Virus record (IMG/VR): IMGVR_UViG_3300043788_000114
Coordinates: 32,001 to 96,000 of that record
Strand: one strand, 5' to 3'
Source of the DNA: a virus
Length of the DNA stretch: 64,000 nucleotides
The notes below the pieces were generated by a model. It searched no databases, was not told the DNA's origin, and saw nothing but the letters and a program-made list of their open reading frames with translations. The position numbers and the translations under genes were made by a program. The stretch's first letter is position 1. Each line of letters begins with the position of its first letter. Positions 1-64,000 of this stretch are shown here, one piece after another.

Positions 1-348
1 GGGAACGCCACCATCGGCTATGGGCATAAACTGGAAGTTGGAGAGTCTTTCCCTAATCCCATTACACAAGAAGAGGCTCAGCAACTTCTCCTTGGCGATC
101 TGGCGCTTGTGGAACTCACGCTGGCTCAGTTAGTCCCTCCGAGTTGCACGCAAAGTCAGTTCGACGCTTTATGCGATTTCGGCTTCAATTTAGGCTGCGT
201 GGCCCTCAAGACAATGCTCGGGCATGGATGGGAGTTTGTTCCTCTTCAAATTCCAAGATGGGATTTTGAAAAAGTGAATGGCGTAGAGCAACAGAGTCCA
301 GCGCTTGAGGCTAGACGGCAGAGGGAAGTTGCTCTGTTTAATTCGTAG
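1..348 (+). CDS. Phage lysozyme/endolysin (GH24-like), 5' truncated by window edge
   Basis: Frame 1 reads GNATIGYGHK...ITQEEAQQLL...QFDALCDFGFNLG...LEARRQREVALF, motifs typical of P21 R/GH24 muramidases. Confidence 0.85.
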   Translation, partial: GNATIGYGHKLEVGESFPNPITQEEAQQLLLGDLALVELTLAQLVPPSCTQSQFDALCDFGFNLGCVALKTMLGHGWEFVPLQIPRWDFEKVNGVEQQSPALEARRQREVALFNS

Positions 349-356
349 GAAGAGCC

Positions 357-635
357 ATGAGCACCCCAAGACTTCATCTCGGTGGACCAAATGATGGATT
401 TGCTCGCATCGATCAGGGATTTTGCTCACTCTATCCATGTCCCGGTCGTCTCATGCTATGCGCGATGGAAACTAGAAAAGTCGAATGTCCGCAGTGGATT
501 GAGATTGAGGCCGCTAAACTTGGACGACCACCAAGCAAGGAATTGATCGAAGTGACTACCTATACCTACAAGTGCATTCATTGTGGTCATGAAGTGATGA
601 GCACCAAATTTATTGAGGATGCTCTGAAAAACTGA
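357..635 (+). CDS. Hypothetical protein, possible Zn ribbon
   Basis: 92-aa ORF in strand context; CxxC (CIHC). Confidence 0.5.
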   Translation: MSTPRLHLGGPNDGFARIDQGFCSLYPCPGRLMLCAMETRKVECPQWIEIEAAKLGRPPSKELIEVTTYTYKCIHCGHEVMSTKFIEDALKN

Positions 636-644
636 GGAATCGCT

Positions 645-827
645 ATGCCACCGGTCGAAACCTATCGCAGCGAAGAGGCGTATCGCAAAGCCAGAGCATA
701 CACGCACATTCATCACATCCCGACACATGCTACCCGCGTTTGCATTAAAGGAAAAGGGTGTCACACGGTGAAGCACCGCAAAGGGAAGAAGAAGGCGCAG
801 AAAAAGAGAGTATCGGCAAAGCGCTGA
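645..827 (+). CDS. Small highly basic protein
   Basis: GAGGA SD; K/R/H-rich, ends KKRVSAKR. Confidence 0.65.
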   Translation: MPPVETYRSEEAYRKARAYTHIHHIPTHATRVCIKGKGCHTVKHRKGKKKAQKKRVSAKR

Positions 828-966
828 TTTTCCGTGACAAGCAAGCTATTTTCGGGTATAAATTCACCATCGAGAAACGTGCCTTTCTGATCCGATCTTG
901 GGGAGGATTCAGAAAACAAGCGGCGGCTTCGGGTCAAACCGGGGCCGCCGCTTGTTGGAGGGAAGT

Positions 967-1224
967 ATGCCGAATAAGAAAAAGTCCAAGAAAAAGTGGA
1001 TCGGGCACGCCGTCAAACACAAAGGCAGCTTGACCAAGGCCGCTGAAAAGCACGGCAAGTCCGTTCCTGCTGAGGCGGAGGCGGAATCGAAATCGCCTGA
1101 CAAGAAGATCGCCGCCCGTGGCCGTCTGGCGATGCGCTTCGAGGGGAAGGCCAAGCATGGCAACATCAAAAAGGCGAAGCACCACAAGAAGCATCCTCAC
1201 AAGCGCGTGTCGGGCAAAGCATGA
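967..1224 (+). CDS. Small highly basic protein
   Basis: GGAGG SD before ATG 967; MPNKKKSKKKWIGHAVKHKGSL...HKRVSGKA. Confidence 0.7.
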   Translation: MPNKKKSKKKWIGHAVKHKGSLTKAAEKHGKSVPAEAEAESKSPDKKIAARGRLAMRFEGKAKHGNIKKAKHHKKHPHKRVSGKA

Positions 1225-1349
1225 ACGAAGTCTCATCGACGAATCTGGAGTCTGTAGGCAGGAAGAAAGTTTCGTGCGCCTGCGCTCCGAAGCGCACCGG
1301 AAAGAAGACGAAGAAGGGGCCGCGCAAGAGGATCGCAGTGAAGAGGTGA
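1221..1349 (+). CDS. 42-aa basic protein (not in ORF track)
   Basis: ATGA overlap with previous stop; MNEVSSTNLESVGRKKVSCACAPKRTGKKTKKGPRKRIAVKR. Confidence 0.6.
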   Translation: MNEVSSTNLESVGRKKVSCACAPKRTGKKTKKGPRKRIAVKR

Positions 1350-1352
1350 GAG

Positions 1353-1634
1353 ATGGCGAAGCGTAAAAAGTCCCGTGGCGCAGACATGGCAGCGCCGATG
1401 CCAACTTCCGGAAGCCGCAGGATGCATGTTGGCATCGACAGTGCAGAAAACGGATTTGTGGTTCGTGTGAGCGGCGATAGTGGCGGGAAAAATCCTACCT
1501 ACCATGAGAAAACGATGGTCGCCACATCCCCAAACCACGCGCTCCGAGTGGCCGCATCGCATCTTCGCGGCGGCGTCAAGAAGGCCCACGGCAAAAAGGG
1601 CGGCAAGAAAAAATTCGCTGCAAAGAAAATGTAA
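1353..1634 (+). CDS. Small basic protein
   Basis: GAGGTG SD; basic N- and C-termini. Confidence 0.7.
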   Translation: MAKRKKSRGADMAAPMPTSGSRRMHVGIDSAENGFVVRVSGDSGGKNPTYHEKTMVATSPNHALRVAASHLRGGVKKAHGKKGGKKKFAAKKM

Positions 1635-1642
1635 GATGACAA

Positions 1643-3148
1643 ATGGGAACATATTCTTGGCTTACGTTTCTCACCGCACGCCAGCAGCTTGCTGCGCGGC
1701 AGTACGACCCCAATAACCTCTTCTGGGCCGATGCCGAGAACGGAATTTCTATTCAGCAAGCGTTGAGGATGTTCAACGTTCTCACCTTCACGTGGAAAAC
1801 CAACTTTGCTTTCTCCTCCGCAAATCTGTGGAACTCGCTCGGGCTGATCGCCGACTCGCCCCGCCTCCGGACCATCACCGACACCTACTGCTACACGGAC
1901 ATGGAGTACAAGCTCCTCGAACCGCCAACCGGTGGAGTGTGGACGGGCACCACGCAGTTCTCGATCTCCGACCTCTCTCAGGCTCTCCAGCGGCGTAGGG
2001 ATGAAATGCTTCAGGTGTCGAACTGCAACCAGAGTTTGATGCCCAATATCCCGCTGACGCCGAACACGACAGTGACCAACCTTCCCGACACGGTGATCGA
2101 CGTCGCCCGGACCCGATATTTGCCATTACAGACGAGCACCACCGGAACCGCCTTGCAGGGCGTGAATGTGGTCAACGTTATATCGGTCACCGGGATCGCC
2201 ATCGGTCAACTTGTCGTCGGGAACGGAATACCTTATCCGACCACGGTCGCCGCAGTGGGAAGCGCCTCGATCACACTTTCGCAGTTGACGACCGGGCCAG
2301 TCTCGGGGTCGCTGGGATTCTTCACCGCGAGCACTCTCTACCGGGACGACACCATTGCGCAGGAATTCTACGAAGCACCGCTCTACCAGCAGGACCCCGG
2401 AACGCCGACAACTTTCAGCCTTTCGTCCGAGCCGCCCCTGTCGTGGGCCGTTGACATCCCGCCAGATCAGGCCGGGGTGTACGAATCGGTTGTGCTTCAG
2501 TCAGGAGCGGCCTTTGCGCCGCCCGCAAGCACGCTTATAGGCATCCCGGATGACTTCGCATGGGTTCTGGAGTGGGGAGCCCTTGCTGACCTGCTCGGGC
2601 GCGAATCTGAGGCCACAGACAGGGACCGTGCGGCATATTGCCTGCGCCGGTACCAAGACGGGCTCAACCTGCTCGTAAAGACGCCGTGGATCATGCTCGG
2701 CAAGGTGAATGGAGAGGCTGTCAATATCGATTCTATCGAGGCCACAGATCGCTACGATCCGGAGTGGGATTCAAACCCGAACGGTTTCGGTCCGGTGATC
2801 GTGACAGGAGGGATAGATTTCCTCGCCGCTCCGGTAGGCTCAGGAGTTGGCGTGACTGTACTGGGCAACGCCCCAGTCCCAGTTGCGGATGGCGACTTTG
2901 TGCAGGTGAGCCGCTCTGATTGGGACACCGTGCTTGATCTGGCGCAGTCGTTCAATGTTTTCAAGCAAGGCGGAGCGGAGTGGAAGGCCGCTCTTCAATT
3001 GGAGGCGAGAGCGATTCAGGCGTGCGCTGCTGAGAACACAAGAATCAAGTCGTATGGTTGCTTCTCCGACATCCTCGTCCAGCGTGGTCAGGTACAGGAA
3101 CGTAACCAAGAGCGATACAAAACTGCGAACGAGAAGAAGGCTCAGTAA
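1643..3148 (+). CDS. Putative virion structural protein (head-tail adaptor/tail tubular A-like, with insertion)
   Basis: 501-aa ORF, position in late module, IPDDFAWVLEWGALADLL motif resembles adaptor proteins. Confidence 0.5.
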   Translation: MGTYSWLTFLTARQQLAARQYDPNNLFWADAENGISIQQALRMFNVLTFTWKTNFAFSSANLWNSLGLIADSPRLRTITDTYCYTDMEYKLLEPPTGGVWTGTTQFSISDLSQALQRRRDEMLQVSNCNQSLMPNIPLTPNTTVTNLPDTVIDVARTRYLPLQTSTTGTALQGVNVVNVISVTGIAIGQLVVGNGIPYPTTVAAVGSASITLSQLTTGPVSGSLGFFTASTLYRDDTIAQEFYEAPLYQQDPGTPTTFSLSSEPPLSWAVDIPPDQAGVYESVVLQSGAAFAPPASTLIGIPDDFAWVLEWGALADLLGRESEATDRDRAAYCLRRYQDGLNLLVKTPWIMLGKVNGEAVNIDSIEATDRYDPEWDSNPNGFGPVIVTGGIDFLAAPVGSGVGVTVLGNAPVPVADGDFVQVSRSDWDTVLDLAQSFNVFKQGGAEWKAALQLEARAIQACAAENTRIKSYGCFSDILVQRGQVQERNQERYKTANEKKAQ

Positions 3149-6100
3149 TGGCACTAAAATTCAGAGCGCTCGACATTACGTCCCCCGTCAATCGCCTAAA
3201 AGCAGGCTTTGTCGCAATGGCCTGTAATGTTCGAGCTTATTTGGATGGCGGTTTTGCTCTCCGCAATTCGCTGACCCCGCCGTTGGTTTTAACCAACGCA
3301 GCATCGAGTCAAGTTAGCGCGGGAACTACCGGGCAAACAGGAGTAGGAGCCGCGTGGAATAACCCCGCGAATATCTTCGACACAGGAAGTGTCAATTTCA
3401 CAAATCTCCTCCTCGGAGGCGGCAACCCAACAGTATCGGAAATTCTCAATGTCACCGATCTAGGATTTGCGATCCCCGGCAGCGCGACGATTACAGGAAT
3501 CCAGTTTCAACTCCAAAGCCTTCCAGCCCTTGGCCATGGCGTCGCTATTACCTTTCAGCCAACACAAAATGGGGCGAACGCTGGAACTCCGACGACTCAA
3601 ACGCTCGGTCCCGCGCCCGGTGGACCGGTAACCATCGGTGGGCCGGGTAATCTCTTTGGATTTGCGTGGACTCCGGCGTTGATCAATGGCGCGACCGGTT
3701 TAGGGCTGAATATATCCGGAGCAGGAGGAGCCGCTCATACCTCAGCGGCTTGTGAGCTAAACTCTCTCGTCGTCACAGTGTTCTACAACACGAACATGAC
3801 GCTCATTCTGCCTGCGCCGCCGCATTCAATTCGCAGATTAAACGACTCGACTCCTAACGGACCATCGTCCGGTTACGCTCTTGTCGTTGGAGCGGGAACG
3901 GACATTTATCTCAACTCGACACAAGTTGCTTCCGGACTCTCCGGCAATCAAATTTCGCTCATTCCTTTCCGCCCGAATGCTTCCGTGCAGCCGTGGATGT
4001 ACTGGGCTGATTCGGCAGCGATGGGCAACGTCACTCTGAATACTAAATACCTCATCAATGGCAAGCCGGTGAACTTCGTTTCAAACGGCATGGGCAAGAC
4101 ACGCTCCGATGGGTTGACGTACAAAATGGGAATCGAGGAACCGCAACTCGCCCCCATTATTTCCACCGCTCCATCCAGCGTATCCGTTGGTGGTTTGTTG
4201 CAGGCAACTGACATTCCATGGACCAACTATCTCGGGCAGAACCCCGGATATAACTACGGAGAGTCGAACGGTCCACCGAATCCGGGAAGTCCAAACCCGA
4301 TAGATGGAACTCCGCCGTTTATTGTCGACGTGGCCAATGCCTCCACAGTGACAGTCACGGCCATCACTGGAACCGCGACGATCAATGGTACGTCGGCAGT
4401 ACCGACGAGTCCCGGACCAACTCCGGGATCGACAAACCCCGGTGGTTACGTGCAAGTTGGAGGAGTAGTTCCGGGAACAGTTTCCGTTGTTGTTGGTGCG
4501 TTCACGGATGGAGATGGCAATGTAGTACCTCTCGGCGTAGCGCCGCTCTACATTACATCGGTCATCGATGTGGGTGGAAACATCGGAGTGGCAATTCCCG
4601 TGCCATTTGGCGCTCAGCAGTTCCAGATTGGCATCAACTCCACGGGAAACACGTTCAATGCAAACTCGGGCTCTTTCCAGATCGAAGTTACGGTGACAAC
4701 GAATGCTCTGCCAACCGTCACATCGATTCTCGGCGACCTGACTTGCGCATATTTTGACGATTCGCCAACCTCCGGTCCAGTAGCTTCGTATATCTGGAAG
4801 AATCCGGATGATCCCGGAGGCTCGGGACCAACGCGCTCTGTCTCTGATGCGGTAGGCACAACGACAGGTGACTCCTTCATCTTCGATGCCACATTCACGG
4901 CTGGAATTCCCGGACTACCGGGAATCGGCTCGCCCACTGTACCGATGCTGTGGACAGACCTCAATCCTGATTCCGTCGCCGTAGGTTCCAATCCGATCTT
5001 TGCCGCACCACTGACGAAAACAAATCCGACGAACACACAGTTCGCCAACTTCAACTTTTGTCTTACAGGGAATATCTACTTCCCGTCTGCCGGTCTATTC
5101 ACGCTCGTCCTCACGAGCCACGATGATGTGATATGGGGAATCGGCGGCGGCGTGTCGCTGGTATCTGCCGTGGCGTCCGGCGTAGGCGAGGGTGGTGGCG
5201 TGGCAATCTCTGGATATGGCCAGACGATCACCGTGGTTGGTGGTTATCCGCTCCTTCCGAGACAAATCTACACGAGCGGATTGGGAGGAAACTACGCACA
5301 GACAACGGTAGTCGTGAGCGTTCCAGCGGCAGGCATTTACCCAATCGAACTCGACTTTGACTACTGGTTTCACTCAGGAAGAATTCTTCTGCTTGAGGGA
5401 TCGGCCACTGCTGGCGGTCCGCCGACGATCATCCCGCCTCTTCCGGCGAGCGTTAGGCAGGAGACGCAATATCGGTACGTGTACAGGTCATCGGCCACAG
5501 GAGCATTGTCGAATCCATCTCCGGAGTCAGCAGCCGAGACGGTGCCTGTCACGGCGAACACTGTCACGTCTTACTGGTCGCCCGATCCGCAGGTAGATGT
5601 TGTTGACTACTACCGCATCGATTCAGTGACATCGGATTTCACTTACGTCGCCACAGGACCTAACGACAATCTTGGACCGGGAGGAACGAATACACCGATC
5701 ACCGATTCCTTGCTGGACACTGAACTAGGATCGCAACTTCTAGAATTCGACAACTTCGAGCCATTCCCATCCATTGATCTTCCACAGAAGGGAATCTGTA
5801 ACGTCTCTGGCGGTGTCATCACATGGGTATCGGGCGGAGCTATCGGCGGAGCGTTTACAGGATTCAATATCCGCTGGCTGGGTGGAACAGTCATCCTCAT
5901 CGGCTCCCCTACGTCTCTTGCATATACACTGATCGCGCGACCAACATCGACGACGACGATCACGATTCCCGATGTTCCGGATGGAACGAATCTGGCTTAC
6001 GAGATTCCCGAACCAATTCTAGCCGCACAACCATTACCTTATGTTGACGGGCCTACGGACAATATCCCGTTTGCAAATGCAGTTGGCGATCCACTAAGAG

Positions 6101-7158
6101 GAGGAACTTTTTATTGGTCGAAGGGAAATAACCTAGACTCCGCTCCGGATACGAATCAGCAAGACATCACCGATCCGTCCGAAACTCTGAATAACTTGGC
6201 GATCACCACAGGCAAGGTGCTCTTGGGATCGATTAAGCGTTTCTGGGCCATCTTGCCCAACTTCTTCAATGCTCTGGCAACAGCTACCGGAACTTCAGGA
6301 TCAACATGGAGCACAAGGCTCACTTCAATCGACCGTGGCCTCTTTATCCCACGCTGCATCTGCGTCTCGGGCGGTGGAGGCGTGTTCTTCCGTGTCGATG
6401 ATGGGATTCATTACTCGCCATCAGGCATCTCGTCAAAGTCGATAACCGATGAAACGCTCTATCCGTTATTCCCGCATGAATCGCCCGGAGCAGGCGCTTC
6501 TTCCCCGCAGCCAATCACACGCAATGGAATCACAATCTATCCTCCAGACGATACGAAGCCGCAGCTACAGAAGATGGCATTCCAGAACGGGTATATGTAT
6601 TTTAAATATTCCGGAACGGACGGCAATCCTCACACGCTGGTATTCGATGAAGCTGCAATGGGATGGATATGGGACATAAAAAATCCGGAAGCGACATGCT
6701 ATGCGGCTAATGAGGGAGAAAGCATTCAAGGTACTCTAGTAGGATGTTTTGACGGATCGGTAAGACTTCTTTCGAGTGCTGGAACTGAGGTAGTGACGGG
6801 CACGGCTCTCACTGCCGCCATCGGCGGCGTGGGATGGAATCACATGTACGAGATCACCATCGAGTACGAATCCAAAGCAGCAGTGACATTGAGCTTCATC
6901 GCCGCCGATGTGAATAATGGAAGCTACGCCCCAAATCCTATTGTGCTTCCAGCAACAGCCGGTGGTCCGACGAAGTTCACCACGAAAGTGACTGCGAATA
7001 AGTGGCAACTACTACAGGCACAATTCCAGTCTGCCGATCCAGCGATGGCCATCTACCTAGAGGGTGTTTTCGGCAACGTAAAGGATTGGGGAACGACGGC
7101 AGGATACAGGCCGGTGAATTTCTTCATCCCTGCGGGAGGGGCCGGAGGTCAGCCATGA
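3148..7158 (+). CDS. Large tail/nozzle protein with beta-rich inserted domains (PA14-like segment)
   Basis: 1336 aa, G/T/P/V-rich; coupled TAATG start; C-terminal half resembles podovirus stabilisation/nozzle proteins. Confidence 0.55.
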   Translation: MALKFRALDITSPVNRLKAGFVAMACNVRAYLDGGFALRNSLTPPLVLTNAASSQVSAGTTGQTGVGAAWNNPANIFDTGSVNFTNLLLGGGNPTVSEILNVTDLGFAIPGSATITGIQFQLQSLPALGHGVAITFQPTQNGANAGTPTTQTLGPAPGGPVTIGGPGNLFGFAWTPALINGATGLGLNISGAGGAAHTSAACELNSLVVTVFYNTNMTLILPAPPHSIRRLNDSTPNGPSSGYALVVGAGTDIYLNSTQVASGLSGNQISLIPFRPNASVQPWMYWADSAAMGNVTLNTKYLINGKPVNFVSNGMGKTRSDGLTYKMGIEEPQLAPIISTAPSSVSVGGLLQATDIPWTNYLGQNPGYNYGESNGPPNPGSPNPIDGTPPFIVDVANASTVTVTAITGTATINGTSAVPTSPGPTPGSTNPGGYVQVGGVVPGTVSVVVGAFTDGDGNVVPLGVAPLYITSVIDVGGNIGVAIPVPFGAQQFQIGINSTGNTFNANSGSFQIEVTVTTNALPTVTSILGDLTCAYFDDSPTSGPVASYIWKNPDDPGGSGPTRSVSDAVGTTTGDSFIFDATFTAGIPGLPGIGSPTVPMLWTDLNPDSVAVGSNPIFAAPLTKTNPTNTQFANFNFCLTGNIYFPSAGLFTLVLTSHDDVIWGIGGGVSLVSAVASGVGEGGGVAISGYGQTITVVGGYPLLPRQIYTSGLGGNYAQTTVVVSVPAAGIYPIELDFDYWFHSGRILLLEGSATAGGPPTIIPPLPASVRQETQYRYVYRSSATGALSNPSPESAAETVPVTANTVTSYWSPDPQVDVVDYYRIDSVTSDFTYVATGPNDNLGPGGTNTPITDSLLDTELGSQLLEFDNFEPFPSIDLPQKGICNVSGGVITWVSGGAIGGAFTGFNIRWLGGTVILIGSPTSLAYTLIARPTSTTTITIPDVPDGTNLAYEIPEPILAAQPLPYVDGPTDNIPFANAVGDPLRGGTFYWSKGNNLDSAPDTNQQDITDPSETLNNLAITTGKVLLGSIKRFWAILPNFFNALATATGTSGSTWSTRLTSIDRGLFIPRCICVSGGGGVFFRVDDGIHYSPSGISSKSITDETLYPLFPHESPGAGASSPQPITRNGITIYPPDDTKPQLQKMAFQNGYMYFKYSGTDGNPHTLVFDEAAMGWIWDIKNPEATCYAANEGESIQGTLVGCFDGSVRLLSSAGTEVVTGTALTAAIGGVGWNHMYEITIEYESKAAVTLSFIAADVNNGSYAPNPIVLPATAGGPTKFTTKVTANKWQLLQAQFQSADPAMAIYLEGVFGNVKDWGTTAGYRPVNFFIPAGGAGGQP

Positions 7159-7318
7159 AATTTGGCAGCATCACATCGCGGCGTTGCAGGAGATGTGGCG
7201 TAGTCGGTACGTCGCAACTTCCTGACACGCCTCTGCACAGGGAGAAGAATAGTCATCGCCTCTGCGTGGGTTGCACCAACTGGCAGAGTAATAATCCGAA
7301 AAAGGGAATCAGGAATAA

Positions 7319-8188
7319 ATGAGCACGAACCCACCTAGTTTCAGGTTACCGATCAATGTGCGCGGCCTCGTGGACGATAAGGTAGCGGAGGCTATCGAGA
7401 ACCATGACGACGCAATCACCGATTTGCAGCAGGCGATCTCTCCTCTTGCCACCCAGATTACCGCTCTCAAGAGCGGAACCTCTTCATCTACCGGAACAGG
7501 GACGACGACTGTGGAGAACGTATCTACCGAGCAGATCACTAATAACTTCGTCAATAATATCGGCTTCGTCAATAACCAGACGGGTGTAACTTCCTACGCC
7601 ACTCAACAATCCGATCTCGGAAAAATAGTCGTGCTTGATGACGCGTCGGCTATCGCGGTGGCTTTGACTTCGGCTCCGGTGATCACCCTGCCGTGGTATG
7701 CCACATTCATCAACCTTGGTGCTGGGACAGCGACACTCACTCCGGTCTCCGGAACGATCAGCTATTCTGGGAATCTTGGAGCAGCATCGCTACCGCTATC
7801 TACAGGCCAATTGGCTATTGTGGGCTTCGATGGCACCAACTTCTGGGCTGCGGTAGCTGCGTTCCCTGTCGTGCCGCCACAGAACACGCCAGCCATTACC
7901 CATCAATTTCTGACTGCGTTTAATGCGATCAGTGGAGTATTCAGTCAGGCCCAACCGGCAATAGCCGATGTCTCAGGTCTCGCGGCTGCACTGGCGCTTT
8001 TGGCTCCGATTGCCAGCCCAACATTCACCGGAACGGTAACCCAGCCGGACGCACCCGTGCTCACGGCGGCGACGACGGCTACGAGCGCCACGGCTGGAGC
8101 GGCAAGCGCGCTACCAGCGACGCCAGCAGGGTATTTGGATATATCGATCAATGGAACGGTTTTCAAGGTGCCGTACTATGCGGTTTAG
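7319..8188 (+). CDS. Putative tail fibre/structural protein
   Basis: N-terminal coiled coil, A/T-rich, LAPIASPTFTG motif common in phage fibres. Confidence 0.55.
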   Translation: MSTNPPSFRLPINVRGLVDDKVAEAIENHDDAITDLQQAISPLATQITALKSGTSSSTGTGTTTVENVSTEQITNNFVNNIGFVNNQTGVTSYATQQSDLGKIVVLDDASAIAVALTSAPVITLPWYATFINLGAGTATLTPVSGTISYSGNLGAASLPLSTGQLAIVGFDGTNFWAAVAAFPVVPPQNTPAITHQFLTAFNAISGVFSQAQPAIADVSGLAAALALLAPIASPTFTGTVTQPDAPVLTAATTATSATAGAASALPATPAGYLDISINGTVFKVPYYAV

Positions 8189-8262
8189 TGTTCTTTTTAT
8201 GTGTTTTCACCATAGGGAATCGGTGTAGAATGGCGCTGTGCCGTCCGGGAGCGAGCGCCGAG

Positions 8263-9036
8263 TCAATCAAAGAGAGACGGCTGTTGGTTCCCAGATTCGT
8301 CCGTGCGTTTGTACTTTGCGAGATAGATTCTTGCCATTTTTACCCACTCCTCTATTTCCAAGATTCCGAGGCGAGTATTGCATTTTGTGCATAGCAAACC
8401 ACGACGGCATTTTTCACACCCTCTTCCAGTAGGGCAGCAACGATGATCGTGATCAATCGACATACGCTTTTTGCCACTAAACTCATATGGAATTCCGCAG
8501 AGACCGCACAGACCATTTTGCTCGGCAAATTTTGTCTCATACCACTCCTTCGTGACTCCGTAATACGAGTAATTCCTCCCTTTCGTATACTCCTTTACGT
8601 ACTCCTTGTTGGCGTCTCTCCATTCCTTGTTTTTCTTGCGATTGATCTCTGGAGGGCGCGGTTCCGCACGCCACCTCTCTGCGGCGTCGAAGGCAAAACA
8701 GTCTTTGCAGGTTGGTGCCCTTCCGTCAGCGCACCGCTTGTTCTTGTAAAAACTGTCGAGAGGTTTTTCGATCCGGCATTTCGTGCAAATCTTTGTTGTC
8801 GAGACGCCAGCGAGGATAGCCTTTTTCTCTTCAAGTGATTCGTAGTACGCGATTGTGCAGCGTTTGCACCGCGAGCAATACCCGTCGCGTGCTCGGGTAT
8901 TCTTGGTGAACTTGCTCAAAGGAAGAATCTCTTTACAAACCCTACAAATCTTCTCAGCAAAACGAGCGTCTGGGGTGTTGAATTCCGCTTGTCTTTCAAT
9001 CTCTTGGGGGTATAATGTGGCAGATGAGGGTGCCAT
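8263..9036 (-). CDS. Endonuclease VII-type HNH homing endonuclease
   Basis: Repeated CxxC fingers; QNGLCGLC...IDHDH...RGLLCTKCNTRLG; antisense to the structural operon. Confidence 0.85.
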   Translation of the reverse strand: MAPSSATLYPQEIERQAEFNTPDARFAEKICRVCKEILPLSKFTKNTRARDGYCSRCKRCTIAYYESLEEKKAILAGVSTTKICTKCRIEKPLDSFYKNKRCADGRAPTCKDCFAFDAAERWRAEPRPPEINRKKNKEWRDANKEYVKEYTKGRNYSYYGVTKEWYETKFAEQNGLCGLCGIPYEFSGKKRMSIDHDHRCCPTGRGCEKCRRGLLCTKCNTRLGILEIEEWVKMARIYLAKYKRTDESGNQQPSLFD

Positions 9037-9146
9037 GTCGCTCCTTTCAGCGATGAGGTGAGAATCGAGCAGCCACGCTCGACACCCTCAATTCTATCAC
9101 CGAGTTGCGAGGAATGCGCGTCCGGGAGCGAGCATGGAGAAAAATC

Positions 9147-9761
9147 ATGTCTTTCTTCGGGAGTCTGTTTGGGGGGCAAAATTCCACGCTTGATTCGTTA
9201 ATCCCAACCTTCGGGCAGGTTGGTGGAAATCAAGTTGGGCAAGGCCAAAAAAACCAAAGTACTGCGTCAGACTTCTGGAATTCGATTGTCGGCGGAGATG
9301 CCACGAAGACTATGCAAGCGCTGAGTCCGGAGGTGTCGGCGGAGAAGAAATCCTCTCAACTCGATACAAAAACAGCGACGGAGATGGGCAACCGCTCTGG
9401 CGGCACAAACGCATCCAACGCGGCATCCAAAGACAAAATTCATTCCGACGTCACGAATCTGATCGGGAATTTGACGAACTCATCCGCGAGCAACCTAGCA
9501 AGTCTTGGTACAAGTCAGGTCAGCACCGGCCTGAGTGCGTATGGAATGCAGGAGCAAGCGAGTCAGGAACAGCTAAGCAACTGGAGAGATTCTATCCTCG
9601 GCAAAGGAATCACTAGCGCCGCCGCATTCGCAGAATCATACGGTCTGAACAAAATACCCGGAGCTAAAAACAGTCAAAATAATAATCCCGGAGAATTCTT
9701 CAATTCGACGACATCTGGCTACCAACCCGTTTACGATGATGACGGAAATCAGATCGCCTAA
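9147..9761 (+). CDS. Putative DNA ejection/pilot protein
   Basis: MSFFGSLFGG start, G/S/Q-rich, first of the ejection-like block. Confidence 0.55.
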   Translation: MSFFGSLFGGQNSTLDSLIPTFGQVGGNQVGQGQKNQSTASDFWNSIVGGDATKTMQALSPEVSAEKKSSQLDTKTATEMGNRSGGTNASNAASKDKIHSDVTNLIGNLTNSSASNLASLGTSQVSTGLSAYGMQEQASQEQLSNWRDSILGKGITSAAAFAESYGLNKIPGAKNSQNNNPGEFFNSTTSGYQPVYDDDGNQIA

Positions 9762-9783
9762 ATCAGCGATATAGGAGACGCAC

Positions 9784-11328
9784 GTGGCGAGCGGAGAAGC
9801 TTGGCAAGCTGGCTGGAGTCTTGGGAGCGGAAAAGCAGAGCGAGAGATCGCTCACAAGCAAGCTCTGTCTGATGAAGAGCACGAGCAGAAAGTATCATTC
9901 ATTATCAATGAACTCTATAAGAACCAAGCAAAACTCGCTGCACTTAAGGACAAGGACGACAATCCACTTCCGGGATACGACAAGACCCTTAACGATATTC
10001 AGAATAATTTTCGCGATCTCAGAGAACTCCATGATCCCCAAAAATACCCCGGTGCCATTCAGCGCACTGGGTGGATGCTGACCGACGCACTCCATATCAC
10101 CAATCCTCAAGAGCGTATTCGGAAGGAAGGCGCGAAGAGAGCCGCTGGCGCTGCTGCTGACGAGCACTCAGCGTTGTCGTGGGCTGGGGCTGCGCCGATT
10201 GCGCCAGCACAAGAGGCGGCACAGAAATATGAGGCCGGTGTCAACGCCCAGTTATCTACCATCGACAAATCGAACATGTCGGACGAGGACAAGGAGCGGG
10301 CGAGGGCGGCAGTCTTCAAGATTTACCAGAGGCCGAACTACAAATTTCTCGATGTTCCCGGACTTGGAACGCAGATGTTCGACATGAACGATCCTGATTC
10401 GATTCCTGAAGGCGCTGTGCCGCACGTGAAGGAGACGATCACCGACGAAGAACTCTCTGAGTACAAGCAGGCGGTTGCCGGTGGATTTAAGGGAACCATC
10501 CAAGAATTTCGAGCGTCCAAGTCAGGAAAGATGACAGCAGGGCAATTACTGCAAGATTCTTATCTTGCAACTCTCGGTTTTCCTTCTGGCACACCGTGGG
10601 AGACGTTAACAAACCAGCAGCGTTCCGGTTACCAGCTTTACTTGAACGGTCTAAAGCAGCGCACGGCAAATCACCAAGCGACGATCACTGATCGCGATGG
10701 CAATGTACACGTGATTGACCTATCGAGTACATCTGGTCCGGTAGAAATGGCGCGTCCGGCAACTTCTAACCAGCCCCCAGAAGCAACCGGAGGACAGCCC
10801 GCTCCTACAACGCCGCAGGCAGTGAAAAACAAGGCTGCTTCAATCAGACCGCGCGCAACCAAGGCTGACATTGTTCTTAACTTCAAGAAGGCGACGCCAG
10901 ACTATACAAAGGCTAAGAACACCTACAATGATACAGAAAGAATTTCAAAACTTGCCGACAAATGGATTCTTCAGCCCAATTCCGAGGCTGACGCCAATTT
11001 CGTCCTTGCTTTGATCCGCAGCGAAGCAGGGCGCGTTAACCAGCAGGAAATCGGACAGATGTTCAATGCTGGAGGAATCTCAGAGGCTCCGGAAAGATGG
11101 GCAGCGAAAGCTGGTCATGGAGAACTCGCTCCCGATCTCAGAAAGCAGTTGGTTGACTTCGTTCACTTGCAGCGTGACGCAGCCAAGGAAGTAGTGGATG
11201 AGATGGATACGGGTTCCAGTGGAACGGCACCAAAGGGACCACCTACGGGAGCTTTTGGAACAGTGAATCATAACGGCAAGAACTACTACGTTGACGCGCA
11301 AGGGAATAATCTCGGGGTGGCTCCATAA
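9784..11328 (+). CDS. Putative internal virion (ejection) protein
   Basis: AGGAG SD, 514 aa, helical A/Q-rich, module position. Confidence 0.5.
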   Translation: MASGEAWQAGWSLGSGKAEREIAHKQALSDEEHEQKVSFIINELYKNQAKLAALKDKDDNPLPGYDKTLNDIQNNFRDLRELHDPQKYPGAIQRTGWMLTDALHITNPQERIRKEGAKRAAGAAADEHSALSWAGAAPIAPAQEAAQKYEAGVNAQLSTIDKSNMSDEDKERARAAVFKIYQRPNYKFLDVPGLGTQMFDMNDPDSIPEGAVPHVKETITDEELSEYKQAVAGGFKGTIQEFRASKSGKMTAGQLLQDSYLATLGFPSGTPWETLTNQQRSGYQLYLNGLKQRTANHQATITDRDGNVHVIDLSSTSGPVEMARPATSNQPPEATGGQPAPTTPQAVKNKAASIRPRATKADIVLNFKKATPDYTKAKNTYNDTERISKLADKWILQPNSEADANFVLALIRSEAGRVNQQEIGQMFNAGGISEAPERWAAKAGHGELAPDLRKQLVDFVHLQRDAAKEVVDEMDTGSSGTAPKGPPTGAFGTVNHNGKNYYVDAQGNNLGVAP

Positions 11329-13991
11329 TGGATGATAGTGTTCCTCAGAAGTTCGATCTGAAAAAAACAAAGGTGACGCCAATCGCCGATGATGCCCCTG
11401 CGAAATTCGATCTAAGCGCGACACCCGTCACCCCTATCGGCGGTGAGGATTTCACCAGAAAGATCAAGGGTAAAGAGAATGAAGGCTTGTATCGGATGCT
11501 TCCGGCATCCATGCAGGACTATACCGACACATCTAAAGAGGTCATGGTTCCGTACAGCAGAGTGAGCGACGCTCTGTCGTCAGGGAGATTTCGTCTACAT
11601 CCAGACGAAGAAGATCGCTTCAAAAAGGACAGCGAGCACGAAAATCAGGGACCAACGCTCATCGAACGAGCGAGCGCCAAGATTCAAAGCCTCCTGCAAC
11701 CATCGACCGGCAAAGTTGGAACGATGCCGATTGGGATTGTCCCCGGAGTTGACGTGAACGAGGCGAAGGCTGCTGGCCGCGTTTTCACCGCTCTCCCCGG
11801 ATTCATAAAAGATTTGGGGACTGCGTACCTGAATGTCGCTGCCGGAAATGAGCACTACACGACGTTGCTGGATCTAGTCGATCCGGGGCAGGTTCCGGTA
11901 CAGCTACAGCAGCAATTCCATGAGGACTTAAAGACTGACCCAACCGGGAAGCTCGCCGCTGACAATCTCGTCGGCACGCTAATGGGTATGGGGCTTATTG
12001 CTAAGGCTCCCGAGGCCGCTAGGTCCGGAGCTAAAAGCGCGGCAGAAGCGGCTGGAATATCTACCGGCAAACCAGTTGAAGCACTCCGCAACGAGGTAAG
12101 GGATACGCTCGGCGTGTGGGGAAACACCCGAAGCGTGATAAAGAAATTCGGCAAGGAATCGGAAGATACGCGGACGGAAAACAGAAATCAGGAGCAACAG
12201 CATTTAGAAAAAACACAGGACGCGCTTCATGCCACGCACGGCGTGGAGCTTCGTCACGAGGCGGAGGTACGTCTTTCGGAGTCGAAAGCGGCAGAGGAAA
12301 ATGCCGCAGCCGCGCAAAGGCACCTTGAGGAAACGCAAGAGGCTCTCCATAAGACTGCCGGTTCGGAAATGGAAGCGGAACGAGAAAATAGGAAAGCCAA
12401 GATTGATACTCTGAAAAAGCAACAAAAGGAAGAAAGAGAGTATCGGGCAACAGTGGAAGAGGTGAGAAAGCATAACGAAGAAGTTCTCCGAGACAGAGAT
12501 AAGCGAGTCCAAGCTCAGCAGAAACTAGATACCGCCTCCGAGGAATTGGACGACAAAATCGCCGATGCACAAAAGAAGGCCAAGGACGCCGATGACGCAG
12601 CATGGGATGCTTGGCGGGCAAAAATCGGCAATGCGCAGGTGAATTTGGACCCTGTAGCTTCGGTGATAAAAGCTCAGGAAGATAAGATGAACCCGCAGCA
12701 AGTGGCGGAGTTTCGCGACATTCTCAAGGAATCGGAGAAATCTGGATCGGGGACAGATGCTCTCAATAAGGCATCGCAGCAGGCATTTGGCGCGAATTAC
12801 GACGGCCTCACACAAAGCCAGAAGGATGTGATCGATCAAGACTTTTCTCAACGAGGCGTCAGCGTAGCACAGGGTGGCTCCGCTGATACGCCGATCTCAC
12901 GCCTCCACGGATGGAAGACGCAACTTGAGGATGCGGTGCGCTCAGATCGAGCAGGGAACATAAAGTATGCTATCGGTCAGGTTCTCGATGCAGTGCGGAA
13001 GTTAGAGGATAGTGTATCGAAGGAGGCTGGCGCTGACGATCTTCTCAAAAAGGCGCGCGCGTTGCACGGTCCCTATGTAGACACGTTCCGTAATCCACAG
13101 ACCACACCGAGCACCGCCGCTAACTATGTGAGATCGAAGGTGACTCCAAATTTCACTAAGGACACGAAACTTGAGGCGTACATCACTAGATTGGGAGGAT
13201 ACGACCCGTCAATTCCCAAAATAGTAAGCCACATCGACAACCTTCAAGATGGTTTGAAGGCTCTACCGAAGGATGCTCCTCTCCGCGAGCAGATTAAACC
13301 GTATCCACCAAAACCACAGCCGGTGCCATCGCCAACTCTCAAAACTCCTGAACGCACGCCGCTCCCGGATCGTCCTGTGCCGGTGGAACCAGCCGCAGTC
13401 AAAGAGCCAGAGAGGACAGCGCCACCGGACAGACCGGCAGAAGTTCCACGGCCAGAAGCTCCAAACCTTCAAGCGGAAAATGCGCAATTCATCGCCGACA
13501 AACTTCGCGCCTATGGAAAGTACGGACAATGGGTGGTGCGTCTTCTCTTCGGCGGTGGAATGGCTGTCTTGATGAAGGGTAAGAGTCCTGAGTTTGGGGG
13601 AGACCTTCTACTCGGATCGATTGGTGTGAACGTGCTCACGCACGCGCTCCGCGCCCCGCGTGTTCTCGACTGGCTGGCGAAGCCGAGCGCGGAAGACATG
13701 AAGATTATCGCTTCGCTCCCCCCAGAGGATGCAGCAAAACTGCGCGAGGCTCTCGGAAATCTGGCGGAGGAGGAGCGCGAGAAGGACCCAAGCGCCGCCA
13801 ATGTGAAGATCGCCCCGATCATGGCGGCATGGCTTGCTGGAGGGAAAGCTGCGCCTCAGCCTCCGAGTTTGCCAGATATGAAGAAGCAGGCAGACACGTT
13901 GAACCCGCCAGCGGCTCCCGGCCCGCAAGGATCAGCGCAGCCCTACACGCACATCTTCGACCCGACTACTGGTAACATCGTGGCAGCGTAG
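11328..13991 (+). CDS. Putative internal virion (ejection) protein, coiled-coil
   Basis: 887 aa, coupled start, long charged helices and Pro-rich linker. Confidence 0.5.
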   Translation: MDDSVPQKFDLKKTKVTPIADDAPAKFDLSATPVTPIGGEDFTRKIKGKENEGLYRMLPASMQDYTDTSKEVMVPYSRVSDALSSGRFRLHPDEEDRFKKDSEHENQGPTLIERASAKIQSLLQPSTGKVGTMPIGIVPGVDVNEAKAAGRVFTALPGFIKDLGTAYLNVAAGNEHYTTLLDLVDPGQVPVQLQQQFHEDLKTDPTGKLAADNLVGTLMGMGLIAKAPEAARSGAKSAAEAAGISTGKPVEALRNEVRDTLGVWGNTRSVIKKFGKESEDTRTENRNQEQQHLEKTQDALHATHGVELRHEAEVRLSESKAAEENAAAAQRHLEETQEALHKTAGSEMEAERENRKAKIDTLKKQQKEEREYRATVEEVRKHNEEVLRDRDKRVQAQQKLDTASEELDDKIADAQKKAKDADDAAWDAWRAKIGNAQVNLDPVASVIKAQEDKMNPQQVAEFRDILKESEKSGSGTDALNKASQQAFGANYDGLTQSQKDVIDQDFSQRGVSVAQGGSADTPISRLHGWKTQLEDAVRSDRAGNIKYAIGQVLDAVRKLEDSVSKEAGADDLLKKARALHGPYVDTFRNPQTTPSTAANYVRSKVTPNFTKDTKLEAYITRLGGYDPSIPKIVSHIDNLQDGLKALPKDAPLREQIKPYPPKPQPVPSPTLKTPERTPLPDRPVPVEPAAVKEPERTAPPDRPAEVPRPEAPNLQAENAQFIADKLRAYGKYGQWVVRLLFGGGMAVLMKGKSPEFGGDLLLGSIGVNVLTHALRAPRVLDWLAKPSAEDMKIIASLPPEDAAKLREALGNLAEEEREKDPSAANVKIAPIMAAWLAGGKAAPQPPSLPDMKKQADTLNPPAAPGPQGSAQPYTHIFDPTTGNIVAA

Positions 13992-13993
13992 CC

Positions 13994-16777
13994 ATGCCCG
14001 ACCCTCAGCACAAACTCGTCAAGGTAGACGACTCGATCATCAAGTTTCCGGGTGACATGCCCGACGCTGATGTGGCTGCGGTCATCAAGAAATTTACTTC
14101 CTCTCCGGACTACAAAAAGCAGACACACACCAAAAACCAGATGCCATCGGGGATCGCGACGGAGGAGTCTGAGCACAAAAGACTCACCGGCAATGTTCCG
14201 ACCGTCACGCCGGACTGGAACACGGTGCGTCGGGCCGTCTACAAGGCCACAGAGCCCACTCTCCAGAACCCGAATACCAAGCCGGTCGACAACAGCGTAA
14301 AAGCGAACGTGGACGCCGCGTGGAACGCTGGAGCGAACGCAGCGAACGTGGGAGGAAACATCGCCAAGCGCGCGGGGCGCGTGATCTTTGGCGCGGTGGA
14401 CATGGCTCCGCAGATGTTCTCGATCCTGTCGAAGCTGGGATCGCCGGACGACAAGGTTTCACAGCAGGCCGAGACGGACTTGCTCAACTTCCATCCGGGC
14501 GCACAGATCGCGGACCGGCTGAAAGAGGCTGTCCACGACTGGCGGAAGTCGAAGAGCCTTGCGGCAGAGAACGCGTTGGGGGATGTGCTTGGATTCTTCC
14601 TGCTCGACAAAGCAGGAAAGGTTCTGCCGGAAGAGAGGATCAAACAACTCAACGCGGAAGGCGTGGTGCTTCCTCCGGAGGCAAAGCCAAAAGCTCCAGC
14701 ATCGATGCCGGGACAGCCACCGACGATTGAGGGAACATTTGAGCGCGCCACGCCGAAGCAGGTTGTGCCGGTCGAAGCGGCTGCGAAGCAGACCAGAAAC
14801 ACGCCGCCCAATCTGGAGGATGTGAAGGCGGCGGCGGAGAAACTCAAGCTGCCTGAGACGAATCCTCCAGCCGCGCCGCCGTCACTCGCCGACATCAAAG
14901 CCAAGGCAGAAGCGGTAAAGGCATCCAAGCCGGAGATCGCGCCGAAGCCTGCACCGCAGCCAGTAGCGACTCAACCTGTCGCAGCGCCGCCCAAAGTCGA
15001 AACTCCCGCACCGCAACCATCCACTGCTGTTCCTCCAGAACCGCCGAAAGCCGAAGCACCGCCAGCGCCAAAAGAGGAGCCTAAAACTACCAAGTACAAA
15101 TACGGCAACACACAAGCCGACATCCCGCAAGACTCCGACGCAGGTAAAGCTCTCGCGACCGCCCGCACCCAGATCGACAAGAACGACCTGATGCCGTCAA
15201 CTAACACGACAGATGGAAGCGGTCTCGAAGAGAACGCGCACATCACTGTGCGCTATGGAATCGACGGCGAGGACACGGCAGGGATCAAAGCGTATTTGGA
15301 AAAGCAGGCACCGTTTGAGGCCACATTGGGCAAGACGACTGCCTTCCCGCCAAGCGAGCACAGCGACGGTGGAGCGCCTATCGTTGTGAACATCGAATCA
15401 CCAGAACTGCACAGGATGGAGAAGGAGATCGATGAGCACGGCAACTTTGTTGACCGTTCGTTCCCGGAGTACAAGCCACACGTCACCTTGGGATATGTGA
15501 AGCCGGAGGCTGCGCAAAAGTATGTGGGCATGAACGGGATGGAAGGGAAAAAGTTCACCGTCAACTCCGTCTCGATCAGCAACAAAGATGGGTCTATCGA
15601 GGAAGTGCCGCTCAAGGGCACGCAAACACTGGAAAATGCGGACCTCAAGCAGGTGTACAAAGCACCCCCAGCGAGCGACATCCAACTTGCCGATGCGTGG
15701 AGGAGACTGGGAGATGTAAAGAACCAACTGGCTCAACTACCCCGCCCATACGATCCAAAACCGGACGCCACGCCGGAGCAGATCGAAAAGTGGAAAGCGG
15801 ATTACAAATCGTGGGCGGAGAAAGCGGAACCGTGGCTCCAGCAGTACACCCAAGCCACTCAGCAGATTGAGGACTTGAAGAACAGAGGTATCGGAGAAAT
15901 CCGGCTACTGCCGGACAAGTCCAGAATCCTTTACCTGAACCGCGCAGGATTGAACACGCTCTACACCGGCATGGCAGGAGAAGCGCGACCGGGCTACACG
16001 CTGAGCGGCGTGAGTCTTGACCCGCACACCGTGAAGTCGATCATCGGCAACCTGATGATCCTCAAACCACCACTGCACGAGGAATTGACGGACCTGATGC
16101 TTCGTGGGATGGACAAGAAAGGTGTAGTGATCGCCGCGATCCCGCGCAAGGGCGACTCGATCCGTGAAGCGGTCTCCACGTTGCGCGAAGAATTGAATCA
16201 TGGCTGGCAGAACACCGTCGCTGACCAGATGGGGAATCATCTTCCCAAGGAAAAGTTTGCGGAGTTGAACGAGGTGATTCCGGAGGGGATGAAGAGCCAT
16301 CTCAGGATCAACTACCCGGAGATTACCGACGACGGCAGCGAGTTGATGAATCGCAGGCGGGTGCGCGAGGCAAGTGCTAAGATGCTATCCGAGGCTCCGC
16401 AAAAGCTCGGGATCACAGAAGACGAAGCTGCCGCGTATCTGTTCCAGTATTTCACCGCGCTCGAAGAACAGCACGGGGAAAAAGCTCTGGACAAATTGCT
16501 CCACATCACCGTACTCGCAAAGGAGATCAAGGATGACTACTTCCGAGCAATCGACCGAGACACCGGAAAGCAAGCAGGTGGAAGAGGTGTGGGAAGCCTT
16601 CAAGACGAAGGGCCTCGCGGGGCTCCGGGAACTGATGCACAAGCGGGACGAGGAGTACCAGAAGGCGAAGGAGCAGCCGCAAAGCAAGTGAAAGTTAAGG
16701 ACCCGGAAGGTTACATCCACATCTTCCCGGATGAGAAGTCGGCATCGGCCTTTCGTGAGGCTGCGGGGATCAAATGA
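13994..16777 (+). CDS. Polyvalent virion-associated protein with 2H phosphoesterase (Acb1-like) domain
   Basis: Two HxT motifs, AHITVRYG (about 15239) and YKPHVTLGY (about 15479); degenerate zincin-like EELNH segment later. Confidence 0.7.
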   Translation: MPDPQHKLVKVDDSIIKFPGDMPDADVAAVIKKFTSSPDYKKQTHTKNQMPSGIATEESEHKRLTGNVPTVTPDWNTVRRAVYKATEPTLQNPNTKPVDNSVKANVDAAWNAGANAANVGGNIAKRAGRVIFGAVDMAPQMFSILSKLGSPDDKVSQQAETDLLNFHPGAQIADRLKEAVHDWRKSKSLAAENALGDVLGFFLLDKAGKVLPEERIKQLNAEGVVLPPEAKPKAPASMPGQPPTIEGTFERATPKQVVPVEAAAKQTRNTPPNLEDVKAAAEKLKLPETNPPAAPPSLADIKAKAEAVKASKPEIAPKPAPQPVATQPVAAPPKVETPAPQPSTAVPPEPPKAEAPPAPKEEPKTTKYKYGNTQADIPQDSDAGKALATARTQIDKNDLMPSTNTTDGSGLEENAHITVRYGIDGEDTAGIKAYLEKQAPFEATLGKTTAFPPSEHSDGGAPIVVNIESPELHRMEKEIDEHGNFVDRSFPEYKPHVTLGYVKPEAAQKYVGMNGMEGKKFTVNSVSISNKDGSIEEVPLKGTQTLENADLKQVYKAPPASDIQLADAWRRLGDVKNQLAQLPRPYDPKPDATPEQIEKWKADYKSWAEKAEPWLQQYTQATQQIEDLKNRGIGEIRLLPDKSRILYLNRAGLNTLYTGMAGEARPGYTLSGVSLDPHTVKSIIGNLMILKPPLHEELTDLMLRGMDKKGVVIAAIPRKGDSIREAVSTLREELNHGWQNTVADQMGNHLPKEKFAELNEVIPEGMKSHLRINYPEITDDGSELMNRRRVREASAKMLSEAPQKLGITEDEAAAYLFQYFTALEEQHGEKALDKLLHITVLAKEIKDDYFRAIDRDTGKQAGGRGVGSLQDEGPRGAPGTDAQAGRGVPEGEGAAAKQVKVKDPEGYIHIFPDEKSASAFREAAGIK

Positions 16778-18153
16778 GCACTGCGCCAATCGATTACAAA
16801 GCACTCGCCAAAACTCACGGCGCTATATCCAGCGTTCATGAGAGTGACATGCCAGATTACTCGGAAGTTCCTGAGTTCCTCAAAGAAAACCTCGACATGA
16901 GCAGGGTTCAGCAAGTAGTTACTCCGCCCAAGACAGAAGAAGATAAAAAATGGACGGCACAAGTCAATAAGAGTGATCCTTACAAAATCGAAGTTTTGGC
17001 TGACGATCTTTACGGACCTCCAATCCTAAACCATGAATTGACTCACACATTCCAATTCACACGCAACAAAGATATTGGTAAGGTATCTTCTCCGATTCAA
17101 GGCAATGGATTGTCGATCTACAATTACGGCGGAGTCCAAGGACTTCAAGATGCAAGAACGCATGGAAAGACGATCTCAGATTTTAATTCTGAGCAGCAAG
17201 CGGAAATGGTTAAGGACTACAAGTTTTACCACGATCAATATCTGAAAAAGGCTGCCGAGGGAAAGATCACGGCGGAAGACGAAAAGAAGATGTATGAGCT
17301 TCAGCAGGCATACCATCCTTTCATTCAACAACTGGCGGCAATGCCGGGGGTGAACGAGAAGATCGACAGGAACGCACTGTTGGAACTCGTAGGGCTCCAG
17401 AAGCCAGTGGCGATCAATACCAAGCCTGAGCCGCCCGGACTACCGGCCTACAATACGCCGGGGCTGGGAATGCTGCCAGCCGATCCATTGATGGGAGGCA
17501 AATCACAGCCGACGCCGACTCCGAAAGTGCCAATGGACCCACGTCTAGCCGCTGTCCAGAAGCAGTTCCCGCGTCTTGCTCCGTATCTTTCGAAGGTGAT
17601 GATCCAGCAAGGGAAGAAGACGAATCCAAACGATGATCGCGGCCTAGAATTCTATCCTCCATGGGAGAGTGAGAATCCTAATCCGGGGAAGATTACGCTT
17701 GAGCTATTCGATAGGCTCCAAGGTCCGACGCTTACCACCGCGCTCGGAGGAGACCTGCTGCATTATCTTGGTGGAGTCGATCCTAAAAGCGGCAAGCCTG
17801 TAGACCCCGAGTATTATGCGATGAAGCAGGCAGTTCTCAAGGCGAGAACTCCTCAGCAGCAGGCGATGGACCAGAGGGAATACGCTAATGCAGTGAAGAA
17901 TGAAGGAGAGAAACGTCCTTTCGCGCAATGGCTTCAGCAATCCCGGATCGATGCTTACATTCGTGGATACGTGACTCCGGAATTAGGAGGAAAATATCCT
18001 GACGAGTGGAGAAAGCAGGGGCAGTACAAGTCCCCGGCGATGCTCAAAGCTGTGGAAGCAATCCGCCAATACGTGACGACAGCGCCGCAATATCCGACAC
18101 TTGAGCAAATAAAAGCAAAAGCTGCGCAACTGAGGCCTGTGGGAGTAAAGTAG
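16774..18153 (+). CDS. Polyvalent protein with zincin metallopeptidase motif
   Basis: ILNHELTHTFQ (HExxH) and downstream EQQAE. Confidence 0.6.
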   Translation: MSTAPIDYKALAKTHGAISSVHESDMPDYSEVPEFLKENLDMSRVQQVVTPPKTEEDKKWTAQVNKSDPYKIEVLADDLYGPPILNHELTHTFQFTRNKDIGKVSSPIQGNGLSIYNYGGVQGLQDARTHGKTISDFNSEQQAEMVKDYKFYHDQYLKKAAEGKITAEDEKKMYELQQAYHPFIQQLAAMPGVNEKIDRNALLELVGLQKPVAINTKPEPPGLPAYNTPGLGMLPADPLMGGKSQPTPTPKVPMDPRLAAVQKQFPRLAPYLSKVMIQQGKKTNPNDDRGLEFYPPWESENPNPGKITLELFDRLQGPTLTTALGGDLLHYLGGVDPKSGKPVDPEYYAMKQAVLKARTPQQQAMDQREYANAVKNEGEKRPFAQWLQQSRIDAYIRGYVTPELGGKYPDEWRKQGQYKSPAMLKAVEAIRQYVTTAPQYPTLEQIKAKAAQLRPVGVK

Positions 18154-18157
18154 CGCC

Positions 18158-18379
18158 ATGCTGATTCAAATTCTGGACGAGCTTTGGTTGGACATCTGGA
18201 GCGTCACCGCGATCAAGAAGATCGACGAAAAATCCTGCACGCTCTGGGTAACCGGCCAAGGCGCGATGGATGGCCTCGTACTGGACTACCCGGCAGAAGA
18301 AGTCGCGCAGGCAATCAACGACGAGCGAGAAAAAGGCGACGAGGAGCCGGAGCCTGAGGACGAAGAGCCAGAAGAATGA
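18158..18379 (+). CDS. Small acidic hypothetical protein
   Basis: 73-aa ORF coupled to the next gene by ATGA. Confidence 0.55.
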   Translation: MLIQILDELWLDIWSVTAIKKIDEKSCTLWVTGQGAMDGLVLDYPAEEVAQAINDEREKGDEEPEPEDEEPEE

Positions 18380-19293
18380 CATCCCCTGAACTTTTGACAC
18401 ACTTTGAGCACTGCCGATTAGACGGCTGGTGGAGCAGGAATTGGGAACTTCGGAAACTTCAGCCTAATGAGATGTTGCAAGAAGGTCTGAAAGTTGGCCT
18501 CACCTCCAGCCGGTCCGATTTTGGCCAACATGCCGGTGAGCACTGCTATACCCTCGGTGCCGATCCCGGACTCGAATCCAAAGAATACGATTTACACGCT
18601 CAAACGGTCCACATCGCTGCTCTGGCGGACGTGATTTCTCATGCCGTGCGCCGCGCCACAGAGCCGCCATGGAGCGTAGCGGAGCCGGTTAGGCTAGGAG
18701 ATGGCCCATACTGGCATCCAGCGGCCTTCCTAAGCCCTACTGGCGATTTTCTGAGACGCGTGGTGCTAGTTACCGCATGGAACGACGACCGGCATTACCA
18801 CGAGGCGAGGAGCTTCTTTTCACTCGGCGAAGTGTGCGTCTACGGTCTCCCTCTACAAGAGGCCGTAATCGTTTTGGGGGCCAGCAGAGATGGCAAACGC
18901 CACGGCCCACTCTCAAAAGGAATCCTCCACCCCAGAAGCAAGCAACTGCGCTTCCGAAAAAAGAACGACGTGAAGGTGCCATTCAAGGACTCTTGGGTCC
19001 CGATCTGGAGAGAGGATCGCGACGAAATCAGCACGCATGATTGGCTTCAGGCGATGCACGATGACGGAATTTTGGCCGACCATTGTTTCAGTGTGACCGT
19101 TCCAGTTCCAGAGCGGCAGGCGAGGCAGAAGATCGTCGATCTTATCGGAAGGAAACTCGATACTTTGATGGAAATGAGGGAGCAACCGGAAGGTTGTCTT
19201 TCAGTCTGCGACTGGCCCCCCTGCGCACATCGAGGGCACTGTCATTCCGGGAACCAGCCGAGTGGAAAGTATGGGTTCGTGCAGATCGGTTAA
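18376..19293 (+). CDS. Putative PD-(D/E)XK/Cas4-like nuclease (divergent)
   Basis: N-terminal SPE..F.HC and C-terminal CxxC/CxxxxxC cluster like RecB/Cas4-family proteins. Confidence 0.4.
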   Translation: MTSPELLTHFEHCRLDGWWSRNWELRKLQPNEMLQEGLKVGLTSSRSDFGQHAGEHCYTLGADPGLESKEYDLHAQTVHIAALADVISHAVRRATEPPWSVAEPVRLGDGPYWHPAAFLSPTGDFLRRVVLVTAWNDDRHYHEARSFFSLGEVCVYGLPLQEAVIVLGASRDGKRHGPLSKGILHPRSKQLRFRKKNDVKVPFKDSWVPIWREDRDEISTHDWLQAMHDDGILADHCFSVTVPVPERQARQKIVDLIGRKLDTLMEMREQPEGCLSVCDWPPCAHRGHCHSGNQPSGKYGFVQIG

Positions 19294-19508
19294 GCCAGCG
19301 GCTTGTCTCCCGGCCTGACCATCTTCGTCGCGTCAAGCACCGTTCTAGCGCCGCCATTGCGCCGCGACAGGACATCATCCAACGCGAGGTAAACAATCTT
19401 CCACATGCGCCGCACGGACTCGGATGCCTGCGTTTCCCTGCGTAACTCAAGTCGATACTGATCGCGCAGTTCCTCGACCTCTTTGTCGGTAGCGTCCGTC
19501 AGTTTCAT
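19290..19508 (-). CDS. Hypothetical protein
   Basis: Coupled ORF ending the minus-strand operon. Confidence 0.5.
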   Translation of the reverse strand: MKLTDATDKEVEELRDQYRLELRRETQASESVRRMWKIVYLALDDVLSRRNGGARTVLDATKMVRPGDKPLA

Positions 19509-19999
19509 GCTTCAACCTTCGCTGAGCGCTTTCTTATACCCTCAAGCGCTTTGTGGCAGTCCGTCTCATGGTCACAGTAGACGCAGCGACCGTTACCCCC
19601 AGCAACGAATTCCGCGCACGGCCCCAGATTTCCGGGATAAGTTGGACATTTGCACTCCGGATTATAAAATCGCTCCGTAGAGGTTGTTTGGCAAACACCC
19701 TGTGCTTCACCGGGATTTAGGGTGGTTGGATGCTTGGGAATGCACGGCATGTAGAAACTGATAGGATCGTCCATCCTCCCAGCAGCCGTTATAGCTATGG
19801 CGCATTTACATTCCTCGCAGGTCACCATCCAATAACCGCATTCTGGAGCCGGATAAGGAAGCTCCACATAGCATTGCCTCTGGCCAAACGGTAGCTTCGG
19901 CATCGCCTTTCCATGTGGATAATCTGGATCGGGAGCGCATTGCGCCTTTCCGCGTCCCGATGGCTGGAAAACGATCTTATGTTTACTCTCGTCGCTCAT
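19505..19999 (-). CDS. Cys-rich hypothetical protein
   Basis: Multiple CxxC; ATGA overlaps. Confidence 0.55.
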   Translation of the reverse strand: MSDESKHKIVFQPSGRGKAQCAPDPDYPHGKAMPKLPFGQRQCYVELPYPAPECGYWMVTCEECKCAIAITAAGRMDDPISFYMPCIPKHPTTLNPGEAQGVCQTTSTERFYNPECKCPTYPGNLGPCAEFVAGGNGRCVYCDHETDCHKALEGIRKRSAKVEA

Positions 20000-20379
20000 T
20001 TTTCCTCTCCCGGTATTGGCGTGTTGGGGTAGCGCCGCTTGGCCTCTTCGACGCTCATTTCCTGTGTGAACTCGATTTCGCTCGGGACATCCTGCTGCGG
20101 CAATGGATCGTGAACCTGAAATTCGATCTTTGCCTTTTCTTGGGGCTCGAAGAAATACTTCCCTGCCACATCGGCACAGGATTCCATCGCCTTGTACGCC
20201 TGCTTTGCGTCTTTGGTGTTCATCATGTCGAGATGGATGTGGAGATCGCGAGCGAAGAGCGCGCGGTGCATCGTCAGTAGCGCAACTCTGGCGTAGTCCT
20301 CCGGTGTTGGCGGAGCGCCGCGATGCGCACCGGTCTCGTCCACGTAGCCTCCGGGCAGTAATCGGTAGCGGTAGGTCAT
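19996..20379 (-). CDS. Hypothetical protein
   Basis: GGAGG SD and ATGA overlap place start at 20379. Confidence 0.55.
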   Translation of the reverse strand: MTYRYRLLPGGYVDETGAHRGAPPTPEDYARVALLTMHRALFARDLHIHLDMMNTKDAKQAYKAMESCADVAGKYFFEPQEKAKIEFQVHDPLPQQDVPSEIEFTQEMSVEEAKRRYPNTPIPGEEK

Positions 20380-20771
20380 AAAGCCTCCTCTCTCCTTCGC
20401 TTCAATTCTTCCCCATAAGGCCCATTCGTTTGAGCGCAGAACCAACGATTCCACAACTCAGCATCATTCTCTTGCTTCCCAATAGCCATTCTTACCGGAG
20501 CCAGCGGACCGCCAAAGTGGATGACTTCAAGGAATATATCCGCTCCGTCTGCGATCATTCGACGCTGCTCGGGAGAAAGTTCCCATCTTGTAATCGCGCT
20601 ATGGCTATTCTCAGCGGGAAGCGTCGTCAATCTGGTTGGTAGCGGAGCCTTCACATTCCCCGGCAGCGTGCGGAGTGGAACGTAGCAGCCCTGTTCCAAG
20701 GCGTAGATTTTCTCAAACTCTTCCAGCCCATCAACAACAGGACCGATGGATGCGCTCAAGTAATCGAACAT
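20376..20771 (-). CDS. Hypothetical phage protein
   Basis: Y.PL...ITRWELSPEQRRMIADGADIFL..GGPLAPV pattern; operon context. Confidence 0.55.
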   Translation of the reverse strand: MFDYLSASIGPVVDGLEEFEKIYALEQGCYVPLRTLPGNVKAPLPTRLTTLPAENSHSAITRWELSPEQRRMIADGADIFLEVIHFGGPLAPVRMAIGKQENDAELWNRWFCAQTNGPYGEELKRRREEAL

Positions 20772-21215
20772 CTATCTCGCTCCGATCTGATTTGGTACAG
20801 GGAACGTCCTCATCGCCATCTGCATGTTGTGTTGGTAATAATGCTCCTCCGACGCGCACGTTTCGTTCATTTTGAAGTAGTCCCCATCCTTCGGCTTGAC
20901 GGCCCACGGCGAGAGGAGAAACGTGGTTTCCTTGCAGAGCGGACAGTAGAACGCCATCGGCCAACCCTGCTCCGGAGGAACGATCTTTGTCACGTGGATG
21001 CCACGGCGAAAGATGCGCTCCAGATCACCGAAAGGATCGTCATGGTCAAGCTCTATGAGCGGCCCATTCCATGCGCCCGTACTCCATTCGATAGGAGGCT
21101 GACTGGGAATTCCGTTGAGAATTCCCGTAATGGCATCCTGAGAGGCGAAGAACTCCTCGCGTTCGGCAATCGTCCACTCGCGCTCACTGGGCGGGTTCTG
21201 GTTTGGCTCCGTCAT
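20772..21215 (-). CDS. Hypothetical protein
   Basis: Abutting ORF in operon. Confidence 0.5.
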   Translation of the reverse strand: MTEPNQNPPSEREWTIAEREEFFASQDAITGILNGIPSQPPIEWSTGAWNGPLIELDHDDPFGDLERIFRRGIHVTKIVPPEQGWPMAFYCPLCKETTFLLSPWAVKPKDGDYFKMNETCASEEHYYQHNMQMAMRTFPVPNQIGAR

Positions 21216-21703
21216 CTTCCTCCACTGGTCTGTACTCGGTTACCCGCCTCGGGATGCGCGAATAGGAGTATTTGCCTAATCCCTTCTTTGCTGATTCCTC
21301 GCTTTTGTACAAGCGGTACGGCTGATTCACACGCCACGTGCCGTTACTGAAATCTTCGATGATCCAGATCGGTTGGTTCATGTCTTTAACTCACGTTCTT
21401 TGTCGCGCTCTTTTTCGAGTTGACGGTAGAGCTTGACGCACGACGTGCAGTTCCTCGTCACGCAACCGCCGAGATACACGTAGCGATGGCAGAGGCCGCA
21501 AACGATGCCATCTTTCATTCTGGCTCCCACGGCCAATCGGCCAAGGATATTTCGTACCACGGTTTCTGACCGTGCCACAAGAGGACTGGCTCATCGTAGA
21601 CAATCTTGCCTTCTACGCGGCGGCGCTCGCACACTCTTCCGTTTGCGTCACGGTAAAAGGAAATATCGACTTGAATTTTATCGCCGCTCATTGCCATCAT
21701 CTT

Positions 21704-22033
21704 TCACCGCCGATAGAGTTTCTCTAACTCTTCTGGCGATAGTGATTCGGTCTGTCGATTGCTATGGTCATCTCTTTTCTCGATGAATATCTGGCATATA
21801 CAATACAGCCAAGCATCTGTGGGGTTGTATTCGCTGTGTGGCGCTAATCCAGCATGACATTTACCTTTTCCATCGGTGTGCACGCACCTAAAATGGCCGC
21901 ATACGCATATCCCATGAGTAAGTGGCGGCGCAGGAGATTGAACGATTACCGGAGAAGGTAGGACCGGAGGTTTCGGCGTGAGCGAATATACAAGTCGCGC
22001 GATCAATGCTTTCCAGAGTTCTTTCATCGCCAC
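21704..22033 (-). CDS. Cys/His-rich hypothetical protein
   Basis: CVCGH..CVH...C...CICQ.F pattern. Confidence 0.5.
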   Translation of the reverse strand: MAMKELWKALIARLVYSLTPKPPVLPSPVIVQSPAPPLTHGICVCGHFRCVHTDGKGKCHAGLAPHSEYNPTDAWLYCICQIFIEKRDDHSNRQTESLSPEELEKLYRR

Positions 22034-22677
22034 TCTCCATCGCCACTAGGACGCCTCGGCTGATCGTCGGTAGGAGTGTAGTCAAGGTCCTGCGCGCCAC
22101 CCATGGCCGTGTTGGGGATGAGCGGTACGGGTGCGGTAACGGTTCCCGGAACCGGAGCCCCGTTGGTGCGAAACAGTGCCGGATCGATACTCGGCGGGAG
22201 CGCGGGATCGGCCCCCGGCTGCATAGGAACAGGAGCCATCACCGGGTAGGTAGACCCATCCGCCAACGGGTAGCTCTGCATGGATGCCGGTTCGATCATC
22301 GGATTTCCGCCAAGCGCCCGGATCACGCTGACCAGCGACGGAATCTCGGCATTCAACGCGGCCACGCGGCCCATGTACTCCGCCCGCTGCTTGATCGCCT
22401 CCGCGAGGCGTTTCTCCGCGTAGGAACTGGCTCCTTTGAAGGCCTTCGGCATCGGTACAGTGCTCTGGCGTCTCCGGGTGAGTGCTGGCCGGGGAGCGGG
22501 CTCAGGAGCAGGTGCGGGCGGATCGACGGGGGGAGCAGGAGCGACTGCGGCTTCCTTGGCTTGTCTGGCTTTGGCCCATCTAGCATCAGAGGCAGCTTTG
22601 GCAATGGCCTTGCGCTGCTCAGGGGAAAGTTTCTCTTTCCGGGCCTTGCCACCCTCCGAACCGTGATTCTCATCCAT
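22024..22677 (-). CDS. Protein with N-terminal GGKAR...LSPEQR..IA..A..ARW putative DNA-binding motif
   Basis: Motif seen at N-termini of phage regulatory proteins; own promoter upstream (TTGCAC-17-TAGATT, minus strand). Confidence 0.55.
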   Translation of the reverse strand: MDENHGSEGGKARKEKLSPEQRKAIAKAASDARWAKARQAKEAAVAPAPPVDPPAPAPEPAPRPALTRRRQSTVPMPKAFKGASSYAEKRLAEAIKQRAEYMGRVAALNAEIPSLVSVIRALGGNPMIEPASMQSYPLADGSTYPVMAPVPMQPGADPALPPSIDPALFRTNGAPVPGTVTAPVPLIPNTAMGGAQDLDYTPTDDQPRRPSGDGEWR

Positions 22678-22740
22678 GGGGATTCCTCAAGTGCAAGCAT
22701 CGAATCTAGCACTGCAAGCATGAAAGTGCAAGGATTGATT

Positions 22741-23385
22741 TTAGCGGTTGAAAGGAGTGAGGAACTTTTCGCGCCCAACGTCGCCGCCCCATTTTTGGGA
22801 ATAGTAGTAAAGATATAGCGGGAATGTCACTGAATTCACAAACTTTCGCATTGGATCGCTGTTGATCGTCGCGCTGCCTTCGTGCTTCACGTCTGTCAGG
22901 TTCGTGTCGATACATTCCCATCCTGCCAACCTGACGCGACGATAGTAGTCGTTATCCGTTGCGTACTGCGGCAAATTCACATCCCACTCTCCCACCACAT
23001 CGATCAGATCGGTGTTGAGCGCGCACATGGTGTCGTAGTGTGTGAACAAGACTCCCCATTTGCGGCCATCTGCTGCGGACTTTCGCGCGAAGTCGAGTAG
23101 CCCTTGAGCCACACCGGGTCCAGCTTCGGCATCATTGTGCATCCAAATGCAGATTTTCTGGCCGCATTCTCTGGTGAGCCGCATGATCCAGTTGAAGGTT
23201 TGCGAACAGGACAGCGGAACAGGAGGACGTAAGACATCACCCCACCAATGAGAACCTTTTGGAAGTCCGTTTGGAGAGTTGTCGATGATCGTCAGATTCT
23301 CGTGATATTCGGGAATCGAATCGACGGCTTTAGCTAACAGGTCTTCGCGTACCACGTGCGGAACGAATGCGCTGAAATCGCTCAT
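22741..23385 (-). CDS. Glycosyltransferase family 2-like
   Basis: IIDNS, WMHNDAE, VVGEWD...YATDNDYYRRVRLAG, HEGSATI motifs. Confidence 0.75.
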   Translation of the reverse strand: MSDFSAFVPHVVREDLLAKAVDSIPEYHENLTIIDNSPNGLPKGSHWWGDVLRPPVPLSCSQTFNWIMRLTRECGQKICIWMHNDAEAGPGVAQGLLDFARKSAADGRKWGVLFTHYDTMCALNTDLIDVVGEWDVNLPQYATDNDYYRRVRLAGWECIDTNLTDVKHEGSATINSDPMRKFVNSVTFPLYLYYYSQKWGGDVGREKFLTPFNR

Positions 23386-24817
23386 TTTGAACTCCTGAAA
23401 ATTTGTGGTGACATCCCCATTGAAGCTTCGAATTGAATGGCGGGAACTGGCTCAATCATCTTGATGCCCAGTTTATTTTTGGCTTCGGTTTCAAGCCAGT
23501 CACGTTGCCTTACCAACTCTTCTGGAGAGATAAAGTCGGTCCATACATGGCTAACGTAACTACCCGGAATACCTTTGTAGTAATCGGCTGTCTGGGTAAA
23601 ATCTACGTCATTCATGTACAGCGCATCTTTAGTCTTCGACGCGGTAAATTTCCACACATTATTGCCGACTGGCTCAGCATCGTCCCAATATGGGCTGCCG
23701 GGATATGGGGTGATGATGGTGGCGTCCATTTCATCCGGACGTGTTTCTATCAACCACTCATAGGTGTCCATGATCGTCTCGTGACTTTCCCCGGCGTGGC
23801 CGAGCGACATGAGAGCCTTTACCTTGAGCCCGTGAGAATGAGCAATCTCCATACACCGCGTGTTCTGCTCACGTGTGGCCTTCTTTTCGATGTTAGTAAG
23901 TATCCTCTCAGAACCAGACTCAAATCCAACGAGTATCCAACGGAATCCAGCTTCGTACATTACATTTGCCTGCTCTTCGTTGAACAAGTTAGACTTGATA
24001 AAACCACGCAGCTTCCATTCGACGCCTAATCTTTCGGCCTCGCGCTTCAAACCACGCATTAAGTCAACCATGCTCTTACTGACGTTAAGCTCATCGTCGA
24101 AGAAATTTATAGCCGTGTACCCGTATACAGAGTGAATATGCAGAACTTCCTGAATTATGTTCTCATAATCCCTGTTACGGGTGCGCCGTAGCATTGCAGA
24201 GTTCCTTCCGGCGCAAAAGGAACACATATAGGACACCCTAATTGTCCGACGAGATGTAACGCTGGATAGCCGTCAATCGAGTAATGGTAAGATTCGACAT
24301 CGAGTAGGTGCCGTGCAGGCCATGGTGAATCAGTAAACTTTTTGTTAGTCTGCCACATGGGACTTTTTGGATCGTCCGCATCTATTAGTCCTTTGAAGAA
24401 TGGGCTTATCGCTGAGAATATTGCGTCCTCTCCATCGCCCGCAATAACAACATCGAAATGTTCTAGTATCGCTTTCATTGGCGCATCAGCCCTATGCCTA
24501 CCACGCTTATAAGAAGAATGGATCAGTGTCGGATGCGGACCGCCAAGTATTAACTTCCTTCCGGGCACTTCTCGAAGCGCCTTGGCAATTCGCATAACTG
24601 ATGGAAATTGTGGTGTTGTAGAGGTGATGCCGAATATATCTGCGCCACGATACTGCCGCACAACTTCTTCGAAGTTGGCTACTCCACATAGGTCAAGATG
24701 ATCAACTTGGTAGCCGTCGCGTTCGAGAACCGCAGCAACCTTGAGAATACCGAGAGCGGCGAACACCCGGTCTTCAAGGAGGAACGGAGACGGTGGGGTT
24801 ACGAGACATATTTTCAC
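23382..24817 (-). pseudogene. B12-binding radical SAM protein split by a 1-nt frameshift inside CxxxCxxC
   Basis: 5' part (LGILKVAAVLE, ILGGPHPT, GDGE) ends GCP; other frame continues YMCSFC...FFDDEL...GFESGSERIL. Confidence 0.8.
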
Positions 24818-25386
24818 GGCTTCCTCCAAACAGTCATTCGCTCTGCTTCTGAAAGCAGTTTCCAATTCGCTGACTTCACGAATTGATCAAGACATGCGGC
24901 GACTTCGTGGTAGTCACTGTCGTGGACCGCAAGCACTCCGCTGGGTTTCAGGAATGGAATCCAATTTGCAAAATCGCGGCCTACCTGCGGAGCGTAATGC
25001 CACCCATCGATGTAGAGAAAATCGATAGGAAAATTCCACTGTGACGCCACCAAGTCGGTAGGCATTTTGTGATAGGTGAACGGGACTTCGAGAAAATGAT
25101 TCACGATGAGATTCCAAAACGCATACGTCGCATGTTTCGGTTCCCAGAGGAGAGCGTCAACGAGGTGAATATCGAGGTCGAGGTCTTTTTGAACCTGAAG
25201 GTATACCGATGACGATCTTCCAGTGTAGGTACCCAATTCCACTACACGAGAACCGGTGGGCAACGACAGCACATGGGGAACGAACGTCTTGAGTTCCGCC
25301 GCTGTGGCGGTGCAGAGAGGATGGTCATGCGTGCCGTTCCCCTCGGCAGAGAGCGAGAATTCGTAAACCTCGTCAAATGTCTTCAT
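24814..25386 (-). CDS. Class I SAM-dependent methyltransferase (Methyltransf_24-like)
   Basis: VVELGTYTGRSS, IDFLYIDGWH, LKPSGVLAVHD. Confidence 0.8.
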   Translation of the reverse strand: MKTFDEVYEFSLSAEGNGTHDHPLCTATAAELKTFVPHVLSLPTGSRVVELGTYTGRSSSVYLQVQKDLDLDIHLVDALLWEPKHATYAFWNLIVNHFLEVPFTYHKMPTDLVASQWNFPIDFLYIDGWHYAPQVGRDFANWIPFLKPSGVLAVHDSDYHEVAACLDQFVKSANWKLLSEAERMTVWRKP

Positions 25387-25402
25387 GGCTTAAACGATAG
25401 CA

Positions 25403-26095
25403 TCATTCAGGTTTTCTCAAGGCGGAAACTTCGCCACTTAGCAGCGCGCGAAATGGGTCTGGATGGCACGGACCAGCGAAATGCGCGAACTGAGGGGATG
25501 TTCCGTAGCGAGAGTTGTATGGCATTCCATCGCGCACGATCAATGATCCGTCTTCCTTGTCGGCGGAAACCACATAGAATAGCGTCGTCAGGGTATCGAG
25601 CGGAACGAGTTCGGGATGACTGGCGGCGAGTTGGCAAAACGCAAGTTGATCCATCACGTCGGCGTTGAATCTCAATCCGGCTTTCAGAGATTCGATCCAA
25701 GCAACGATGTATTCCGGGTAGCCGCACATCATTCCGGGGTTCGGATAGCGCCAAAGACTTGTGGAGCGGTACCATTGCGCAAGCGACTCATCTGGCCAGC
25801 AATTGCGCTCGGCGGAGATTAAGAGCGGAGGCACTCGGGTGTGCATACCGTAGATATTTCCGAAGAACAGCACATCCCATGCATCGGTGAAGACGATCCG
25901 GTCGTAGCCGGAGAATTTCTTGCACATCCTGTGCCAGTAATCCACTCTCCACCTTCCAGTCATGGAGCCGATCCCGTCAGATAACGTAATAGGCTCGATA
26001 TGGAAGTCGATGTGCGCATCGCGCAGTTGCCCTTCATACTCGTCAGTCAGGTATTTTCGCTCGGTGGCATGTGCGACGACAATCACGTCTTTCAT
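25403..26095 (-). CDS. Glycosyltransferase-like protein (PLOD/LH3 GT-type)
   Basis: IVFTDAWDVLF, ISAERNCWPD, YPNPGMMCGY, DQ motifs. Confidence 0.65.
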   Translation of the reverse strand: MKDVIVVAHATERKYLTDEYEGQLRDAHIDFHIEPITLSDGIGSMTGRWRVDYWHRMCKKFSGYDRIVFTDAWDVLFFGNIYGMHTRVPPLLISAERNCWPDESLAQWYRSTSLWRYPNPGMMCGYPEYIVAWIESLKAGLRFNADVMDQLAFCQLAASHPELVPLDTLTTLFYVVSADKEDGSLIVRDGMPYNSRYGTSPQFAHFAGPCHPDPFRALLSGEVSALRKPE

Positions 26096-26101
26096 AAATC
26101 C

Positions 26102-26332
26102 TCAATCTCCGCCAGCTTCCCATCCGGTTACGCAAGAAATACAAATATAAAGGAGCACCAAGCCGTAAGCCGCTCCCCCACCCAGAATGCCTGAGAACAC
26201 ACGCTCAATCATCGTATTCGGAACGTGCAGGTAGTAAGTGAACATCCACCAAAGAAATGGCGCGACCATCAGCGCGATTGCAATCGTCCAACGGCGAGCG
26301 GTGATTGGCGGACCACCGAGTTTGTTTTCCAT
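26102..26332 (-). CDS. Small two-TM membrane protein
   Basis: Two hydrophobic stretches. Confidence 0.5.
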   Translation of the reverse strand: MENKLGGPPITARRWTIAIALMVAPFLWWMFTYYLHVPNTMIERVFSGILGGGAAYGLVLLYICISCVTGWEAGGD

Positions 26333-26365
26333 ATATGCTCCGATCTGAGCGTTACTTTGTGCCGC

Positions 26366-27583
26366 TCATTTGAATCCCTCTCGGAACCATGCTTCCCAGC
26401 GAGGCCATAGATGTTTCCAGTCGTACCGTGGATCGAGACTCGTTCGCTTGCCGATCCATTCGTTCGCCTTCGTCGCCCAATCTTGAGCATTGTAGACAGG
26501 GCGCTTGGTCGCGAACGATCCTTGATAGTGAAACGCGATAGGATCAACTTGCATTTCCTTCGGAACGAAATCAGCGGCTCCAGCGTAACTCCCCGTCACC
26601 ACGGGAGTCTGACACGCGAGGCTCTCAGCCAACGGCAGTCCGAAACCTTCAGGACCTATGCCTAGCGTCAGATCGCAGGCCGAGAATGCTTCCGCCAGTT
26701 GTTCATCGGCAATCTGCGTCAAACTAATGATCGCCCTGTCGAGAATTCCATAATCGACTAGGAGTGCGGGGAGACTCCAGAATCGCTCGTATGCATCCGT
26801 GTGCAGCCATAGCCTCACTTTTCGGTCTCTGGCAATGATCGCTGCCGTTTCTATACCGAGCGCGAAATTTTTGCGGTCCTGATTCGTCGCGCAAATTCCG
26901 ATCAGGCAGGTGTCATCAGTGATCGGTCCGCTATCCTTCATGATCTGTTGGCCGCTAGTGATCTGGAAAAACATGTGGCGGCAGAGTTGACGATGCCTCT
27001 CGTAGAACGTTTCTCTGTCTACCCCATGCGGGATACTACTTAAATGCCGCTTCGATGATTCCTCGTCTCCGATAGTCCGCCGCAAAACATCTTCGCCAAA
27101 CTCACCATAGCCAAGCAGCGTATCGAACCCGAGCGCGGTTCGCATGAGTGGGAATGACAACTTGTCGTTCGGCCCTGAGCCGTCGATTGGCGCGTAGCCA
27201 AAAAGCTTGAACGGACGTTTGATGAGCCATTGACGCAACGCCGGGTTCTTGAGCAGAGAAGATTCCGAGAGTCTTGGCTGAGCGATCCAATCCAAGCGGG
27301 ATAAATCCCAAATCGTGAATACAATCCCAGACTCATTACCAGCAAAATCGTCCCAGACTTCAGGCAAAGTCGGGATCGCCCATTCCTGCATTCCCTCAAT
27401 GACGTAGTTCGTGAACCCAAAACGCCGTGAGCCGGGTCCACCCCATCCGAGAACGCCAACCCGATAAATATCGCTTAGGTGCTCATGCACCCTTGTCGTG
27501 ATGTCACGGCATATTCTTCCGAGGCCGCTTGATGACGATGGGCTGTCGGAGATGAAGAGGATTGGCGTGGGTTTTTCGGCCAT
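26366..27583 (-). CDS. Glycosyltransferase family 4 (GT-B)
   Basis: SDSP...SGLGR, IPHGVD, NQDRKN, EGFGLPLAESLAC. Confidence 0.85.
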   Translation of the reverse strand: MAEKPTPILFISDSPSSSSGLGRICRDITTRVHEHLSDIYRVGVLGWGGPGSRRFGFTNYVIEGMQEWAIPTLPEVWDDFAGNESGIVFTIWDLSRLDWIAQPRLSESSLLKNPALRQWLIKRPFKLFGYAPIDGSGPNDKLSFPLMRTALGFDTLLGYGEFGEDVLRRTIGDEESSKRHLSSIPHGVDRETFYERHRQLCRHMFFQITSGQQIMKDSGPITDDTCLIGICATNQDRKNFALGIETAAIIARDRKVRLWLHTDAYERFWSLPALLVDYGILDRAIISLTQIADEQLAEAFSACDLTLGIGPEGFGLPLAESLACQTPVVTGSYAGAADFVPKEMQVDPIAFHYQGSFATKRPVYNAQDWATKANEWIGKRTSLDPRYDWKHLWPRWEAWFREGFK

Positions 27584-27683
27584 GCGGTTGACGATAGCGC
27601 CGAAGTGAAAGCGTGTCAAGCGTCACCAGCGGTCAACGCGTGGATAGTTGACAAAAACCAAGCAGCGCGATACCGTGCAAATG

Positions 27684-27896
27684 ATGAATGACGATCAGAT
27701 CGTCCGGCTCATTCGAGGCAAACAGGGAGAGCAATCGCTCCGCGCCTACGCATCGCAGATAGGTGTTTCAGCAGCTTATCTGTCGGATGTGCTGAACGGG
27801 CACAGAGGGCCGGGGAAGAAAATGCTGAAGTTTTTTGGAATAGAAAAGACGCGCAGGGTGACGGTCACCTACGCGGCGACAAGAAAGAAGAAGTGA
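27684..27896 (+). CDS. Cro/CI-type HTH regulator, probably leaderless
   Basis: SLRAYASQIGVSAAYLSDVLNG; TTGACA(27648)-17-TACCGT ends 7 nt before ATG. Confidence 0.8.
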   Translation: MNDDQIVRLIRGKQGEQSLRAYASQIGVSAAYLSDVLNGHRGPGKKMLKFFGIEKTRRVTVTYAATRKKK

Positions 27897-27902
27897 TAGG
27901 AG

Positions 27903-28055
27903 CTAGATCACGTGCAGCAGGTAGAGAATCAGGAGGATCACCAGAATGGTTCCCAGCCCGATCCCACCACCGGCACCCGCACCCCACTGGGTGTGGCCCC
28001 AGTAGCCGAAGCCGCCGCCGAACAGCAAGATCAACAAGATAATGATGATCAGCAT
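27903..28055 (-). CDS. DUF3309-like small membrane protein (not in ORF track)
   Basis: MLIIIILLILLFGGGFGYWGHTQWGAGAGGGIGLGTILVILLILYLLHVI. Confidence 0.7.
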   Translation of the reverse strand: MLIIIILLILLFGGGFGYWGHTQWGAGAGGGIGLGTILVILLILYLLHVI

Positions 28056-28231
28056 TAGTGACCCATCCCAAGGTGCAGCGGGAGGATGCCGCTAAACAGC
28101 GCGGATGCTACCCAAAACGCCAACCCAGCGGCAATGAGCCTGCCGAACCATGGGCTGGGCTGAGGCTGGGGATTCCAAATGGCAGCGATAGCGAACAGTA
28201 CAAACGCGAAAACCAAAAGGACGATTGACAT
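28055..28231 (-). CDS. Small two-TM membrane protein (not in ORF track)
   Basis: GAGGTG SD; MSIVLLVFAFVLFAIAAIW...RLIAAGLAFWVASALF; TAATG coupling. Confidence 0.65.
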   Translation of the reverse strand: MSIVLLVFAFVLFAIAAIWNPQPQPSPWFGRLIAAGLAFWVASALFSGILPLHLGMGH

Positions 28232-28455
28232 AGATCACCTCAAGGCAATTGGATGCCGCTTTGCGGCAAATCGTCTGTATAATTCTGCTCAAGTATGGCA
28301 ACACCCTGTTTCCAAAAGCCTGACTCGAATCCACCGGTTTGCGGCGTTCACAACGAACGTCTGGTGCCGGAACAGATTCGCGTGGACGACATGAAGATCG
28401 ATTGCCTGCGCTGCCCGAGAACCGGAAGCGTGGTGAAGGATTCGAAAAAAGAGAG

Positions 28456-28484
28456 TTGACAGGATTTCTGGACCGTGAGAGGAT
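28456..28484 (+). promoter_or_regulatory. Sigma70-like promoter of tRNA array 1
   Basis: TTGACA-17 nt-GAGGAT (weak -10), 7 nt before leader GTG. Confidence 0.6.
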
Positions 28485-28491
28485 TTGAACC

Positions 28492-28560
28492 GTGAAGACT
28501 TTGTGCCTCAGTTCGCTCTCCTCGTATAGCTCATTACTGAGCGGCAGCGGGGGTTCGTGA
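28492..28560 (+). CDS. Attenuator leader peptide 1 (MKTLCLSSLSSYSSLLSGSGGS)
   Basis: 14 consecutive Leu/Cys/Ser/Tyr codons; followed by antiterminator/terminator and Leu/Cys/Ser/Tyr tRNAs. Confidence 0.8.
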   Translation: MKTLCLSSLSSYSSLLSGSGGS

Positions 28561-28589
28561 ACTGAGTCCAGAGTGGAATTCAGTGAAGC

Positions 28590-28622
28590 GGCCTCCGAGA
28601 AATCGGGGGCTTTTTAGTTTTT
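28590..28622 (+). terminator. Attenuator terminator 1
   Basis: GCCTCCGA-GAAA-TCGGGGGC then TTTTTAGTTTTT. Confidence 0.85.
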
Positions 28623-28624
28623 GC

Positions 28625-28709
28625 GCGAGAGTGGCGAAATGGCAGCACGCAGCGGTCTTAAAAACCGTTGGAGAAATCCGTGGGGGTTCAAGTCCCCTCT
28701 CTCGCACCA
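28625..28709 (+). tRNA. tRNA-Leu(TAA)
   Basis: Cloverleaf, loop CTTAAAA, CCA. Confidence 0.9.
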
Positions 28710-28710
28710 T

Positions 28711-28785
28711 GAGCCTGTACCCAAGTGCTAAGGGAGCGGTCTGCAAAACCGTGATGCGGTGGTTGGATTCCACTCAGGCTCTCCA
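28711..28785 (+). tRNA. tRNA-Cys(GCA)
   Basis: Cloverleaf, loop CTGCAAA, U73, CCA. Confidence 0.9.
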
Positions 28786-28796
28786 AGTTTAAATGT

Positions 28797-28886
28797 GGCC
28801 CCGCTGGCGGATTGGCCCAGCCACTAGTCTTAGGAACTAGCGTCCTTAGCCGGACACTGTGGGTTCGAATCCCACCGGGGCTACCA
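28797..28886 (+). tRNA. tRNA-Leu(TAG)
   Basis: Loop CTTAGGA, long V arm, CCA. Confidence 0.9.
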
Positions 28887-28893
28887 AAGTTTT

Positions 28894-28980
28894 GCCGATG
28901 TGCTGGAATTGGAAGACGGACTGCACTCAAAACGCAGCGCGAGCAATCGCATGGGAGTTCGATCCTCCCCATCGGCACCA
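28894..28980 (+). tRNA. tRNA-Leu(CAA)
   Basis: Loop CTCAAAA, long V arm, CCA. Confidence 0.9.
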
Positions 28981-29031
28981 GATTAAGGCCGTATTAGGCG
29001 ACGAACTAAATTTAGTCGTGCGGCTAATTTT

Positions 29032-29119
29032 GGAGAGTCAACCGTTGAGGCTGACGGCGCGGTTTGCTAAACCGATGGTTCCCTTTGGGAATGGGCATCG
29101 TGCGCTCGGCTCTCCGCCA
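29032..29119 (+). tRNA. tRNA-Ser(GCT)
   Basis: Loop TTGCTAA, long V arm, G73 CCA; atypical T loop. Confidence 0.85.
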
Positions 29120-29141
29120 TGTTTGTGCAGTAAACGTGTTT

Positions 29142-29229
29142 GGGGAGTAAACCTGTCGGGCGACAGGGCTCGTCTGGAAAGCGATGCGGACCCATCGGGT
29201 TTGCGTTTCGAGTACGCTGCTCCCCGCCA
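29142..29229 (+). tRNA. tRNA-Ser(GGA)
   Basis: Loop CTGGAAA, long V arm, G73 CCA. Confidence 0.85.
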
Positions 29230-29230
29230 C

Positions 29231-29318
29231 GGAAGCGTTGGGCATTTGGCAGGCCCACCCCGCTCGAAACGGGACACACCGCAAGGTGTTGGGGATTCGA
29301 CTTCCTCCGCTTCCGCCA
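29231..29318 (+). tRNA. tRNA-Ser(CGA)
   Basis: Loop CTCGAAA, long V arm, G73 CCA. Confidence 0.9.
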
Positions 29319-29324
29319 CTGTTT

Positions 29325-29414
29325 GGATACGTTAGGCATGTGCCAAGCCTACCCCGTTTGAAGCGGGACGCTCCTGAAAGGGACTTGGGTGTTGGACTCA
29401 CCCCGTATCCGCCA
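29325..29414 (+). tRNA. tRNA-Ser(TGA)
   Basis: Loop TTTGAAG, long V arm, G73 CCA. Confidence 0.85.
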
Positions 29415-29419
29415 GATGT

Positions 29420-29506
29420 GCAGCGTATGACCGGGCGCACGGTCACCGCTCTGTAAAAGCGGCGCTCATTCGAGCATGGGGAGTTGAAGCCTCTCACGCT
29501 GCACCA
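29420..29506 (+). tRNA. tRNA-Tyr(GTA)
   Basis: Loop CTGTAAA, long V arm, CCA. Confidence 0.85.
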
Positions 29507-29561
29507 GAGATGTATAATTGGGGTGTCAGGTGCGTGAACACCCGGCTTACGCCAACCGGAA

Positions 29562-30404
29562 ATGAGGTTTCCGATGACACCCCAAGAGCAAAGTGTACCA
29601 GCGCCAACGAAGTGGTGCCAGAAGCATCTACACGAAATCTCAATATCTACGAAAAGATGCCAAGAATGCCGGAAGGCGTATTTTCGGAAATACAGAACGC
29701 TTAACAGAGAGCACCTAAATTCTCTTGATCGAGAACGGTATCGAAAAAAACACGAAGGCCAACTTCGAAAGTATAATGGCTCTCCGGGCGGTATCGCCAG
29801 AGCGACCAAATCACGTCGCGAGGCTCTCGATAAGTATTACTCCAATCCAAAGATTTGCAAAAATTGCGGAGGCCCAATAGTCGTCAAGGATGGCGAGAAG
29901 ATTCCGCAAGCAAGGAAGCGAACCTTTTGCACACGGCGGTGCGCTGCCATTTTTAACAATCATTTACGGAAAAAAGAACGAGCGTGCAAGACCTGCGGGG
30001 GAGCAGTACGCAGAACAAGCAAGAGAATGCGTAACTACTGCGACGACTGCTTAAATGTGAAACTCCTTGCGATTACTGGAAAAATATCGAAACGTGCGTT
30101 ATTTACACGGAGAAATGGGTACCAATCGGCACGGTCGCAAATCCGAAGACACGCAGAGACGGTGTTCAATCGCTCCGGAAAGAAGAAGGTCTGTGCCATT
30201 TGCGGGTATAGCCTGTACGTTGAAATCGCTCATTTGCGAGCGGTGGCCGATTTTTCTGAGGACGCGCTCATTGAAGAGATCAACGCGGTAGGTAACTTAA
30301 TAGCCTTTTGCGCCAATCATCATTGGGAATTTGACAACGATAAACTTGTCGAGGATAATGTAACGGCGGAGTGGACTGGAGATGGTTCCAGCTTGGTCTC
30401 ATAA
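29562..30404 (+). CDS. HNH endonuclease with Zn fingers
   Basis: Several CxxC; CAICGY...EIAH...NLIAFCANHHWEFD; 3' end overlaps tRNA-Met. Confidence 0.8.
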   Translation: MRFPMTPQEQSVPAPTKWCQKHLHEISISTKRCQECRKAYFRKYRTLNREHLNSLDRERYRKKHEGQLRKYNGSPGGIARATKSRREALDKYYSNPKICKNCGGPIVVKDGEKIPQARKRTFCTRRCAAIFNNHLRKKERACKTCGGAVRRTSKRMRNYCDDCLNVKLLAITGKISKRALFTRRNGYQSARSQIRRHAETVFNRSGKKKVCAICGYSLYVEIAHLRAVADFSEDALIEEINAVGNLIAFCANHHWEFDNDKLVEDNVTAEWTGDGSSLVS

Positions 30405-30442
30405 GCCAAATCACGGCGGTTCGATTCCGCTCTCCGCAACCA
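30365..30442 (+). tRNA. tRNA-Met(CAT), initiator-like 1:72 mismatch
   Basis: Loop CTCATAA, unpaired G1:A72, CCA. Confidence 0.8.
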
Positions 30443-30497
30443 TTTCATTGGAGGTTCCCATGACAGATCACTAGCGAAAGGTTGGTGAGAAACTGTC

Positions 30498-30710
30498 ATG
30501 GGAAACGCCCACGCGTGGCGTCACCGGACTGGACGTGGTACTCCCTGTCCTACCGGTTGTCTCTATTGCAAGATGCGTCCCAAGGAAGGCGAACCGGGAG
30601 AGCGGCACAAGAACTACGCCAACAAAAACTCTCGCGGTCGTCGCACTCCACGGGGCAAGCAGAACAACAAGAAGCGCAAGAGTCCAAAGCTCAAACTAGG
30701 AGTCCAATGA
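30498..30710 (+). CDS. Small basic Cys-containing protein
   Basis: 70-aa ORF, start codon buried in a 12-bp hairpin. Confidence 0.5.
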   Translation: MGNAHAWRHRTGRGTPCPTGCLYCKMRPKEGEPGERHKNYANKNSRGRRTPRGKQNNKKRKSPKLKLGVQ

Positions 30711-30759
30711 TCTTCGATCCAGAATTCGGATGGTGGAGGAGTTGGATCAGTATCGATCT

Positions 30760-31225
30760 TGGCGCGTAAGCGCTGAGTGGAGGCCGGGGGCCGCAAGGCA
30801 CTGGGTCCGTTCTCGGACGTAAACCGAGTGGTGGAGGCGGCGGCAACGCCGCCCCTAGTTTTCGAGTACGCATGTAGAAGGTGATGGAGTTTGATTTCGG
30901 ACGTGGGTTCAACTCCCACCGGCTCCACCAAGAAGCACTTGAACGAGAAGCGCCGACTTACGATCATGAACACAACGTCTCTGTTTTCGGCTAACTCAAA
31001 AAAGCGAAGCTCGTTGGCTGTCGCTCAATGGTTCGAGTGTTTCTTTGTGGGGCCGTCACGGTTTCGACGGAATTAGAGGACATCACGCAGTTCATGCCGG
31101 ATGCTGTGGCCCACGAAACGGGACAACAGAAAACTAGGTGCAGAACCATTTGCACTGCCAATGGCTGCTTAAACACCAGTCATTCGAGGGTGGCCGCAAT
31201 ACTCGTCAAAGAACCATGCGGCAAC
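30760..31225 (+). ncRNA. ssrA: Circularly permuted (two-piece) tmRNA; outer ends approximate
   Basis: 3' tRNA-like end GGTTCAACTCCCACCGGCTCCACCA (to 30930) lies upstream of 5' end GGGGCCG..GGTTTCGAC (31049); G3:U70 pair; tag frame AEPFALPMAA* at 31140-31172. Confidence 0.85.
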
Positions 31226-31232
31226 AAATTCT

Positions 31233-31388
31233 ATGCCCGAGAATCGGAGAAAAAAGCAGCGGAGAAGGAAAGTCCTGCGACAAATCGAGCGGCGCAGGCA
31301 GTTCCAGCGAGTCAATGAAATCCTGTTGCGCTCCGCTTTCGGGGTAGAATGGAAAAAGTACCGCCAGCGTGGAATCGCGGTGCCGTAA
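31233..31388 (+). CDS. Small Arg-rich protein (not in ORF track)
   Basis: MPENRRKKQRRRKVLRQIERRRQFQRVNEILLRSAFGVEWKKYRQRGIAVP. Confidence 0.4.
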   Translation: MPENRRKKQRRRKVLRQIERRRQFQRVNEILLRSAFGVEWKKYRQRGIAVP

Positions 31389-31393
31389 GTTTC

Positions 31394-31469
31394 GGGGTCG
31401 TAGCTTAATTGGAAAAGCGCTTCCTTGTCACGGAAGAAGTCGAGGGTTCAACTCCCTTCGATCCCGCCA
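31394..31469 (+). tRNA. tRNA-Asp(GTC)
   Basis: Loop TTGTCAC, G73 CCA. Confidence 0.9.
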
Positions 31470-31660
31470 AGTTTGGAGATGACATGTCCAAGAGATGGAG
31501 AAAGCGCCAAGCGAGGATGGCAGCGACAGCCGCCGCGCAGCCTGCTGTTACGGAGCAACCTGCGGCGCAACAGACAGCACCTCCGCCCGCTGCCCAGCCT
31601 GAACGCGTACAGAAGATTCCTACGTGGCCATGGCGTGCGGTAGGGTAGAGAAAAGTTTTC

Positions 31661-31735
31661 GTCCCTGTCTGCTAGAGGCGAGGCATCCGCGTTCTCATCG
31701 CGGCAACATCGGTTCGAATCCGATCAGGGACGCCA
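31661..31735 (+). tRNA. tRNA-Glu(CTC)
   Basis: Loop TTCTCAT, CCA. Confidence 0.9.
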
Positions 31736-31739
31736 AGTT

Positions 31740-31834
31740 GCGCGGCGGCGAGACAGCCGTCAGTATTTGCGTCGAGTACATCTGAGCTACCCGCTATGGA
31801 GGTAGACGCAAGTCGATCATCTGACTAGCCGCGC
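31740..31834 (+). ncRNA. Unidentified structured RNA between tRNA-Glu genes
   Basis: Nested helices GCGCGGC/GCCGCGC, GTCAG/CTGAC, TTGCGTC/GACGCAA, CTACC/GGTAG. Confidence 0.5.
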
Positions 31835-31843
31835 TTCGTTTAT

Positions 31844-31917
31844 GGGGTCGTCTTCTAACGGTAGGAAAGCTGATTTTCGCTCAGCTAATGCCGGTTCAAC
31901 TCCGGTCGGCCCTTCCA
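31844..31917 (+). tRNA. tRNA-Glu(TTC)
   Basis: Loop TTTTCGC, CCA. Confidence 0.85.
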
Positions 31918-31938
31918 ATTTTCATCCCGGAGGAACCC

Positions 31939-32178
31939 ATGCACAGCGTCTATGTGGAATACGATGGCGGCATCAACGCCGCGACCGATGAGGCAATCTA
32001 CGCTGCGGTAGGTTATGTGTTCGACGGCCAAATAAAGTGCGACTCGGGTTGCATGATTGGCGGTACGCAAACTCGCGATCTGGTCTTCCGATTTGAGGAT
32101 GGCGAGCAAGCCGCCAAGGCCGCAAGGAAACTGCGGGAACTGTCGGATGTGAGAGTCAACACGGCGATGGTGGCATAG
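31939..32178 (+). CDS. Hypothetical protein
   Basis: GGAGG SD before ATG 31939. Confidence 0.6.
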   Translation: MHSVYVEYDGGINAATDEAIYAAVGYVFDGQIKCDSGCMIGGTQTRDLVFRFEDGEQAAKAARKLRELSDVRVNTAMVA

Positions 32179-32280
32179 AGTTGCGCGGGCCGAGGGATGC
32201 TGCATACTGAGGAGCGAAGGTATGCAGCCCGAGAGGTTTGCAGACTCCCTGCTCTTTTTGACGGCCCGCTGCAAAACGTA

Positions 32281-32310
32281 AGGCCCACAGATGTTCTTGT
32301 GGGCCTTTTC
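32281..32310 (+). terminator. Intrinsic terminator between convergent units
   Basis: AGGCCCACAG-loop-TTGTGGGCCT then TTT. Confidence 0.7.
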
Positions 32311-32346
32311 GTTGAGCAACCTCTCGCAAGGTGAGTTGATTTTACC

Positions 32347-33141
32347 TTACTTCCAGCGCCTACCGCTGGATGGCTTCTTCGGAGAGTGTGGCCGTGCTGG
32401 TACCGGAGGCACAGGAACACTTGGAATCGCCCTCACTGTGGCTGGACCGGTGAACACCCCGACGCCAACAGGATCATCATCCGTCTCAGTCTTCATTCCA
32501 ACCGAACAACGCATCATCGGTGTGGTGTTGTCGTGCAGGAACGATTCGGACTGTGATGCGGAAGATCGTGCCATGTTTGCCGACGCAAACGCCATCGTCG
32601 CATAGGTCGCACGGGCGTTCTGGGCGTTGTAATTCGCCGACGCTCCGACTCCTACTCCCAACGAACTGGCCTCGTTCCACGTTTCCGGTTGCGTGCCAAG
32701 ATAGGTAAACGTCCAGTTGCCACGCTTGATCCGGTCGTCGATTGCCGCGTGAAGCGCCGTCTTTGAATATTCCTTGCTGGAGTTTTCCTCCCCATCCGTC
32801 ACGATCACGACGATAGCCTTGTCGAATGTGATGCTCTTGTCGTCATCGAGTGCTTGGAGAGTTTTTCCAACCGCATCATAGAGCGCGGTTGCTCCGCGCG
32901 GGCCGTATTTGGCAAGTTCGTCGCCGTCTATCTTGGCGATTGGAACCCCGAGGTACGGCGCATCTATTTGCGTGTCAAACGTGGTGAGCGAGAACAGATA
33001 CTCAACCTCGTTGTCCTTCTGTTGATCGGCCTGCATGTCCTTGACATAGGTCTTGAATCCGCTCAAGGTTTCCTGCCAAACGTTGGCCATGCTGCCGCTA
33101 CGATCCTGAATGAAACTGATTAGGACCTTCTTCATCTCCAT
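32347..33141 (-). CDS. von Willebrand factor A domain protein
   Basis: DRSGSM MIDAS, G.TALYDAVG, IVTDGEENSS. Confidence 0.85.
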   Translation of the reverse strand: MEMKKVLISFIQDRSGSMANVWQETLSGFKTYVKDMQADQQKDNEVEYLFSLTTFDTQIDAPYLGVPIAKIDGDELAKYGPRGATALYDAVGKTLQALDDDKSITFDKAIVVIVTDGEENSSKEYSKTALHAAIDDRIKRGNWTFTYLGTQPETWNEASSLGVGVGASANYNAQNARATYATMAFASANMARSSASQSESFLHDNTTPMMRCSVGMKTETDDDPVGVGVFTGPATVRAIPSVPVPPVPARPHSPKKPSSGRRWK

Positions 33142-33362
33142 CTCCTTTTTCTGACGTAGATTGTGTGGGGCTTGAGATCGAGATGCGCAACCAAGTCCTT
33201 AGATGGAGGCCGCACGCCGTTGTATACCTGAGAAAGGTAGGAAGCAGAGACGCCAAGCGAACTCGCGTACTCTCGAAGACTGCGTTCGCCTTGGTCCTGC
33301 TTCAATTCACCAACGACCTGATCGGTTTCCAGTGTTTCGTCCATCTCTTCCTTGCGCCACAT
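33132..33362 (-). CDS. Cro/CI-type HTH regulator, paralog of 27684..27896
   Basis: QGERSLREYASSLGVSASYLSQVYNG. Confidence 0.8.
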   Translation of the reverse strand: MWRKEEMDETLETDQVVGELKQDQGERSLREYASSLGVSASYLSQVYNGVRPPSKDLVAHLDLKPHTIYVRKRRWR

Positions 33363-33370
33363 GAGAGCTA

Positions 33371-33389
33371 GTTAAGCATTGTGCTTAAC
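33371..33389. promoter_or_regulatory. Palindromic operator between divergent promoters
   Basis: GTTAAGCA-TTG-TGCTTAAC inside the minus-strand TTGACA promoter of the HTH gene. Confidence 0.6.
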
Positions 33390-33445
33390 GATTGTCAAGA
33401 GAGAAAATCATTGACACCCTCCCTACGCGGCGCTACTCTTCTGGC

Positions 33446-33667
33446 ATGGCAGACTCCGCCGCGCAGCCGATTATCGATCTTGCCAACTCTTGGATGAACA
33501 AGGCCAAGAACATTGAGGACAAAATTGTCGGCACCCCCGGCAGGATCAAAACCAGCACATCGCCCAAGCCTCCCGCAACCACGTGGCACGATGACCGGTA
33601 CAAAACGACCGATCAAAAGGCGGCACCCCGCAAGGCCGCTCCCCGGAAGAGAACGTCGAGCAAGTAG
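33446..33667 (+). CDS. Small basic-tailed protein, probably leaderless
   Basis: TTGACA-17-TACTCT 6 nt before ATG; ends KAAPRKAAPRKRTSSK. Confidence 0.6.
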   Translation: MADSAAQPIIDLANSWMNKAKNIEDKIVGTPGRIKTSTSPKPPATTWHDDRYKTTDQKAAPRKAAPRKRTSSK

Positions 33668-33669
33668 GC

Positions 33670-33897
33670 ATGGCGCTTGAGACGGAACTCGCCTTCTTCG
33701 ACTCCCACCGCACCGAGTGGACAGAGCATCACAACGCCAAGTTTGCCGTCATTCAGGGCAAAAAGCTGCTCGGGTTCTTCGACGAGTGGGAAGATGGATT
33801 CAAGGCTGGGATCAAAGCCTTCGGCGGCAGACGCGAATTCCTCGTGAAGCAAGTGTGGATCGTCGAGCCGGTTTATGTTATCGGGGCGGTTGCCTGA
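33670..33897 (+). CDS. DUF5678-like small protein
   Basis: LETELAFF...KFAVIQG...FLVKQV pattern. Confidence 0.5.
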   Translation: MALETELAFFDSHRTEWTEHHNAKFAVIQGKKLLGFFDEWEDGFKAGIKAFGGRREFLVKQVWIVEPVYVIGAVA

Positions 33898-33974
33898 AAA
33901 AATAGGCAACAATTACCTTGACTTACCCAATACCTGTGCTATTCTTGGGTTAGCTTAAGTAAAGGATTGCCGAT

Positions 33975-34931
33975 ATGTTTGAGCCTAAAACACTTGCCGA
34001 AGCTATTCGCTACTACAGCGATGAGCAGACGTGTATCGACGTGGTTGCAGGTCTCCGCTGGCCAGATGGCAAGCCGGTATGCCCGAAGTGCTGGACGGCT
34101 GAGGGCGAGCGCAAGCACTACTGGCTCAAGACCCAAAAGCGGTGGAAGTGCTATGCCTGCCGCAAGCAATTCTCGGTCAAGGTGAACTCGATTTTCGAGG
34201 ATTCGGCCCTCAAACTGTCGGATTGGCTTATTGGCCTCTGGATGCTTGTGAACTGCAAGAACGGCGTGAGTAGCTATGAGCTATCGCGGGCCACGGGGAT
34301 CGCTCAGAAGTCAGCGTGGTTCGTTCTACAGCGCCTTCGTTACATCCTCAAGGCAGTTGACCATCGGCCCTTGGGAACGCCGGGGCCGGTCGAGGTAGAC
34401 GAATGCTATCTCGGCCCCGACGCACGCACGATGCACGCGGACAGGCGAGCCAAGTTGCAACTGGCGACAAACGGCTACGCGAAGAAAACGGCTGTGATCG
34501 GTCTGCTCGATCGCAACACGCGGCAGGTCCGAGCTGAGGTCTTACCGGAAGTCACACGCGATGTGCTGCAAGCGCGGATTCTCAAGCATTGCGGCAAGGG
34601 AACGACCGTGTACACCGATAGCCACGCCGGATACGACAACATGGATTCGCAGCGTTTCGTCCACGAAACCGTGAATCACATGATGGAGCATGTACGCGGC
34701 GATGTTTCGACGCAAGCGATTGAGAATTTCTGGTCGTGCCTCAAGAGAACACTGACCGGGACGTACATCGCGGTCGAGCCTTATCACTTGGACCTGTACC
34801 TGAATGAGCAGGTCTACCGCTTCAACAATCGCGTGAATAAAGACGATGGTCAGCGTTTCAGAAAGGCACTGAGCATGATCGGGGATCGCAGACTGACTTG
34901 GAACCGGCTTACCGGGAAGGAGGGGGCCTGA
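33975..34931 (+). CDS. IS1595 (ISXO2-like) transposase
   Basis: RWP...CPKC...CYACRKQFSV Zn ribbon; VEVDECY, VYTD, VNH, IENFWS.LKR, YLNE..YRFN. Confidence 0.95.
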   Translation: MFEPKTLAEAIRYYSDEQTCIDVVAGLRWPDGKPVCPKCWTAEGERKHYWLKTQKRWKCYACRKQFSVKVNSIFEDSALKLSDWLIGLWMLVNCKNGVSSYELSRATGIAQKSAWFVLQRLRYILKAVDHRPLGTPGPVEVDECYLGPDARTMHADRRAKLQLATNGYAKKTAVIGLLDRNTRQVRAEVLPEVTRDVLQARILKHCGKGTTVYTDSHAGYDNMDSQRFVHETVNHMMEHVRGDVSTQAIENFWSCLKRTLTGTYIAVEPYHLDLYLNEQVYRFNNRVNKDDGQRFRKALSMIGDRRLTWNRLTGKEGA

Positions 34932-34933
34932 TT

Positions 34934-35116
34934 TCAGGAGGGCTTTGCGGGGACGTAACGGAATCTCTTACGAGATGAAAATTTCTCGGCCTTGGCTCTC
35001 TCGCGTGTCTCCTGAATATCCTTCGGCGAAGCTGAGAGGACGCCAGTCAAAACCTTAGTGAAGGTGCCGCTCGGCGGCCTGTCTAATTTATCGGGATTGT
35101 TCGGAGGAGTTTTCAT
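34934..35116 (-). CDS. Small IS passenger protein
   Basis: Coupled to upstream passenger ORF. Confidence 0.4.
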   Translation of the reverse strand: MKTPPNNPDKLDRPPSGTFTKVLTGVLSASPKDIQETRERAKAEKFSSRKRFRYVPAKPS

Positions 35117-35397
35117 TTCGCTGCCGGTCTCGCGATCACGGCATGGAGCGTCACTTCGTCATCGGTAAAAGAATAGAGCACGGTCAAATCCGGCTTATGC
35201 CACGCATGATCCCCGCTTTGCGAATACACCCAAAACCGTCCCTTGAAGTGAGTGCCTTTCTCTGGCTTATGCGCTAGCGTCCATTCCAGCGAACGGTAGG
35301 CCATCTCCCCGCGCGCAAATTCTCTTGTCGCACGGTCCATATCGACAGAAAATTCTCTGTCTTGGACCACCTGTCGCAATTTAGGATTCGTTTCCAA
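35113..35397 (-). CDS. Putative RelE/ParE-like toxin
   Basis: 94 aa, L...PEKG...LTVLYSFTDDEVTLHAV, directly downstream of Panacea-like gene. Confidence 0.5.
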   Translation of the reverse strand: METNPKLRQVVQDREFSVDMDRATREFARGEMAYRSLEWTLAHKPEKGTHFKGRFWVYSQSGDHAWHKPDLTVLYSFTDDEVTLHAVIARPAAK

Positions 35398-35917
35398 AGC
35401 GCGAACTTATCACAGAATCGGCCCACGCGCGATCTTCATCTGTGATAGCTCGTGGTGTTGCCATGATAGCAAAGAGAGGAATTGTTTCACCCATTTCAGC
35501 TAGTTTCCACCACTCAGCGTGGGTCGCATCGCTGATAGATGCGGCTGTGTGAGAGCATACCGTGTCAGTCATTTTGTTAATAAACTCCAGATCGTCAGAA
35601 GTGAACAGACTTAGATCTGGCTCTGTTTTAGTTATGTATTCCGTCCGGAAGTAATTGACCACCCTTACGGTTCGAATTTCCAGCGCCCCCTCTTCCACTA
35701 ATTCCTCTAGGAGTGGGAGCATCGCGGCCACAACAGGACCATTCTTTTCCTTAATAAAGCGCGCGCCTGTCAACGCGTGCCCGTTCGTCTTCACGTAGTG
35801 ATTTGTCTCGACGTACCAAATCACCTTGTTAAGTTTCACTGCCCCCAGACGCGCAGGATTCTCCCGGCAACGTGAACACACGTAGTGCACGAGTCTTTTC
35901 AGTTTTGTCCTGTTCAT
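35381..35917 (-). CDS. Panacea/SocA (DUF4065) antitoxin-like protein
   Basis: VKLNKVIWY...LTGARF....GPV...ISDATH...W. Confidence 0.8.
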   Translation of the reverse strand: MNRTKLKRLVHYVCSRCRENPARLGAVKLNKVIWYVETNHYVKTNGHALTGARFIKEKNGPVVAAMLPLLEELVEEGALEIRTVRVVNYFRTEYITKTEPDLSLFTSDDLEFINKMTDTVCSHTAASISDATHAEWWKLAEMGETIPLFAIMATPRAITDEDRAWADSVISSRFGNES

Positions 35918-36220
35918 CTCTTTGCCGCCCTTCCGCGTCCTAGCGAACGTGGCTCCATAAAGGGGGTTTCCCAAGTTGTGCCACGTTTGCTGGACGTGAC
36001 TACAACACGTTTTGCTTGCAGGTCAATTTAGCAGCAGATTTCCACACTTGCACGCAAAAATCAGCTAGCTGCTAATTTGACGCGTCGAGTGGGGAAATAG
36101 CTTCGCCGTTCGTTCGCCCACATGGTTCGCTTTTGGGCCGGGGAAACCTGTCCTCAATTCGACTCCTCTTTTATAATACCCTTTTAAGGGGGATTTCAAG
36201 GGTTATTTCAAGGGGGGTTT

Positions 36221-36493
36221 ATGGGGGATGAACCAGAGAATAAAGGAGGGCGACCGGGAGCCGGGCCTCGTTACCCGGTAGAGATTAGAACCATGGACGC
36301 TGTCACGTCCCGAATGCTAGACACACTTGTTACGTACGGTCGGTTCGGTGACTCAAGATCACAGGTGGCTCTTTTCATCATTCGAAAGTGGCTGTTTGAG
36401 AACGAGGACCGTTTACAGAAAGCAATCGCGGCTAGGAAATTTCCCCTCGGAGACATCGATTCCGACTTTGAACCGCCGACAAATCAGAGTTAG
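36221..36493 (+). CDS. Small putative DNA-binding IS passenger protein
   Basis: GGRPG...LVTYGRFGDSRSQVALFIIRKWL, RHH-like. Confidence 0.5.
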   Translation: MGDEPENKGGRPGAGPRYPVEIRTMDAVTSRMLDTLVTYGRFGDSRSQVALFIIRKWLFENEDRLQKAIAARKFPLGDIDSDFEPPTNQS

Positions 36494-36557
36494 GAGACGG
36501 CCCATGAGCACCGGAGGCTCTGGGTTAGTCACAGTATTTATTGCCAAAAAATACGGC

Positions 36558-36586
36558 TTGACATTCTGCGCCGCCCGATGTACCGT
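36558..36586 (+). promoter_or_regulatory. Sigma70-like promoter of tRNA array 2
   Basis: TTGACA-17 nt-TACCGT, 7 nt before leader GTG. Confidence 0.75.
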
Positions 36587-36593
36587 CAAAAAC

Positions 36594-36680
36594 GTGATGA
36601 CTCGATTCCATAGCGACTTCCCAGCAACAGCGGCCACGCAGCCGCAAGGTAATCGCTCGCCTGAAATGGGGTCTCAATAG
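36594..36680 (+). CDS. Attenuator leader peptide 2 (MMTRFHSDFPATAATQPQGNRSPEMGSQ)
   Basis: Contains codons read by all 12 tRNAs of array 2. Confidence 0.8.
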   Translation: MMTRFHSDFPATAATQPQGNRSPEMGSQ

Positions 36681-36713
36681 GATTTTTCATCGCAATGGAG
36701 CGAAGAAAACTAC

Positions 36714-36755
36714 GAGGCCCCGGACACCGAAAGGTTTTCGGGGCTTCTGCTTTGT
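36714..36755 (+). terminator. Attenuator terminator 2
   Basis: GAGGCCCCGGA...TTCGGGGCTTC then TGCTTTGT (interrupted U tract). Confidence 0.7.
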
Positions 36756-36808
36756 GCGGATGAATAAAGGCGATAGCTTGAGTGGTATTTTGATGTTAAA
36801 CTCTGTGC

Positions 36809-37420
36809 ATGGCTGCAATCGATATGGCTGTGTATATGGCAGAGCGCCGGAAGAATCGGCGCGATAAACTGATTGCGATGTCGGGCGGGAGATGCATCAA
36901 GTGTAATTCAACCGACGATCTCAATTTTGACCACAAAGACCCGAAGGATCGCTCATTCCGATTGACTGGTAAGGCGCTGGATGGTTCGTGGGAAAAGATT
37001 CTTAAAGAGTGGCGAAAATGCCAGTTGCTTTGTAGGGTTTGTCACCTTCGGAAGACAAAAGAAAATGACGAGTACGGCGAACCGCCGAACAAGGGCGTTT
37101 CGAAATGGGGAGAAGTTCTTCCTGAGCACGGATGTGAAGCGGCTTACGCGCATGGTTGCAGATGCGATGAATGCTGTAAAGCGAGATACGAAGCGCGAGT
37201 TCGTCGCGGCGAATTGAAAGGTATCCGTGGACCACGAGGAGCAAATAATCCGAAGGGCGTCATCAAACACGGAACGCGCTCCGGATACCAAGCGGAGTTG
37301 AGACAAGGTTTAACTGCTTGCGATGAATGCAGAAAAGCGAACGCGGAAGAGACGCGGCGGCGCAAGCAAAATGAAAAGTTTGTTCCGAGGGAACCAGACG
37401 GTACGGTAGCGCACTGTTAA
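36809..37420 (+). CDS. HNH endonuclease
   Basis: GGRCIKC...LNFDHKDP...KCQLLCRVCH; HG...Y..GC.C..C repeats; overlaps tRNA-Asn. Confidence 0.85.
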   Translation: MAAIDMAVYMAERRKNRRDKLIAMSGGRCIKCNSTDDLNFDHKDPKDRSFRLTGKALDGSWEKILKEWRKCQLLCRVCHLRKTKENDEYGEPPNKGVSKWGEVLPEHGCEAAYAHGCRCDECCKARYEARVRRGELKGIRGPRGANNPKGVIKHGTRSGYQAELRQGLTACDECRKANAEETRRRKQNEKFVPREPDGTVAHC

Positions 37421-37458
37421 TGCGACAATAACAGGTTCGACTCCTGTCCTCGGAGCCA
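37384..37458 (+). tRNA. tRNA-Asn(GTT)
   Basis: Loop CTGTTAA, G73 CCA. Confidence 0.9.
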
Positions 37459-37467
37459 GTTTGAAGT

Positions 37468-37543
37468 TGGGGAGAAGTTCAACGGGTGGAACGCTCGGCT
37501 CTGACCCGAGAGGCAGCAAGTTCGAGACTTGCCTCCCCAGCCA
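37468..37543 (+). tRNA. tRNA-Gln(CTG)
   Basis: Loop CTCTGAC, CCA. Confidence 0.9.
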
Positions 37544-37728
37544 AGTTTGGAGGACCACATGAAGGATTATCGCGAAACGAAAAGGAACTACGCACGACGG
37601 ATGCGACCTCTCTGAAAGCAAGTTGGCCGGTGCATCTGTTGCGGCGCACGACCGGCTGAGCAAGATCGAGCGAAGTGTACGGTGTGTCTTTGAGCGCCAG
37701 AGACTTTATGCGAAGACACGAAAGAAAT

Positions 37729-37801
37729 AGGGGAATGGCCGAGCGGCTTAGGCGAGTGTCTTTGAAGCACTTTCAGGTGGGTTCAACTCCTACTTCCCCT
37801 G
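37729..37801 (+). tRNA. tRNA-Gln(TTG), CCA not encoded
   Basis: Loop CTTTGAA. Confidence 0.85.
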
Positions 37802-37802
37802 C

Positions 37803-37878
37803 GCGGGCGTAGTTCAATTGGCAGAACGTCGGAGTGCCACTCCGAAGGTTGCCGGATCGTTGCCGGTCGCCCGCTCCA
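37803..37878 (+). tRNA. tRNA-Gly(GCC)
   Basis: Loop GTGCCAC, U73 CCA. Confidence 0.85.
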
Positions 37879-37969
37879 ATTTGAAAGGGTAGTTGCAATG
37901 GAACACAGGATGATTTTGATGAGCCCGGACTTGAAGGAAGTCCACAGAGTTGTAGTTGTAAGACGCAAG

Positions 37970-38044
37970 GCACCATTAGCTCAACAGGCAGAGCACGGGA
38001 TTCGTACCCCCGAGACTGGCGTTCAAGTCGTCAATGGTGCTCCA
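37970..38044 (+). tRNA. tRNA-Thr(CGT)
   Basis: Loop TTCGTAC, CCA. Confidence 0.85.
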
Positions 38045-38094
38045 CAAGATAGCGAGCCGTCAGAATAGCGACGATTCGTTATGTAAGGCCGCGA

Positions 38095-38171
38095 GGTATG
38101 GTACGGCCCGGTGATGTGAGCCGCGGCGGGGCATGGCAAGGCTTGGTATGGTCAGGTAGGGTGTGGCATGG
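38095..38171 (+). repeat. GGNNN pentanucleotide-periodic tract
   Basis: GG at exact 5-nt spacing in 14 of 16 units. Confidence 0.8.
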
Positions 38172-38716
38172 GCAGTTTAATGCGTAGATCGGTGCTTCAG
38201 TTGAACGCTTCACTAGAAGCGATTCGCATTATTTCTGCAAAGAGGGCTTTGACTTTGTTGACTAAGGGCAAGGCCCTCACTGAGGTTTCGACGGGGATTG
38301 AGATTTATCCCGGCGTGTTCTTGCCTAGCGTGATTAGGCTTCGGCACTACGCGAGGGTTCCGCATAAGAGGCCGATTCCTTCGAGGAAGAATATCTTTGT
38401 CCGCGATGGGAACCGTTGTCTTTACTGTGGGGCCAAGGGACCGAAGGTTACTCTTGAACTTGAGCATGTTATCCCGAGGTCAAGAGGAGGACAAGGGTCG
38501 TGGGACAACTTGGTTTCGGCGTGCCACGAGTGTAACCAGAAGAAGGGTGATCGTACACCACAGGAAGCTGGAATGACTCTGATTCATCGTCCTTTGCCAG
38601 CGACGGTACACACAAACCGTTTCGTGCTTAAGCAACTTGGGGAAGAAATTTCTGAGTGGAGTCCATTTTTGTGGCAGGACAACAAGGGCGACACTCGCTT
38701 TCAGTTTGTGCATTAG
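38168..38716 (+). CDS. HNH endonuclease (McrA-like)
   Basis: VLQLNAS...PSVIRL...RKNIFVRDGNRCLYCG...EHVIPRSRGG..SWDNLVSACHECNQKKG. Confidence 0.9.
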   Translation: MGSLMRRSVLQLNASLEAIRIISAKRALTLLTKGKALTEVSTGIEIYPGVFLPSVIRLRHYARVPHKRPIPSRKNIFVRDGNRCLYCGAKGPKVTLELEHVIPRSRGGQGSWDNLVSACHECNQKKGDRTPQEAGMTLIHRPLPATVHTNRFVLKQLGEEISEWSPFLWQDNKGDTRFQFVH

Positions 38717-38737
38717 GATGGTGATCCTAAGTTTTGA

Positions 38738-38812
38738 GCCTCGCAAGCATTGCCGTCGATGCGCCGGTCCTGTAAATCGGTGAAGCCAGTTAGACTCTGG
38801 CGCGGGGCTCCA
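38738..38812 (+). tRNA. tRNA-Thr(TGT), C33
   Basis: Loop CCTGTAA, CCA. Confidence 0.8.
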
Positions 38813-38822
38813 TAACTTTCAT

Positions 38823-38898
38823 GGAGCGATTGGCCGAGAGGTAAGGCACCAGATTGTGGCTCTGGTATACGTGGTTTCGAGTACCACATCGCTCCCCA
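38823..38898 (+). tRNA. tRNA-His(GTG)
   Basis: Loop TTGTGGC, G-1:C73, CCA. Confidence 0.9.
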
Positions 38899-38906
38899 AT
38901 TTTTAC

Positions 38907-38987
38907 GGGCCGTGGAACTGCATGGGGTGGTTGCCTCTCTTGCAAAGAGGAAATGTCAGGCGAGTTCGATTCTCGCACGGTCCACCA
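38907..38987 (+). tRNA. tRNA-Ala(TGC)
   Basis: Anticodon TGC, G3:U70, CCA. Confidence 0.85.
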
Positions 38988-38993
38988 ATTATT

Positions 38994-39239
38994 ATGAAGC
39001 GACCGAAGTGTACGAAAGTCGATTTCATTGTCTGCGGTCGCATCGACGATCCGAGGACGAACAATGCTCCCGGATCGGAACTCAGGAAGTGCTCTGAGTG
39101 TGAAAGTGAAGTGAGGATTCATCCGACAACTATCGACGCGAAGATCAATGTACCGATCCTGTGTTTGCAGTGCGCACTGGCCAAGATGGAGTGTTCGGAA
39201 GAGGAGATGGAAGAGCAGGGAACAAGATTGCAGGTTTGA
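38994..39239 (+). CDS. Small Cys-rich protein between tRNAs
   Basis: CSEC...CLQC. Confidence 0.5.
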   Translation: MKRPKCTKVDFIVCGRIDDPRTNNAPGSELRKCSECESEVRIHPTTIDAKINVPILCLQCALAKMECSEEEMEEQGTRLQV

Positions 39240-39246
39240 AGATTTC

Positions 39247-39321
39247 GGACTCGTAGCTCCAATGTAGAGCGGCACGTTGAAGCCGTGCGCGTTGCTGGTT
39301 CAAGTCCAGTCGAGTCCACCA
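39247..39321 (+). tRNA. tRNA-Phe(GAA)
   Basis: Loop TTGAAGC, CCA. Confidence 0.9.
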
Positions 39322-39329
39322 AGTTTTAA

Positions 39330-39403
39330 CAGGGCGGAGCGCGGTCTGGCAGCGCACCAGTTTCGGGAACTGGCGGTCGGAGGTTCAAATCCTCTCGCCC
39401 TGA
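39330..39403 (+). tRNA. tRNA-Pro(CGG), CCA not encoded
   Basis: Loop TTCGGGA. Confidence 0.85.
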
Positions 39404-39478
39404 CGGGGATTAGCTCAGAGGCAGAGCATTCGCTTTGGGAGCGAAGGGCCGGGATTTCGAAATTCCCATCCCCGACCA
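39404..39478 (+). tRNA. tRNA-Pro(TGG)
   Basis: Loop TTTGGGA, CCA. Confidence 0.9.
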
Positions 39479-39490
39479 TTTTGAAGATGT

Positions 39491-39566
39491 GGGCTGTTAG
39501 TTCAACTGAAGAGAATATCGGTCTACGAAACCGAAGATGGAGGTTTGAGCCCTCCACGGCCTACCA
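39491..39566 (+). tRNA. tRNA-Arg(ACG)
   Basis: Loop CTACGAA, CCA. Confidence 0.9.
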
Positions 39567-39587
39567 AAAATAAACTGCGCTTTTCTA

Positions 39588-39616
39588 TTGACGCGGTTTG
39601 GGAATAGCGATAACGT
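39588..39616 (+). promoter_or_regulatory. Promoter of Y-RNA/Ro60 unit
   Basis: TTGACG-17 nt-TAACGT. Confidence 0.7.
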
Positions 39617-39620
39617 TGAT

Positions 39621-40158
39621 TTTGTCGATGGTGAAGTTTACGGATACTTCTCTTCCAAAGAAAACCTCTGTGAGCGTTTGTTCCTCGACAAAGATTTGCG
39701 GTTGGTGTAGTTTCAGTTACTTCTTAATCAGCAGGTCACGGGTTCGAGTCCCGTCAAGCAGCAATGCTTGTAGCTCAGTTGGTAGAGCAGCCGAGGCGAA
39801 AGCCAGTACCCTGAAGCGCCTGTTCCGCCGCAATAAAGTTCTCCGGTAGTGAAGAGGACGGTTACTTCACTCGAAATGAAAAACAACCGTTTTCGCTTGT
39901 TCTCCGGGGATTAAGTATGAGCCGTAGTGGTCGTAAGGGTTACTTCTTGGTTCGATTCCAAGGTTGGAAGCAATTCCTACCTGCCGATTGGTCGGCTACC
40001 CCTTGCAAATGTTCTCGGCTCTCTAAGTTCGGGTTGGTGTAGGAAACAGTTACTTCGCCTGTGGAGCGAGTAGTTCGGGTTCGAATCCCGGCGTCTTCTT
40101 CGGAAGATGTAGTGTAATGGCAGCACGCTTACGTCACTGTTCCGTCTGTTCCGCCCGA
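39621..40158 (+). ncRNA. Five tandem Y-RNA-like (YrlA-like) RNAs: 39621-39692, 39696-39833, 39840-39910, 39919-40021, 40029-40158
   Basis: Each has paired ends and shared TRGTG, GWTACTTC and TGTTC motifs; units 2 and 5 (4 partly) hold T-arm, capped acceptor-like stem, D-arm; adjacent to Ro60 gene. Confidence 0.75.
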
Positions 40159-40168
40159 TACTACTCAG

Positions 40169-40203
40169 AGAGCCTCTGCTTCGGCAGGGGCTTTTCTATT
40201 TTT
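40169..40203 (+). terminator. Intrinsic terminator between Y RNAs and Ro60 gene
   Basis: AGCCTCTGC-TTCG-GCAGGGGCT then TTTCTATTTTT. Confidence 0.85.
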
Positions 40204-40220
40204 CACCGGGAGGGTGAACG

Positions 40221-41645
40221 ATGCGTACAAACGTAGCAGAAAAGAAGGCGCTCATCTACACGCACGAGGGCGCAGTGGCGGTGTTCATCAACCCCGTCGA
40301 TCAGCTTCGCCGCTCTGTCATGGCGAACATGTTATGGGAGGACGAGTTCTACGAGGATGGCCAGTCCATTGCAAAGCGGATTCAGGAAACGACCGCCGAA
40401 ATCCTCAAGCAGAAGAACGGCGCGCAGACCGTGGCGGACATTGCGTTTGAGGCCCGCACGAAGATGAAGCTGCGTCACGTCCCGTTGCTTCTATTGGTTT
40501 CGCTCATCCGTGCGAAGACCGATCAGACACGGAAGGTTGTGGCGGAAGCCATCGCGCGTGTGGTCCAGCGGCCAGACGAGATGGGTGAATTGATCTCGCT
40601 CTACTGGAAGCTGAATGACAAGCGTGCCATGTTGCCGCACCAGATGAAGATCGGCCTCGCGGCGGCGTTCCAGAAGTTCGATGCCTACTCGCTCGGAAAG
40701 TGGAACTCGGATGCGGCGGCGGTGAAGCTGCGCGACGTCCTGTTCTTGACGCACGCGAAGCCGAAGGATCAGGCACAGGCAGAACTCTGGAAGAAGTTAG
40801 CGGAGAAGACGCTGGAGTCGCCGGATACGTGGGAGGTGGCTCTCAGCGGCGGTGCTGACAAGAAGGAGGCGTTCACTCGTCTGCTCGCCGAGGAAAAGCT
40901 GGGTGCGCTGGCGCTGCTCCGAAATCTGCGGAATATGCAGCAGGCCGGTGTCGACGTTGAGGCGATCCGCAAGGGTCTCGGAACGATGAAGACAGAGCGT
41001 GTTCTTCCCTTCCGCTTCATCACGGCGGCAAAGTACGCTCCGCAGTTGGAGCCTCAGCTTGAGCAGGCCATGTTCCGGTGCCTCGCAAGTCAGGAGAAGT
41101 TGACGGGCAAGACAGTCTTGATCGTCGATTGCTCGGGATCGATGCATGGCGGAATCTCTGCCAAATCCGAACTGGACCGTCTCAGCGCGGCTGCTGCATT
41201 GGCTATGCTGGTGCGTGAGGTCTGCGAGGATGTTGCCGTGTACGCGACGGCGGGTGACGATGGTCGGCGCATCCACGCGACGATGCTGGTTCCTCCGCGT
41301 CGTGGTTTCGGTTTGCGTGATCTGCTTTCCTACGAGAGCACGAGCCGCAAGATCGGCGGAGGTGGAATCTTCTTGAAGCAGGTGATTGAGTACGTCCGCA
41401 AGGAAGAGAAGGACACGGCGGACAGGATCATCGTCATCACCGACGAACAGGACTGCGATCTGGTAAACAAGCCAGCAAGCGCCAAGCCATTCGGGAAGAA
41501 CAACTACCTTATCAACGTGGCTAGCTTCAAGAACGGCATCGGCTACGGAGAGTGGGTCCACATCGACGGCTGGAGTGAGGCGATCTTGGATTACATCCAG
41601 CAGTACGAGCGGTTGCAGGAAACCGGCAATGAGATTTCTGCCTAA
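40221..41645 (+). CDS. rsr: Ro60/TROVE domain ribonucleoprotein (Rsr-like)
   Basis: THEGA, EFYEDG, LRHVPL, DAYSLGKW, LRDVLFLTHAKP, TWEVALS, ALLRNLRNM, LPFRF, vWA DCSGSM and ITDEQ. Confidence 0.9.
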   Translation: MRTNVAEKKALIYTHEGAVAVFINPVDQLRRSVMANMLWEDEFYEDGQSIAKRIQETTAEILKQKNGAQTVADIAFEARTKMKLRHVPLLLLVSLIRAKTDQTRKVVAEAIARVVQRPDEMGELISLYWKLNDKRAMLPHQMKIGLAAAFQKFDAYSLGKWNSDAAAVKLRDVLFLTHAKPKDQAQAELWKKLAEKTLESPDTWEVALSGGADKKEAFTRLLAEEKLGALALLRNLRNMQQAGVDVEAIRKGLGTMKTERVLPFRFITAAKYAPQLEPQLEQAMFRCLASQEKLTGKTVLIVDCSGSMHGGISAKSELDRLSAAAALAMLVREVCEDVAVYATAGDDGRRIHATMLVPPRRGFGLRDLLSYESTSRKIGGGGIFLKQVIEYVRKEEKDTADRIIVITDEQDCDLVNKPASAKPFGKNNYLINVASFKNGIGYGEWVHIDGWSEAILDYIQQYERLQETGNEISA

Positions 41646-41665
41646 TTTCCCTTGGTACCATTTGC

Positions 41666-41917
41666 CTAAAGGGCACGGCTCAACACCGTGCCCTTTCTTT
41701 TTGCCTTCTCCAGTCGCTTGCGCGCCGCGTCGTTGCGGATCGCCAAGTTGAGCCCGCTGGTGTAGCTGAGCACGAAGGAGCCACGAGTTCCTTTGAGCCG
41801 GAAGATCATGTATCCCGGCTTGAGTTCCACGATGATCTGCCGCTGGCGTCGCCGGTCGTAGACGGTGTTCTCCGTCTCGACGATGAGTTTGGATTTACGC
41901 TGCGATAGCTTGCTCAT
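41666..41917 (-). CDS. Small basic hypothetical protein
   Basis: GAGGTG SD; FRLKGTR motif. Confidence 0.55.
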   Translation of the reverse strand: MSKLSQRKSKLIVETENTVYDRRRQRQIIVELKPGYMIFRLKGTRGSFVLSYTSGLNLAIRNDAARKRLEKAKRKGTVLSRAL

Positions 41918-42461
41918 CTGACACCTCCACTATTGCGATCTTCTTTGCGTAGTACCTGACCTTCGTTTCCCACTTCTTCCGGAGCGTGGTGGCACGCTTC
42001 TCGCGCGTGAGCGCCGCCTTGAGCATCCGCTGGCAGTGAGCCAGCTTGGCGTCCGGTGCAGGGCGAGTGGTCGTTACCTTCGGCCTTACCTCCAGCGGTA
42101 GCTCATTGGCCCACGCGTAGATTTGCCGGTAGCTGCCGAAGCGTCCGTACCTTGCCGAGTGACGCATCATGTACTCATCGCGCGCTCCACGCGTGTGAGC
42201 AAGTTCGTGCGCGATCACCATTGCGAAGTCCACCTTATCTGGCGTGCGCTTGGAGAGCCGCACCTTCATCCAGTTCCCTCTAATGCTGGCTTCGCCACTA
42301 GAGTACGTGCTGCCGTTTCTCCGGGTGTATACAACCTTCACATGTAGGGATGGCGCTCCGCGCTTGCATAGATCAGGACGTTCCTCCGGCATCTGCCGAG
42401 AGATGAATGCCCGGATATGATCATCGCGCCAGTGAGTTTTGTTGCTGAGTTTGATTCGCAT
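41895..42461 (-). CDS. Putative zincin-like metalloprotein
   Basis: VIAHELAHTRG (HExxH). Confidence 0.55.
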   Translation of the reverse strand: MRIKLSNKTHWRDDHIRAFISRQMPEERPDLCKRGAPSLHVKVVYTRRNGSTYSSGEASIRGNWMKVRLSKRTPDKVDFAMVIAHELAHTRGARDEYMMRHSARYGRFGSYRQIYAWANELPLEVRPKVTTTRPAPDAKLAHCQRMLKAALTREKRATTLRKKWETKVRYYAKKIAIVEVSDEQAIAA

Positions 42462-42611
42462 AGCCGTGTTTCCCCCTGCATCTATTTTCTCATCGACGAT
42501 TTTTGTAAACTGCGAAATCGCCTGTATTCATGCGGTCTCCGACGTGTAAGTAATTGACAGTACAGTGTCGAAATAAATCTCTTGACAAGAATTTCCCATT
42601 TTGCGGTTAGA

Positions 42612-42971
42612 ATGTTCTGGGGGAGAAAATTGCTCATCATTCTGGCGCTTGTATGGATTCACTTTGTGTCGGATTTTCTGTTGCAGTCCGACAAGATGGC
42701 GATCAATAAATCGAAGAGTTGGAAGTGGCTCGGCATCCATTGCGTAACGTACTCGACGCCGTTCCTGATCTTCGGCTGGCGCTTCGCGCTGGTCACCCTT
42801 GCTTTCCATTTCGTGACGGATGCGATCACGTCGCGTGGCACAGCGTACCTGTGGAAGCGGGAGATGCGACACTGGTTCTTCTCGCTCATCGGCTTCGATC
42901 AGGCGATCCACCTGAGCACGCTGATTTTGACCTACCATTTTTTGCTTGCAAAGAATCTGGAATGGGTGTAG
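42612..42971 (+). CDS. DUF3307 family membrane protein
   Basis: HFVSDFLLQSDKMAINKS...HC..Y...HFVTD...GFDQAIH. Confidence 0.8.
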   Translation: MFWGRKLLIILALVWIHFVSDFLLQSDKMAINKSKSWKWLGIHCVTYSTPFLIFGWRFALVTLAFHFVTDAITSRGTAYLWKREMRHWFFSLIGFDQAIHLSTLILTYHFLLAKNLEWV

Positions 42972-42974
42972 GCT
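42946..42974 (+). promoter_or_regulatory. Sigma70-like promoter of tRNA array 3
   Basis: TTGCAA-17 nt-TAGGCT, 7 nt before leader GTG. Confidence 0.7.
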
Positions 42975-42981
42975 GATTTTC

Positions 42982-43068
42982 GTGCAGATAAGGACCAAAT
43001 CCGTGAACACGAGAATGACCGGGAAGCGGGTCATTTGGGGAATCGTGTCCGGGGGTTTGGGAACCTAA
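42982..43068 (+). CDS. Attenuator leader peptide 3 (MQIRTKSVNTRMTGKRVIWGIVSGGLGT)
   Basis: Contains codons read by all 12 tRNAs of array 3, including ATA, AGG, AGA, CGG, TGG. Confidence 0.8.
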   Translation: MQIRTKSVNTRMTGKRVIWGIVSGGLGT

Positions 43069-43096
43069 TCTGCAACAAGATTCGGAACTCAAAGCA

Positions 43097-43122
43097 CCCC
43101 GGCTCAGGCCGGGGATTTTTTT
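43097..43122 (+). terminator. Attenuator terminator 3
   Basis: CCCCGGC-TCAG-GCCGGGG then ATTTTTTT. Confidence 0.9.
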
Positions 43123-43135
43123 GGTCTTTGAAAAA

Positions 43136-43210
43136 GCGGGTTTAAGCTAGTTGGCAAACTGCCTGCCTCCAAATCAGGACTCAGGGGTTCGATTCCTCTA
43201 ACCCGCGCCA
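43136..43210 (+). tRNA. tRNA-Trp(CCA)
   Basis: Loop CTCCAAA, G73 CCA. Confidence 0.9.
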
Positions 43211-43211
43211 T

Positions 43212-43287
43212 CGCGACGTAGCTCAGGTGGTGGAGCGCCGATCTCATAAGTCGGAGGGCGAGGCTTCGAGTGCCTCCGTCGCGACCA
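43212..43287 (+). tRNA. tRNA-Met(CAT) (elongator Met or Ile2)
   Basis: Loop CTCATAA, CCA. Confidence 0.85.
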
Positions 43288-43293
43288 AGTTTT

Positions 43294-43388
43294 GCCGGAA
43301 TCCTCGGGCGAGGCGCTGGGATTTATAACCCCGGTTGTTGTCGGTAGATTGCCGATGTGCGAGGGATCATACCCCTCTTCCGGCCCCA
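43294..43388 (+). tRNA. Atypical tRNA with TAT anticodon (nominally Ile), long variable arm
   Basis: GCCGGAA/TTCCGGC acceptor, loop TTTATAA, V arm TCGGTA-GAT-TGCCGA, C73 CCA. Confidence 0.7.
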
Positions 43389-43390
43389 GT

Positions 43391-43467
43391 GAGCGCGTCG
43401 TATAGCGGCTGATTATACCTGCCTCTTAAGCAGGCTGACGCTGGTTCAAATCCAGCCGCGCTCACCA
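43391..43467 (+). tRNA. tRNA-Lys(CTT)
   Basis: Loop CTCTTAA, CCA. Confidence 0.9.
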
Positions 43468-43474
43468 AAGTTTT

Positions 43475-43560
43475 GGGATCGTACTCGAATTGGATGCAGA
43501 GACCTGACTTTTAATCAGCGGGGAAACCCAATGGGGGTTCGAGTCCCCCCGGTCCCACCA
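43475..43560 (+). tRNA. tRNA-Lys(TTT) with extra variable stem
   Basis: Loop CTTTTAA, GGG-GAAA-CCC insert, CCA. Confidence 0.85.
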
Positions 43561-43564
43561 AGTT

Positions 43565-43641
43565 GCTCCCGTATCGGCGCTGTCTTCTAAACAGCAGGCC
43601 GTAGACGGATGACGCGGGTTCGACTCCTGCCGGGAGCGCCA
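43565..43641 (+). tRNA. tRNA-Arg(TCT), no canonical D-arm
   Basis: Acceptor, anticodon (CTTCTAA) and T arms intact; only 7 nt between acceptor and anticodon stems. Confidence 0.75.
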
Positions 43642-43647
43642 TGTTTT

Positions 43648-43725
43648 GCCGCTGTACCTCACCCGCCTCCTAAGCGGGATTCGAGTAACTGGATGATGCC
43701 GGTTCAACTCCGGCCAGCGGCACCA
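43648..43725 (+). tRNA. tRNA-Arg(CCT), no canonical D-arm
   Basis: Loop CTCCTAA; same architecture. Confidence 0.75.
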
Positions 43726-43730
43726 GTTTT

Positions 43731-43807
43731 GCTGCCGTACCGGGTCGCCCTCCGAAGGCGAATACCGTAGATGGAGAAGGCAGGTTCGAGTCCTGTCGGC
43801 AGCGCCA
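43731..43807 (+). tRNA. tRNA-Arg(CCG), no canonical D-arm
   Basis: Loop CTCCGAA; same architecture. Confidence 0.75.
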
Positions 43808-43811
43808 GTTT

Positions 43812-43889
43812 GCAGGGTTAACTCAGTCCGCTCAGAGTGCCTCTCCTACAAAGAGGAAGCCGCAGGTTGAAATCCTGCACCCTGCACCA
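43812..43889 (+). tRNA. tRNA-Val(TAC), C33
   Basis: Loop CCTACAA, CCA. Confidence 0.85.
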
Positions 43890-43894
43890 AGTTT

Positions 43895-43969
43895 GCCGGT
43901 CAAGCACATGCGGATGTGTACTCCCTTGGTAAGGGAGAGGCAGAGAGTTCGATCCTCTCGACCGGCCCA
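43895..43969 (+). tRNA. tRNA-Thr(GGT)
   Basis: Loop TTGGTAA; 3' end one nt short of NCCA. Confidence 0.85.
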
Positions 43970-43973
43970 GTTT

Positions 43974-44048
43974 GCCGATGTAGCTCAATGGGAGAGCATT
44001 CCCTTGATAAGGGAAAGGTCAGTGGATCGGTACCACTCATCGGCACCA
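43974..44048 (+). tRNA. tRNA-Ile(GAT)
   Basis: Loop TTGATAA, CCA. Confidence 0.9.
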
Positions 44049-44065
44049 AGTGTAGAATTGCAGGC

Positions 44066-44392
44066 ATGGCTCAATGGGAAGTGACTATACGCGCAAACAT
44101 TCTCATCACAGACGATGATGATGACGAAAACCAGTTTGCTGAGCAGTACACTTTCATCTGGTCCGCGCCCGACTTCATTTCGGCAGTGATGTCAGTCCAG
44201 CAGAAGCTCGACACTTTGAACGAGCGCACGAAGAAGAAGTGGGAAGAGACTGCTCGCAAAGCACGATTCATGGAAGAATACAACATCGTCGGGTTGATCG
44301 AAACCGATCACGTGCTATTCGGCGACAAGTGGATAGATGAGTTCGTAGAACGAGGCGTAATAGATCGCAATTATGCCGAAGATGAAAGTTGA
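44066..44392 (+). CDS. Acidic hypothetical protein
   Basis: ATG after tRNA-Ile and TAGAAT; ORF ends at tRNA-Gly. Confidence 0.55.
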   Translation: MAQWEVTIRANILITDDDDDENQFAEQYTFIWSAPDFISAVMSVQQKLDTLNERTKKKWEETARKARFMEEYNIVGLIETDHVLFGDKWIDEFVERGVIDRNYAEDES

Positions 44393-44467
44393 GCGGGTGT
44401 CGTCCAACGGTAGGGCCACAGCCTTCCAAGCTGTTGACGAGGAGTTCGAATCTCCCCACCCGCTCCA
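44393..44467 (+). tRNA. tRNA-Gly(TCC)
   Basis: Loop CTTCCAA, U73 CCA. Confidence 0.9.
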
Positions 44468-44538
44468 TCACTCTCCGGAATAAAATCTGGAATAATTTGT
44501 GCTCGGAATTTCGATTTCTCCCGTGCTAAACTGCGCTC

Positions 44539-45177
44539 ATGTCTCTGAGCCTTGTCCCAATGCCGCTTCCGCCGCAGCCGTCTTTCCTGAATCCCAAGCG
44601 CAAACGACTCTGGGAAAAGTACAACGGCAAATGCCACTGGTGCGGATGCGAAACGCGGTTGGTGAATGACACAGCGCCGGATAAGGCAACCATCGATCAC
44701 ATCATCCCGCGCTACAAAGGCGGCACAAACGATCCCGCAAATCTGGTAAATTCCTGCAATCTTTGCAACAACCGGCGAAACTACGAAGATCATTTCGGAC
44801 TTGCCGAAGGCACCTTGTTAGGGAAGTACAAGGGAGGCCAGAGCAACACGGAACGCAGGGCGGCGCGGCGCGCGCAACTGAAGCACATCGCTCTAACCGG
44901 TGACGAAAAACGGGCGATCCTCGAAAGACTCGACGCTGGGAAGACACAACCACAACCACAGCCGCAAGCACCGATTCAGACGCGTCCGCCAGCGGCCCGC
45001 TACAGCACGGAGGAGGTCCTTCGCGAGCAGCGCGATCAGGCGCAGAAACGCATCGTCGAATTGCAGAAGGAATTGGATCGAGTGCAGGCCATCGCGGCGA
45101 CGCAGGAAAAAGAATTGAAGTCGATCACTGTGGTGGGGCTTATCCGGAAGCGGATCGCCGAGTGGCTTTTGTCTTGA
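44539..45177 (+). CDS. HNH endonuclease with C-terminal coiled coil
   Basis: KCHWCG...TIDHIIPRYKGG...NLVNSCNLCNNRR. Confidence 0.85.
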   Translation: MSLSLVPMPLPPQPSFLNPKRKRLWEKYNGKCHWCGCETRLVNDTAPDKATIDHIIPRYKGGTNDPANLVNSCNLCNNRRNYEDHFGLAEGTLLGKYKGGQSNTERRAARRAQLKHIALTGDEKRAILERLDAGKTQPQPQPQAPIQTRPPAARYSTEEVLREQRDQAQKRIVELQKELDRVQAIAATQEKELKSITVVGLIRKRIAEWLLS

Positions 45178-46396
45178 CACGCTGCTAGAAATGCCATACA
45201 ACCATGAGAGCGCGGTTTCCGCCGATCCCGCGCGGGGTGCGAGCACTCCCAAAAGGCTCAGCCCTCCCCCTTGCAGCGGCCTGTCGTTTTCTTCCGGTTG
45301 AGACGGGCCGTTGCTTCCTCACTTCTCCTTGTAAATAATGGATTCCTTCATCACGCTGCCGCCGTGAAACGACGGTACGATTTCAGAGAGGCGCACCGAA
45401 AGCGGCGATCTCATCGCCAGTTCAATCTGCGCTTGGCGGATCGTCGCGAGCATTCTTCTTCGCGTCCTGCGCGCGGCAGGGAATTGCGCGTGCGTACACA
45501 CCCACTCGCACCGAAAGTTGCACCAGTCGCCTCTGCTTTTCATCGAGCGTCACGGCATCGAACAGGACCCACTTTAGCTTATCGACGGCGGTCATGAATT
45601 CTCCTTCAGCAACTCTTGGTTCCTCCGCTTCGCCGCCCGCTTGAGCCTGTAGCGCGCGTTGGCGCACTTGCGGCACTCCTTGATGATCAGGCCCCCGCGA
45701 CGATGCTCGATCACGTTGGTCCCCATCTTCAGGTGGCCTTGGCGGCAGCGGTCGGATGGTTTGGGCGGCATGGAATTACGCTACCCCGAGTATGGAATTA
45801 CGTCAAGACGCGGCGATTCCTCGCCGCCGCTCGCCAGCGATGATCGAGTGGTGCTGAGTCGTGCTGAGAGTTTCCAGAGGCGGTACGTGGAGTGGTGCAG
45901 GTGGCGGGACTGGCGTAGCTTAGGCCGCTGCGGTCTCGTAGTCAAACTTCGAGCGGGCCATGAATCCTTCATCGAGAATCAGGGTGTTCAGGCGGTGCTT
46001 TGTATTGCGCGCGAGTTCCGGAAGATCGGGCCAGTGAACCTCGGCCTTTTCGCCACTGATCCCGACCACAACTCCCGGCTCCCCGGCGACAGCATTTGCC
46101 AGATACACCCTGTCCCCGACTTAGATGCTTGCACTCATTGCTTGCAGTATGCGGCCAATTCCTGCGCCTGTCAAGCAAGGATGCTCCGTATTGCTTGCGC
46201 TAGATCGGCAGATTCATCGTCTCGGCCACTGGGGTGCCGGTGGGCATTTTGCAATCCCTATGCCTCAATCGGCCATCCACGCCAATAAACCAGCGTTCAC
46301 GCTTCCTGATTCGCTTGCCACAATCGGCGCAGATTCTTCTTCCCGCCTGCTGTAATACTGGCGGGTTGAGTTCGCTGCCGCATTTGTCGCAGATGG

Positions 46397-47083
46397 TCAT
46401 TGCAGCCTCGCAAATTCGCCATGATAAACCGTTGCCGCTGCGCAATAAGCTGCATAAGCAGACTCCCTGTCGACGAAAACACCAAGATTTATTTGCCGAT
46501 TATCGCTGTCAATCCGTGCCCTCCACTTCTTGAGATGCTTTTCCCACGTTACGCCTTTATAGCCAGATTGATTGGACCTGTACCTCCGCTGATTCCGCTT
46601 TTGCTCAAAATCGTTCGCAATCCTGAGATTGATCCTGCCTTCAATAAGCCGTCGATTATCGAGTGTATCGCCGAAGGCGTGGTCGCCCTCCCGCTTGTCG
46701 CCGTAAGGAAGTCCGAGAATTTCGCGGTGCATGAAAATCGAATATGATTTCCCATTTACCCGTGGGCTACAGCGTGCGGCATAATAACTGCGTGTATGCG
46801 GGTTCCAGTGCGCTTGCCACCTAAAAAGAGACAGCCACTTATAGTCTGACTGCCAGACCAACGCGTATTGTCCCTTCGTGAGCGGAATGAGGCGGCACGG
46901 AACGCCGTCAATCTTGAACCCTCCAAGCTCTGTTCGCGGAACTATGCGACCATGGCCAGTCAGGTACCTTCTCGGCTCGCCTTTGCGAACGGCCTCTTTT
47001 GTCCGTGTTTTGTTAGAGATCGTAGTTTTTTCGCCGCAGCCGCATTGGCAATATCCGTAAGGAATGTTGGCTATTGAACTCAT
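46397..47083 (-). CDS. HNH-AP2 homing endonuclease
   Basis: CQCGCG, IPLTKGQYALV, MHREILG, DH...LDNRR..NLR, SGYKGV..WRARI...LG.F...AY..AA...HGEFA. Confidence 0.9.
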   Translation of the reverse strand: MSSIANIPYGYCQCGCGEKTTISNKTRTKEAVRKGEPRRYLTGHGRIVPRTELGGFKIDGVPCRLIPLTKGQYALVWQSDYKWLSLFRWQAHWNPHTRSYYAARCSPRVNGKSYSIFMHREILGLPYGDKREGDHAFGDTLDNRRLIEGRINLRIANDFEQKRNQRRYRSNQSGYKGVTWEKHLKKWRARIDSDNRQINLGVFVDRESAYAAYCAAATVYHGEFARLQ

Positions 47084-47433
47084 TGTTTATCCTTCGGTGG
47101 ACATGGCTTTCCGCCTGCATTATGGCTTGCCGCGTGGCACCAGAAGCAGCCGCCGACTAAATTATCTAGTCCCCATCCGAATCGTCGTCTAGTGTGAATG
47201 TGGACAAGATGCCAACGTTCAAATAGTTCTCCATCAAATGGCAAAACTCCTGAAAGATGCCTAGCGTCGAGAGGTTTGCCGTATTCATCCCGTAGCTCAC
47301 AGCGCCCTCCAGATCGCTCGTAGACGGCTTTCCTGATCGCGGCCTTCTCTTCCCTCGTCGGCTCGCCACGGCGCGGCGTAGCGCGCTTCCGGCGCACCGG
47401 AGTGTAGCGTCGGATCGGCCCGCTGCGTTTCAA
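47080..47433 (-). CDS. HNH-like small nuclease
   Basis: ERSGGRCE...H..H...NLVGGCFWCH. Confidence 0.6.
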   Translation of the reverse strand: MKRSGPIRRYTPVRRKRATPRRGEPTREEKAAIRKAVYERSGGRCELRDEYGKPLDARHLSGVLPFDGELFERWHLVHIHTRRRFGWGLDNLVGGCFWCHAASHNAGGKPCPPKDKQ

Positions 47434-47657
47434 AGGAAATCCTCATCGATGCCTGCCGCTGAGAGAACTTTTTCCGGAACGAACAGGTGCCGGTGATTCT
47501 CCCGGACCCACATCCGGACAGTTGCGTTTCCTGCCGCGTCCTTCTCGCTGATTCTCAGTTCCGCCAGCAAAAGATCGAATTTCGATGGCTCCGGAGGCGG
47601 CTCGTGCGCGCCGCGCATCATCCCCAGTTGCCAGCCGGTCAACTTGCTTCGTTTCAT
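47430..47657 (-). CDS. Hypothetical protein
   Basis: Coupled ORF in minus-strand operon. Confidence 0.5.
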   Translation of the reverse strand: MKRSKLTGWQLGMMRGAHEPPPEPSKFDLLLAELRISEKDAAGNATVRMWVRENHRHLFVPEKVLSAAGIDEDFL

Positions 47658-48151
47658 GGAAAATAGGCCCTCTGTTCTGCCGGTGTACCGGTCACGTCCT
47701 CGTACATCGCACGTCTGACGCGCTCTCGCATCTCCGGATCGAGCGTCGCCACGAACTCAAGAATGTTCTCTTCCCAATTCAAATCCCGGTGGTAAAGCGT
47801 CTCCGCCTCTTTGCCTTCAAACGGCGTCAGCGACAGATGACAGCCAAGATCGCTCGTGACCGGTACCCAGCGCGCCTGCTTCAGACGGTCGAACTTTATA
47901 AGCATCCACCACTGGCCCTGAATGCGCTCGGGTGGTTTGGTGCGGACCACTCCCCGGTCATTGCGGTAGCACCAGTAGCAGTAGAAGACGACGGTCCCGG
48001 CAGGAAACATGGACGGATCGAACGGGCGAGGATTCCAGAACTTTGCGCCCAGCTTTTCGAGCAGCCTACGCGCAACTTCTCCTTCATTTGGTGAGCCCGG
48101 TCGCTCCGCGAGACGACGGAGGGATTCAATCGTTTTGCTTTTGTTCCTCAC
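47654..48151 (-). CDS. Hypothetical protein
   Basis: IESLRRLAERPGSPNEGEVARRLLEKL (DUF2786-like N-terminus). Confidence 0.5.
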   Translation of the reverse strand: MRNKSKTIESLRRLAERPGSPNEGEVARRLLEKLGAKFWNPRPFDPSMFPAGTVVFYCYWCYRNDRGVVRTKPPERIQGQWWMLIKFDRLKQARWVPVTSDLGCHLSLTPFEGKEAETLYHRDLNWEENILEFVATLDPEMRERVRRAMYEDVTGTPAEQRAYFP

Positions 48152-48455
48152 AAACCGTCTCCTCGCTGTAATTCACGGTGCGCGTGGCCCAAACGTCGCG
48201 AGAGCGACCAAAGGACAACGTGATTTGGGTTCCACTTTTTCTCGCAGTGAGTCCGCCGCACGACAATGACAGATGATTGTCCCTGAGCGTTTGATGGAAA
48301 AGCCTTATAGCCTCAGCCTTCAGTTCTTCCTTCGAGGGCACGTGAGATTCTCTTCTGTCGCCCCATTTCCAGCGCGGAACTTGGTTCATTCGTTGCTGGA
48401 TTTCCGCAAATGGAAATTCTTCCATCAACGTCTCGAAAGCGTCTGCGAGTGTCAT
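48126..48455 (-). CDS. Hypothetical phage protein
   Basis: Coupled ORF. Confidence 0.5.
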   Translation of the reverse strand: MTLADAFETLMEEFPFAEIQQRMNQVPRWKWGDRRESHVPSKEELKAEAIRLFHQTLRDNHLSLSCGGLTARKSGTQITLSFGRSRDVWATRTVNYSEETVCEEQKQND

Positions 48456-50161
48456 ACCGTCACCTCAAACAAAGGCTGGCTCTTCCCGTGCTTCTCCAAA
48501 TAGCGACGCGCCAGATTCTTGATGCGATCAGGATCGAGTTGCAACTTTTCTACCAATTCGGCGTTGGGATCACGGATACCTTTGATCTGCTGCTCCTTCA
48601 CGCCGTTTACTTCGACCATGAACGGATCGGAGCCTTCGTCGCTGACCATGAAGTAGACGTTGACCGGATTCTCCTGCCCGTCCCGCCAGACGCGGCCAAT
48701 GTTCTGCTCGTGGACCCCCGGCGACCAGTCTAATTCACCAAACACAACCATGTTGCAACTGCCTTGCAGGCCGTCGAGCCCAGCCCCGGCGCGCAGCGAC
48801 ATGATCAGAACCTTCGCTTCGCCGGAGATGAACCTCTTTTTTGCTTCTTCTTTCTGGGGGATGGATTCCTGCCCAGTGTACATCGCAAACGGAATGTCTT
48901 TGAATTTGTCCCTCCAGATCGCGTACACCGCGTGGTGCCAGCCGTAGAGAACGACCTTTTCCCCAGACTCGACGAGCAACTTGACGAACTCAGCCACGTA
49001 AGGAGCTTTGGCAACGCCTGTCGCTTGGCGGAGCCGCCAGTCAAACTCCTCGGCTGCGCGCATCTTGTCGAGCCCCGTGCCGCCAGCCTTCAAGAGCATT
49101 TCCGCCAACTCCGCACACGTCTTGCTGACTTGTTCGAGCGCGTAAAGATCGGCGTCCACGTGCTGCACATCGGAATAGCATGGCGGCAGTTCCCGGCCAA
49201 CTTCCTTGCGGGTTCTCCGCAACATCAGACCGGCCTCACGCATATAGGAACCGAATTCTGCCGGAGAGTGGATAGTGGCTTTGTCGCTCGATCCTCCGGA
49301 AGAGCACCATTCGGTAAAGAACTCATCAGCGGAGCCGAGAGCGCCGGGAGAGATCGTCTCCATCACGTTGTATATCTCACCGCCATAGTTGTAAATTGGC
49401 GTTGCGCTCATGCCCATGCGGAACTGAACGCTGTCGGCAATATGCTTGGCCGCTTCATAGCGATTACTTCCCCCATGCCTGAGTTCCTGCACCTCATCCC
49501 AGATCACAGATCGCGACGTCCTTGCGAGGGTGTCGGCCCATCCGGACAACTTGCTGTAGCTCAGGATCGCAACATCAGGATAAGGAATAGTGTGACCTCG
49601 TTTCCTCGTCAGATCGTATGGCTGACCTTTGTTGATCACCTGAACCGCAAGCCACGGAGCAAACTTCTCCAGCATGTTCTTCACTTGGATCGGAAGATGC
49701 GTAAGCGTCACATAGATCGCCGGACGAGTTCTTGGATCGCTCAGCGCCATAAAGGCCACGATGGTCTTTCCCAGCCCCACGTCATCGGCCAAGAGCAGAG
49801 AGCCGGTGGTCAGAAAGAGTGACGCCGCGACCGTTTGGTACTCGCGTTTTTCGCAGTTAATCTCGAACGCCAGAGGAGCCTGTTGCGCGCTCAGGAATTT
49901 GTCAACCAGAGCCATCTTCTCGCGATACTGCTTTGCCATCGTACTGATTTTATCGAGGCTTTTGCTCTCCAGCGGGTAGCGCTCCAAAAACCATTCCACA
50001 TCGCGGCAGTTTTCCGGTGTCATCGAAATGGTGAGCAGCCCGACTCGACTCTTGTTGACTTTTGGGAAGACACGCTTGAATCGCAAAGCGACATGCGGAA
50101 GCAGTTTGACACCGATCATTCTGCCATCCGTCGACACTTCAATTCTCCCGTAAGTCTTCAA
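48452..50161 (-). CDS. SNF2-family helicase
   Basis: LLADDVGLGKT, WDEVQ, SATPIYN, MLRRT, GAGLDGLQ, DWSPG..EQNIGRVWR.GQ. Confidence 0.9.
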   Translation of the reverse strand: MKTYGRIEVSTDGRMIGVKLLPHVALRFKRVFPKVNKSRVGLLTISMTPENCRDVEWFLERYPLESKSLDKISTMAKQYREKMALVDKFLSAQQAPLAFEINCEKREYQTVAASLFLTTGSLLLADDVGLGKTIVAFMALSDPRTRPAIYVTLTHLPIQVKNMLEKFAPWLAVQVINKGQPYDLTRKRGHTIPYPDVAILSYSKLSGWADTLARTSRSVIWDEVQELRHGGSNRYEAAKHIADSVQFRMGMSATPIYNYGGEIYNVMETISPGALGSADEFFTEWCSSGGSSDKATIHSPAEFGSYMREAGLMLRRTRKEVGRELPPCYSDVQHVDADLYALEQVSKTCAELAEMLLKAGGTGLDKMRAAEEFDWRLRQATGVAKAPYVAEFVKLLVESGEKVVLYGWHHAVYAIWRDKFKDIPFAMYTGQESIPQKEEAKKRFISGEAKVLIMSLRAGAGLDGLQGSCNMVVFGELDWSPGVHEQNIGRVWRDGQENPVNVYFMVSDEGSDPFMVEVNGVKEQQIKGIRDPNAELVEKLQLDPDRIKNLARRYLEKHGKSQPLFEVTV

Positions 50162-50514
50162 CCAAGCATCCCCCAGCCAAGGAATAGCACTTCCACTTTC
50201 TTACCGTTTATGATTCCGGGAACAATCGAATGGCGGCAGCGGTTAGTAATAATCAGCAAGTCTCCAACTTTTTCAGATTGCATGTAACGATGGACCTGCC
50301 TCATGACCGACGCGAGTGGATGACCAACTTTCACTTCGACCCCCGTGGTGCCTACCATGAAATCTATGCGGTCATGTTTCGTAAGCCTGACTTCGGCCAA
50401 AAACTCGATCTTCTCCTTTTCAAGCGCAACGCGAATGCCATCTTGTAATTCAGCCTCGCGTGTGTAATTGAAGCGATATGTGCCGAGAAGGTTGGAAAGA
50501 TCGCTCGCTGTCAC
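50158..50514 (-). CDS. PD-(D/E)XK nuclease-like protein
   Basis: EAELQ...RIDFMV...GVEVK...QVHRY. Confidence 0.65.
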   Translation of the reverse strand: MTASDLSNLLGTYRFNYTREAELQDGIRVALEKEKIEFLAEVRLTKHDRIDFMVGTTGVEVKVGHPLASVMRQVHRYMQSEKVGDLLIITNRCRHSIVPGIINGKKVEVLFLGWGMLG

Positions 50515-50939
50515 GCCGTCACCAACTGATTCACCTGATGCTTCGATCCCTTTCTTGGCCCTCTCTTACGCGCTGACATTATCCTGATATGCTCCATAAG
50601 TTGCGCCGTAGCGCAGCGCTTCCACACAAGCAGCGCGTCGGATGTACGAACTGGTTCACATGCCTCAGCGCGGTTGACTAAAACCATAATCGGAACATAT
50701 GGAGTGATCCTTTTTATCTTTACAACTAACTGTTGGGAAGTTACCTGACCTTCCAGATACGGTGACTCGTCTACGATCACTACCAGATCGATTACTCGCT
50801 CAGTGCGGACAATGTTCATACATTCCTGAGTGCTGCTCGCCGCGAGTGGTTTGTAGCCCTTGATGTCGAGCATATACTTCACCACTGAAAGCTCGCTCTC
50901 GTTGCTGTTGACGTAGATAATAATTTTGCGCGGCCTCAC
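50511..50939 (-). CDS. Degenerate response-regulator receiver protein with basic tail
   Basis: MRPRK.I...ELSV.KYML...GY...IDLV...MSARKRGPRKG. Confidence 0.75.
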   Translation of the reverse strand: MRPRKIIIYVNSNESELSVVKYMLDIKGYKPLAASSTQECMNIVRTERVIDLVVIVDESPYLEGQVTSQQLVVKIKRITPYVPIMVLVNRAEACEPVRTSDALLVWKRCATAQLMEHIRIMSARKRGPRKGSKHQVNQLVTA

Positions 50940-51883
50940 GCGGCACCTCCGGGGAATTGGTGATATACCTTTCCGTAAAGCGTATCTGCGGAACTCCTAC
51001 GGCCTATGCGAACCAGCGTGTGTACGTCGGAGTCCTCGTTTTCCAACGCTGGATCACCTAGCGGCCATTCGGTGCCGTCAGAGCGAAGGAACTTATGTGA
51101 GACGGAAGGATGCCTGCCAAATTCTTCATGGCCAGAATCGACCCATTCACCGTTCTGTTTGAAGAAAAACGGAACCTTCGCGTTCTCACATTGCTCGCGG
51201 ATGTCATCGGCCCAGTGACTCAACATCGGCCTTGCGTTGGCTCCAGACTCTCCACCAACAATCACCCATTCAAGTTTTTCGTGACCCTCACTACTACCGC
51301 CCATGTGACCATGAGACCCTGTAAGGACATCCCAAACAGAAACGAAGTTTCTTTCTGGATGTAGAATGCAACGCAAGTTAATTTCACTCAACAATGGCTC
51401 AGCGCTGATCCCATGGACGACTGCTGGAATGGATAGCAGGATAGGAATACGATGGTTTGCCGCTTCTTGATTCTCCGTCGAAGTGAGTAACCATACATTC
51501 GGATACCCAGCACCCCAGTCTGGCGGCAAACTATCTGCTATTCTCTCAGGCCGCTTCGTGCAAAGCTGGTAGATGAACTGTGGAGTGCGGCGCATGATTT
51601 CCCAAGCATCCGCGCGCCAAGGGTCGGCCTCTTCGATAAAAAAGTCAGACCACGAATCAACAAAGATACGCTTGATGTGTCCGTATTTCGCTGGATTAGC
51701 CGCCCATTTCAGCGGCGCGTTGAAGGTCGTGTCAGAAGATCGCACTACTACGCTTGGATTCTGCCCATAGCGTGATTTCTCTGCAAACATATAACAATTT
51801 TTGCAGCCTTGGCTGACTTTGTGGCAACCCTGCCAGCAGTTCCACGTCGCGTCGGTCCAGCTTATACCTGTTTTTTCGCCCAT
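50936..51883 (-). CDS. Phage Gp37/Gp68 (DUF5131) family protein
   Basis: ISWTDATWN..GC.KVSQGCKNCY, TKRPER, SAEPLL, WVIVGGESG..ARPM, FFFKQ. Confidence 0.9.
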   Translation of the reverse strand: MGEKTGISWTDATWNCWQGCHKVSQGCKNCYMFAEKSRYGQNPSVVVRSSDTTFNAPLKWAANPAKYGHIKRIFVDSWSDFFIEEADPWRADAWEIMRRTPQFIYQLCTKRPERIADSLPPDWGAGYPNVWLLTSTENQEAANHRIPILLSIPAVVHGISAEPLLSEINLRCILHPERNFVSVWDVLTGSHGHMGGSSEGHEKLEWVIVGGESGANARPMLSHWADDIREQCENAKVPFFFKQNGEWVDSGHEEFGRHPSVSHKFLRSDGTEWPLGDPALENEDSDVHTLVRIGRRSSADTLYGKVYHQFPGGAA

Positions 51884-51893
51884 TCGCTCCCCC

Positions 51894-53396
51894 TTAGAAA
51901 GGCGCTTCTTCGTCCGGCTCTTTCGTCTGACTGTAATTCATCTTTGCCTGCTCAGGTCCTTCCTTCTTCTTTTTCTTTCCGTGCCCATATTGCGGTTGCT
52001 GGATCGGAGCATTGTCCACCTGCTGGAGCGACAAGTCATCCTCGCCGCCAACGATCCGATAGTAAATGGGAGGGCAAGCTACCGAACTTTTTGTATGGAA
52101 TTGTACCTTCCTGATCAGGTTCTTCGGCTCAACTTCAGGATTCTCGACCGTCAGGCCCATGCCCCACTCTTTCCACCCGTTGATACCTCCGCCGCGCGCC
52201 CGGTCGAAGATGGTGCCTTTTTCGCTTTTCGAAAGGTGGTGAACGATGCACACCTGACACTTGCCTTCACGCTCGATTCTTTTCGCTGCTGCAAGGACTC
52301 TGGATGTTTCCTGATTGTCGTTCTCGTTGCCTTCCCAAAGACTTCGGAAGACGTCGAAGAACACAAACTCAATCTGCCGTTCTTTGATGTTCTCAATGAT
52401 GTCAACCAGATCGGGATTGCTTTGCAGTGTCCAGCTTTCACGCTGAGAGCGGGTGTTGACGTAGAGATATTCTTCAAGGTCGATCATGCCGATGAACTCT
52501 TTAACGCCGATGTCGGCACCGTTGAGCATTCTCTTCAATCTGCTTTGGGAGAGACCCGGAGCGTCTTCTCTGGCGACTAACCCGACTTTCACGCGCTTGG
52601 GAATGCGATGCTGAAACCACGCTACCCCGGAGACCAAGTGCAAAGCCAGATCGAAAATGAGAACGGACTTTGAAGTGCCTGAGTCGCCAAGGATGAGGCC
52701 GTTGCCTTCTTTCTGAATAATCCCGTCGACCGTCCATTCGATCTGCTCTGGCGCGGAGGCGATGAATGTGCGGGCTCCGATGAAGAACGGCTCTGGATTG
52801 CGAATGAGAGCGCGGCTCGACTCGCGCAGAGACTCAGTTTCTCGCTCAAGAGACTCAAGTGTGCTGATAGCATCTTCACTCTGGTCCGCCGCTCGGGCGA
52901 TGGTGGCCGAGCAGATGCCCATAAGACGGCGTGCAATGCTTTTATCCTTGCAAATCCGGATGTAGGCGTCGATGACTGGGCGGCGGGGAAGACCCTCGGT
53001 GAGTGAAGCCAGATAGGCAACACCGCCGATAGACTCCACTTCCTTGAATTTCGACAACCGCGCGCACAGCGTCACGATGTCGATGGTTTGACCATCTTCT
53101 TCAAGTTCGGCCATGCGCAGGTAAATGCGGCGATGAGAGTCGAGGCTGAAGTCATCCGGCGTGAGAGTCAGAGCGGTTTCTTTAATTGCGCGCTGATCGA
53201 GCAGGATGGCCCCGAGGATCGTCTTCTCCGCGTCGATGTTTGCGGGGAGACCAGCTTCGAGAGTTAAATCAGGAACCGGCTTGCGCGCCTCTCGCTGACG
53301 CTCAGGCGGAGCATTGTAGCTGGGCGCGGGCGCTTCTTCCTGCGGCGGCTCAGGAGTTTTATCGTCTGCGAAGAAATCTGTTGCGTCGACCGTCAT
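51894..53396 (-). CDS. Replicative helicase: DnaB N-terminal domain plus RecA-like (AAA_25) ATPase
   Basis: LPANIDAEKTILGAILLD...DFSLDSHRRIY; GDSGTSKS; IVHH..K..RG. Confidence 0.85.
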   Translation of the reverse strand: MTVDATDFFADDKTPEPPQEEAPAPSYNAPPERQREARKPVPDLTLEAGLPANIDAEKTILGAILLDQRAIKETALTLTPDDFSLDSHRRIYLRMAELEEDGQTIDIVTLCARLSKFKEVESIGGVAYLASLTEGLPRRPVIDAYIRICKDKSIARRLMGICSATIARAADQSEDAISTLESLERETESLRESSRALIRNPEPFFIGARTFIASAPEQIEWTVDGIIQKEGNGLILGDSGTSKSVLIFDLALHLVSGVAWFQHRIPKRVKVGLVAREDAPGLSQSRLKRMLNGADIGVKEFIGMIDLEEYLYVNTRSQRESWTLQSNPDLVDIIENIKERQIEFVFFDVFRSLWEGNENDNQETSRVLAAAKRIEREGKCQVCIVHHLSKSEKGTIFDRARGGGINGWKEWGMGLTVENPEVEPKNLIRKVQFHTKSSVACPPIYYRIVGGEDDLSLQQVDNAPIQQPQYGHGKKKKKEGPEQAKMNYSQTKEPDEEAPF

Positions 53397-53773
53397 GCCT
53401 TCAATCTCCGTACCTGCGTCTCCGCAACCACCGGATCGGTAAGAATCTTCTCGCGTCCAGCCGCAAAATTAGGCCACACTTCGCGCGCTTCATCCATCGC
53501 TGCGAGGATGTCACCAAGGGATGGGAGCGCCGTCTCCCCCTCCTCCCTTTGGCTTTCCGCTAGCACCGCCATCGCCACCTGAAACGCCCTTAGGTCTAGC
53601 TGGCTCAAAATCTCCGTGTATAGTTCGAGGCTCACCTTGTCGAACTTCGCCTGACGGCAGATCGCCATCTTGGTCAGGAGGACTTTGATATTCTGCTCCT
53701 CCGAGAGATTCGGCAAGAACTGCCAAGTTGCTTTCTGCCTTGCTTGTAGGTACACGGGCATTATTTCCTCCAA
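53393..53773 (-). CDS. Putative helicase loader; true start uncertain
   Basis: Between initiator and helicase; ends LPSLGDIL; overlaps 3' end of initiator. Confidence 0.45.
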   Translation of the reverse strand: MEEIMPVYLQARQKATWQFLPNLSEEQNIKVLLTKMAICRQAKFDKVSLELYTEILSQLDLRAFQVAMAVLAESQREEGETALPSLGDILAAMDEAREVWPNFAAGREKILTDPVVAETQVRRLKA

Positions 53774-54539
53774 GTGTGAGCGGCTTACCGAAACGATCTA
53801 TCGGGCCTCGTGCGTAATCGGTCAGGTTCCTAATCCACTTTGCAGGCCGTTCGCCATGGTTGACGTCGGATCGGGCGCGGTGCCCAAGTAGGTTCTTCAT
53901 CTCGACCCCAGTGATCCTCGGATTTGCCCGAAGAAACATCGCAAGGATTTTCCCCTCGGAGCCATCCCACGGAACTGTCATTCCGGGGTTCTGCGATTCC
54001 CAATAGAAACGGATTACTTCTTTGCAGACTCGGTACCGCTCGTCCGTGCTCTCGGTACGAGAGAGTTTTTGCTTTTGAGGTTTTACTGTCTCTGTCTGTG
54101 TCTTTGTTAGAGGGGGTTCTAGGGGGGGGGCGACACTACTACGCTCTGCGTGCGCTGTCCGTGCGCTGTCCACATCTTCCATACACGCTGAGCGTGCGCT
54201 GTTCGTTCGCTCTGCGCCAATCTTATGCTTTTCATAGACTGCTTTCGCTTCCAGCCAGCGGGCGTACTGCGGTAGGTTTCGAAGCCTGTTTGAGCCGTCT
54301 ATCTGCTCAAATTTACGCAGTATGCGTGGCCCATGGATCGCCCAGAGTTCATCCCCCAAGCCGCTTTTGTCGGCGAGGTCTATTGGGTCCATAGGTATGG
54401 TGCAGTCATCTGTTTGCCATGAATCGAGGAGGAGCCAGACATAGCCAGCGCGGGCGGCGGGGTGCATAGCTTGAACAGCGGGACTCGCTTTGAGCGCGTC
54501 AACCTCCATCGGCATCCACCTTTGCCATTTAGCTGGCAC
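53511..54539 (-). CDS. Phage replication initiator (DUF1376/YdaU-like N-terminus)
   Basis: WMP.EV.....S..V..M....R.GY..LL...W...IP.D...LA...N.R pattern. Confidence 0.7.
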   Translation of the reverse strand: MPAKWQRWMPMEVDALKASPAVQAMHPAARAGYVWLLLDSWQTDDCTIPMDPIDLADKSGLGDELWAIHGPRILRKFEQIDGSNRLRNLPQYARWLEAKAVYEKHKIGAERTNSARSACMEDVDSARTAHAERSSVAPPLEPPLTKTQTETVKPQKQKLSRTESTDERYRVCKEVIRFYWESQNPGMTVPWDGSEGKILAMFLRANPRITGVEMKNLLGHRARSDVNHGERPAKWIRNLTDYARGPIDRFGKPLTLGGNNARVPTSKAESNLAVLAESLGGAEYQSPPDQDGDLPSGEVRQGEPRTIHGDFEPARPKGVSGGDGGASGKPKGGGGDGAPIPW

Positions 54540-54933
54540 TGTTGTAAATCCTGTTCGCGCTGAGGTAGTGATTGGGCTTCTTATCTGTGATCCGAGAGTT
54601 TTTGCCCGCGATCAGAGAGTTAAATCTAGGCCGGTACTTGGCAATAAACCAGCCTTCCATCGCGTCTCTGAAGTTCTTGGAAGCGCACGGTTGTATAGAA
54701 AACCTGAGATTACTTGCGGTTTCCGACGATACGATGAAATTGCCGACAAGATGTTGCGTTAAACAGATCGAGAGGTGGTTCTGGAGCCTCGCGCGAAGGT
54801 ATTTTGTCTGGCCGATGTAGACAGGACGATCTGAAAGAAACAGACAATAAATGCCGGGTCCGCGTGGGACCATGGACCATTTTCTGTCAGCTAAGCGCCA
54901 CAGCGAGACAGCCATAACCCCTCTTCGGGGCAC
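54529..54933 (-). CDS. GIY-YIG nuclease
   Basis: PGIY...VYIGQT..LRARL..H...E...I....P.FN. Confidence 0.85.
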   Translation of the reverse strand: MPRRGVMAVSLWRLADRKWSMVPRGPGIYCLFLSDRPVYIGQTKYLRARLQNHLSICLTQHLVGNFIVSSETASNLRFSIQPCASKNFRDAMEGWFIAKYRPRFNSLIAGKNSRITDKKPNHYLSANRIYNSAS

Positions 54934-55363
54934 ACTTTACCCGTAAGCTAAACCAAATGATTTGCTTGGAGAAAAGGATGCCAGCGAATTTGCCACGCCT
55001 AAAGAGTCACGCGGGGCCGGTTTTGAAGACCGACCCCGGAACTTTTCGCTGGCGGGGCATCCCGGTCATGACTCCGGGACATCCGCAACCCTAAACGTTC
55101 GTTTCCCACATGTCAACTGTGAATATTGCGGAAAAAGCAACCTCTGCGCTTTTATATGCAACAAACCATTACTACTTTGGTTCAATAATCAGATGACATG
55201 TGGTGGAACAAATCGAGTAAGTATCTGAATATAAAGGACAACAAAAATCATAATTCCATACAGATACCGCTTGACATCCTCTGCGCTCGGGTGTACGGTT
55301 TCATCAATAAACGGGCAATTACCGCAGCGAACCGGCAAAATCAGGCACACCGGGAGTGAGAAC

Positions 55364-55783
55364 GTGAAAGAGCGTACTTTGCAGGATGTGAAAGCGGGCG
55401 ATCTGATCGGCCCGGTGCGAATTCCACTTCGTGGGCAGGAAGAGGAGTGGACCGGAGTTCTCCATCCAGTGACCAGAGTCGCTACCAAGCGATTCATGAT
55501 GGGTGGGCGCTGGTACGACAAAGCAACCGGGCGAGAAATTGGGGCGCGTTTGTCGAGCTACCGATACATCCTAGCAACGCCGGAGATGATCGCCAAACAC
55601 CGCGCCAAGCAGACCGCCGCCCAAGAGGCAGAGGACACGTTGAAGGCTTTCCATGCTAGGCCCGACTACCGCGACGCCTCCGCGATCCACTTCCTGCTCG
55701 ACCAGATGAGCCCCGGCGAGCATCCTCTCGACAAGTTGACGCCAGCGGAGTGGGCTGAGTTCCGCAGAAAGTTGGAAGCGTGA
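55364..55783 (+). CDS. Hypothetical early protein
   Basis: First gene of divergent rightward operon; GGGAG SD. Confidence 0.55.
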   Translation: MKERTLQDVKAGDLIGPVRIPLRGQEEEWTGVLHPVTRVATKRFMMGGRWYDKATGREIGARLSSYRYILATPEMIAKHRAKQTAAQEAEDTLKAFHARPDYRDASAIHFLLDQMSPGEHPLDKLTPAEWAEFRRKLEA

Positions 55784-56064
55784 GCGAGCCTAACTTCACA
55801 CCGGGGCCGTGGACGCTCACTAAGTTCGACCAAGGCTTTATGATCCACGATGCTGACGGCAACCTTGTGGAGACTGTATACACGGGCGAAGCCAACGCTC
55901 GCCTGATAGCCGCCGCGCCGGACCTGTACGCCGCTCTAAAAAGGTCACGCGCATTGCTGAGTTCACTTGCGGGCGCGAGGTTTAGCAACGAAATTGTGCC
56001 TGCGTTAATTAACGAACAGGTTGCGTTGATCGACGCTGCACTCGCAAAGGCATCTAAGCCATGA
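55780..56064 (+). CDS. Phage protein (TPGPW...ANARLIAAAPDL family)
   Basis: Widespread phage motif. Confidence 0.75.
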   Translation: MSEPNFTPGPWTLTKFDQGFMIHDADGNLVETVYTGEANARLIAAAPDLYAALKRSRALLSSLAGARFSNEIVPALINEQVALIDAALAKASKP

Positions 56065-57716
56065 AATCACCAACGTTTCACGCGGAACCTTTTATGGCCG
56101 ACCACTACGAAGTGGAAGGAATTGACGCGTACAATCCTGCGGCGACTCAGCCTGTCCATTTGGGCACCGCGATTTTGTACGGAATCGTGGTCGTAGCGGT
56201 CGTGGGCGTGATAGCCGTTGCCGCGACTATCGCCGCCCTTGTTTGTGGAGTTACGCTCCTTTTCGGATGGATATTTGAGGCGCTGGGAGCAACTGCTGGG
56301 TAAGTGCCACATGAGCGAGATCGATCTTATTCCAATCCCGGAGGGTGCGGAGTGCCAAGAGGCGAGCACTTTATCTACCAAGCGTTACATCCCTTGCTGC
56401 CGTCCAGCCGTGGCGATTATCTACCACGAGCGTGACAAGCGCGGGTACCTGATGTGCGTCGGATGCGCCCAGCACAATGTCATGAACCGTGGTGGCAAGT
56501 GGGTAACCGGGACTAAGGAAACAGAGTATCTGCGTAAGTGAAAGGAACCGGGGGATCGATGGAGCAGATAAAAGAGAAATTAGCGAAGTTTGAGGACGTT
56601 GAGGTAACTGATTGCCATCCTGAGAGCTTAGACAGGATAGTGCAACAACTTGGACCAGCAGCAGTTATCGAAGGATCGGCGCACGGAAACACCTGCACTG
56701 TGCGGTGCTTTGCCAACTCGGCAGGATTCATCAAGTTCGCAATTAACCATCAAGGTTACGGAAAGGTGGCAGCGGCGTGACAGAATACTCAGAACGTTTC
56801 AGCCAACCAGAACCTCCGTCTCAATCAGAAAAGATTGATAAGTTGCGTTCGGCGCTAAGGCTGATCTTGGATCAAACCGACTACGAGGTTGGGAACTGCC
56901 GCGTGAATGAAATGGTCGGCGCGGTCCTTCCAAAAGAAGTGTTACGCATCGCGAAGGAAGCCATAAATCTATGAACTACGGCCTCTATGTCGCGCGCTCG
57001 CAGGACCCGATCTTTACCGGGACGGCGGGAGAGTGCCGCGCGCAGGTGGACAAGCTGACAGACGAGCAGAAAACCAGCGGGTGGACAATCGGGCCGATTC
57101 AGGATGTTCCTCCGCCGCTGCCCAGCGATCCGAATTTTGCGTTACGTCTCACCTTGACATCCGCTGTCATTATTGGCGTCCCGGCCTTGTTGGCGCTTGG
57201 TCTGTATCTTAGGGGGTGCAGGTAAATGGCCGGGGATATTGTCTATAGCTGCGATCTTCCGGGTTGCGACCGCACCTACAGCGCGACGAATAACTGGTTC
57301 GCGGTGCAAGCTGATGGCTTAGGACGAGTCTGCATTTACCGGTGGGAGTATGCGAAGGAAACCAGAATTCTTGAATCGTCGAAGCATTTCTGCGGTGTAG
57401 GTCATACGATCCAGCATGTCAGCAATCTTTTGACGCCAAACACGACCGACCCCAACCGCGAGTCAACACTGGAACTCAAACCGCCGCTAACGCGAGACGG
57501 CGGAGAATTAGGCAGCAATGGAGAGACTCCAGATTCTTGAAACAACCGACAATGTAAAGATCGTGCGCCTCTATCTCGAAAAGTATGAACTGCTGACGGA
57601 GGAGGACAAGCGGCTTATCCGCTTGGCACTGCACTCACTGATGAACCCGCCGATGATTTTCCGGACACAACCCGACGAAAGCACAACCGACCCGGCGCAC
57701 CGGGCAGAGGACGGCA

Positions 57717-58847
57717 ATGGCAACTGAAGGCGAATATCTTAGCCCTGAGAGCGAGAACGATCCACCCGATTCAATCGAAGCGGCCCCGTCCACGCTGGCC
57801 GTCATCACTCAGTCCGAGTACGCGGCAATGGTGGCGACGGCGAACCTGAAAGGCAACAAGCGGAGTGTCGACGAGTTCTCGAAAAAGCTGATGCTCTACG
57901 CTACGCATTCGCAGCCGGTCGCGCTGGGAATGTTTTACAGCCTGCCGCGCGCCGGGAAGCAGATTGTCGGCCCCTCGGTGCGGTTTGCGGAAGTGGTGGC
58001 TCCGTGCTGGAAGAACAACTCGACAGGCTCGCGGATCATCGGCGAGACGGAGCAGACGGTTACCGCACAGGGCGTGTTCCTCGACTACGAAGCCAACATG
58101 AGGAACGTGAAGGAGATTCCTCGCCGAATCACCAGCGGCGACGGGCGGAAATTCAACGCGGATATGATTTTGACGACTTCCAAGGCCGCGCTGAGCATCG
58201 CCTACCGCGAAGCGATTTTGAAGGGCGGTGTACCGCAGGCGCTCTGGACCCCGGCATTCGAGGAATCCAAACTGACCGCCGTGGGCAAGGCGATGAGCCA
58301 CAGCGCCCGCGTGGACGCCGCCATGGAGTACCTGACCAAACTGGGCGTGACCGAGTGGCAAATCCTCAATGCGGTGGGACTCGCATCGCCAAAAGAGATG
58401 GAGACCGAGCACCTTGTCACCCTGAAAGTGATGTGCGAAGAGATCAAGCGCGGCGACAGGACCATCGAGGCTGTCTTTGGCTCGCCGCACGACAAGGAAA
58501 TCGATGCCCTGTTCACGCAACTCAAGAAAGGCGAAGCGGAAAAGACTCTGCTGCGCCGCTCGTACATGGGCCGCGCCAAGGACCTGCTGGACTACCTGAA
58601 GGGCCAACTCGCTCCTTCCGGACAAAGCAGATCAGTCGAGACAAAGCCGGAGGCGCAAGCATCGCAAGCAGACACCGGAAGCACGCAAGCATCCAGTAAA
58701 GGAAAGGGCAAGAAGGGCAAGGATGCGGCTCAAGCCGAGCCTACCGGAGCGGCGACCGAGGAAAAGAAGCCGGAGGCCGCGCCAGAGGAGAAGGCGGAGA
58801 CCAAACCGGAAACCAAGAGCGGCGAGAGCCAGTCATTTAACTTTTAA
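57717..58847 (+). CDS. Putative single-strand annealing/recombination protein
   Basis: YSLPRAGK.I.GPSVRFAE motif, low-complexity acidic tail. Confidence 0.55.
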   Translation: MATEGEYLSPESENDPPDSIEAAPSTLAVITQSEYAAMVATANLKGNKRSVDEFSKKLMLYATHSQPVALGMFYSLPRAGKQIVGPSVRFAEVVAPCWKNNSTGSRIIGETEQTVTAQGVFLDYEANMRNVKEIPRRITSGDGRKFNADMILTTSKAALSIAYREAILKGGVPQALWTPAFEESKLTAVGKAMSHSARVDAAMEYLTKLGVTEWQILNAVGLASPKEMETEHLVTLKVMCEEIKRGDRTIEAVFGSPHDKEIDALFTQLKKGEAEKTLLRRSYMGRAKDLLDYLKGQLAPSGQSRSVETKPEAQASQADTGSTQASSKGKGKKGKDAAQAEPTGAATEEKKPEAAPEEKAETKPETKSGESQSFNF

Positions 58848-58871
58848 GTAAGTGCAACCGGGAGGAAAGAC

Positions 58872-59204
58872 ATGAAAACATTTGGAGTTGTAGTGGGGGG
58901 CGTCGTCTTGGCGCTCGCTCTAATCGTCGGGATCGACCAGTTTGGTTTCGCTCTCGGCTTGTGGGATACGACGTTCTGGGGTGTAAAGCAGCAGGACGCC
59001 CAACGGAAAGTCTTCGAACAAACACAGAGCTACGTGCAAGGCAAGATTCAGAACATCGAACAGGAATGCTTTGCATACCAAAAGGCCGATGGCGCTCAGA
59101 AGAAGGCGCTCGCTGGCGAAATCCGCAACGAAGCATCCACCATCGACATAAGCAAACTGCCATCTGATGAGCAGTCCTGCGTCGAAGAAGCGAGGGGACA
59201 ATGA
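58872..59204 (+). CDS. Membrane-anchored protein
   Basis: N-terminal TM; RKVFEQTQSYVQGK. Confidence 0.6.
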   Translation: MKTFGVVVGGVVLALALIVGIDQFGFALGLWDTTFWGVKQQDAQRKVFEQTQSYVQGKIQNIEQECFAYQKADGAQKKALAGEIRNEASTIDISKLPSDEQSCVEEARGQ

Positions 59205-59782
59205 AAATCACTCTGATGGGATTTTTGGCTTTGGTGGTTCTCGGGTGCTGCGCTTTCGATGACAACGGGTGCGGCACTGCGCCCACGTCGGACACCACTC
59301 AGCAGGTACAACAAGAAAAGATGTCTCAAGAATCAAACGCGCAGGTCGGGATGCCGGGGATAACCAACTTCACCGAGAAGAAGGTGATGAAGCGGCTCTA
59401 CGAGATGCGCGACAAGAATGTGGCGACCTACACCTATCTAGTGGACTTACAGGGGCAGTTACACCATGTCTGCGATTCGATGGGTTACGGACTTCCCTAT
59501 GGTGTCCAGTTCAGCAATCCAGAGAAGGTGATGAGTTCCAGCACTTACGCGCTGATGCCGCAGTCAGAGCCGAACGGCTTGTTTATGCCGCCAAGCGCGG
59601 AGGGAACTTGGGTAATCTGCGCATCGACCAGCGGAGAATTCACGCCGATGTATCTGGAGCCGCGTGTCATTGTCAGCCCGTTTCGTCTACGAGCGGTGGA
59701 CGACTACGCGCTCTCTGGCAACACGAACGATGCGCTCACGAAGCAGGAACTCCACTCGAAGTACATACCGGCTGTGAAGTGA
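59201..59782 (+). CDS. Putative lipoprotein
   Basis: Signal peptide with LGC; VGMP.I.NF.EK, S.GYGLPY..Q..NP, Q.EPNGL. Confidence 0.65.
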   Translation: MKITLMGFLALVVLGCCAFDDNGCGTAPTSDTTQQVQQEKMSQESNAQVGMPGITNFTEKKVMKRLYEMRDKNVATYTYLVDLQGQLHHVCDSMGYGLPYGVQFSNPEKVMSSSTYALMPQSEPNGLFMPPSAEGTWVICASTSGEFTPMYLEPRVIVSPFRLRAVDDYALSGNTNDALTKQELHSKYIPAVK

Positions 59783-60057
59783 GCTACGTCATCCATCTCG
59801 AATGGCTGGAAGGAACCAGCGTTAACGGTAGGAACGTCGATGGTCAGTACCTCCGCTCGTATGATCCTGATGCCTTTGACGGACAAGGCGACATGACGGC
59901 GACACATGACCTGAAAGAGGCGAAGCACTTTTCGGACATCAAGGCCGCGATGGAATTCTACCGCCAAGTCAGCACCGTCCGGCCTGTTCGCGGAGACGGG
60001 AAACCAAACCGACCACTCACAGCATTCACGGTGAGTTTTAAGAGTGTAGCGGATTAG
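59779..60057 (+). CDS. Hypothetical protein
   Basis: GTGA coupling; RGDGKPNRPLTAF. Confidence 0.55.
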   Translation: MSYVIHLEWLEGTSVNGRNVDGQYLRSYDPDAFDGQGDMTATHDLKEAKHFSDIKAAMEFYRQVSTVRPVRGDGKPNRPLTAFTVSFKSVAD

Positions 60058-60072
60058 CAACCGGGAGGAATC

Positions 60073-60708
60073 ATGTTCACAAGTGAATTTCGTAAAGTAG
60101 GAGAGTTGACACTCCCGTCATTTTCCGGGACGCGGGTGATGATGCTGCCCATCGTGATCGGTGAGCGCGGGAGTCTCCCTGACTTCGTATCGCACTACAA
60201 ACACACAGCATGGCGATTAGCACAGATGTGCGACGCGGACCACCTTGGCAAGGTTGGCTATCTAACTATCGACGAGAAACTTGTTCCGTCTGGGCGCACA
60301 CATCGCCGCGCCGGGATGCACGTGGACGGCGGAGAAGGCCGTGGATGGGGCGGCGGACGCCCGTGGGCCAGCAAGGCGGGAATGCTCACAGTTTCTTCGC
60401 ACCCCGGATGCCGCGCGTGGGCTCAGGAGTTCGACGGCGAAGTTGGAGACGAGGGAAGCTGCGATCATCTGGCCGATCAACTCAAATCGGATGGGACCGT
60501 GCTCGGAGCCGGGGAAGTGTACTGGCTCGGCGGTCTGTGCGTCCACGAATCTCTTCCACAACCGGAGAACGTGAAGCGTCAATTCATCAGGCTTTCCTTC
60601 CCTTCGACGGCCCCATGGTACGAGGGCTACACCGAAAACCCGTTGGGGATAAAACCGACAGGACCAATCCTGCCGCGACGCAAGTTTATGGATGAGGTAG
60701 CCGCATGA
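60073..60708 (+). CDS. Putative 2OG-Fe(II) oxygenase-like protein
   Basis: HRR.G.HVDG...VHES...RQFIRL (HxD...H...R). Confidence 0.5.
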   Translation: MFTSEFRKVGELTLPSFSGTRVMMLPIVIGERGSLPDFVSHYKHTAWRLAQMCDADHLGKVGYLTIDEKLVPSGRTHRRAGMHVDGGEGRGWGGGRPWASKAGMLTVSSHPGCRAWAQEFDGEVGDEGSCDHLADQLKSDGTVLGAGEVYWLGGLCVHESLPQPENVKRQFIRLSFPSTAPWYEGYTENPLGIKPTGPILPRRKFMDEVAA

Positions 60709-61439
60709 AGCCGGAGGAATCAATGACGGATGTACTCGAACTGGAAGATGCGCTCGCAGGAACTCACATCAAGAGTGCTTGCGAGAAAGCCGCCGCGATG
60801 GCACAGACAGCGAACAAGCCTGTGCATTTTGAATTCAACGGCACTCATGTAACTGCGCAACCGGGGGAGACAGCGGAGACGCTGGTAAACCGCTGGCAGG
60901 ATGATTTTGATGCGGCGGCGAGAGCGTGGCGCGAATCTCCAGAACGGAAGATCGAAGAGGAGAAGCGAGCAGCGGAGGAGAAAGCTGCACGCGAAGCGCA
61001 CATAACGGAAGCGGCTTCCACCGAAGCTGAGATGCGTGAAGCGAAAGTGCCGTGGCCGAAAACCAAGGAACAACTTACGGAGTACATCGAATCGCTCGTG
61101 AGCAAACAGCACGACTATGGAACCTGCGTTTACGCGATGAGCATGGCCGCAGAGGCCGCGTTTAACTACGTCTCTAATTGTCTCGGCGTGACAGGATTCC
61201 AAGCATCCTGCGCCGATCTTGACTTCATCAAGAGGACGCGCGGCATAGATGGTCCATTCATGCTCATCAAAGGCGAGGACATGCTATACCCGCAATACAA
61301 CCTAGTGGACAATCTACTCGAAGCGATGAAAGAGTGGAAGCCTTGGGCAAAAGAGGAAGCGGAGAAAAAGCTGAGCGAGAATACCTCCGCACATCCCGAT
61401 GTAATCGCGCATTGGAAAGCGCTGGCTTCGCAAAAGTAA
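60705..61439 (+). CDS. Hypothetical phage protein
   Basis: HDYGT..YA...G.TGFQA...LYPQY...HPDV..HW. Confidence 0.6.
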   Translation: MKPEESMTDVLELEDALAGTHIKSACEKAAAMAQTANKPVHFEFNGTHVTAQPGETAETLVNRWQDDFDAAARAWRESPERKIEEEKRAAEEKAAREAHITEAASTEAEMREAKVPWPKTKEQLTEYIESLVSKQHDYGTCVYAMSMAAEAAFNYVSNCLGVTGFQASCADLDFIKRTRGIDGPFMLIKGEDMLYPQYNLVDNLLEAMKEWKPWAKEEAEKKLSENTSAHPDVIAHWKALASQK

Positions 61440-61440
61440 C

Positions 61441-61836
61441 ATGGCAATCACTCTCAACTTCGCCTGCAATAACCCAGACAATGGGAACTTTATTGGTCAC
61501 TTCGACCGCATGGATGTGGATGCTGGCGATCTGCACATGGAGTTCGAAGGATCAGAGGAAACGATCACTTTTGATTTCCCGGCACGCGGCGGATACGGAA
61601 GCGTCACGATTAACGAGGAACATTTTCCTTCGCTTGCCTACAACGAGTGGTACGGAAATTGGTGCTGGAATGCAGCGTCGTTCACGTGGGTAGAAGCGCT
61701 GACCATCATCAATTATTTGGGAGCGAAAGGTTGGAGCATGACTGAGGGACCCTGTGAACTCTTTGACGCCTACAAAGATAGGCATCAGATCACGCCGCTC
61801 GAATGGAAAGCGGAGAACGAAAGAAAGATCGCATGA
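61441..61836 (+). CDS. Hypothetical protein
   Basis: Abutting ORF in operon. Confidence 0.55.
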   Translation: MAITLNFACNNPDNGNFIGHFDRMDVDAGDLHMEFEGSEETITFDFPARGGYGSVTINEEHFPSLAYNEWYGNWCWNAASFTWVEALTIINYLGAKGWSMTEGPCELFDAYKDRHQITPLEWKAENERKIA

Positions 61837-62017
61837 GACGCCAGCGCGACATCTTAGTTCTCACCATCCGCAGCCTTCACGTAGGCGAGGAGTTCTGCTG
61901 CACGTCTCGCTCCTATGAAGGGATCGAGGAGAGGCTAGAAGCCTACCGCATATCGAATCCCGGAAGGCGTTTTGCAATTCAAAAAACCAACCGTATCTAT
62001 ACGGTGAGGAGAGTCCG

Positions 62018-63325
62018 TTGACGGCCAAACTAGTCAAAATAGACCCAGCGAAAGTCCCCCCTACCCACCAGAGCACAGAGCTTTTGATGGGGTGCAAGAA
62101 AAACTACGTCACGCAAATCATCGAAGGCCGCAGGAATCCGGGTGGTGTGGAATCGGCTCGCGGCAGGGAGATTCACCACACTATGTCCCTGTACCTTTCC
62201 CACTGTGCGCGCAAAGGCGTTGCAATGGACCTGAGTGCCTTTGATGAATTCGCAAAGGGTGCAGGAGCCGTAGCGTCGAAGATTCTCGTTGGCGTCCGCG
62301 ACAGCTACGAGGTAGACTTCGCCGCCCTTTTTGCCACCGAGCTACGGATGTGCCTAGATGAAAACTTTCGACCGACAGAGCTATCGCCGGAAGTCGAAGG
62401 AATCTGCGAAGACAGCGGCGAGGAAGCGGCCTACGTCGGCACGCTTGATGGGCTGAATCTTTATCGCGAAGAAGGCAGGATCGTCGTGGATGACTTTAAG
62501 AGCCATCCAAGGCCGTACAATCCATTCGACCCAGACAAGAGTATGCAGGGGAAAGAGTATAGCCTTTTCTGCTTTCTGCATTTTCCGTGGGCGAACGAGG
62601 TGAAATTCCGATTGGTATTCGTTCGCTTTCGCAAGTTGGTACGCGAAGTGACTTACGTGCGTGATGATGTTCCAGAACTAGTCGAAGCCGTGAGGTCCAT
62701 GCGGTCGCGCCAGAAGGGGATTCACGAGGAGTACATCGCCGGAAAGGAAATCGAGGCGACAGGTAATGATGGGTGCGTGTACTGTCCGCTCCTCTCAAAT
62801 CGCGAATGCCCGATTCTGCAAGACAATCCAAACGCGCAGGGTGAACCTTCCGAGTGGTTGAGTAGCTCACTCGTCTATAGCGCATACGCCAAAGTGAACA
62901 ACGCTAGGATGCGGGCACATGTGCAGGGAACAGGCAGACCAATCGTTCTGCGCGACTATAACCAGAAGGCTTACAGTTTTGGCCCCGTAGAAAGTGAGAG
63001 TAATATCTACCCTCTTTTCAAAAAGACAGCCGATGGGATCGCCTTGGATGTGCATGGCAATCCAGATATGCCAATCGTGAGCCTTCTGCTCGATTACGCT
63101 CATGCGACTCCAGATGATACGAAATGGATGGGTAATCTTCTCATTTCATCAACAAAACTTAATAGTTACTTGGGTACTAAAGGCCGCGCGATGCTCGATC
63201 AGGCTGTTTCCGACACCGCAGACAAAGTAACTAAAGCCACTTTGAAGGTGAGCAAACCATTGGATTCTATCGACGAAGAGCCCGACGAGGGCGGCGAGGG
63301 TTGGGACGAGGACGAAGACTTTTAA
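62018..63325 (+). CDS. PD-(D/E)XK exonuclease (RecB/Cas4-like)
   Basis: RGREIH, GTLD, VDDFKS, Q..EY, C.YCP....C. Confidence 0.75.
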   Translation: MTAKLVKIDPAKVPPTHQSTELLMGCKKNYVTQIIEGRRNPGGVESARGREIHHTMSLYLSHCARKGVAMDLSAFDEFAKGAGAVASKILVGVRDSYEVDFAALFATELRMCLDENFRPTELSPEVEGICEDSGEEAAYVGTLDGLNLYREEGRIVVDDFKSHPRPYNPFDPDKSMQGKEYSLFCFLHFPWANEVKFRLVFVRFRKLVREVTYVRDDVPELVEAVRSMRSRQKGIHEEYIAGKEIEATGNDGCVYCPLLSNRECPILQDNPNAQGEPSEWLSSSLVYSAYAKVNNARMRAHVQGTGRPIVLRDYNQKAYSFGPVESESNIYPLFKKTADGIALDVHGNPDMPIVSLLLDYAHATPDDTKWMGNLLISSTKLNSYLGTKGRAMLDQAVSDTADKVTKATLKVSKPLDSIDEEPDEGGEGWDEDEDF

Positions 63326-63340
63326 GAAAGGTGTGAGGAA

Positions 63341-63955
63341 ATGGCAAAGCTCATAGTGAACGAGGAAACAACGATGAAATGGCCGGATGGTGTAGACAGA
63401 ACATTCATCCAGCTACGCAAAGAAAACAAAGCGTGGAAGAAACCGTGGAAAGCATTGGTAACTTCGCTGACCAAGGAACTGGAGGGCCTTGGGGCAACTG
63501 GCTCCGTGCTGATTTGCCGGTCGGAAGATGAACGTCAGGACCCCGGTGTTGCCGTGTGGTTCTCGATGAAGAAAGTGGACTTTGGCTGGCAGCAGGGGCT
63601 CGGGCTCCCGACTCCATCTCCGACACTCGATCAGATCGACGCGGCCTTCAAGGTCAAGGCCAAGCGGTTCCATCCTGACAACCGCGAGACTGGCGACCCG
63701 GAGCAGTTCAAGAAACTCTCCGCGTGGAAAGACGCAGCAATCGCGTGGATCACCGGAACCCACGATCACAGCCGCGAATCGGTGATGGCGATTGACCAGT
63801 ACACGGAAGCCAGATTGAACCTGTGCGCCATCCGGCTCGCCTTCGGACACATTCGTGGCCTCGCACGGGTGGGCGCTCCGGGCATCCTGTCGCAGACCCT
63901 CGGAGCATTCAGGGCCAAGCTGGCTGCGACCAGCAGTGAAGGGAAAGTGCTGTGA
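63341..63955 (+). CDS. J-domain-containing protein
   Basis: IDAAFKVKAKRFHPDN...GD.EQFK.L (HPD motif). Confidence 0.7.
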   Translation: MAKLIVNEETTMKWPDGVDRTFIQLRKENKAWKKPWKALVTSLTKELEGLGATGSVLICRSEDERQDPGVAVWFSMKKVDFGWQQGLGLPTPSPTLDQIDAAFKVKAKRFHPDNRETGDPEQFKKLSAWKDAAIAWITGTHDHSRESVMAIDQYTEARLNLCAIRLAFGHIRGLARVGAPGILSQTLGAFRAKLAATSSEGKVL

Positions 63956-64000
63956 CGAGAAAGATCAAAGTCCGCACCCGCGATGACATCAAGCCGGGAT

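Follow-up and report, generated by a model that had tools for sequence, protein, structure and literature searches.

Phage tRNA genes are usually seen as compensation for codon usage or as spares against tRNA-cleaving host defenses, and we know of little on how their expression is controlled. The locus analyzed here raises this question in a specific form: what decides whether the 12 tRNA genes of array 3 of an uncultured soil phage (genome 138.5 kb) are transcribed? The array lies in the window, by which we mean the whole stretch of 64,000 nt presented above, and it is preceded by a short open reading frame (ORF) and a hairpin. The initial annotation had read this arrangement as an attenuator, and computation bears the reading out through codon match, sister layouts, conservation, co-variation, and a folding model. 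We consider it likely that these 12 genes are under ribosome-mediated transcription attenuation as in trp, his, and ilv, and that the phage probably makes array 3 tRNAs only when ribosomes read the corresponding codons slowly.

Layout of the leader and of array 3

The leader (Table 1) comprises a short ORF that begins at a usable start codon, located 3' of a promoter-like TTGCAA-17-TAGGCT element and 5' of the tRNA genes, and a predicted intrinsic terminator, which a separate scan also identified, between that ORF and the tRNA-Trp gene. Position 42946, which the initial annotation gave as the start, is the -35 box and holds no start codon. Since the GTG lies only 7 nt past the -10 box, the leader mRNA is probably leaderless or nearly so. 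Elements of the form TTGCAA/TTGCAC-17-TAnnnT were also identified 5' of homologous leaders in 3 relatives (L030, L032, and L034), and a regex scan of the whole genome found the promoter layout with a short ORF at all 3 tRNA-array leaders. An alternative sigma-70-like promoter would give a 5' UTR of ~18 nt with a weak AGG 9 nt 5' of the GTG, and it carries little weight because 2 such sites occur in 10 kb against 4.3 expected. A GTG start on a probably leaderless mRNA counts against the attenuator reading; starts of this kind work well in certain bacterial groups only. The leader ORFs of relatives begin with ATG, with an SD-like GGAG (L004) or AGGA (L006) recognized by eye 5' of the start.

ARAGORN and Rfam identified 8 canonical tRNAs in 43136-44467. 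In each of the 4 odd genes the acceptor stem and the T arm are present, the CCA is encoded, and there is an anticodon stem-loop with TAT, TCT, CCT, or CCG; only 7 nt occupy the place of the D arm, and the variable regions are 18-25 nt long. They were missed by ARAGORN (default settings) and by Rfam RF00005, so they do not class as canonical tRNAs; 43564-43638 matched tRNA-Sec only and scored 31.1 bits, where the gathering score is 47. These 4 of the 12 array 3 "tRNAs" are noncanonical and may not decode, which counts against the attenuator reading. Their codons are indeed present in the leader, as had been noted, but the conclusion drawn from this, that they are functional decoders, is weak, because the same codons are inherited from relatives with canonical tRNAs, which carry these counterparts at equal array positions.

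Table 1. Features of the array 3 locus and of the two sister leaders, with positions in the window
Feature	Position	Strand	Description
DUF3307 gene	42582-42971		Upstream gene; predicted terminator 125 nt past its stop
Alternative sigma-70-like promoter	42927..42956	+	TTGACC-18-AAGAAT, 9/12 matches
Leader layout	42946-43135	+	Predicted promoter, 28-codon ORF, G-rich segment, strong predicted terminator
Predicted leader promoter	42946..42974	+	-35 TTGCAA 42946-42951, 17-nt spacer, -10 TAGGCT 42969-42974
Leader ORF	42982..43068	+	GTG 42982, 28 codons plus TAA 43066-43068, peptide VQIRTKSVNTRMTGKRVIWGIVSGGLGT; codons 1-14: GTG CAG ATA AGG ACC AAA TCC GTG AAC ACG AGA ATG ACC GGG; codons 15-28: AAG CGG GTC ATT TGG GGA ATC GTG TCC GGG GGT TTG GGA ACC
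Long 1:2 hairpin (predicted)	42983..43074	+	Spans whole ORF; region 1 ~42983-43020, region 2 ~43029-43074
G-rich segment	43049-43071	+	Can pair with terminator 5' arm
Predicted antiterminator (2:3)	43049..43102	+	Takes 6/7 nt of terminator 5' arm; CCGGGG 43049-43054 with CCCCGG 43097-43102, TTTGGG 43056-43061 with CTCAAA 43088-43093, AATCT 43067-43071 with AGATT 43078-43082
Predicted intrinsic terminator (3:4)	43097..43122	+	CCCCGGC-TCAG-GCCGGGG (43097-43114) then ATTTTTTT; 7 G-C pairs, loop of 4
Conserved GGTCTTTGAAAAA / CTCTTTGACAAT-like motif	43123..43135	+	Between terminator and first tRNA
tRNA array 3	43136..44467	+	12 tRNA genes and 108-aa ORF
Trp(CCA)	43136-43210	+	First tRNA, starts 13 nt past terminator
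Met(CAT)	43212-43287	+	Array 3
Odd Ile(TAT)-like	43294-43388	+	Array 3, noncanonical
Lys(CTT)	43391-43467	+	Array 3
Lys(TTT)	43475-43560	+	Array 3
Odd Arg(TCT)	43565-43641	+	Array 3, noncanonical
Odd Arg(CCT)	43648-43725	+	Array 3, noncanonical
Odd Arg(CCG)	43731-43807	+	Array 3, noncanonical
Val(TAC)	43812-43889	+	Array 3
Thr(GGT)	43895-43968	+	Array 3
Ile(GAT)	43974-44048	+	Array 3
108-aa ORF	44066-44392	+	Inside array 3
Gly(TCC)	44393-44467	+	Array 3
Sister leader 1	28456..28624	+	TTGACA-17-GAGGAT-7-GTG 28492, stop TGA 28558-28560 (VKTLCLSSLSSYSSLLSGSGGS), predicted terminator 28590-28611
Sister leader 2	36558..36760	+	TTGACA-17-TACCGT-7-GTG 36594, stop TAG 36678-36680 (VMTRFHSDFPATAATQPQGNRSPEMGSQ), imperfect predicted terminator hairpin from 36714

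Folding of the leader RNA and its conservation

The minimum free energy (MFE) of 42960-43135 was -72.1 kcal/mol; its 200 shuffles gave -51.7 ± 4.1, with 0 as good (z = -5.0). The antiterminator pairs proposed in the initial annotation are exactly the helix that ViennaRNA returned once the 5' half of the ORF was masked, and this antiterminator formed in the MFE fold for A sites from codon 1 to codon 14. On a leader free of ribosomes, the model folds the long 1:2 hairpin, which may act as a pause hairpin. We simulated co-transcriptional folding with a mask for the ribosome footprint and read the pairing of the terminator 5' arm for each A-site codon; the arm was paired at ≥0.8 for codons 1-19, at 0.0-0.2 for codons 21-24, and at 0.54 at the stop. 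The modeled array 3 leader showed classical 1:2, 2:3, 3:4 behavior: antiterminator and terminator are mutually exclusive, and either the 1:2 hairpin or a ribosome at the ORF end prevents the antiterminator from forming. The switch of this leader exceeded 98/100 dinucleotide shuffles, 2/100 being as good. The switch of sister leader 2 was weak in the model (0.97 to 0.83).

Homologous or analogous leaders were identified in 9 IMG/VR records (1 partial, 2 identical), the homologous ones being nonindependent observations. Seven aligned homologous leaders had a mean identity of 65%; they retain the ORF and its frame, and gaps inside the ORF were only 3, 6, or 9 columns long. Compensatory changes were found in 4/7 pairs of the terminator stem among 7 homologues. 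In the antiterminator, 8 pairs were kept and 1 was compensatory. The stop codon adjoins region 2 in 6/6 relatives. The T/G columns of the GGTCTTTGAAAAA / CTCTTTGACAAT-like motif were invariant in 7/7 aligned leaders, and the motif also follows the leader 1 terminator of L012. Further, modeled sequestration was higher with an early ribosome than with a ribosome at the stop in 17/17 leaders.

These data bear on an alternative in which the ORF is translated and relevant and no hairpin switch exists: uncoupling of ribosome and polymerase would let Rho or RNases act, or the leader would tune the processing or stability of the tRNA precursor. It fits leader 1 of L017, which matches its array (9/9 tRNAs, P = 6e-4) with no terminator within 130 nt of the stop, and the second leader of L005, whose hairpin has no U tract. 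It also fits the finding that equilibrium favors the terminator at every ribosome position (P ≥ 0.91), from which it follows that the switch has to be kinetic; kinetic switching is the textbook view of trp too. However, under simple uncoupling slow decoding would reduce tRNA output, which makes little regulatory sense. A canonical terminator, found automatically, has its arm 19-34 nt past the stop in 15/18 leaders, the sequence around the stop can base-pair with the terminator 5' arm and is conserved and partly covarying, and the modeled switch beat at least 94/100 shuffles in 15/17 leaders (shuffles matched it in 57/100 cases for leader 2 of L017 and in 12/100 for leader 2 of L012). We regard an explanation of this kind as unlikely.

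Codon content of the leaders and of their arrays

Everything listed in the initial annotation is in the sequence at the positions it stated, and all 12 codons it had named, one for each tRNA of array 3, are present in frame in the leader ORF. Under one fixed wobble rule, 12/12 tRNAs have a cognate codon in the leader, and 19/27 codons are cognate. Among 135,524 stop-free 27-codon windows from the six frames of the 138.5-kb genome, 16 reached 12/12 (P = 1.2e-4) and 7 combined 12/12 with 19/27; with canonical tRNAs only, 8/8 were covered (P = 0.0042; off-diagonal P 0.40-1.0). The match is specific to the frame, the other forward frames covering 3 and 5 of the 12 tRNAs and the reverse frames 5, 6, and 2. 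A cognate codon for each of the 12 falls within codons 3-19; the sensing window would extend from codon 2 to codon 19, and the G-rich region 2 makes up the last 9 codons. The 8/27 noncognate codons (CAG, TCC twice, AAC, ACG, GTC, GGT, and TTG) count against an attenuator. Because each tRNA is sampled by 1-3 codons, without the runs seen in his and phe, sensitivity to a single tRNA may be low. Describing the leader as made of rare codons suits ATA, AGG, and AGA (6-7 per 1000 in the long ORFs of the phage, from which codon frequencies were taken) but not AAG, ATC, and GGA, which are common.

The presumed regulatory codons are cognate to what the leader's own array supplies. Sister leader 1 heads an array of Leu (3), Cys, Ser (4), and Tyr tRNAs and covers 9/9 (P = 5.6e-4), and sister leader 2 heads an array of Asn, Gln (2), Gly, Thr (2), His, Ala, Phe, Pro (2), and Arg and covers 12/12 (P = 2.0e-3). 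In the 3 × 3 matrix of leaders and arrays, own arrays scored 9/9, 12/12, and 12/12 and foreign arrays 1-6; the product of the 3 own-array P values is ~1e-10, or 3e-8 with canonical tRNAs only. For Arg, Thr, and Gly, which are split between arrays 2 and 3, own-array codons made up 15/19, and for Arg 5/5 (hand count).

In two further phages, L012 and L017, the tRNAs are divided among arrays in another way, and the leaders match that division. A 41-codon leader of L012 covers 26/26 tRNAs (P = 7e-4) and its second leader 7/7 (P = 1.4e-3), while leader 2 of L017 covers 19/23 (P = 2e-3); cross-comparisons of L012 and L017 leaders with foreign arrays were not significant. The cultured Caulobacter phage CcrColossus has 2 leaders covering 11/11 (P = 0.003) and 10/11 (P = 0.04). 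Among close relatives, the presence or absence of a single tRNA does not track single leader codons cleanly, which counts against the attenuator reading: ACC codons persist in L006 and L031 although no Thr(GGT) was detected in the array concerned, and in L004, L005, and L006 Arg(CCT) is present and AGG is absent from the leader.

If the leaders were functional micropeptides, or the terminated leader RNA of ~140 nt a trans-acting sRNA, the codon match would be a by-product. The peptide core ITRMTKRVIWGVV is well conserved among close relatives, the leader RNA is unusually structured, and both attenuator-derived sRNAs and active leader peptides are described for Sinorhizobium in the available text of two reports (PMC7298713, PMC7968998). 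Against this, the 3 leaders of one genome encode unrelated peptides, each composed of own-array amino acids, the unrelated leaders of L012, L017, and CcrColossus likewise match their own arrays, and the Arg match extends to the choice among synonymous codons. None of these matches would be expected from a peptide or an sRNA; such a function is quite unlikely to be the explanation and could exist in addition.

Very improbable is a translation-independent, T-box-like mode in which tRNAs bind codon-like leader triplets directly and stabilize the antiterminator. T-box leaders use codon-anticodon contact, and the leader contains a triplet that could pair with the anticodon of every array member; however, these triplets count in one frame only, which is open and has a start codon and a conserved end, gaps among homologues are multiples of three, one RNA would need to bind 12 to 26 different tRNAs, and 42946-43135 had no Rfam match, T-box included, at the gathering threshold or at E ≤ 5. 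Coincidence, in the form of a plain terminator that belongs to the upstream DUF3307 gene and lies next to a chance ORF where short ORFs are common (77 of ≥20 aa in 4 kb), is scarcely credible, being contradicted by the codon-match P values for the array 3 leader alone and for the 3 leaders together, the frame specificity, the L012 and L017 matches, the homologue alignment, and the retention of the ORF in relatives without the DUF3307 gene, where the leader follows a Ro60-like gene or a tRNA directly.

Proposed circuit and relation to known systems

If the leader is an attenuator, transcription would start at ~42981, and the 5'-terminal GTG ORF would be translated as RNA polymerase advances, with its first ~19 codons presenting at least 1 codon per tRNA of the array. 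Under fast decoding, the ribosome would reach the G-rich ORF end and the stop and cover region 2 (43049-43071), the terminator would fold, and transcription would end 13 nt before tRNA-Trp. Should the ribosome pause at one of the sampled codons because its charged tRNA is scarce, region 2 would stay free and would pair with the terminator 5' arm ahead of synthesis of the 3' arm; polymerase would then enter the array, and the missing tRNAs would be supplied. With no ribosome, the long 1:2 hairpin would form and the terminator would work. Decoding capacity for exactly those codons that array 3 serves would in this way come under negative feedback, and 2 sister circuits would serve the other 2 arrays. 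We lean slightly toward a broader proposal, a modular, self-correcting "decoding-capacity" circuit in which every block of tRNA genes has its own gating leader, where ribosomes test-read one codon per tRNA, the block being turned on when these codons are read slowly (e.g., when anticodon nucleases or phage-induced shut-off deplete tRNAs) and off once decoding is restored; the link to anticodon nucleases is speculation.

If true, a textbook leader-peptide mechanism would reach a new target class, tRNA arrays, with decoding speed feeding back directly on tRNA supply, and the sorting of phage tRNAs into blocks would be explained. The leaders would act as compact natural sensors that report on many tRNAs at once and could be used as programmable sensors of how available individual tRNAs are, and a leader-sampled codon would offer independent functional annotation, a tRNA-like gene so sampled being probably meant to decode. 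As the design recurs in differently organized phages and in CcrColossus, it may be a general feature of tRNA-rich phages, and the 2 leaders of this cultured phage make the circuit idea directly testable. Our literature search found no published account of trp-operon-style attenuation of tRNA genes.

The tRNA island of L017 also has an ORF, recognized by eye, that we take to be RtcB-like. It resembles in this the trn operon of Anabaena sp. PCC 7120, like the phage arrays a supernumerary tRNA array, which the available text of PMC8421152 describes as horizontally mobile, silent until translation is impaired, and co-regulated with rtcB. Its control, as given in the available text of PMC8421152 and PMC10272220, involves direct repeats over the -10 and the transcription start site and the RHH repressor TrcR, whereas leader-peptide attenuation is proposed for the phage arrays; in the available text of PMC8421152, "attenuat," "leader," and "terminator" occur 0 times. 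With T-box riboswitches the phage leaders would share antitermination by the state of specific tRNAs through codon-anticodon contact, but T-boxes bind a single uncharged tRNA directly, without a ribosome, and control synthetase or amino-acid genes.

In E. coli, the pheM leader peptide controls the aminoacyl-tRNA synthetase operon pheST, and both systems would place a translation component that handles the sensed tRNA under ribosome-mediated attenuation; the target of pheM/pheST is a protein enzyme that serves a single amino acid, whereas the phage leader would control an array of tRNA genes. Enterobacterial leader-peptide attenuators include trpL, hisL, leuL, and pheL and the multivalent leaders of thr (Thr and Ile) and ilvGMEDA (Ile, Leu, and Val), in which, as proposed for the phage, one leader senses several amino acids or tRNAs. 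The phage leaders resemble them in the short ORF right after the promoter that carries the regulatory codons, the mutually exclusive (in the phage, predicted) 1:2, 2:3, and 3:4 hairpins, the intrinsic terminator, also predicted in the phage, just before the regulated genes, and a stop placed so that the terminating ribosome would mask region 2. Unlike them, the phage leaders are phage-borne, occur in several copies per genome, are probably leaderless, partition synonymous codons (Arg) among themselves, and would sample 8-26 tRNA species with 1-3 codons each in place of runs for 1-3 amino acids. Since they would regulate tRNA genes, the product sensed, decoding capacity, would be the product made.

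Layout and codon content of leader 3

The sequence and coordinates of the initial annotation were all found as stated at leader 3, a 28-codon ORF ahead of tRNA array 3 (12 tRNAs), except for the meaning of position 42946, which had been taken as the start and marks the -35 hexamer rather than a start codon. In an unconstrained fold, the entire leader 3 ORF is taken up by one long hairpin (42983-43074), and the terminator forms 3' of it. The fold of 42960-43135 reached -72.1 kcal/mol vs -51.7 ± 4.1 kcal/mol in shuffles (z = -5.0), with 0 of 200 shuffles as stable.

Features of the tRNA island and its leaders (window coordinates unless a relative is named; coverage is the number of tRNAs of an array with a cognate codon in the leader)
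Feature	Position	Details
Leader 1	GTG 28492	VKTLCLSSLSSYSSLLSGSGGS; ahead of Leu x3, Cys, Ser x4, Tyr; coverage 9/9, P = 5.6e-4
HNH endonuclease genes (4)	29562-30404, 36809-37420, 38168-38716, 44539-45177	
Two-piece (permuted) tmRNA	30787-31263	Tag AEPFALPMAA
IS1595-family transposase	33975-34931	
Leader 2	GTG 36594	VMTRFHSDFPATAATQPQGNRSPEMGSQ; ahead of Asn, Gln x2, Gly, Thr x2, His, Ala, Phe, Pro x2, Arg; coverage 12/12, P = 2.0e-3
Ro60/TROVE + vWA protein gene	40221-41645	Between tRNA arrays 2 and 3
Leader 3 predicted promoter and ORF	-35 42946; -10 42969; GTG 42982; TAA 43066-43068	TTGCAA, 17 nt, TAGGCT, 7 nt, GTG, 28 codons, TAA
Leader 3 terminator	43097-43122	CCCCGGC-TCAG-GCCGGGG-ATTTTTTT; tRNA-Trp begins 43136
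CTCTTTGACAAT-like (TTTGACAAT-like) conserved motif	43123-43135; L012 ~4915-4926	Between U tract and first tRNA
Odd tRNA-like genes of array 3	43294-43388, 43565-43641, 43648-43725, 43731-43807	Anticodons TAT, TCT, CCT, CCG

We scored the codon match with a fixed decoding rule (G34 reads C/U; U34 reads A/G; C34 reads G; A34 reads U/C/A; CAT reads ATG; TAT reads ATA). The following tRNA rows were removed by hand before counting: tRNA-like modules near the Ro60-like gene (e.g., 40032-40101), the acceptor piece of the tmRNA (30836-30930), ARAGORN calls of low score that lacked a CCA end, and 2 distant single tRNAs in the relative L004. The proposed correspondence between leader codons and array 3 was borne out, with the 27 codons after GTG covering 12/12 tRNAs and 19 of the 27 being cognate. 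All 27-codon windows free of stops were taken from the six reading frames of the genome as the null (135,524 in total); 16 of them reached 12/12 (P = 1.2e-4), and 7, which may include shifted copies of leader 3, reached both values. The other 2 frames of the leader 3 DNA covered 3 and 5 tRNAs, and the 3 reverse frames covered 5, 6, and 2. The description of leader 3 as a rare-codon leader held in part: ATA, AGG, and AGA are minor codons (5.9-7.2 per 1000), whereas AAG, ATC, and GGA are common, as counted in 49 long phage ORFs.

Because 4 of the 12 array-3 genes are noncanonical, the test was repeated on canonical tRNAs only, defined as those accepted by ARAGORN at default settings or by Rfam at the gathering score. 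Leader 3 covered 8/8 of these (P = 0.0042), and 15/27 of its codons were cognate (P = 0.0002). In the 4 odd genes, the acceptor, anticodon, and T arms are normal and CCA is encoded, just ~7 nt stand in place of the D arm, and the variable region is 18-25 nt; canonical genes occupy their array positions in the relatives L004 and L005.

Leaders in the same genome, in relatives, and in differently organized phages

A genome-wide regular expression (-35/-10/start plus an ORF of 10-45 codons) returned ten sites, including all 3 leaders, and only these 3 combined the 17-nt spacer, the 7-nt gap, and a GTG start. When leaders were set against foreign arrays, coverage was 1-6, with off-diagonal P values of 0.40-1.0 (canonical sets). 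The leader-array match extends to synonymous codons. By hand count, Arg is encoded by CGA and CGC in leader 2 (Arg-ACG in array 2) and by AGG, AGA, and CGG in leader 3 (Arg-CCT, -TCT, and -CCG in array 3), and 15 of the 19 Arg, Thr, and Gly codons in the window leaders are read by the leader's own array. Neither the promoter plus short-ORF expression nor inspection by eye turned up a fourth leader serving the Asp/Glu tRNAs or the tmRNA.

The Ro60-like gene as a query returned 25 IMG/VR loci, among which L004, L005, and L006 (69%-81% identity) carry the same 3 arrays with homologous leaders. A degenerate leader pattern added five more records: L030 (incomplete), L031 and L033 (identical in sequence), L032, and L034. 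The array-3 leaders of these relatives all start with ATG, located 6-7 nt past the -10 box in L005 and L034 and preceded, by eye, by an SD-like GGAG or AGGA in L004 and L006. Mean identity in the seven-leader alignment was 65%, and gaps within the ORF were 3, 6, or 9 columns long. In the leader RNA, region 1 can pair with region 2 (1:2 hairpin), region 2 with region 3 (antiterminator), and region 3 with region 4 (terminator). The stop codon lies immediately 5' of the GGGGTCTG-like region 2 in the six relatives, and the CCAGACCCC-like region 3 pairs with region 2 and overlaps the 5' arm of the terminator. Compensatory changes were found at 4 of the 7 pairs of the terminator stem, and the eight predicted pairs of 2:3 showed one GC-to-AU exchange, in 3 sequences. 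Near codons 2-4, a CAGACC-like stretch was seen by eye that may act as region 1 by pairing with region 2. Co-variation of single tRNAs in the close relatives (Thr(GGT)/ACC, Ile(TAT)/ATA, Arg(CCT)/AGG) gave a mixed outcome and was unusable as evidence.

The conserved motif between the terminator and the first tRNA was present in 7/7 aligned array-3 leaders and also 3' of the leader-1 terminator in the more distant phage L012, and its sequence is similar to the -35 region in promoters of the phage itself. It was rejected as a second promoter, since inspection of the window by eye showed no -10 box at a suitable distance. Separately, at ~5190-5300 of L005, a promoter, a 7-nt gap, and a short ATG ORF (MLGSSYVKDILPQQNRDSRRTEKQLR) with no obvious codon match precede a tRNA with a CAT anticodon and a probable tmRNA region.

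In the more distant phages L012 and L017, tRNAs are sorted otherwise, and the leaders follow that sorting. Leader 1 of L012 (41 codons) covers 26/26 tRNAs of its array (P = 6.7e-4), with the first tRNA of L012, Thr(TGT), lying upstream of the leader, and leader 2 (MRILSSSLLLSSLSYLS...) covers 7/7 Leu/Ser/Tyr tRNAs (P = 1.4e-3). In L017, leader 1 (…SLSCTRLSSLSLSSLLWY) scores 9/9 on an array of Ser, Tyr, Leu x4, Trp, Cys, and Ser (P = 5.7e-4), and leader 2 reaches 19/23 (P = 1.9e-3). P values in the cross-comparisons were 0.65-0.98. The Trp and Cys codons thus move with their tRNAs. The L017 island also holds an ORF (8183-9385) that, by eye, resembles the RNA ligase RtcB.

CcrColossus, a cultured Caulobacter phage (NC_019406.1), has 2 unannotated short ORFs that are leaders ahead of tRNA clusters. 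The leader at 61264-61383 of the record covers 11/11 (P = 0.003), and that at 68148-68243 covers 10/11 (P = 0.04), with the terminator annotated at 68276-68301 of the record lying 3' of it. A third tRNA cluster, cluster 1 (Trp, Gly, Gly, Glu, Asp), lacks a leader and has only a plain promoter. CcrColossus is a tractable system in which to study such leaders.

In a generic scan, 152 ORFs located 5' of tRNA runs were scored across the 25 Ro60-query loci; known leaders ranked high, and both L012 leaders were picked up. The scan was blunt, with ORFs stretched to the farthest start and arrays merged across leaders; L005 leader 1 reached p_c = 0.057, L017 leader 1 fell outside the top 30, and several non-leader ORFs had p values of 0.004-0.05.

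Modeled folding switch

Equilibrium folding with a ribosome mask gave no switch, the terminator being favored at every ribosome position, and the decision must therefore be kinetic, the accepted view for trp attenuation as well. A co-transcriptional model was adopted for this reason, with the RNA ended before the 3' arm of the terminator and a ribosome footprint of 27 nt. The first version of the model let pairs enclose the ribosome, which is unphysical, and the second leaves out the RNA that the ribosome covers or has already passed. With the A site at codons 1-14, the minimum free energy structure of the first version was exactly the antiterminator helix of the initial annotation (43049-43102). 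In the second version, the pairing probability of the terminator 5' arm of leader 3 stayed at 0.8 or higher for codons 1-19, dropped to 0.5 at codon 20 and to 0.0-0.2 over codons 21-24, and stood at 0.54 at the stop. It was also 0.54 without a ribosome, because the 1:2 hairpin then holds region 2. A cognate codon for each of the 12 tRNAs falls in codons 3-19.

A switch as strong as that of leader 3 occurred in 2 of 100 dinucleotide shuffles. Across the modeled leaders, sequestration was greater early than at the stop in 17/17 and beat at least 94 of 100 shuffles in 15/17. The weak cases were the second leaders of this phage (WIN-2), L012, and L017. Leader 1 of L017 has no terminator within 130 nt of its stop, and the hairpin of L005 leader 2 has no U tract.

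Genome setting and published systems

The source IMG/VR phage record is 138.5 kb long and complete according to CheckV; the window spans its bases 32001-96000, and all tRNA genes of the phage lie inside the window at 28.6-44.5 kb. ARAGORN at default settings identified 29 tRNAs and a two-piece tmRNA, and a lower threshold added more. As a type, permuted tmRNA is characteristic of alphaproteobacteria along with a few other groups, and its presence here hints at the host of the phage. The tRNA island, in which genes for HNH endonucleases, an IS1595-type transposase, and Ro60/TROVE are interspersed, resembles a mosaic built from mobile insertions. Before the Ro60 gene lies a partial match to YrlA, a Y RNA-like RNA (39731-39791; 46.5 bits, below the gathering score of 69), and a tRNA-like module without CCA (40032-40101) lies near it; the gene and the YrlA-like match probably represent a phage Ro60 with its own Y RNA. 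Elsewhere in the window, a 927-aa protein (13994-16777) has a 2'-5' RNA ligase/Acb1-like domain (PF13563, E = 3.7e-10) and matches PF23474 at 26.6 bits, just below the cut-off of 27.

No close deposited phage was found by distant blastn with 42500-44600, which returned 8 records with tRNA-sized matches only, each at no more than 4% coverage. When the neighboring DUF3307 gene served as the query, 2 loci came back at 48% identity; both have a single tRNA(CTA) and lack an array. Among the 24 sequencing runs listed for the stretch, none was RNA, and the highest share for a DNA run was 0.36.

The codon match, the sister leaders, the relatives, and the modeled switch make attenuation, as initially proposed, the best explanation of leader 3, and we consider it likely that leader 3 is a ribosome-mediated attenuator of tRNA array 3. 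Its trigger could be host tRNA cleavage, shut-off, or plain demand. In the literature covered by our search, including passages of the attenuation papers PMC3082878 and PMC2965389 and of the Anabaena paper PMC8421152, no leader-peptide attenuator of tRNA genes was found. The closest published system found, the trn operon of Anabaena, is a supernumerary tRNA array induced by translational stress; in contrast to the control proposed for leader 3, its control consists of promoter repeats and the repressor TrcR (PMC8421152, PMC10272220). The mechanism of leader 3 would be of a known kind, attenuation, in a novel form.

What the first reader, a model, noticed from the sequence alone, without database searches (positions are those of the whole stretch)
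43565..43807. Three tRNA-Arg genes with a re-wired fold: D-loop-like element moved 3' of the anticodon arm
Seen: all three have intact acceptor, anticodon and T arms and CCA, but only about 7 nt (TATCGGC, TACCTCA, TACCGGG) where the D-arm should be. An 18-20 nt segment follows the anticodon arm and contains the complement of that linker (GCCG, GAG, CCG, co-varying) followed by TAGACGGA, TAACTGGA, TAGATGGA. Established: D-loop G18G19 contacts the T loop and A20 is the main ArgRS identity element. Inference: the GGA is a transplanted G18-G19-A20, giving an L-shaped tRNA with new connectivity that standard scanners may miss. I am not aware of this fold in bacteria or phages.
Basis: partly seen in the sequence, partly recalled or inferred. 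Interest (0 to 1): 0.85.

Follow-up and report, generated by a model that had tools for sequence, protein, structure and literature searches.

The report
Three rewired phage arginine tRNA genes
Three neighbouring genes in this phage's tRNA cluster very probably encode working arginine tRNAs whose D-arm is built from two strands lying on either side of the anticodon arm, a non-cloverleaf layout shared by many phages, missed by gene finders, and found in none of the papers I could search.

Summary
Genes at 43565-43641 (UCU), 43648-43725 (CCU) and 43731-43807 (CCG) have normal acceptor, anticodon and T arms and an encoded CCA, but no D hairpin. A 3-4 nt strand after U8-A9 pairs with a strand after the anticodon arm. 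A run reading like a D-loop (A14, R15, G18 G19 A20, A21, N48) follows.

In 57 distinct relatives the three core pairs are kept in 57, 57 and 56 sequences, with about 30 double changes at two of them. A local hairpin rival shows no compensatory change.

- With A after GG, 50 of 50 genes carry arginine anticodons. With U or G there, 10 of 11 carry isoleucine anticodons.
- In 2 of 2 clear cases, A at "19" goes with U at "56".
- In related phages the same three array slots hold either ordinary or rewired tRNA-Arg.
- The three serve 44% of this phage's arginine codons.

ARAGORN and the default Rfam run miss all three. Felix O1 and 262 other deposited phage records match the Felix O1-type copy of this gene. 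Seven literature searches found no description. This scan had already reported the family on other DNA. Expression and charging are unshown. I rate it a new variant of a known kind.

The parts
43565..43641 (+). Rewired tRNA-Arg(UCU) gene, 77 nt including the encoded CCA. Acceptor 43565-43571 with 43631-43637. U8 A9 at 43572-43573. Anticodon 43586-43588.
   Evidence: sequence. Own model R1 scores it 91.8 bits. RF00005 scores 33.7 bits. Its minimum-free-energy fold is the rewired fold, -30.9 kcal/mol.
43575..43578 (+). Gene 1, strand X (CGGC). It pairs with 43598-43601 and runs directly into the anticodon stem, so it takes the place of canonical 22-25/26.
   Evidence: pairs at columns 12-15 with 48-52.
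43598..43613 (+). Gene 1, strand Y (GCCG, 43598-43601) followed by the D-loop-like run TAGACGGATGAC (43602-43613). This run reads as A14 G15 .. G18 G19 A20 .. A21 C48.
43648..43725 (+). Rewired tRNA-Arg(CCU) gene, 78 nt including CCA. X is 43658-43661 (CTCA). Anticodon 43669-43671. Y is 43682-43685 (CGAG: 3 pairs plus an A.C layer). D-loop-like run TAACTGGATGAT at 43686-43697.
   Evidence: R1 scores 77.2 bits. RF00005 scores 40.3 bits. The rewired fold is -30.7 against an MFE of -32.5 kcal/mol.
43731..43807 (+). Rewired tRNA-Arg(CCG) gene, 77 nt including CCA. X is 43741-43744 (CGGG). Anticodon 43752-43754. Y is 43764-43767 (ACCG: 3 pairs plus a G.A layer). D-loop-like run TAGATGGAGAAG at 43768-43779.
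   Evidence: R1 scores 87.3 bits. RF00005 scores 36.8 bits. The rewired fold is -28.5 against an MFE of -30.3 kcal/mol.
39491..39566 (+). Ordinary cloverleaf tRNA-Arg(ACG). Together with the three rewired genes it gives the phage one tRNA for every arginine codon family.
   Evidence: ARAGORN. RF00005 scores 55.7 bits. Sequence.

Best explanation
The three genes encode elongator tRNA-Arg isoacceptors (UCU, CCU, CCG) of a phage-borne class in which canonical segment 10-21 (the 5' D-stem strand plus the D-loop) is encoded after the anticodon arm, in the place of the variable loop. The 3' D-stem strand follows U8-A9 directly. SHOWN: the strand after U8-A9 forms a 3-bp helix with the strand after the anticodon arm. 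A mostly non-Watson-Crick layer lies next to the anticodon stem, like 26:44. The secondary structure is therefore a three-way junction and not a cloverleaf. INFERRED: this helix stacks on the anticodon stem as a D stem does. The following run supplies A14 (to U8), R15 (to N48, Levitt-like), G18 and G19 (to the T loop) and A20. The usual L shape is thereby rebuilt with different chain connectivity. INFERRED: the genes are transcribed with the tight tRNA array and cut out like their neighbours. The host ArgRS charges them through A20, C35 and U/G36, since the phage encodes no ArgRS. They read AGA, AGG and CGG, while the ordinary tRNA-Arg(ACG) covers CGU, CGC and CGA.
For: (1) Anatomy. All three have acceptor, anticodon and T arms and an encoded CCA, and sit 5-7 nt apart inside a tRNA array.
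(2) Family size. The shared motif finds 80 IMG/VR stretches. 68 of those 80 hold a match of at least 48 bits to my model R1. In the phage's own genome only the three score high (77-92 bits); the next best is 30.5.
(3) Covariation in 57 distinct sequences. Pair X2-Y3 is GC 27, UA 23, AU 5, CG 2, with 57 of 57 paired. Pair X3-Y2 is CG 27, GC 24, UA 5, with 56 of 57 paired. Pair X1-Y4 is CG 56, GC 1. The whole structure has 95.3% of cells paired, against 37-42% when partners are slid by 1-3 columns, and 0 of 500 shuffles reach the observed value. RNAalifold on an ungapped MAFFT alignment of 10 sequences predicts the same fold, with 14 of 20 pairs showing compensatory change.
(4) Positions my search pattern did not fix are invariant in 57 of 57: T8, A9, T33, C35 and A37. 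All 57 anticodons are arginine: TCT 38, CCT 10, CCG 5, ACG 3, TCG 1.
(5) Tertiary-type covariation. R15 with N48 is A-U 43, G-C 7, G-G 7. With A at '19', 2 of 2 clear family members have U at '56' (L169, L172). G at '19' with U at '56' gives 0 stretches.
(6) Identity link. Among 61 distinct genes passing a strict structural parse, 50 of 50 with A after GG carry Arg anticodons. Of the 11 with U or G there, 10 carry Ile anticodons (all 10 with discriminator A) and 1 carries Arg. PMC9976931 Table 1 lists A20, C35, U/G36 and A/G73 for bacterial Arg, and U20 and A73 among the bacterial Ile elements (passages seen).
(7) Natural swaps. In syntenic arrays (Lys-Lys-[UCU][CCU][CCG]-Val) the slots are rewired or canonical as follows: window RRR, L031 RRR, L169 RRR, L091 CRR, L013 CRC, L063 CCR, L069 and L088 CCR.
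(8) Need. CGG, AGA and AGG make up 1145 of 2622 arginine codons in 149 crudely called ORFs. No other tRNA of the phage reads them.
Against: There is no evidence here of transcription, end processing, arginylation or ribosomal use. The only public runs holding the Felix O1-type copy are assembled contigs, which may be DNA.

The relatives were fetched with patterns that fixed G(Y4), T, A14, R15, G18, G19, A20, A21 and most of the T arm. The invariance of those positions is therefore imposed, not observed. Alignment A5 was fitted to the model's structure, and related sequences inflate the counts.

In genes 2 and 3 the new helix has only 3 pairs. The rewired fold is 1.8 kcal/mol above the computed MFE in both.

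The 19:56 covariation rests on two loci that may share one origin. A third locus (L171) has GGGAA with C56 and an ambiguous register.

One family member with an Arg anticodon has U after GG (L138). 14 of 57 discriminators are U or C rather than A or G.

The three-dimensional fold is inferred from sequence logic only. A note of this scan says that part of the same claim made on other DNA fell in a later check, without saying which part.
Confidence: 0.78

Rival explanations
1. The genes make stable tRNA-like RNAs that are not used in translation. They might act as decoys or sponges for a host tRNA-Arg-directed nuclease or modifying enzyme, or as regulators that bind ArgRS.
For: Phage tRNAs have been proposed to counter tRNA-depleting defences such as colicin D (PMC10264068, abstract and one passage seen). 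The altered core could serve to trap or escape such an enzyme. No expression or charging data exist.
Against: A decoy would not need to fill exactly the three arginine anticodons that the phage's one ordinary tRNA-Arg leaves open. It would not need to keep U33, C35 and A37 in 57 of 57 sequences. It would not be expected to alternate with ordinary tRNA-Arg of the same anticodon in the same array slot.
Confidence: 0.09
2. They are working tRNA-Arg, but the core does not rebuild the canonical L. Instead they would be flexible, boomerang-like molecules such as mitochondrial D-armless tRNAs, and the D-loop-like run would be a leftover.
For: E. coli EF-Tu, the ribosome and HisRS accept an engineered D-armless tRNA (PMC11551756, abstract and discussion passages). 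The new helix is short, and the thermodynamic fold of genes 2 and 3 prefers other pairings.
Against: The run after strand Y keeps the D-loop pattern. R15 covaries with N48. A19 goes with U56 in 2 of 2 clear cases, and G19 with U56 gives 0 stretches. The base after GG tracks the amino acid. A leftover would not do any of this.
Confidence: 0.08
3. They are D-armless tRNAs in which the long post-anticodon segment forms its own variable-arm hairpin (for example CCG-TAGA-CGG in gene 1), as in class II tRNAs.
For: Genes 1 and 3 can draw a 3-bp hairpin there.
Against: Across 57 distinct sequences that hairpin has 63.2% of cells paired and no pair with a change on both sides. The X/Y helix has 30 and 29 double changes at two pairs.
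Confidence: 0.02
4. They are decayed tRNA genes with no function.
For: Gene finders reject them.
Against: The class is conserved across at least 68 IMG/VR stretches. The Felix O1-type copy matches 263 deposited phage records. All stems show compensatory changes. The three-gene cassette is kept in three related phages.
Confidence: 0.02

Closest known systems
Ordinary class I bacterial and phage tRNA-Arg (Rfam RF00005). Examples are this window's tRNA-Arg(ACG) at 39491-39566 and the cloverleaf tRNA-Arg(UCU), (CCU) and (CCG) that occupy the same array slots in L063, L069, L088, L091 and L013.
   Same: Acceptor stem, U8, anticodon arm with U33, C35 and A37, T arm and CCA. The D-loop sequence pattern is shared, including G18 G19 A20 (AGACGGATA against AGACGGATGA). 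The place in the array and the codons served are also the same.
   Different: There is no D hairpin and no 4-5 nt variable loop. The order along the chain is 1-9, 22-43, a linker of 2-7 nt, 10-21, then 48-76. The result is a three-way junction instead of a four-way one. Sequences in the same slot are not alike, so the genes were replaced rather than remodelled in place.
Metazoan mitochondrial D-armless tRNAs, for example tRNA-Ser(AGY) (PMC4013460 and PMC10412605 seen as search listings with abstracts; PMC7609411 passages seen).
   Same: No D hairpin. A short connector follows the acceptor stem.
   Different: The cited reviews say those tRNAs lack the D-loop/T-loop contacts, adopt non-L or flexible shapes, and work with co-evolved mitochondrial factors. 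The phage genes keep a D-loop-like run, a standard T loop and covarying 15:48-like and 19:56-like positions, and would have to work with an ordinary bacterial machinery.
Engineered 'mini HisT', a D-armless tRNA made to work in E. coli (PMC11551756; abstract and passages seen).
   Same: It shows that bacterial EF-Tu, ribosome and a synthetase tolerate a tRNA without a D hairpin.
   Different: It is artificial and lacks D-arm parts altogether. [quoted passage not shown] The phage class is natural and keeps the D-arm parts in a new order.
Circularly permuted tRNA genes of the red alga Cyanidioschyzon merolae (recalled; no call).
   Same: The parts of a tRNA are encoded in a non-standard order.
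   Different: There, as I recall, the 3' half precedes the 5' half in the gene, and processing through a circular intermediate restores an ordinary cloverleaf. Here the acceptor strands are at the two ends of the gene, so the mature chain itself should carry the new order (inference).
tRNA-Sec, tRNA-Pyl and allo-tRNAs (review PMC7609411; passages seen).
   Same: They are natural tRNAs that depart from the standard arm lengths.
   Different: In the passages I saw they are still described with separate acceptor, D, anticodon and T arms in the usual order. The review's text holds no occurrence of 'phage' or 'virus'.

Membership tests
tRNA, canonical cloverleaf (Rfam RF00005) | 7-bp acceptor stem, discriminator, 3' CCA | tested here: met
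   Read. The acceptor pairs are 99.7% paired across 57 sequences, and all 7 pairs show double changes.
tRNA, canonical cloverleaf (Rfam RF00005) | 5-bp anticodon stem with a 7-nt loop, U33 and a purine at 37 | tested here: met
   T33 and A37 are present in 57 of 57. The stem is 96.1% paired.
tRNA, canonical cloverleaf (Rfam RF00005) | T arm: a 5-bp stem and a loop of the TTCRANY type | tested here: met
   In the relatives this arm was partly fixed by my search pattern.
tRNA, canonical cloverleaf (Rfam RF00005) | D hairpin between position 9 and the anticodon stem | tested here: not met
   Only 5 nt lie there. The Rfam alignment deletes the D arm.
tRNA, canonical cloverleaf (Rfam RF00005) | Variable region that is either a 4-5 nt loop or its own hairpin | tested here: not met
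   The region is 18-19 nt long. A local hairpin has 63.2% of cells paired and no compensatory change.
tRNA, canonical cloverleaf (Rfam RF00005) | Score at or above the curated gathering score (29 bits) | tested here: inconclusive
   The genes score 33.7, 40.3 and 36.8 bits when short stretches are searched with lax filters. None is listed in the whole-window run at gathering thresholds.
Bacterial tRNA-Arg identity set (PMC9976931 Table 1) | A20 in the D loop | tested here: met
   An A follows GG in all three genes. Its equivalence to position 20 is supported by 50 of 50 Arg anticodons with A there, against 10 of 11 Ile anticodons with U or G. The position in space was not tested.
Bacterial tRNA-Arg identity set (PMC9976931 Table 1) | C35 and U/G36 | tested here: met
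   The three anticodons are TCT, CCT and CCG. C35 is present in 57 of 57; position 36 is T in 48 and G in 9.
Bacterial tRNA-Arg identity set (PMC9976931 Table 1) | A or G at position 73 | tested here: met
   The window's genes have G, A and G. Across the family, 43 of 57 have A or G.
Bacterial tRNA-Arg identity set (PMC9976931 Table 1) | Arginylation by ArgRS | not testable with these tools
   This needs an enzyme assay. No ArgRS gene (PF00750) is found in the phage genome, with the control ringing in 14 of 14 genomes.
Rewired phage tRNA class (my covariance model R1; not a curated family) | Acceptor, U8 A9, strand X abutting the anticodon stem, anticodon arm, linker, strand Y, D-loop-like run, T arm | tested here: met
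   The three score 91.8, 77.2 and 87.3 bits. Two of the three were among the 10 sequences the model was built from, so those two match by construction.
Metazoan mitochondrial D-armless tRNA | Loss of the D-loop/T-loop interaction elements (no conserved G18 G19, degenerate T loop) | tested here: not met
   GG and a standard T loop are present in all three genes. A19/U56 co-change occurs in 2 of 2 clear cases.
Circularly permuted tRNA gene | The 3' half is encoded upstream of the 5' half, so the acceptor strands are internal to the gene | tested here: not met
   The acceptor 5' and 3' strands are at the two ends of each gene, with CCA last.

The most novel reading that the evidence does not exclude
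These are fully functional elongator tRNAs with a chain topology not described for any translation system: segment 10-21 is transposed to the variable-loop position and the L shape is rebuilt around a three-way junction. On this reading they have repeatedly displaced ordinary tRNA-Arg (and some tRNA-Ile) in phage arrays because the rewired core escapes a host defence that reads the ordinary D-arm and variable pocket. Such a defence could be a tRNA-Arg-directed nuclease or modifying enzyme. The rewired tRNAs would stay legible to the host's ArgRS, EF-Tu and ribosome.
Probability: 0.2. Interest if true: 0.92.

Novelty: new variant of a known kind. Interest (0 to 1): 0.8.

Why it matters
[quoted passage not shown] If the rewired tRNAs are charged and used, bacterial ribosomes, EF-Tu, RNase P and ArgRS naturally accept a tRNA whose core is threaded differently.

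The class would then have four consequences:
- It is a natural experiment on which tRNA features are chain connectivity and which are only three-dimensional shape.
- It explains "missing" arginine tRNAs in phage annotations, Felix O1 among them. Of the 40 records listed, 28 had no feature at the site and 2 called it a tRNA.
- It is a ready-made scaffold for orthogonal tRNA design.
- It is a possible new move in the conflict between phages and tRNA-targeting host defences.

This window adds two things to the earlier reports of the scan. It shows a complete cassette in which every arginine isoacceptor except ACG is of the rewired kind. It also has relatives in which the same slots hold ordinary tRNAs, which is the nearest thing to a complementation test that sequence alone can give.

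Tried and rejected
1. My first collection scan used a pattern with one N too many, which was my miscount. Its 21 loci (L002-L022) mostly hold ordinary tRNAs. Three of them (L010, L013, L022) happened to hold family members nearby.
2. ARAGORN in mitochondrial and permissive modes gave only spurious 47-57 nt calls inside the genes, never the full genes.
3. The local variable-arm hairpin reading is rejected.
4. A phage-encoded ArgRS (PF00750) or CCA-adding enzyme (PF01743) that might have co-evolved with the odd tRNAs was not found in the 138.5-kb genome.
5. Expression. It returned 24 rows (20 hold the stretch or part of it), of which the 20 holders are kept as contigs and only one of those is on record as RNA. 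Four were laid. Contigs cannot show ends, strand or level, and DNA may be present, so nothing follows about expression. In two of the four runs the contig carries other letters in place of the gene, which I could not read.
6. In-place remodelling. Ordinary and rewired genes in the same slot are not similar in sequence, so I dropped the idea of a local rearrangement in this lineage.
7. Host. The helicase has no cultured-phage relative above 60% identity, so the host remains unknown.
8. Cellular genomes. The motif gave 20 stretches in 185,579 species' genomes, and 11 of those are family members. They are MAG contigs and four Bradyrhizobium records with an ACG anticodon, the same gene type that IMG/VR holds as viral contigs. 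The four Dactylosporangium and Virgisporangium hits (42-47 bits) are cloverleaf tRNAs that match the motif by chance.
9. Literature. Searches found no description. Subscription-only journals and supplementary files were not searchable, so prior description cannot be excluded.
Full report
WHAT IS THERE. The window is bases 32001-96000 of a 138,516-base IMG/VR virus record rated complete. All of the phage's tRNA genes lie in the window. ARAGORN finds 29 tRNAs and a permuted tmRNA between 28.6 and 44.5 kb. Between tRNA-Lys(UUU), which ends at 43560, and tRNA-Val(UAC), which starts at 43812, lie three genes that ARAGORN does not call. They are 43565-43641, 43648-43725 and 43731-43807.

Each gene has:
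- a 7-bp acceptor stem, then T8 A9 and five more bases;
- a 5-bp anticodon stem with a 7-nt loop (CTTCTAA, CTCCTAA, CTCCGAA);
- 18, 19 and 18 further bases;
- a standard T arm, a discriminator and an encoded CCA.

The 27-nt degenerate motif common to the three occurs 3 times in the window and never in 100 shuffles.

SCANNERS. ARAGORN misses all three in every mode tried. The whole-window Rfam run at gathering thresholds lists 24 tRNA matches but none of these three. Given short stretches, RF00005 scores them 33.7, 40.3 and 36.8 bits against a cut-off of 29. It reaches these scores by deleting the D arm and inserting 15-16 nt at the variable position.

THE FAMILY. The motif finds 80 stretches in IMG/VR. 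I built a covariance model (R1) from an ungapped alignment of 10 members (A3), two of which come from the window. 68 of the 80 stretches then hold a match of at least 48 bits. With the window and three further loci this gives 78 matches, 57 of them distinct. The other 12 stretches hold other things. In the phage's own genome only the three genes score high (77-92 bits), and the next best is 30.5 bits.

A blastn search with the Felix O1-type member finds 263 deposited phage records. By first word of the organism name they are Escherichia 138, Salmonella 54, Klebsiella 40, Streptomyces 6, Campylobacter 5 and others. Of the 40 rows listed, 28 have no feature at the site, 2 have an unnamed 'tRNA', 9 have a protein call and 1 is an unannotated record. 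In Felix O1 itself the gene lies unannotated inside the tRNA cluster.

In one genome for each of 185,579 prokaryote species the motif finds only 20 stretches, and 11 of these are family members. They are MAG contigs and four Bradyrhizobium records, so the class is overwhelmingly phage-borne.

THE FOLD. Call the four bases that abut the 5' strand of the anticodon stem X, and the four bases just before the T-A-R-..-GGA run Y. The pair counts across the 57 distinct sequences are:

| Pair | Types | Paired |
|---|---|---|
| X1-Y4 | CG 56, GC 1 (Y4 = G was fixed by my pattern; X1 was not) | 57 of 57 |
| X2-Y3 | GC 27, UA 23, AU 5, CG 2 | 57 of 57 |
| X3-Y2 | CG 27, GC 24, UA 5, other 1 | 56 of 57 |
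| X4-Y1 | mostly not a standard pair | 19 of 57 |

A relative outside the pattern has U-A at X1-Y4 (L169). The X4-Y1 layer sits where 26:44 would sit. The whole structure has 95.3% of cells paired, against 37-42% with partners slid by 1-3 columns, and 0 of 500 shuffles reach it.

RNAalifold, run de novo on the MAFFT alignment A3, returns the same fold, with 14 of 20 pairs showing compensatory change. The rival local hairpin in the long segment has 63.2% of cells paired and no compensatory change.

Thermodynamics alone are lukewarm:

| Gene | Rewired fold (kcal/mol) | Computed MFE (kcal/mol) |
|---|---|---|
| 1 | -30.9 | -30.9 (the same fold) |
| 2 | -30.7 | -32.5 |
| 3 | -28.5 | -30.3 |

WHICH PART MOVED. 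X runs without a break into the 5' strand of the anticodon stem. If the X/Y helix stacks on that stem as a D stem does, X therefore occupies the place of 22-25/26 and Y the place of 10-13. Y is followed by T, A, R, two bases, G, G, A, two or three bases, A, N and then the T stem. That is the pattern 13, A14, R15, 16, 17, G18, G19, A20, 20a/b, A21 and 48. The chain order is thus 1-9, 22-43, a linker of 2-7 nt, 10-21, then 48-76. This step is inference from strand polarity.

Four observations support the equivalences:
- The run in gene 1 (AGACGGATGA) is almost the D-loop of an ordinary tRNA-Arg(CCU) in a related array (AGACGGATA).
- 'R15' covaries with 'N48': A-U 43, G-C 7, G-G 7. These are the known Levitt-pair types; that G15:G48 occurs in tRNA-Cys is listed in PMC9976931 Table 1.
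- A scan for A at '19' gave 4 stretches. Two are clear family members, and both have U at '56' in the T loop (L169:6312-6385 and L172:1046-1119, at 78.5 and 78.8 bits). One (L171) reads GGGAA with C56 and can be read in another register. One (L170) is not a tRNA. G at '19' with U at '56' gave 0 stretches. The two positive cases may be a single event.
- T8 and A9 are invariant in 57 of 57, although no pattern fixed them.

ARGININE IDENTITY. All 57 distinct sequences carry arginine anticodons (TCT 38, CCT 10, CCG 5, ACG 3, TCG 1), with C35 in 57 of 57 and U or G at 36.

My pattern had fixed the A after GG, so I scanned for the same motif with any base but A there and applied one strict structural parse to both scans. 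This gave 61 distinct genes. Of the 50 with A, all carry Arg anticodons. Of the 11 with U or G, 10 carry Ile anticodons (TAT 9, GAT 1; all 10 with discriminator A) and 1 carries Arg (L138). 37 pattern matches did not fit the parse and were left out; among them were two members that the model accepts (L027, cut by the contig end, and L098).

PMC9976931 Table 1 lists A20, C35, U/G36 and A/G73 for bacterial Arg, and U20 and A73 among the bacterial Ile determinants. Its text calls A20 the main determinant for E. coli ArgRS (passages seen). The base after GG therefore behaves as position 20. Kinship among the sequences means these counts are not independent events.

USE IN THIS PHAGE. The phage has one ordinary tRNA-Arg(ACG) at 39491-39566 and no other tRNA for CGG, AGA or AGG. 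In 149 crudely called ORFs (at least 100 codons, greedy non-overlap, 83% of the genome) those codons are 513, 307 and 325 of 2622 arginine codons, which is 44%. The phage has no ArgRS or CCA-adding enzyme gene, so the host's enzymes would have to serve.

NATURAL SWAPS. Related phages keep the array order Lys(CUU)-Lys(UUU)-[UCU]-[CCU]-[CCG]-Val(UAC). R means rewired and C means ordinary:

| Locus | UCU slot | CCU slot | CCG slot |
|---|---|---|---|
| Window | R | R | R |
| L031 | R | R | R |
| L169 | R | R | R |
| L091 | C | R | R |
| L013 | C | R | C |
| L063 | C | C | R |
| L069 and L088 (identical genes) | C | C | R |

Ordinary and rewired occupants of one slot share the anticodon but not the sequence, so one displaced the other. 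That the two kinds are interchangeable at one position in a tRNA operon is the strongest sequence-level argument that the rewired genes do the same job.

WHAT IS NOT SHOWN. Transcription, processing, charging, decoding and the three-dimensional fold are all unshown. Laying four of them told nothing about expression. Why phages prefer this design for arginine, and sometimes isoleucine, is open. Escape from tRNA-directed host defences is a published idea for phage tRNAs in general (PMC10264068, abstract and one passage), but I have no evidence for it here.

COMPARISON AND NOVELTY. The genes work like ordinary tRNA-Arg but fail two defining features of the cloverleaf: the D hairpin and the variable loop. 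They are unlike mitochondrial D-armless tRNAs, which have lost the D/T contacts (PMC7609411 passages; PMC4013460 abstract). They are also unlike circularly permuted tRNA genes (recalled), whose mature product is a cloverleaf.

Seven full-text searches found no description. The 2020 review of non-canonical tRNAs does not contain the words phage or virus. A 2024 paper states that all known bacterial tRNAs are cloverleaves. Journals outside the library and supplementary files could not be searched.

This scan has reported the same family repeatedly on other DNA. A later check of one such report kept the observation at 93 in 100 and put the bold reading at 30 in 100. Another note says that part of the claim fell, without saying which part.

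I rate the finding as a new variant of a known kind, with interest 0.8.

Noticed in passing
window 43294-43389 (+): A 96-nt tRNA-like gene lies between tRNA-Met and tRNA-Lys(CUU). It has a 7-bp acceptor stem (GCCGGAA/TTCCGGC), CCA, a hairpin whose loop holds TAT (Ile, AUA), and a second hairpin with loop TAGATTG (GAT). ARAGORN does not call it in the window. It does call a 94-nt tRNA-Ile(tat) at the same array position in L031 and L091 (an 80-nt one in L063).
   Followed up: partly
window 43475-43560 (+): tRNA-Lys(UUU) is 86 nt long with a long extra arm at the variable position, which is unusual for a lysine tRNA. It is conserved in the relatives L031, L013 and L169.
   Followed up: partly
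window 40221-41645 (+): A 474-aa protein with a TROVE (Ro60-type) domain and a VWA domain sits between the tRNA arrays (phrog_850 'RNA-binding protein', E 3.3e-44; PF05731, E 1.5e-11). Another note on this genome reports Y-RNA-like units upstream of it.
   Followed up: no
window 30838-31263 (+): A phage-encoded permuted (two-piece) tmRNA, with tag AEPFALPMAA by ARAGORN and RF04321 at 75.2 bits.
   Followed up: no
window 30365-30442, 37384-37455 and 40032-40101 (+): Three further odd tRNA calls. The first is a 'tRNA-???' with a two-base anticodon call (RF00005 34.5 bits). The second is a 46.3-bit Rfam tRNA that ARAGORN does not list. The third is a 70-nt second tRNA-His(gtg) that Rfam does not list.
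   Followed up: no
window 39491-39566 (+): The ordinary tRNA-Arg(ACG) has D-loop AACTGAAGA and T loop TTTGAGC. This is A at 19 together with U at 56, the same co-change seen in the rewired CCG genes of L169 and L172.
   Followed up: partly
window 33975-34931 (+): An IS1595-family transposase (PF12762 E 2.7e-34, PF12760 E 1.7e-10) lies inside the phage, between tRNA arrays.
   Followed up: no
window 13994-16777 (+): A 927-aa protein with a 2H phosphoesterase domain (2'-5' RNA ligase superfamily PF13563, E 3.7e-10). It also has a weak match to anti-CBASS Acb1 (PF23474), just below that family's cut-off.
   Followed up: no
L035, L050, L054, L057, L064, L078, L100 (IMG/VR): Seven viral stretches hold a roughly 55-nt tRNA-like mini-element: an acceptor-like stem (AGCAGGA/TCCTGCA), a T arm and a GTAGCCGGAGGAA run. 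A hairpin with a 9-nt loop stands where the anticodon arm would be, and there is no CCA. Its nature is unknown.
   Followed up: no
L169 2182-2255: A close relative of this phage carries a tRNA with anticodon TCA, which ARAGORN calls 'tRNA-SeC'. It is a possible UGA-reading tRNA, and I saw no counterpart in the window.
   Followed up: no
L076 7595-7720 (Felix O1-type locus): In contigs of two of the four public runs laid, the site of the rewired gene carries 83 or 144 other letters instead. This suggests alternative alleles at this slot among Felix O1-like phages. The letters were not shown.
   Followed up: no
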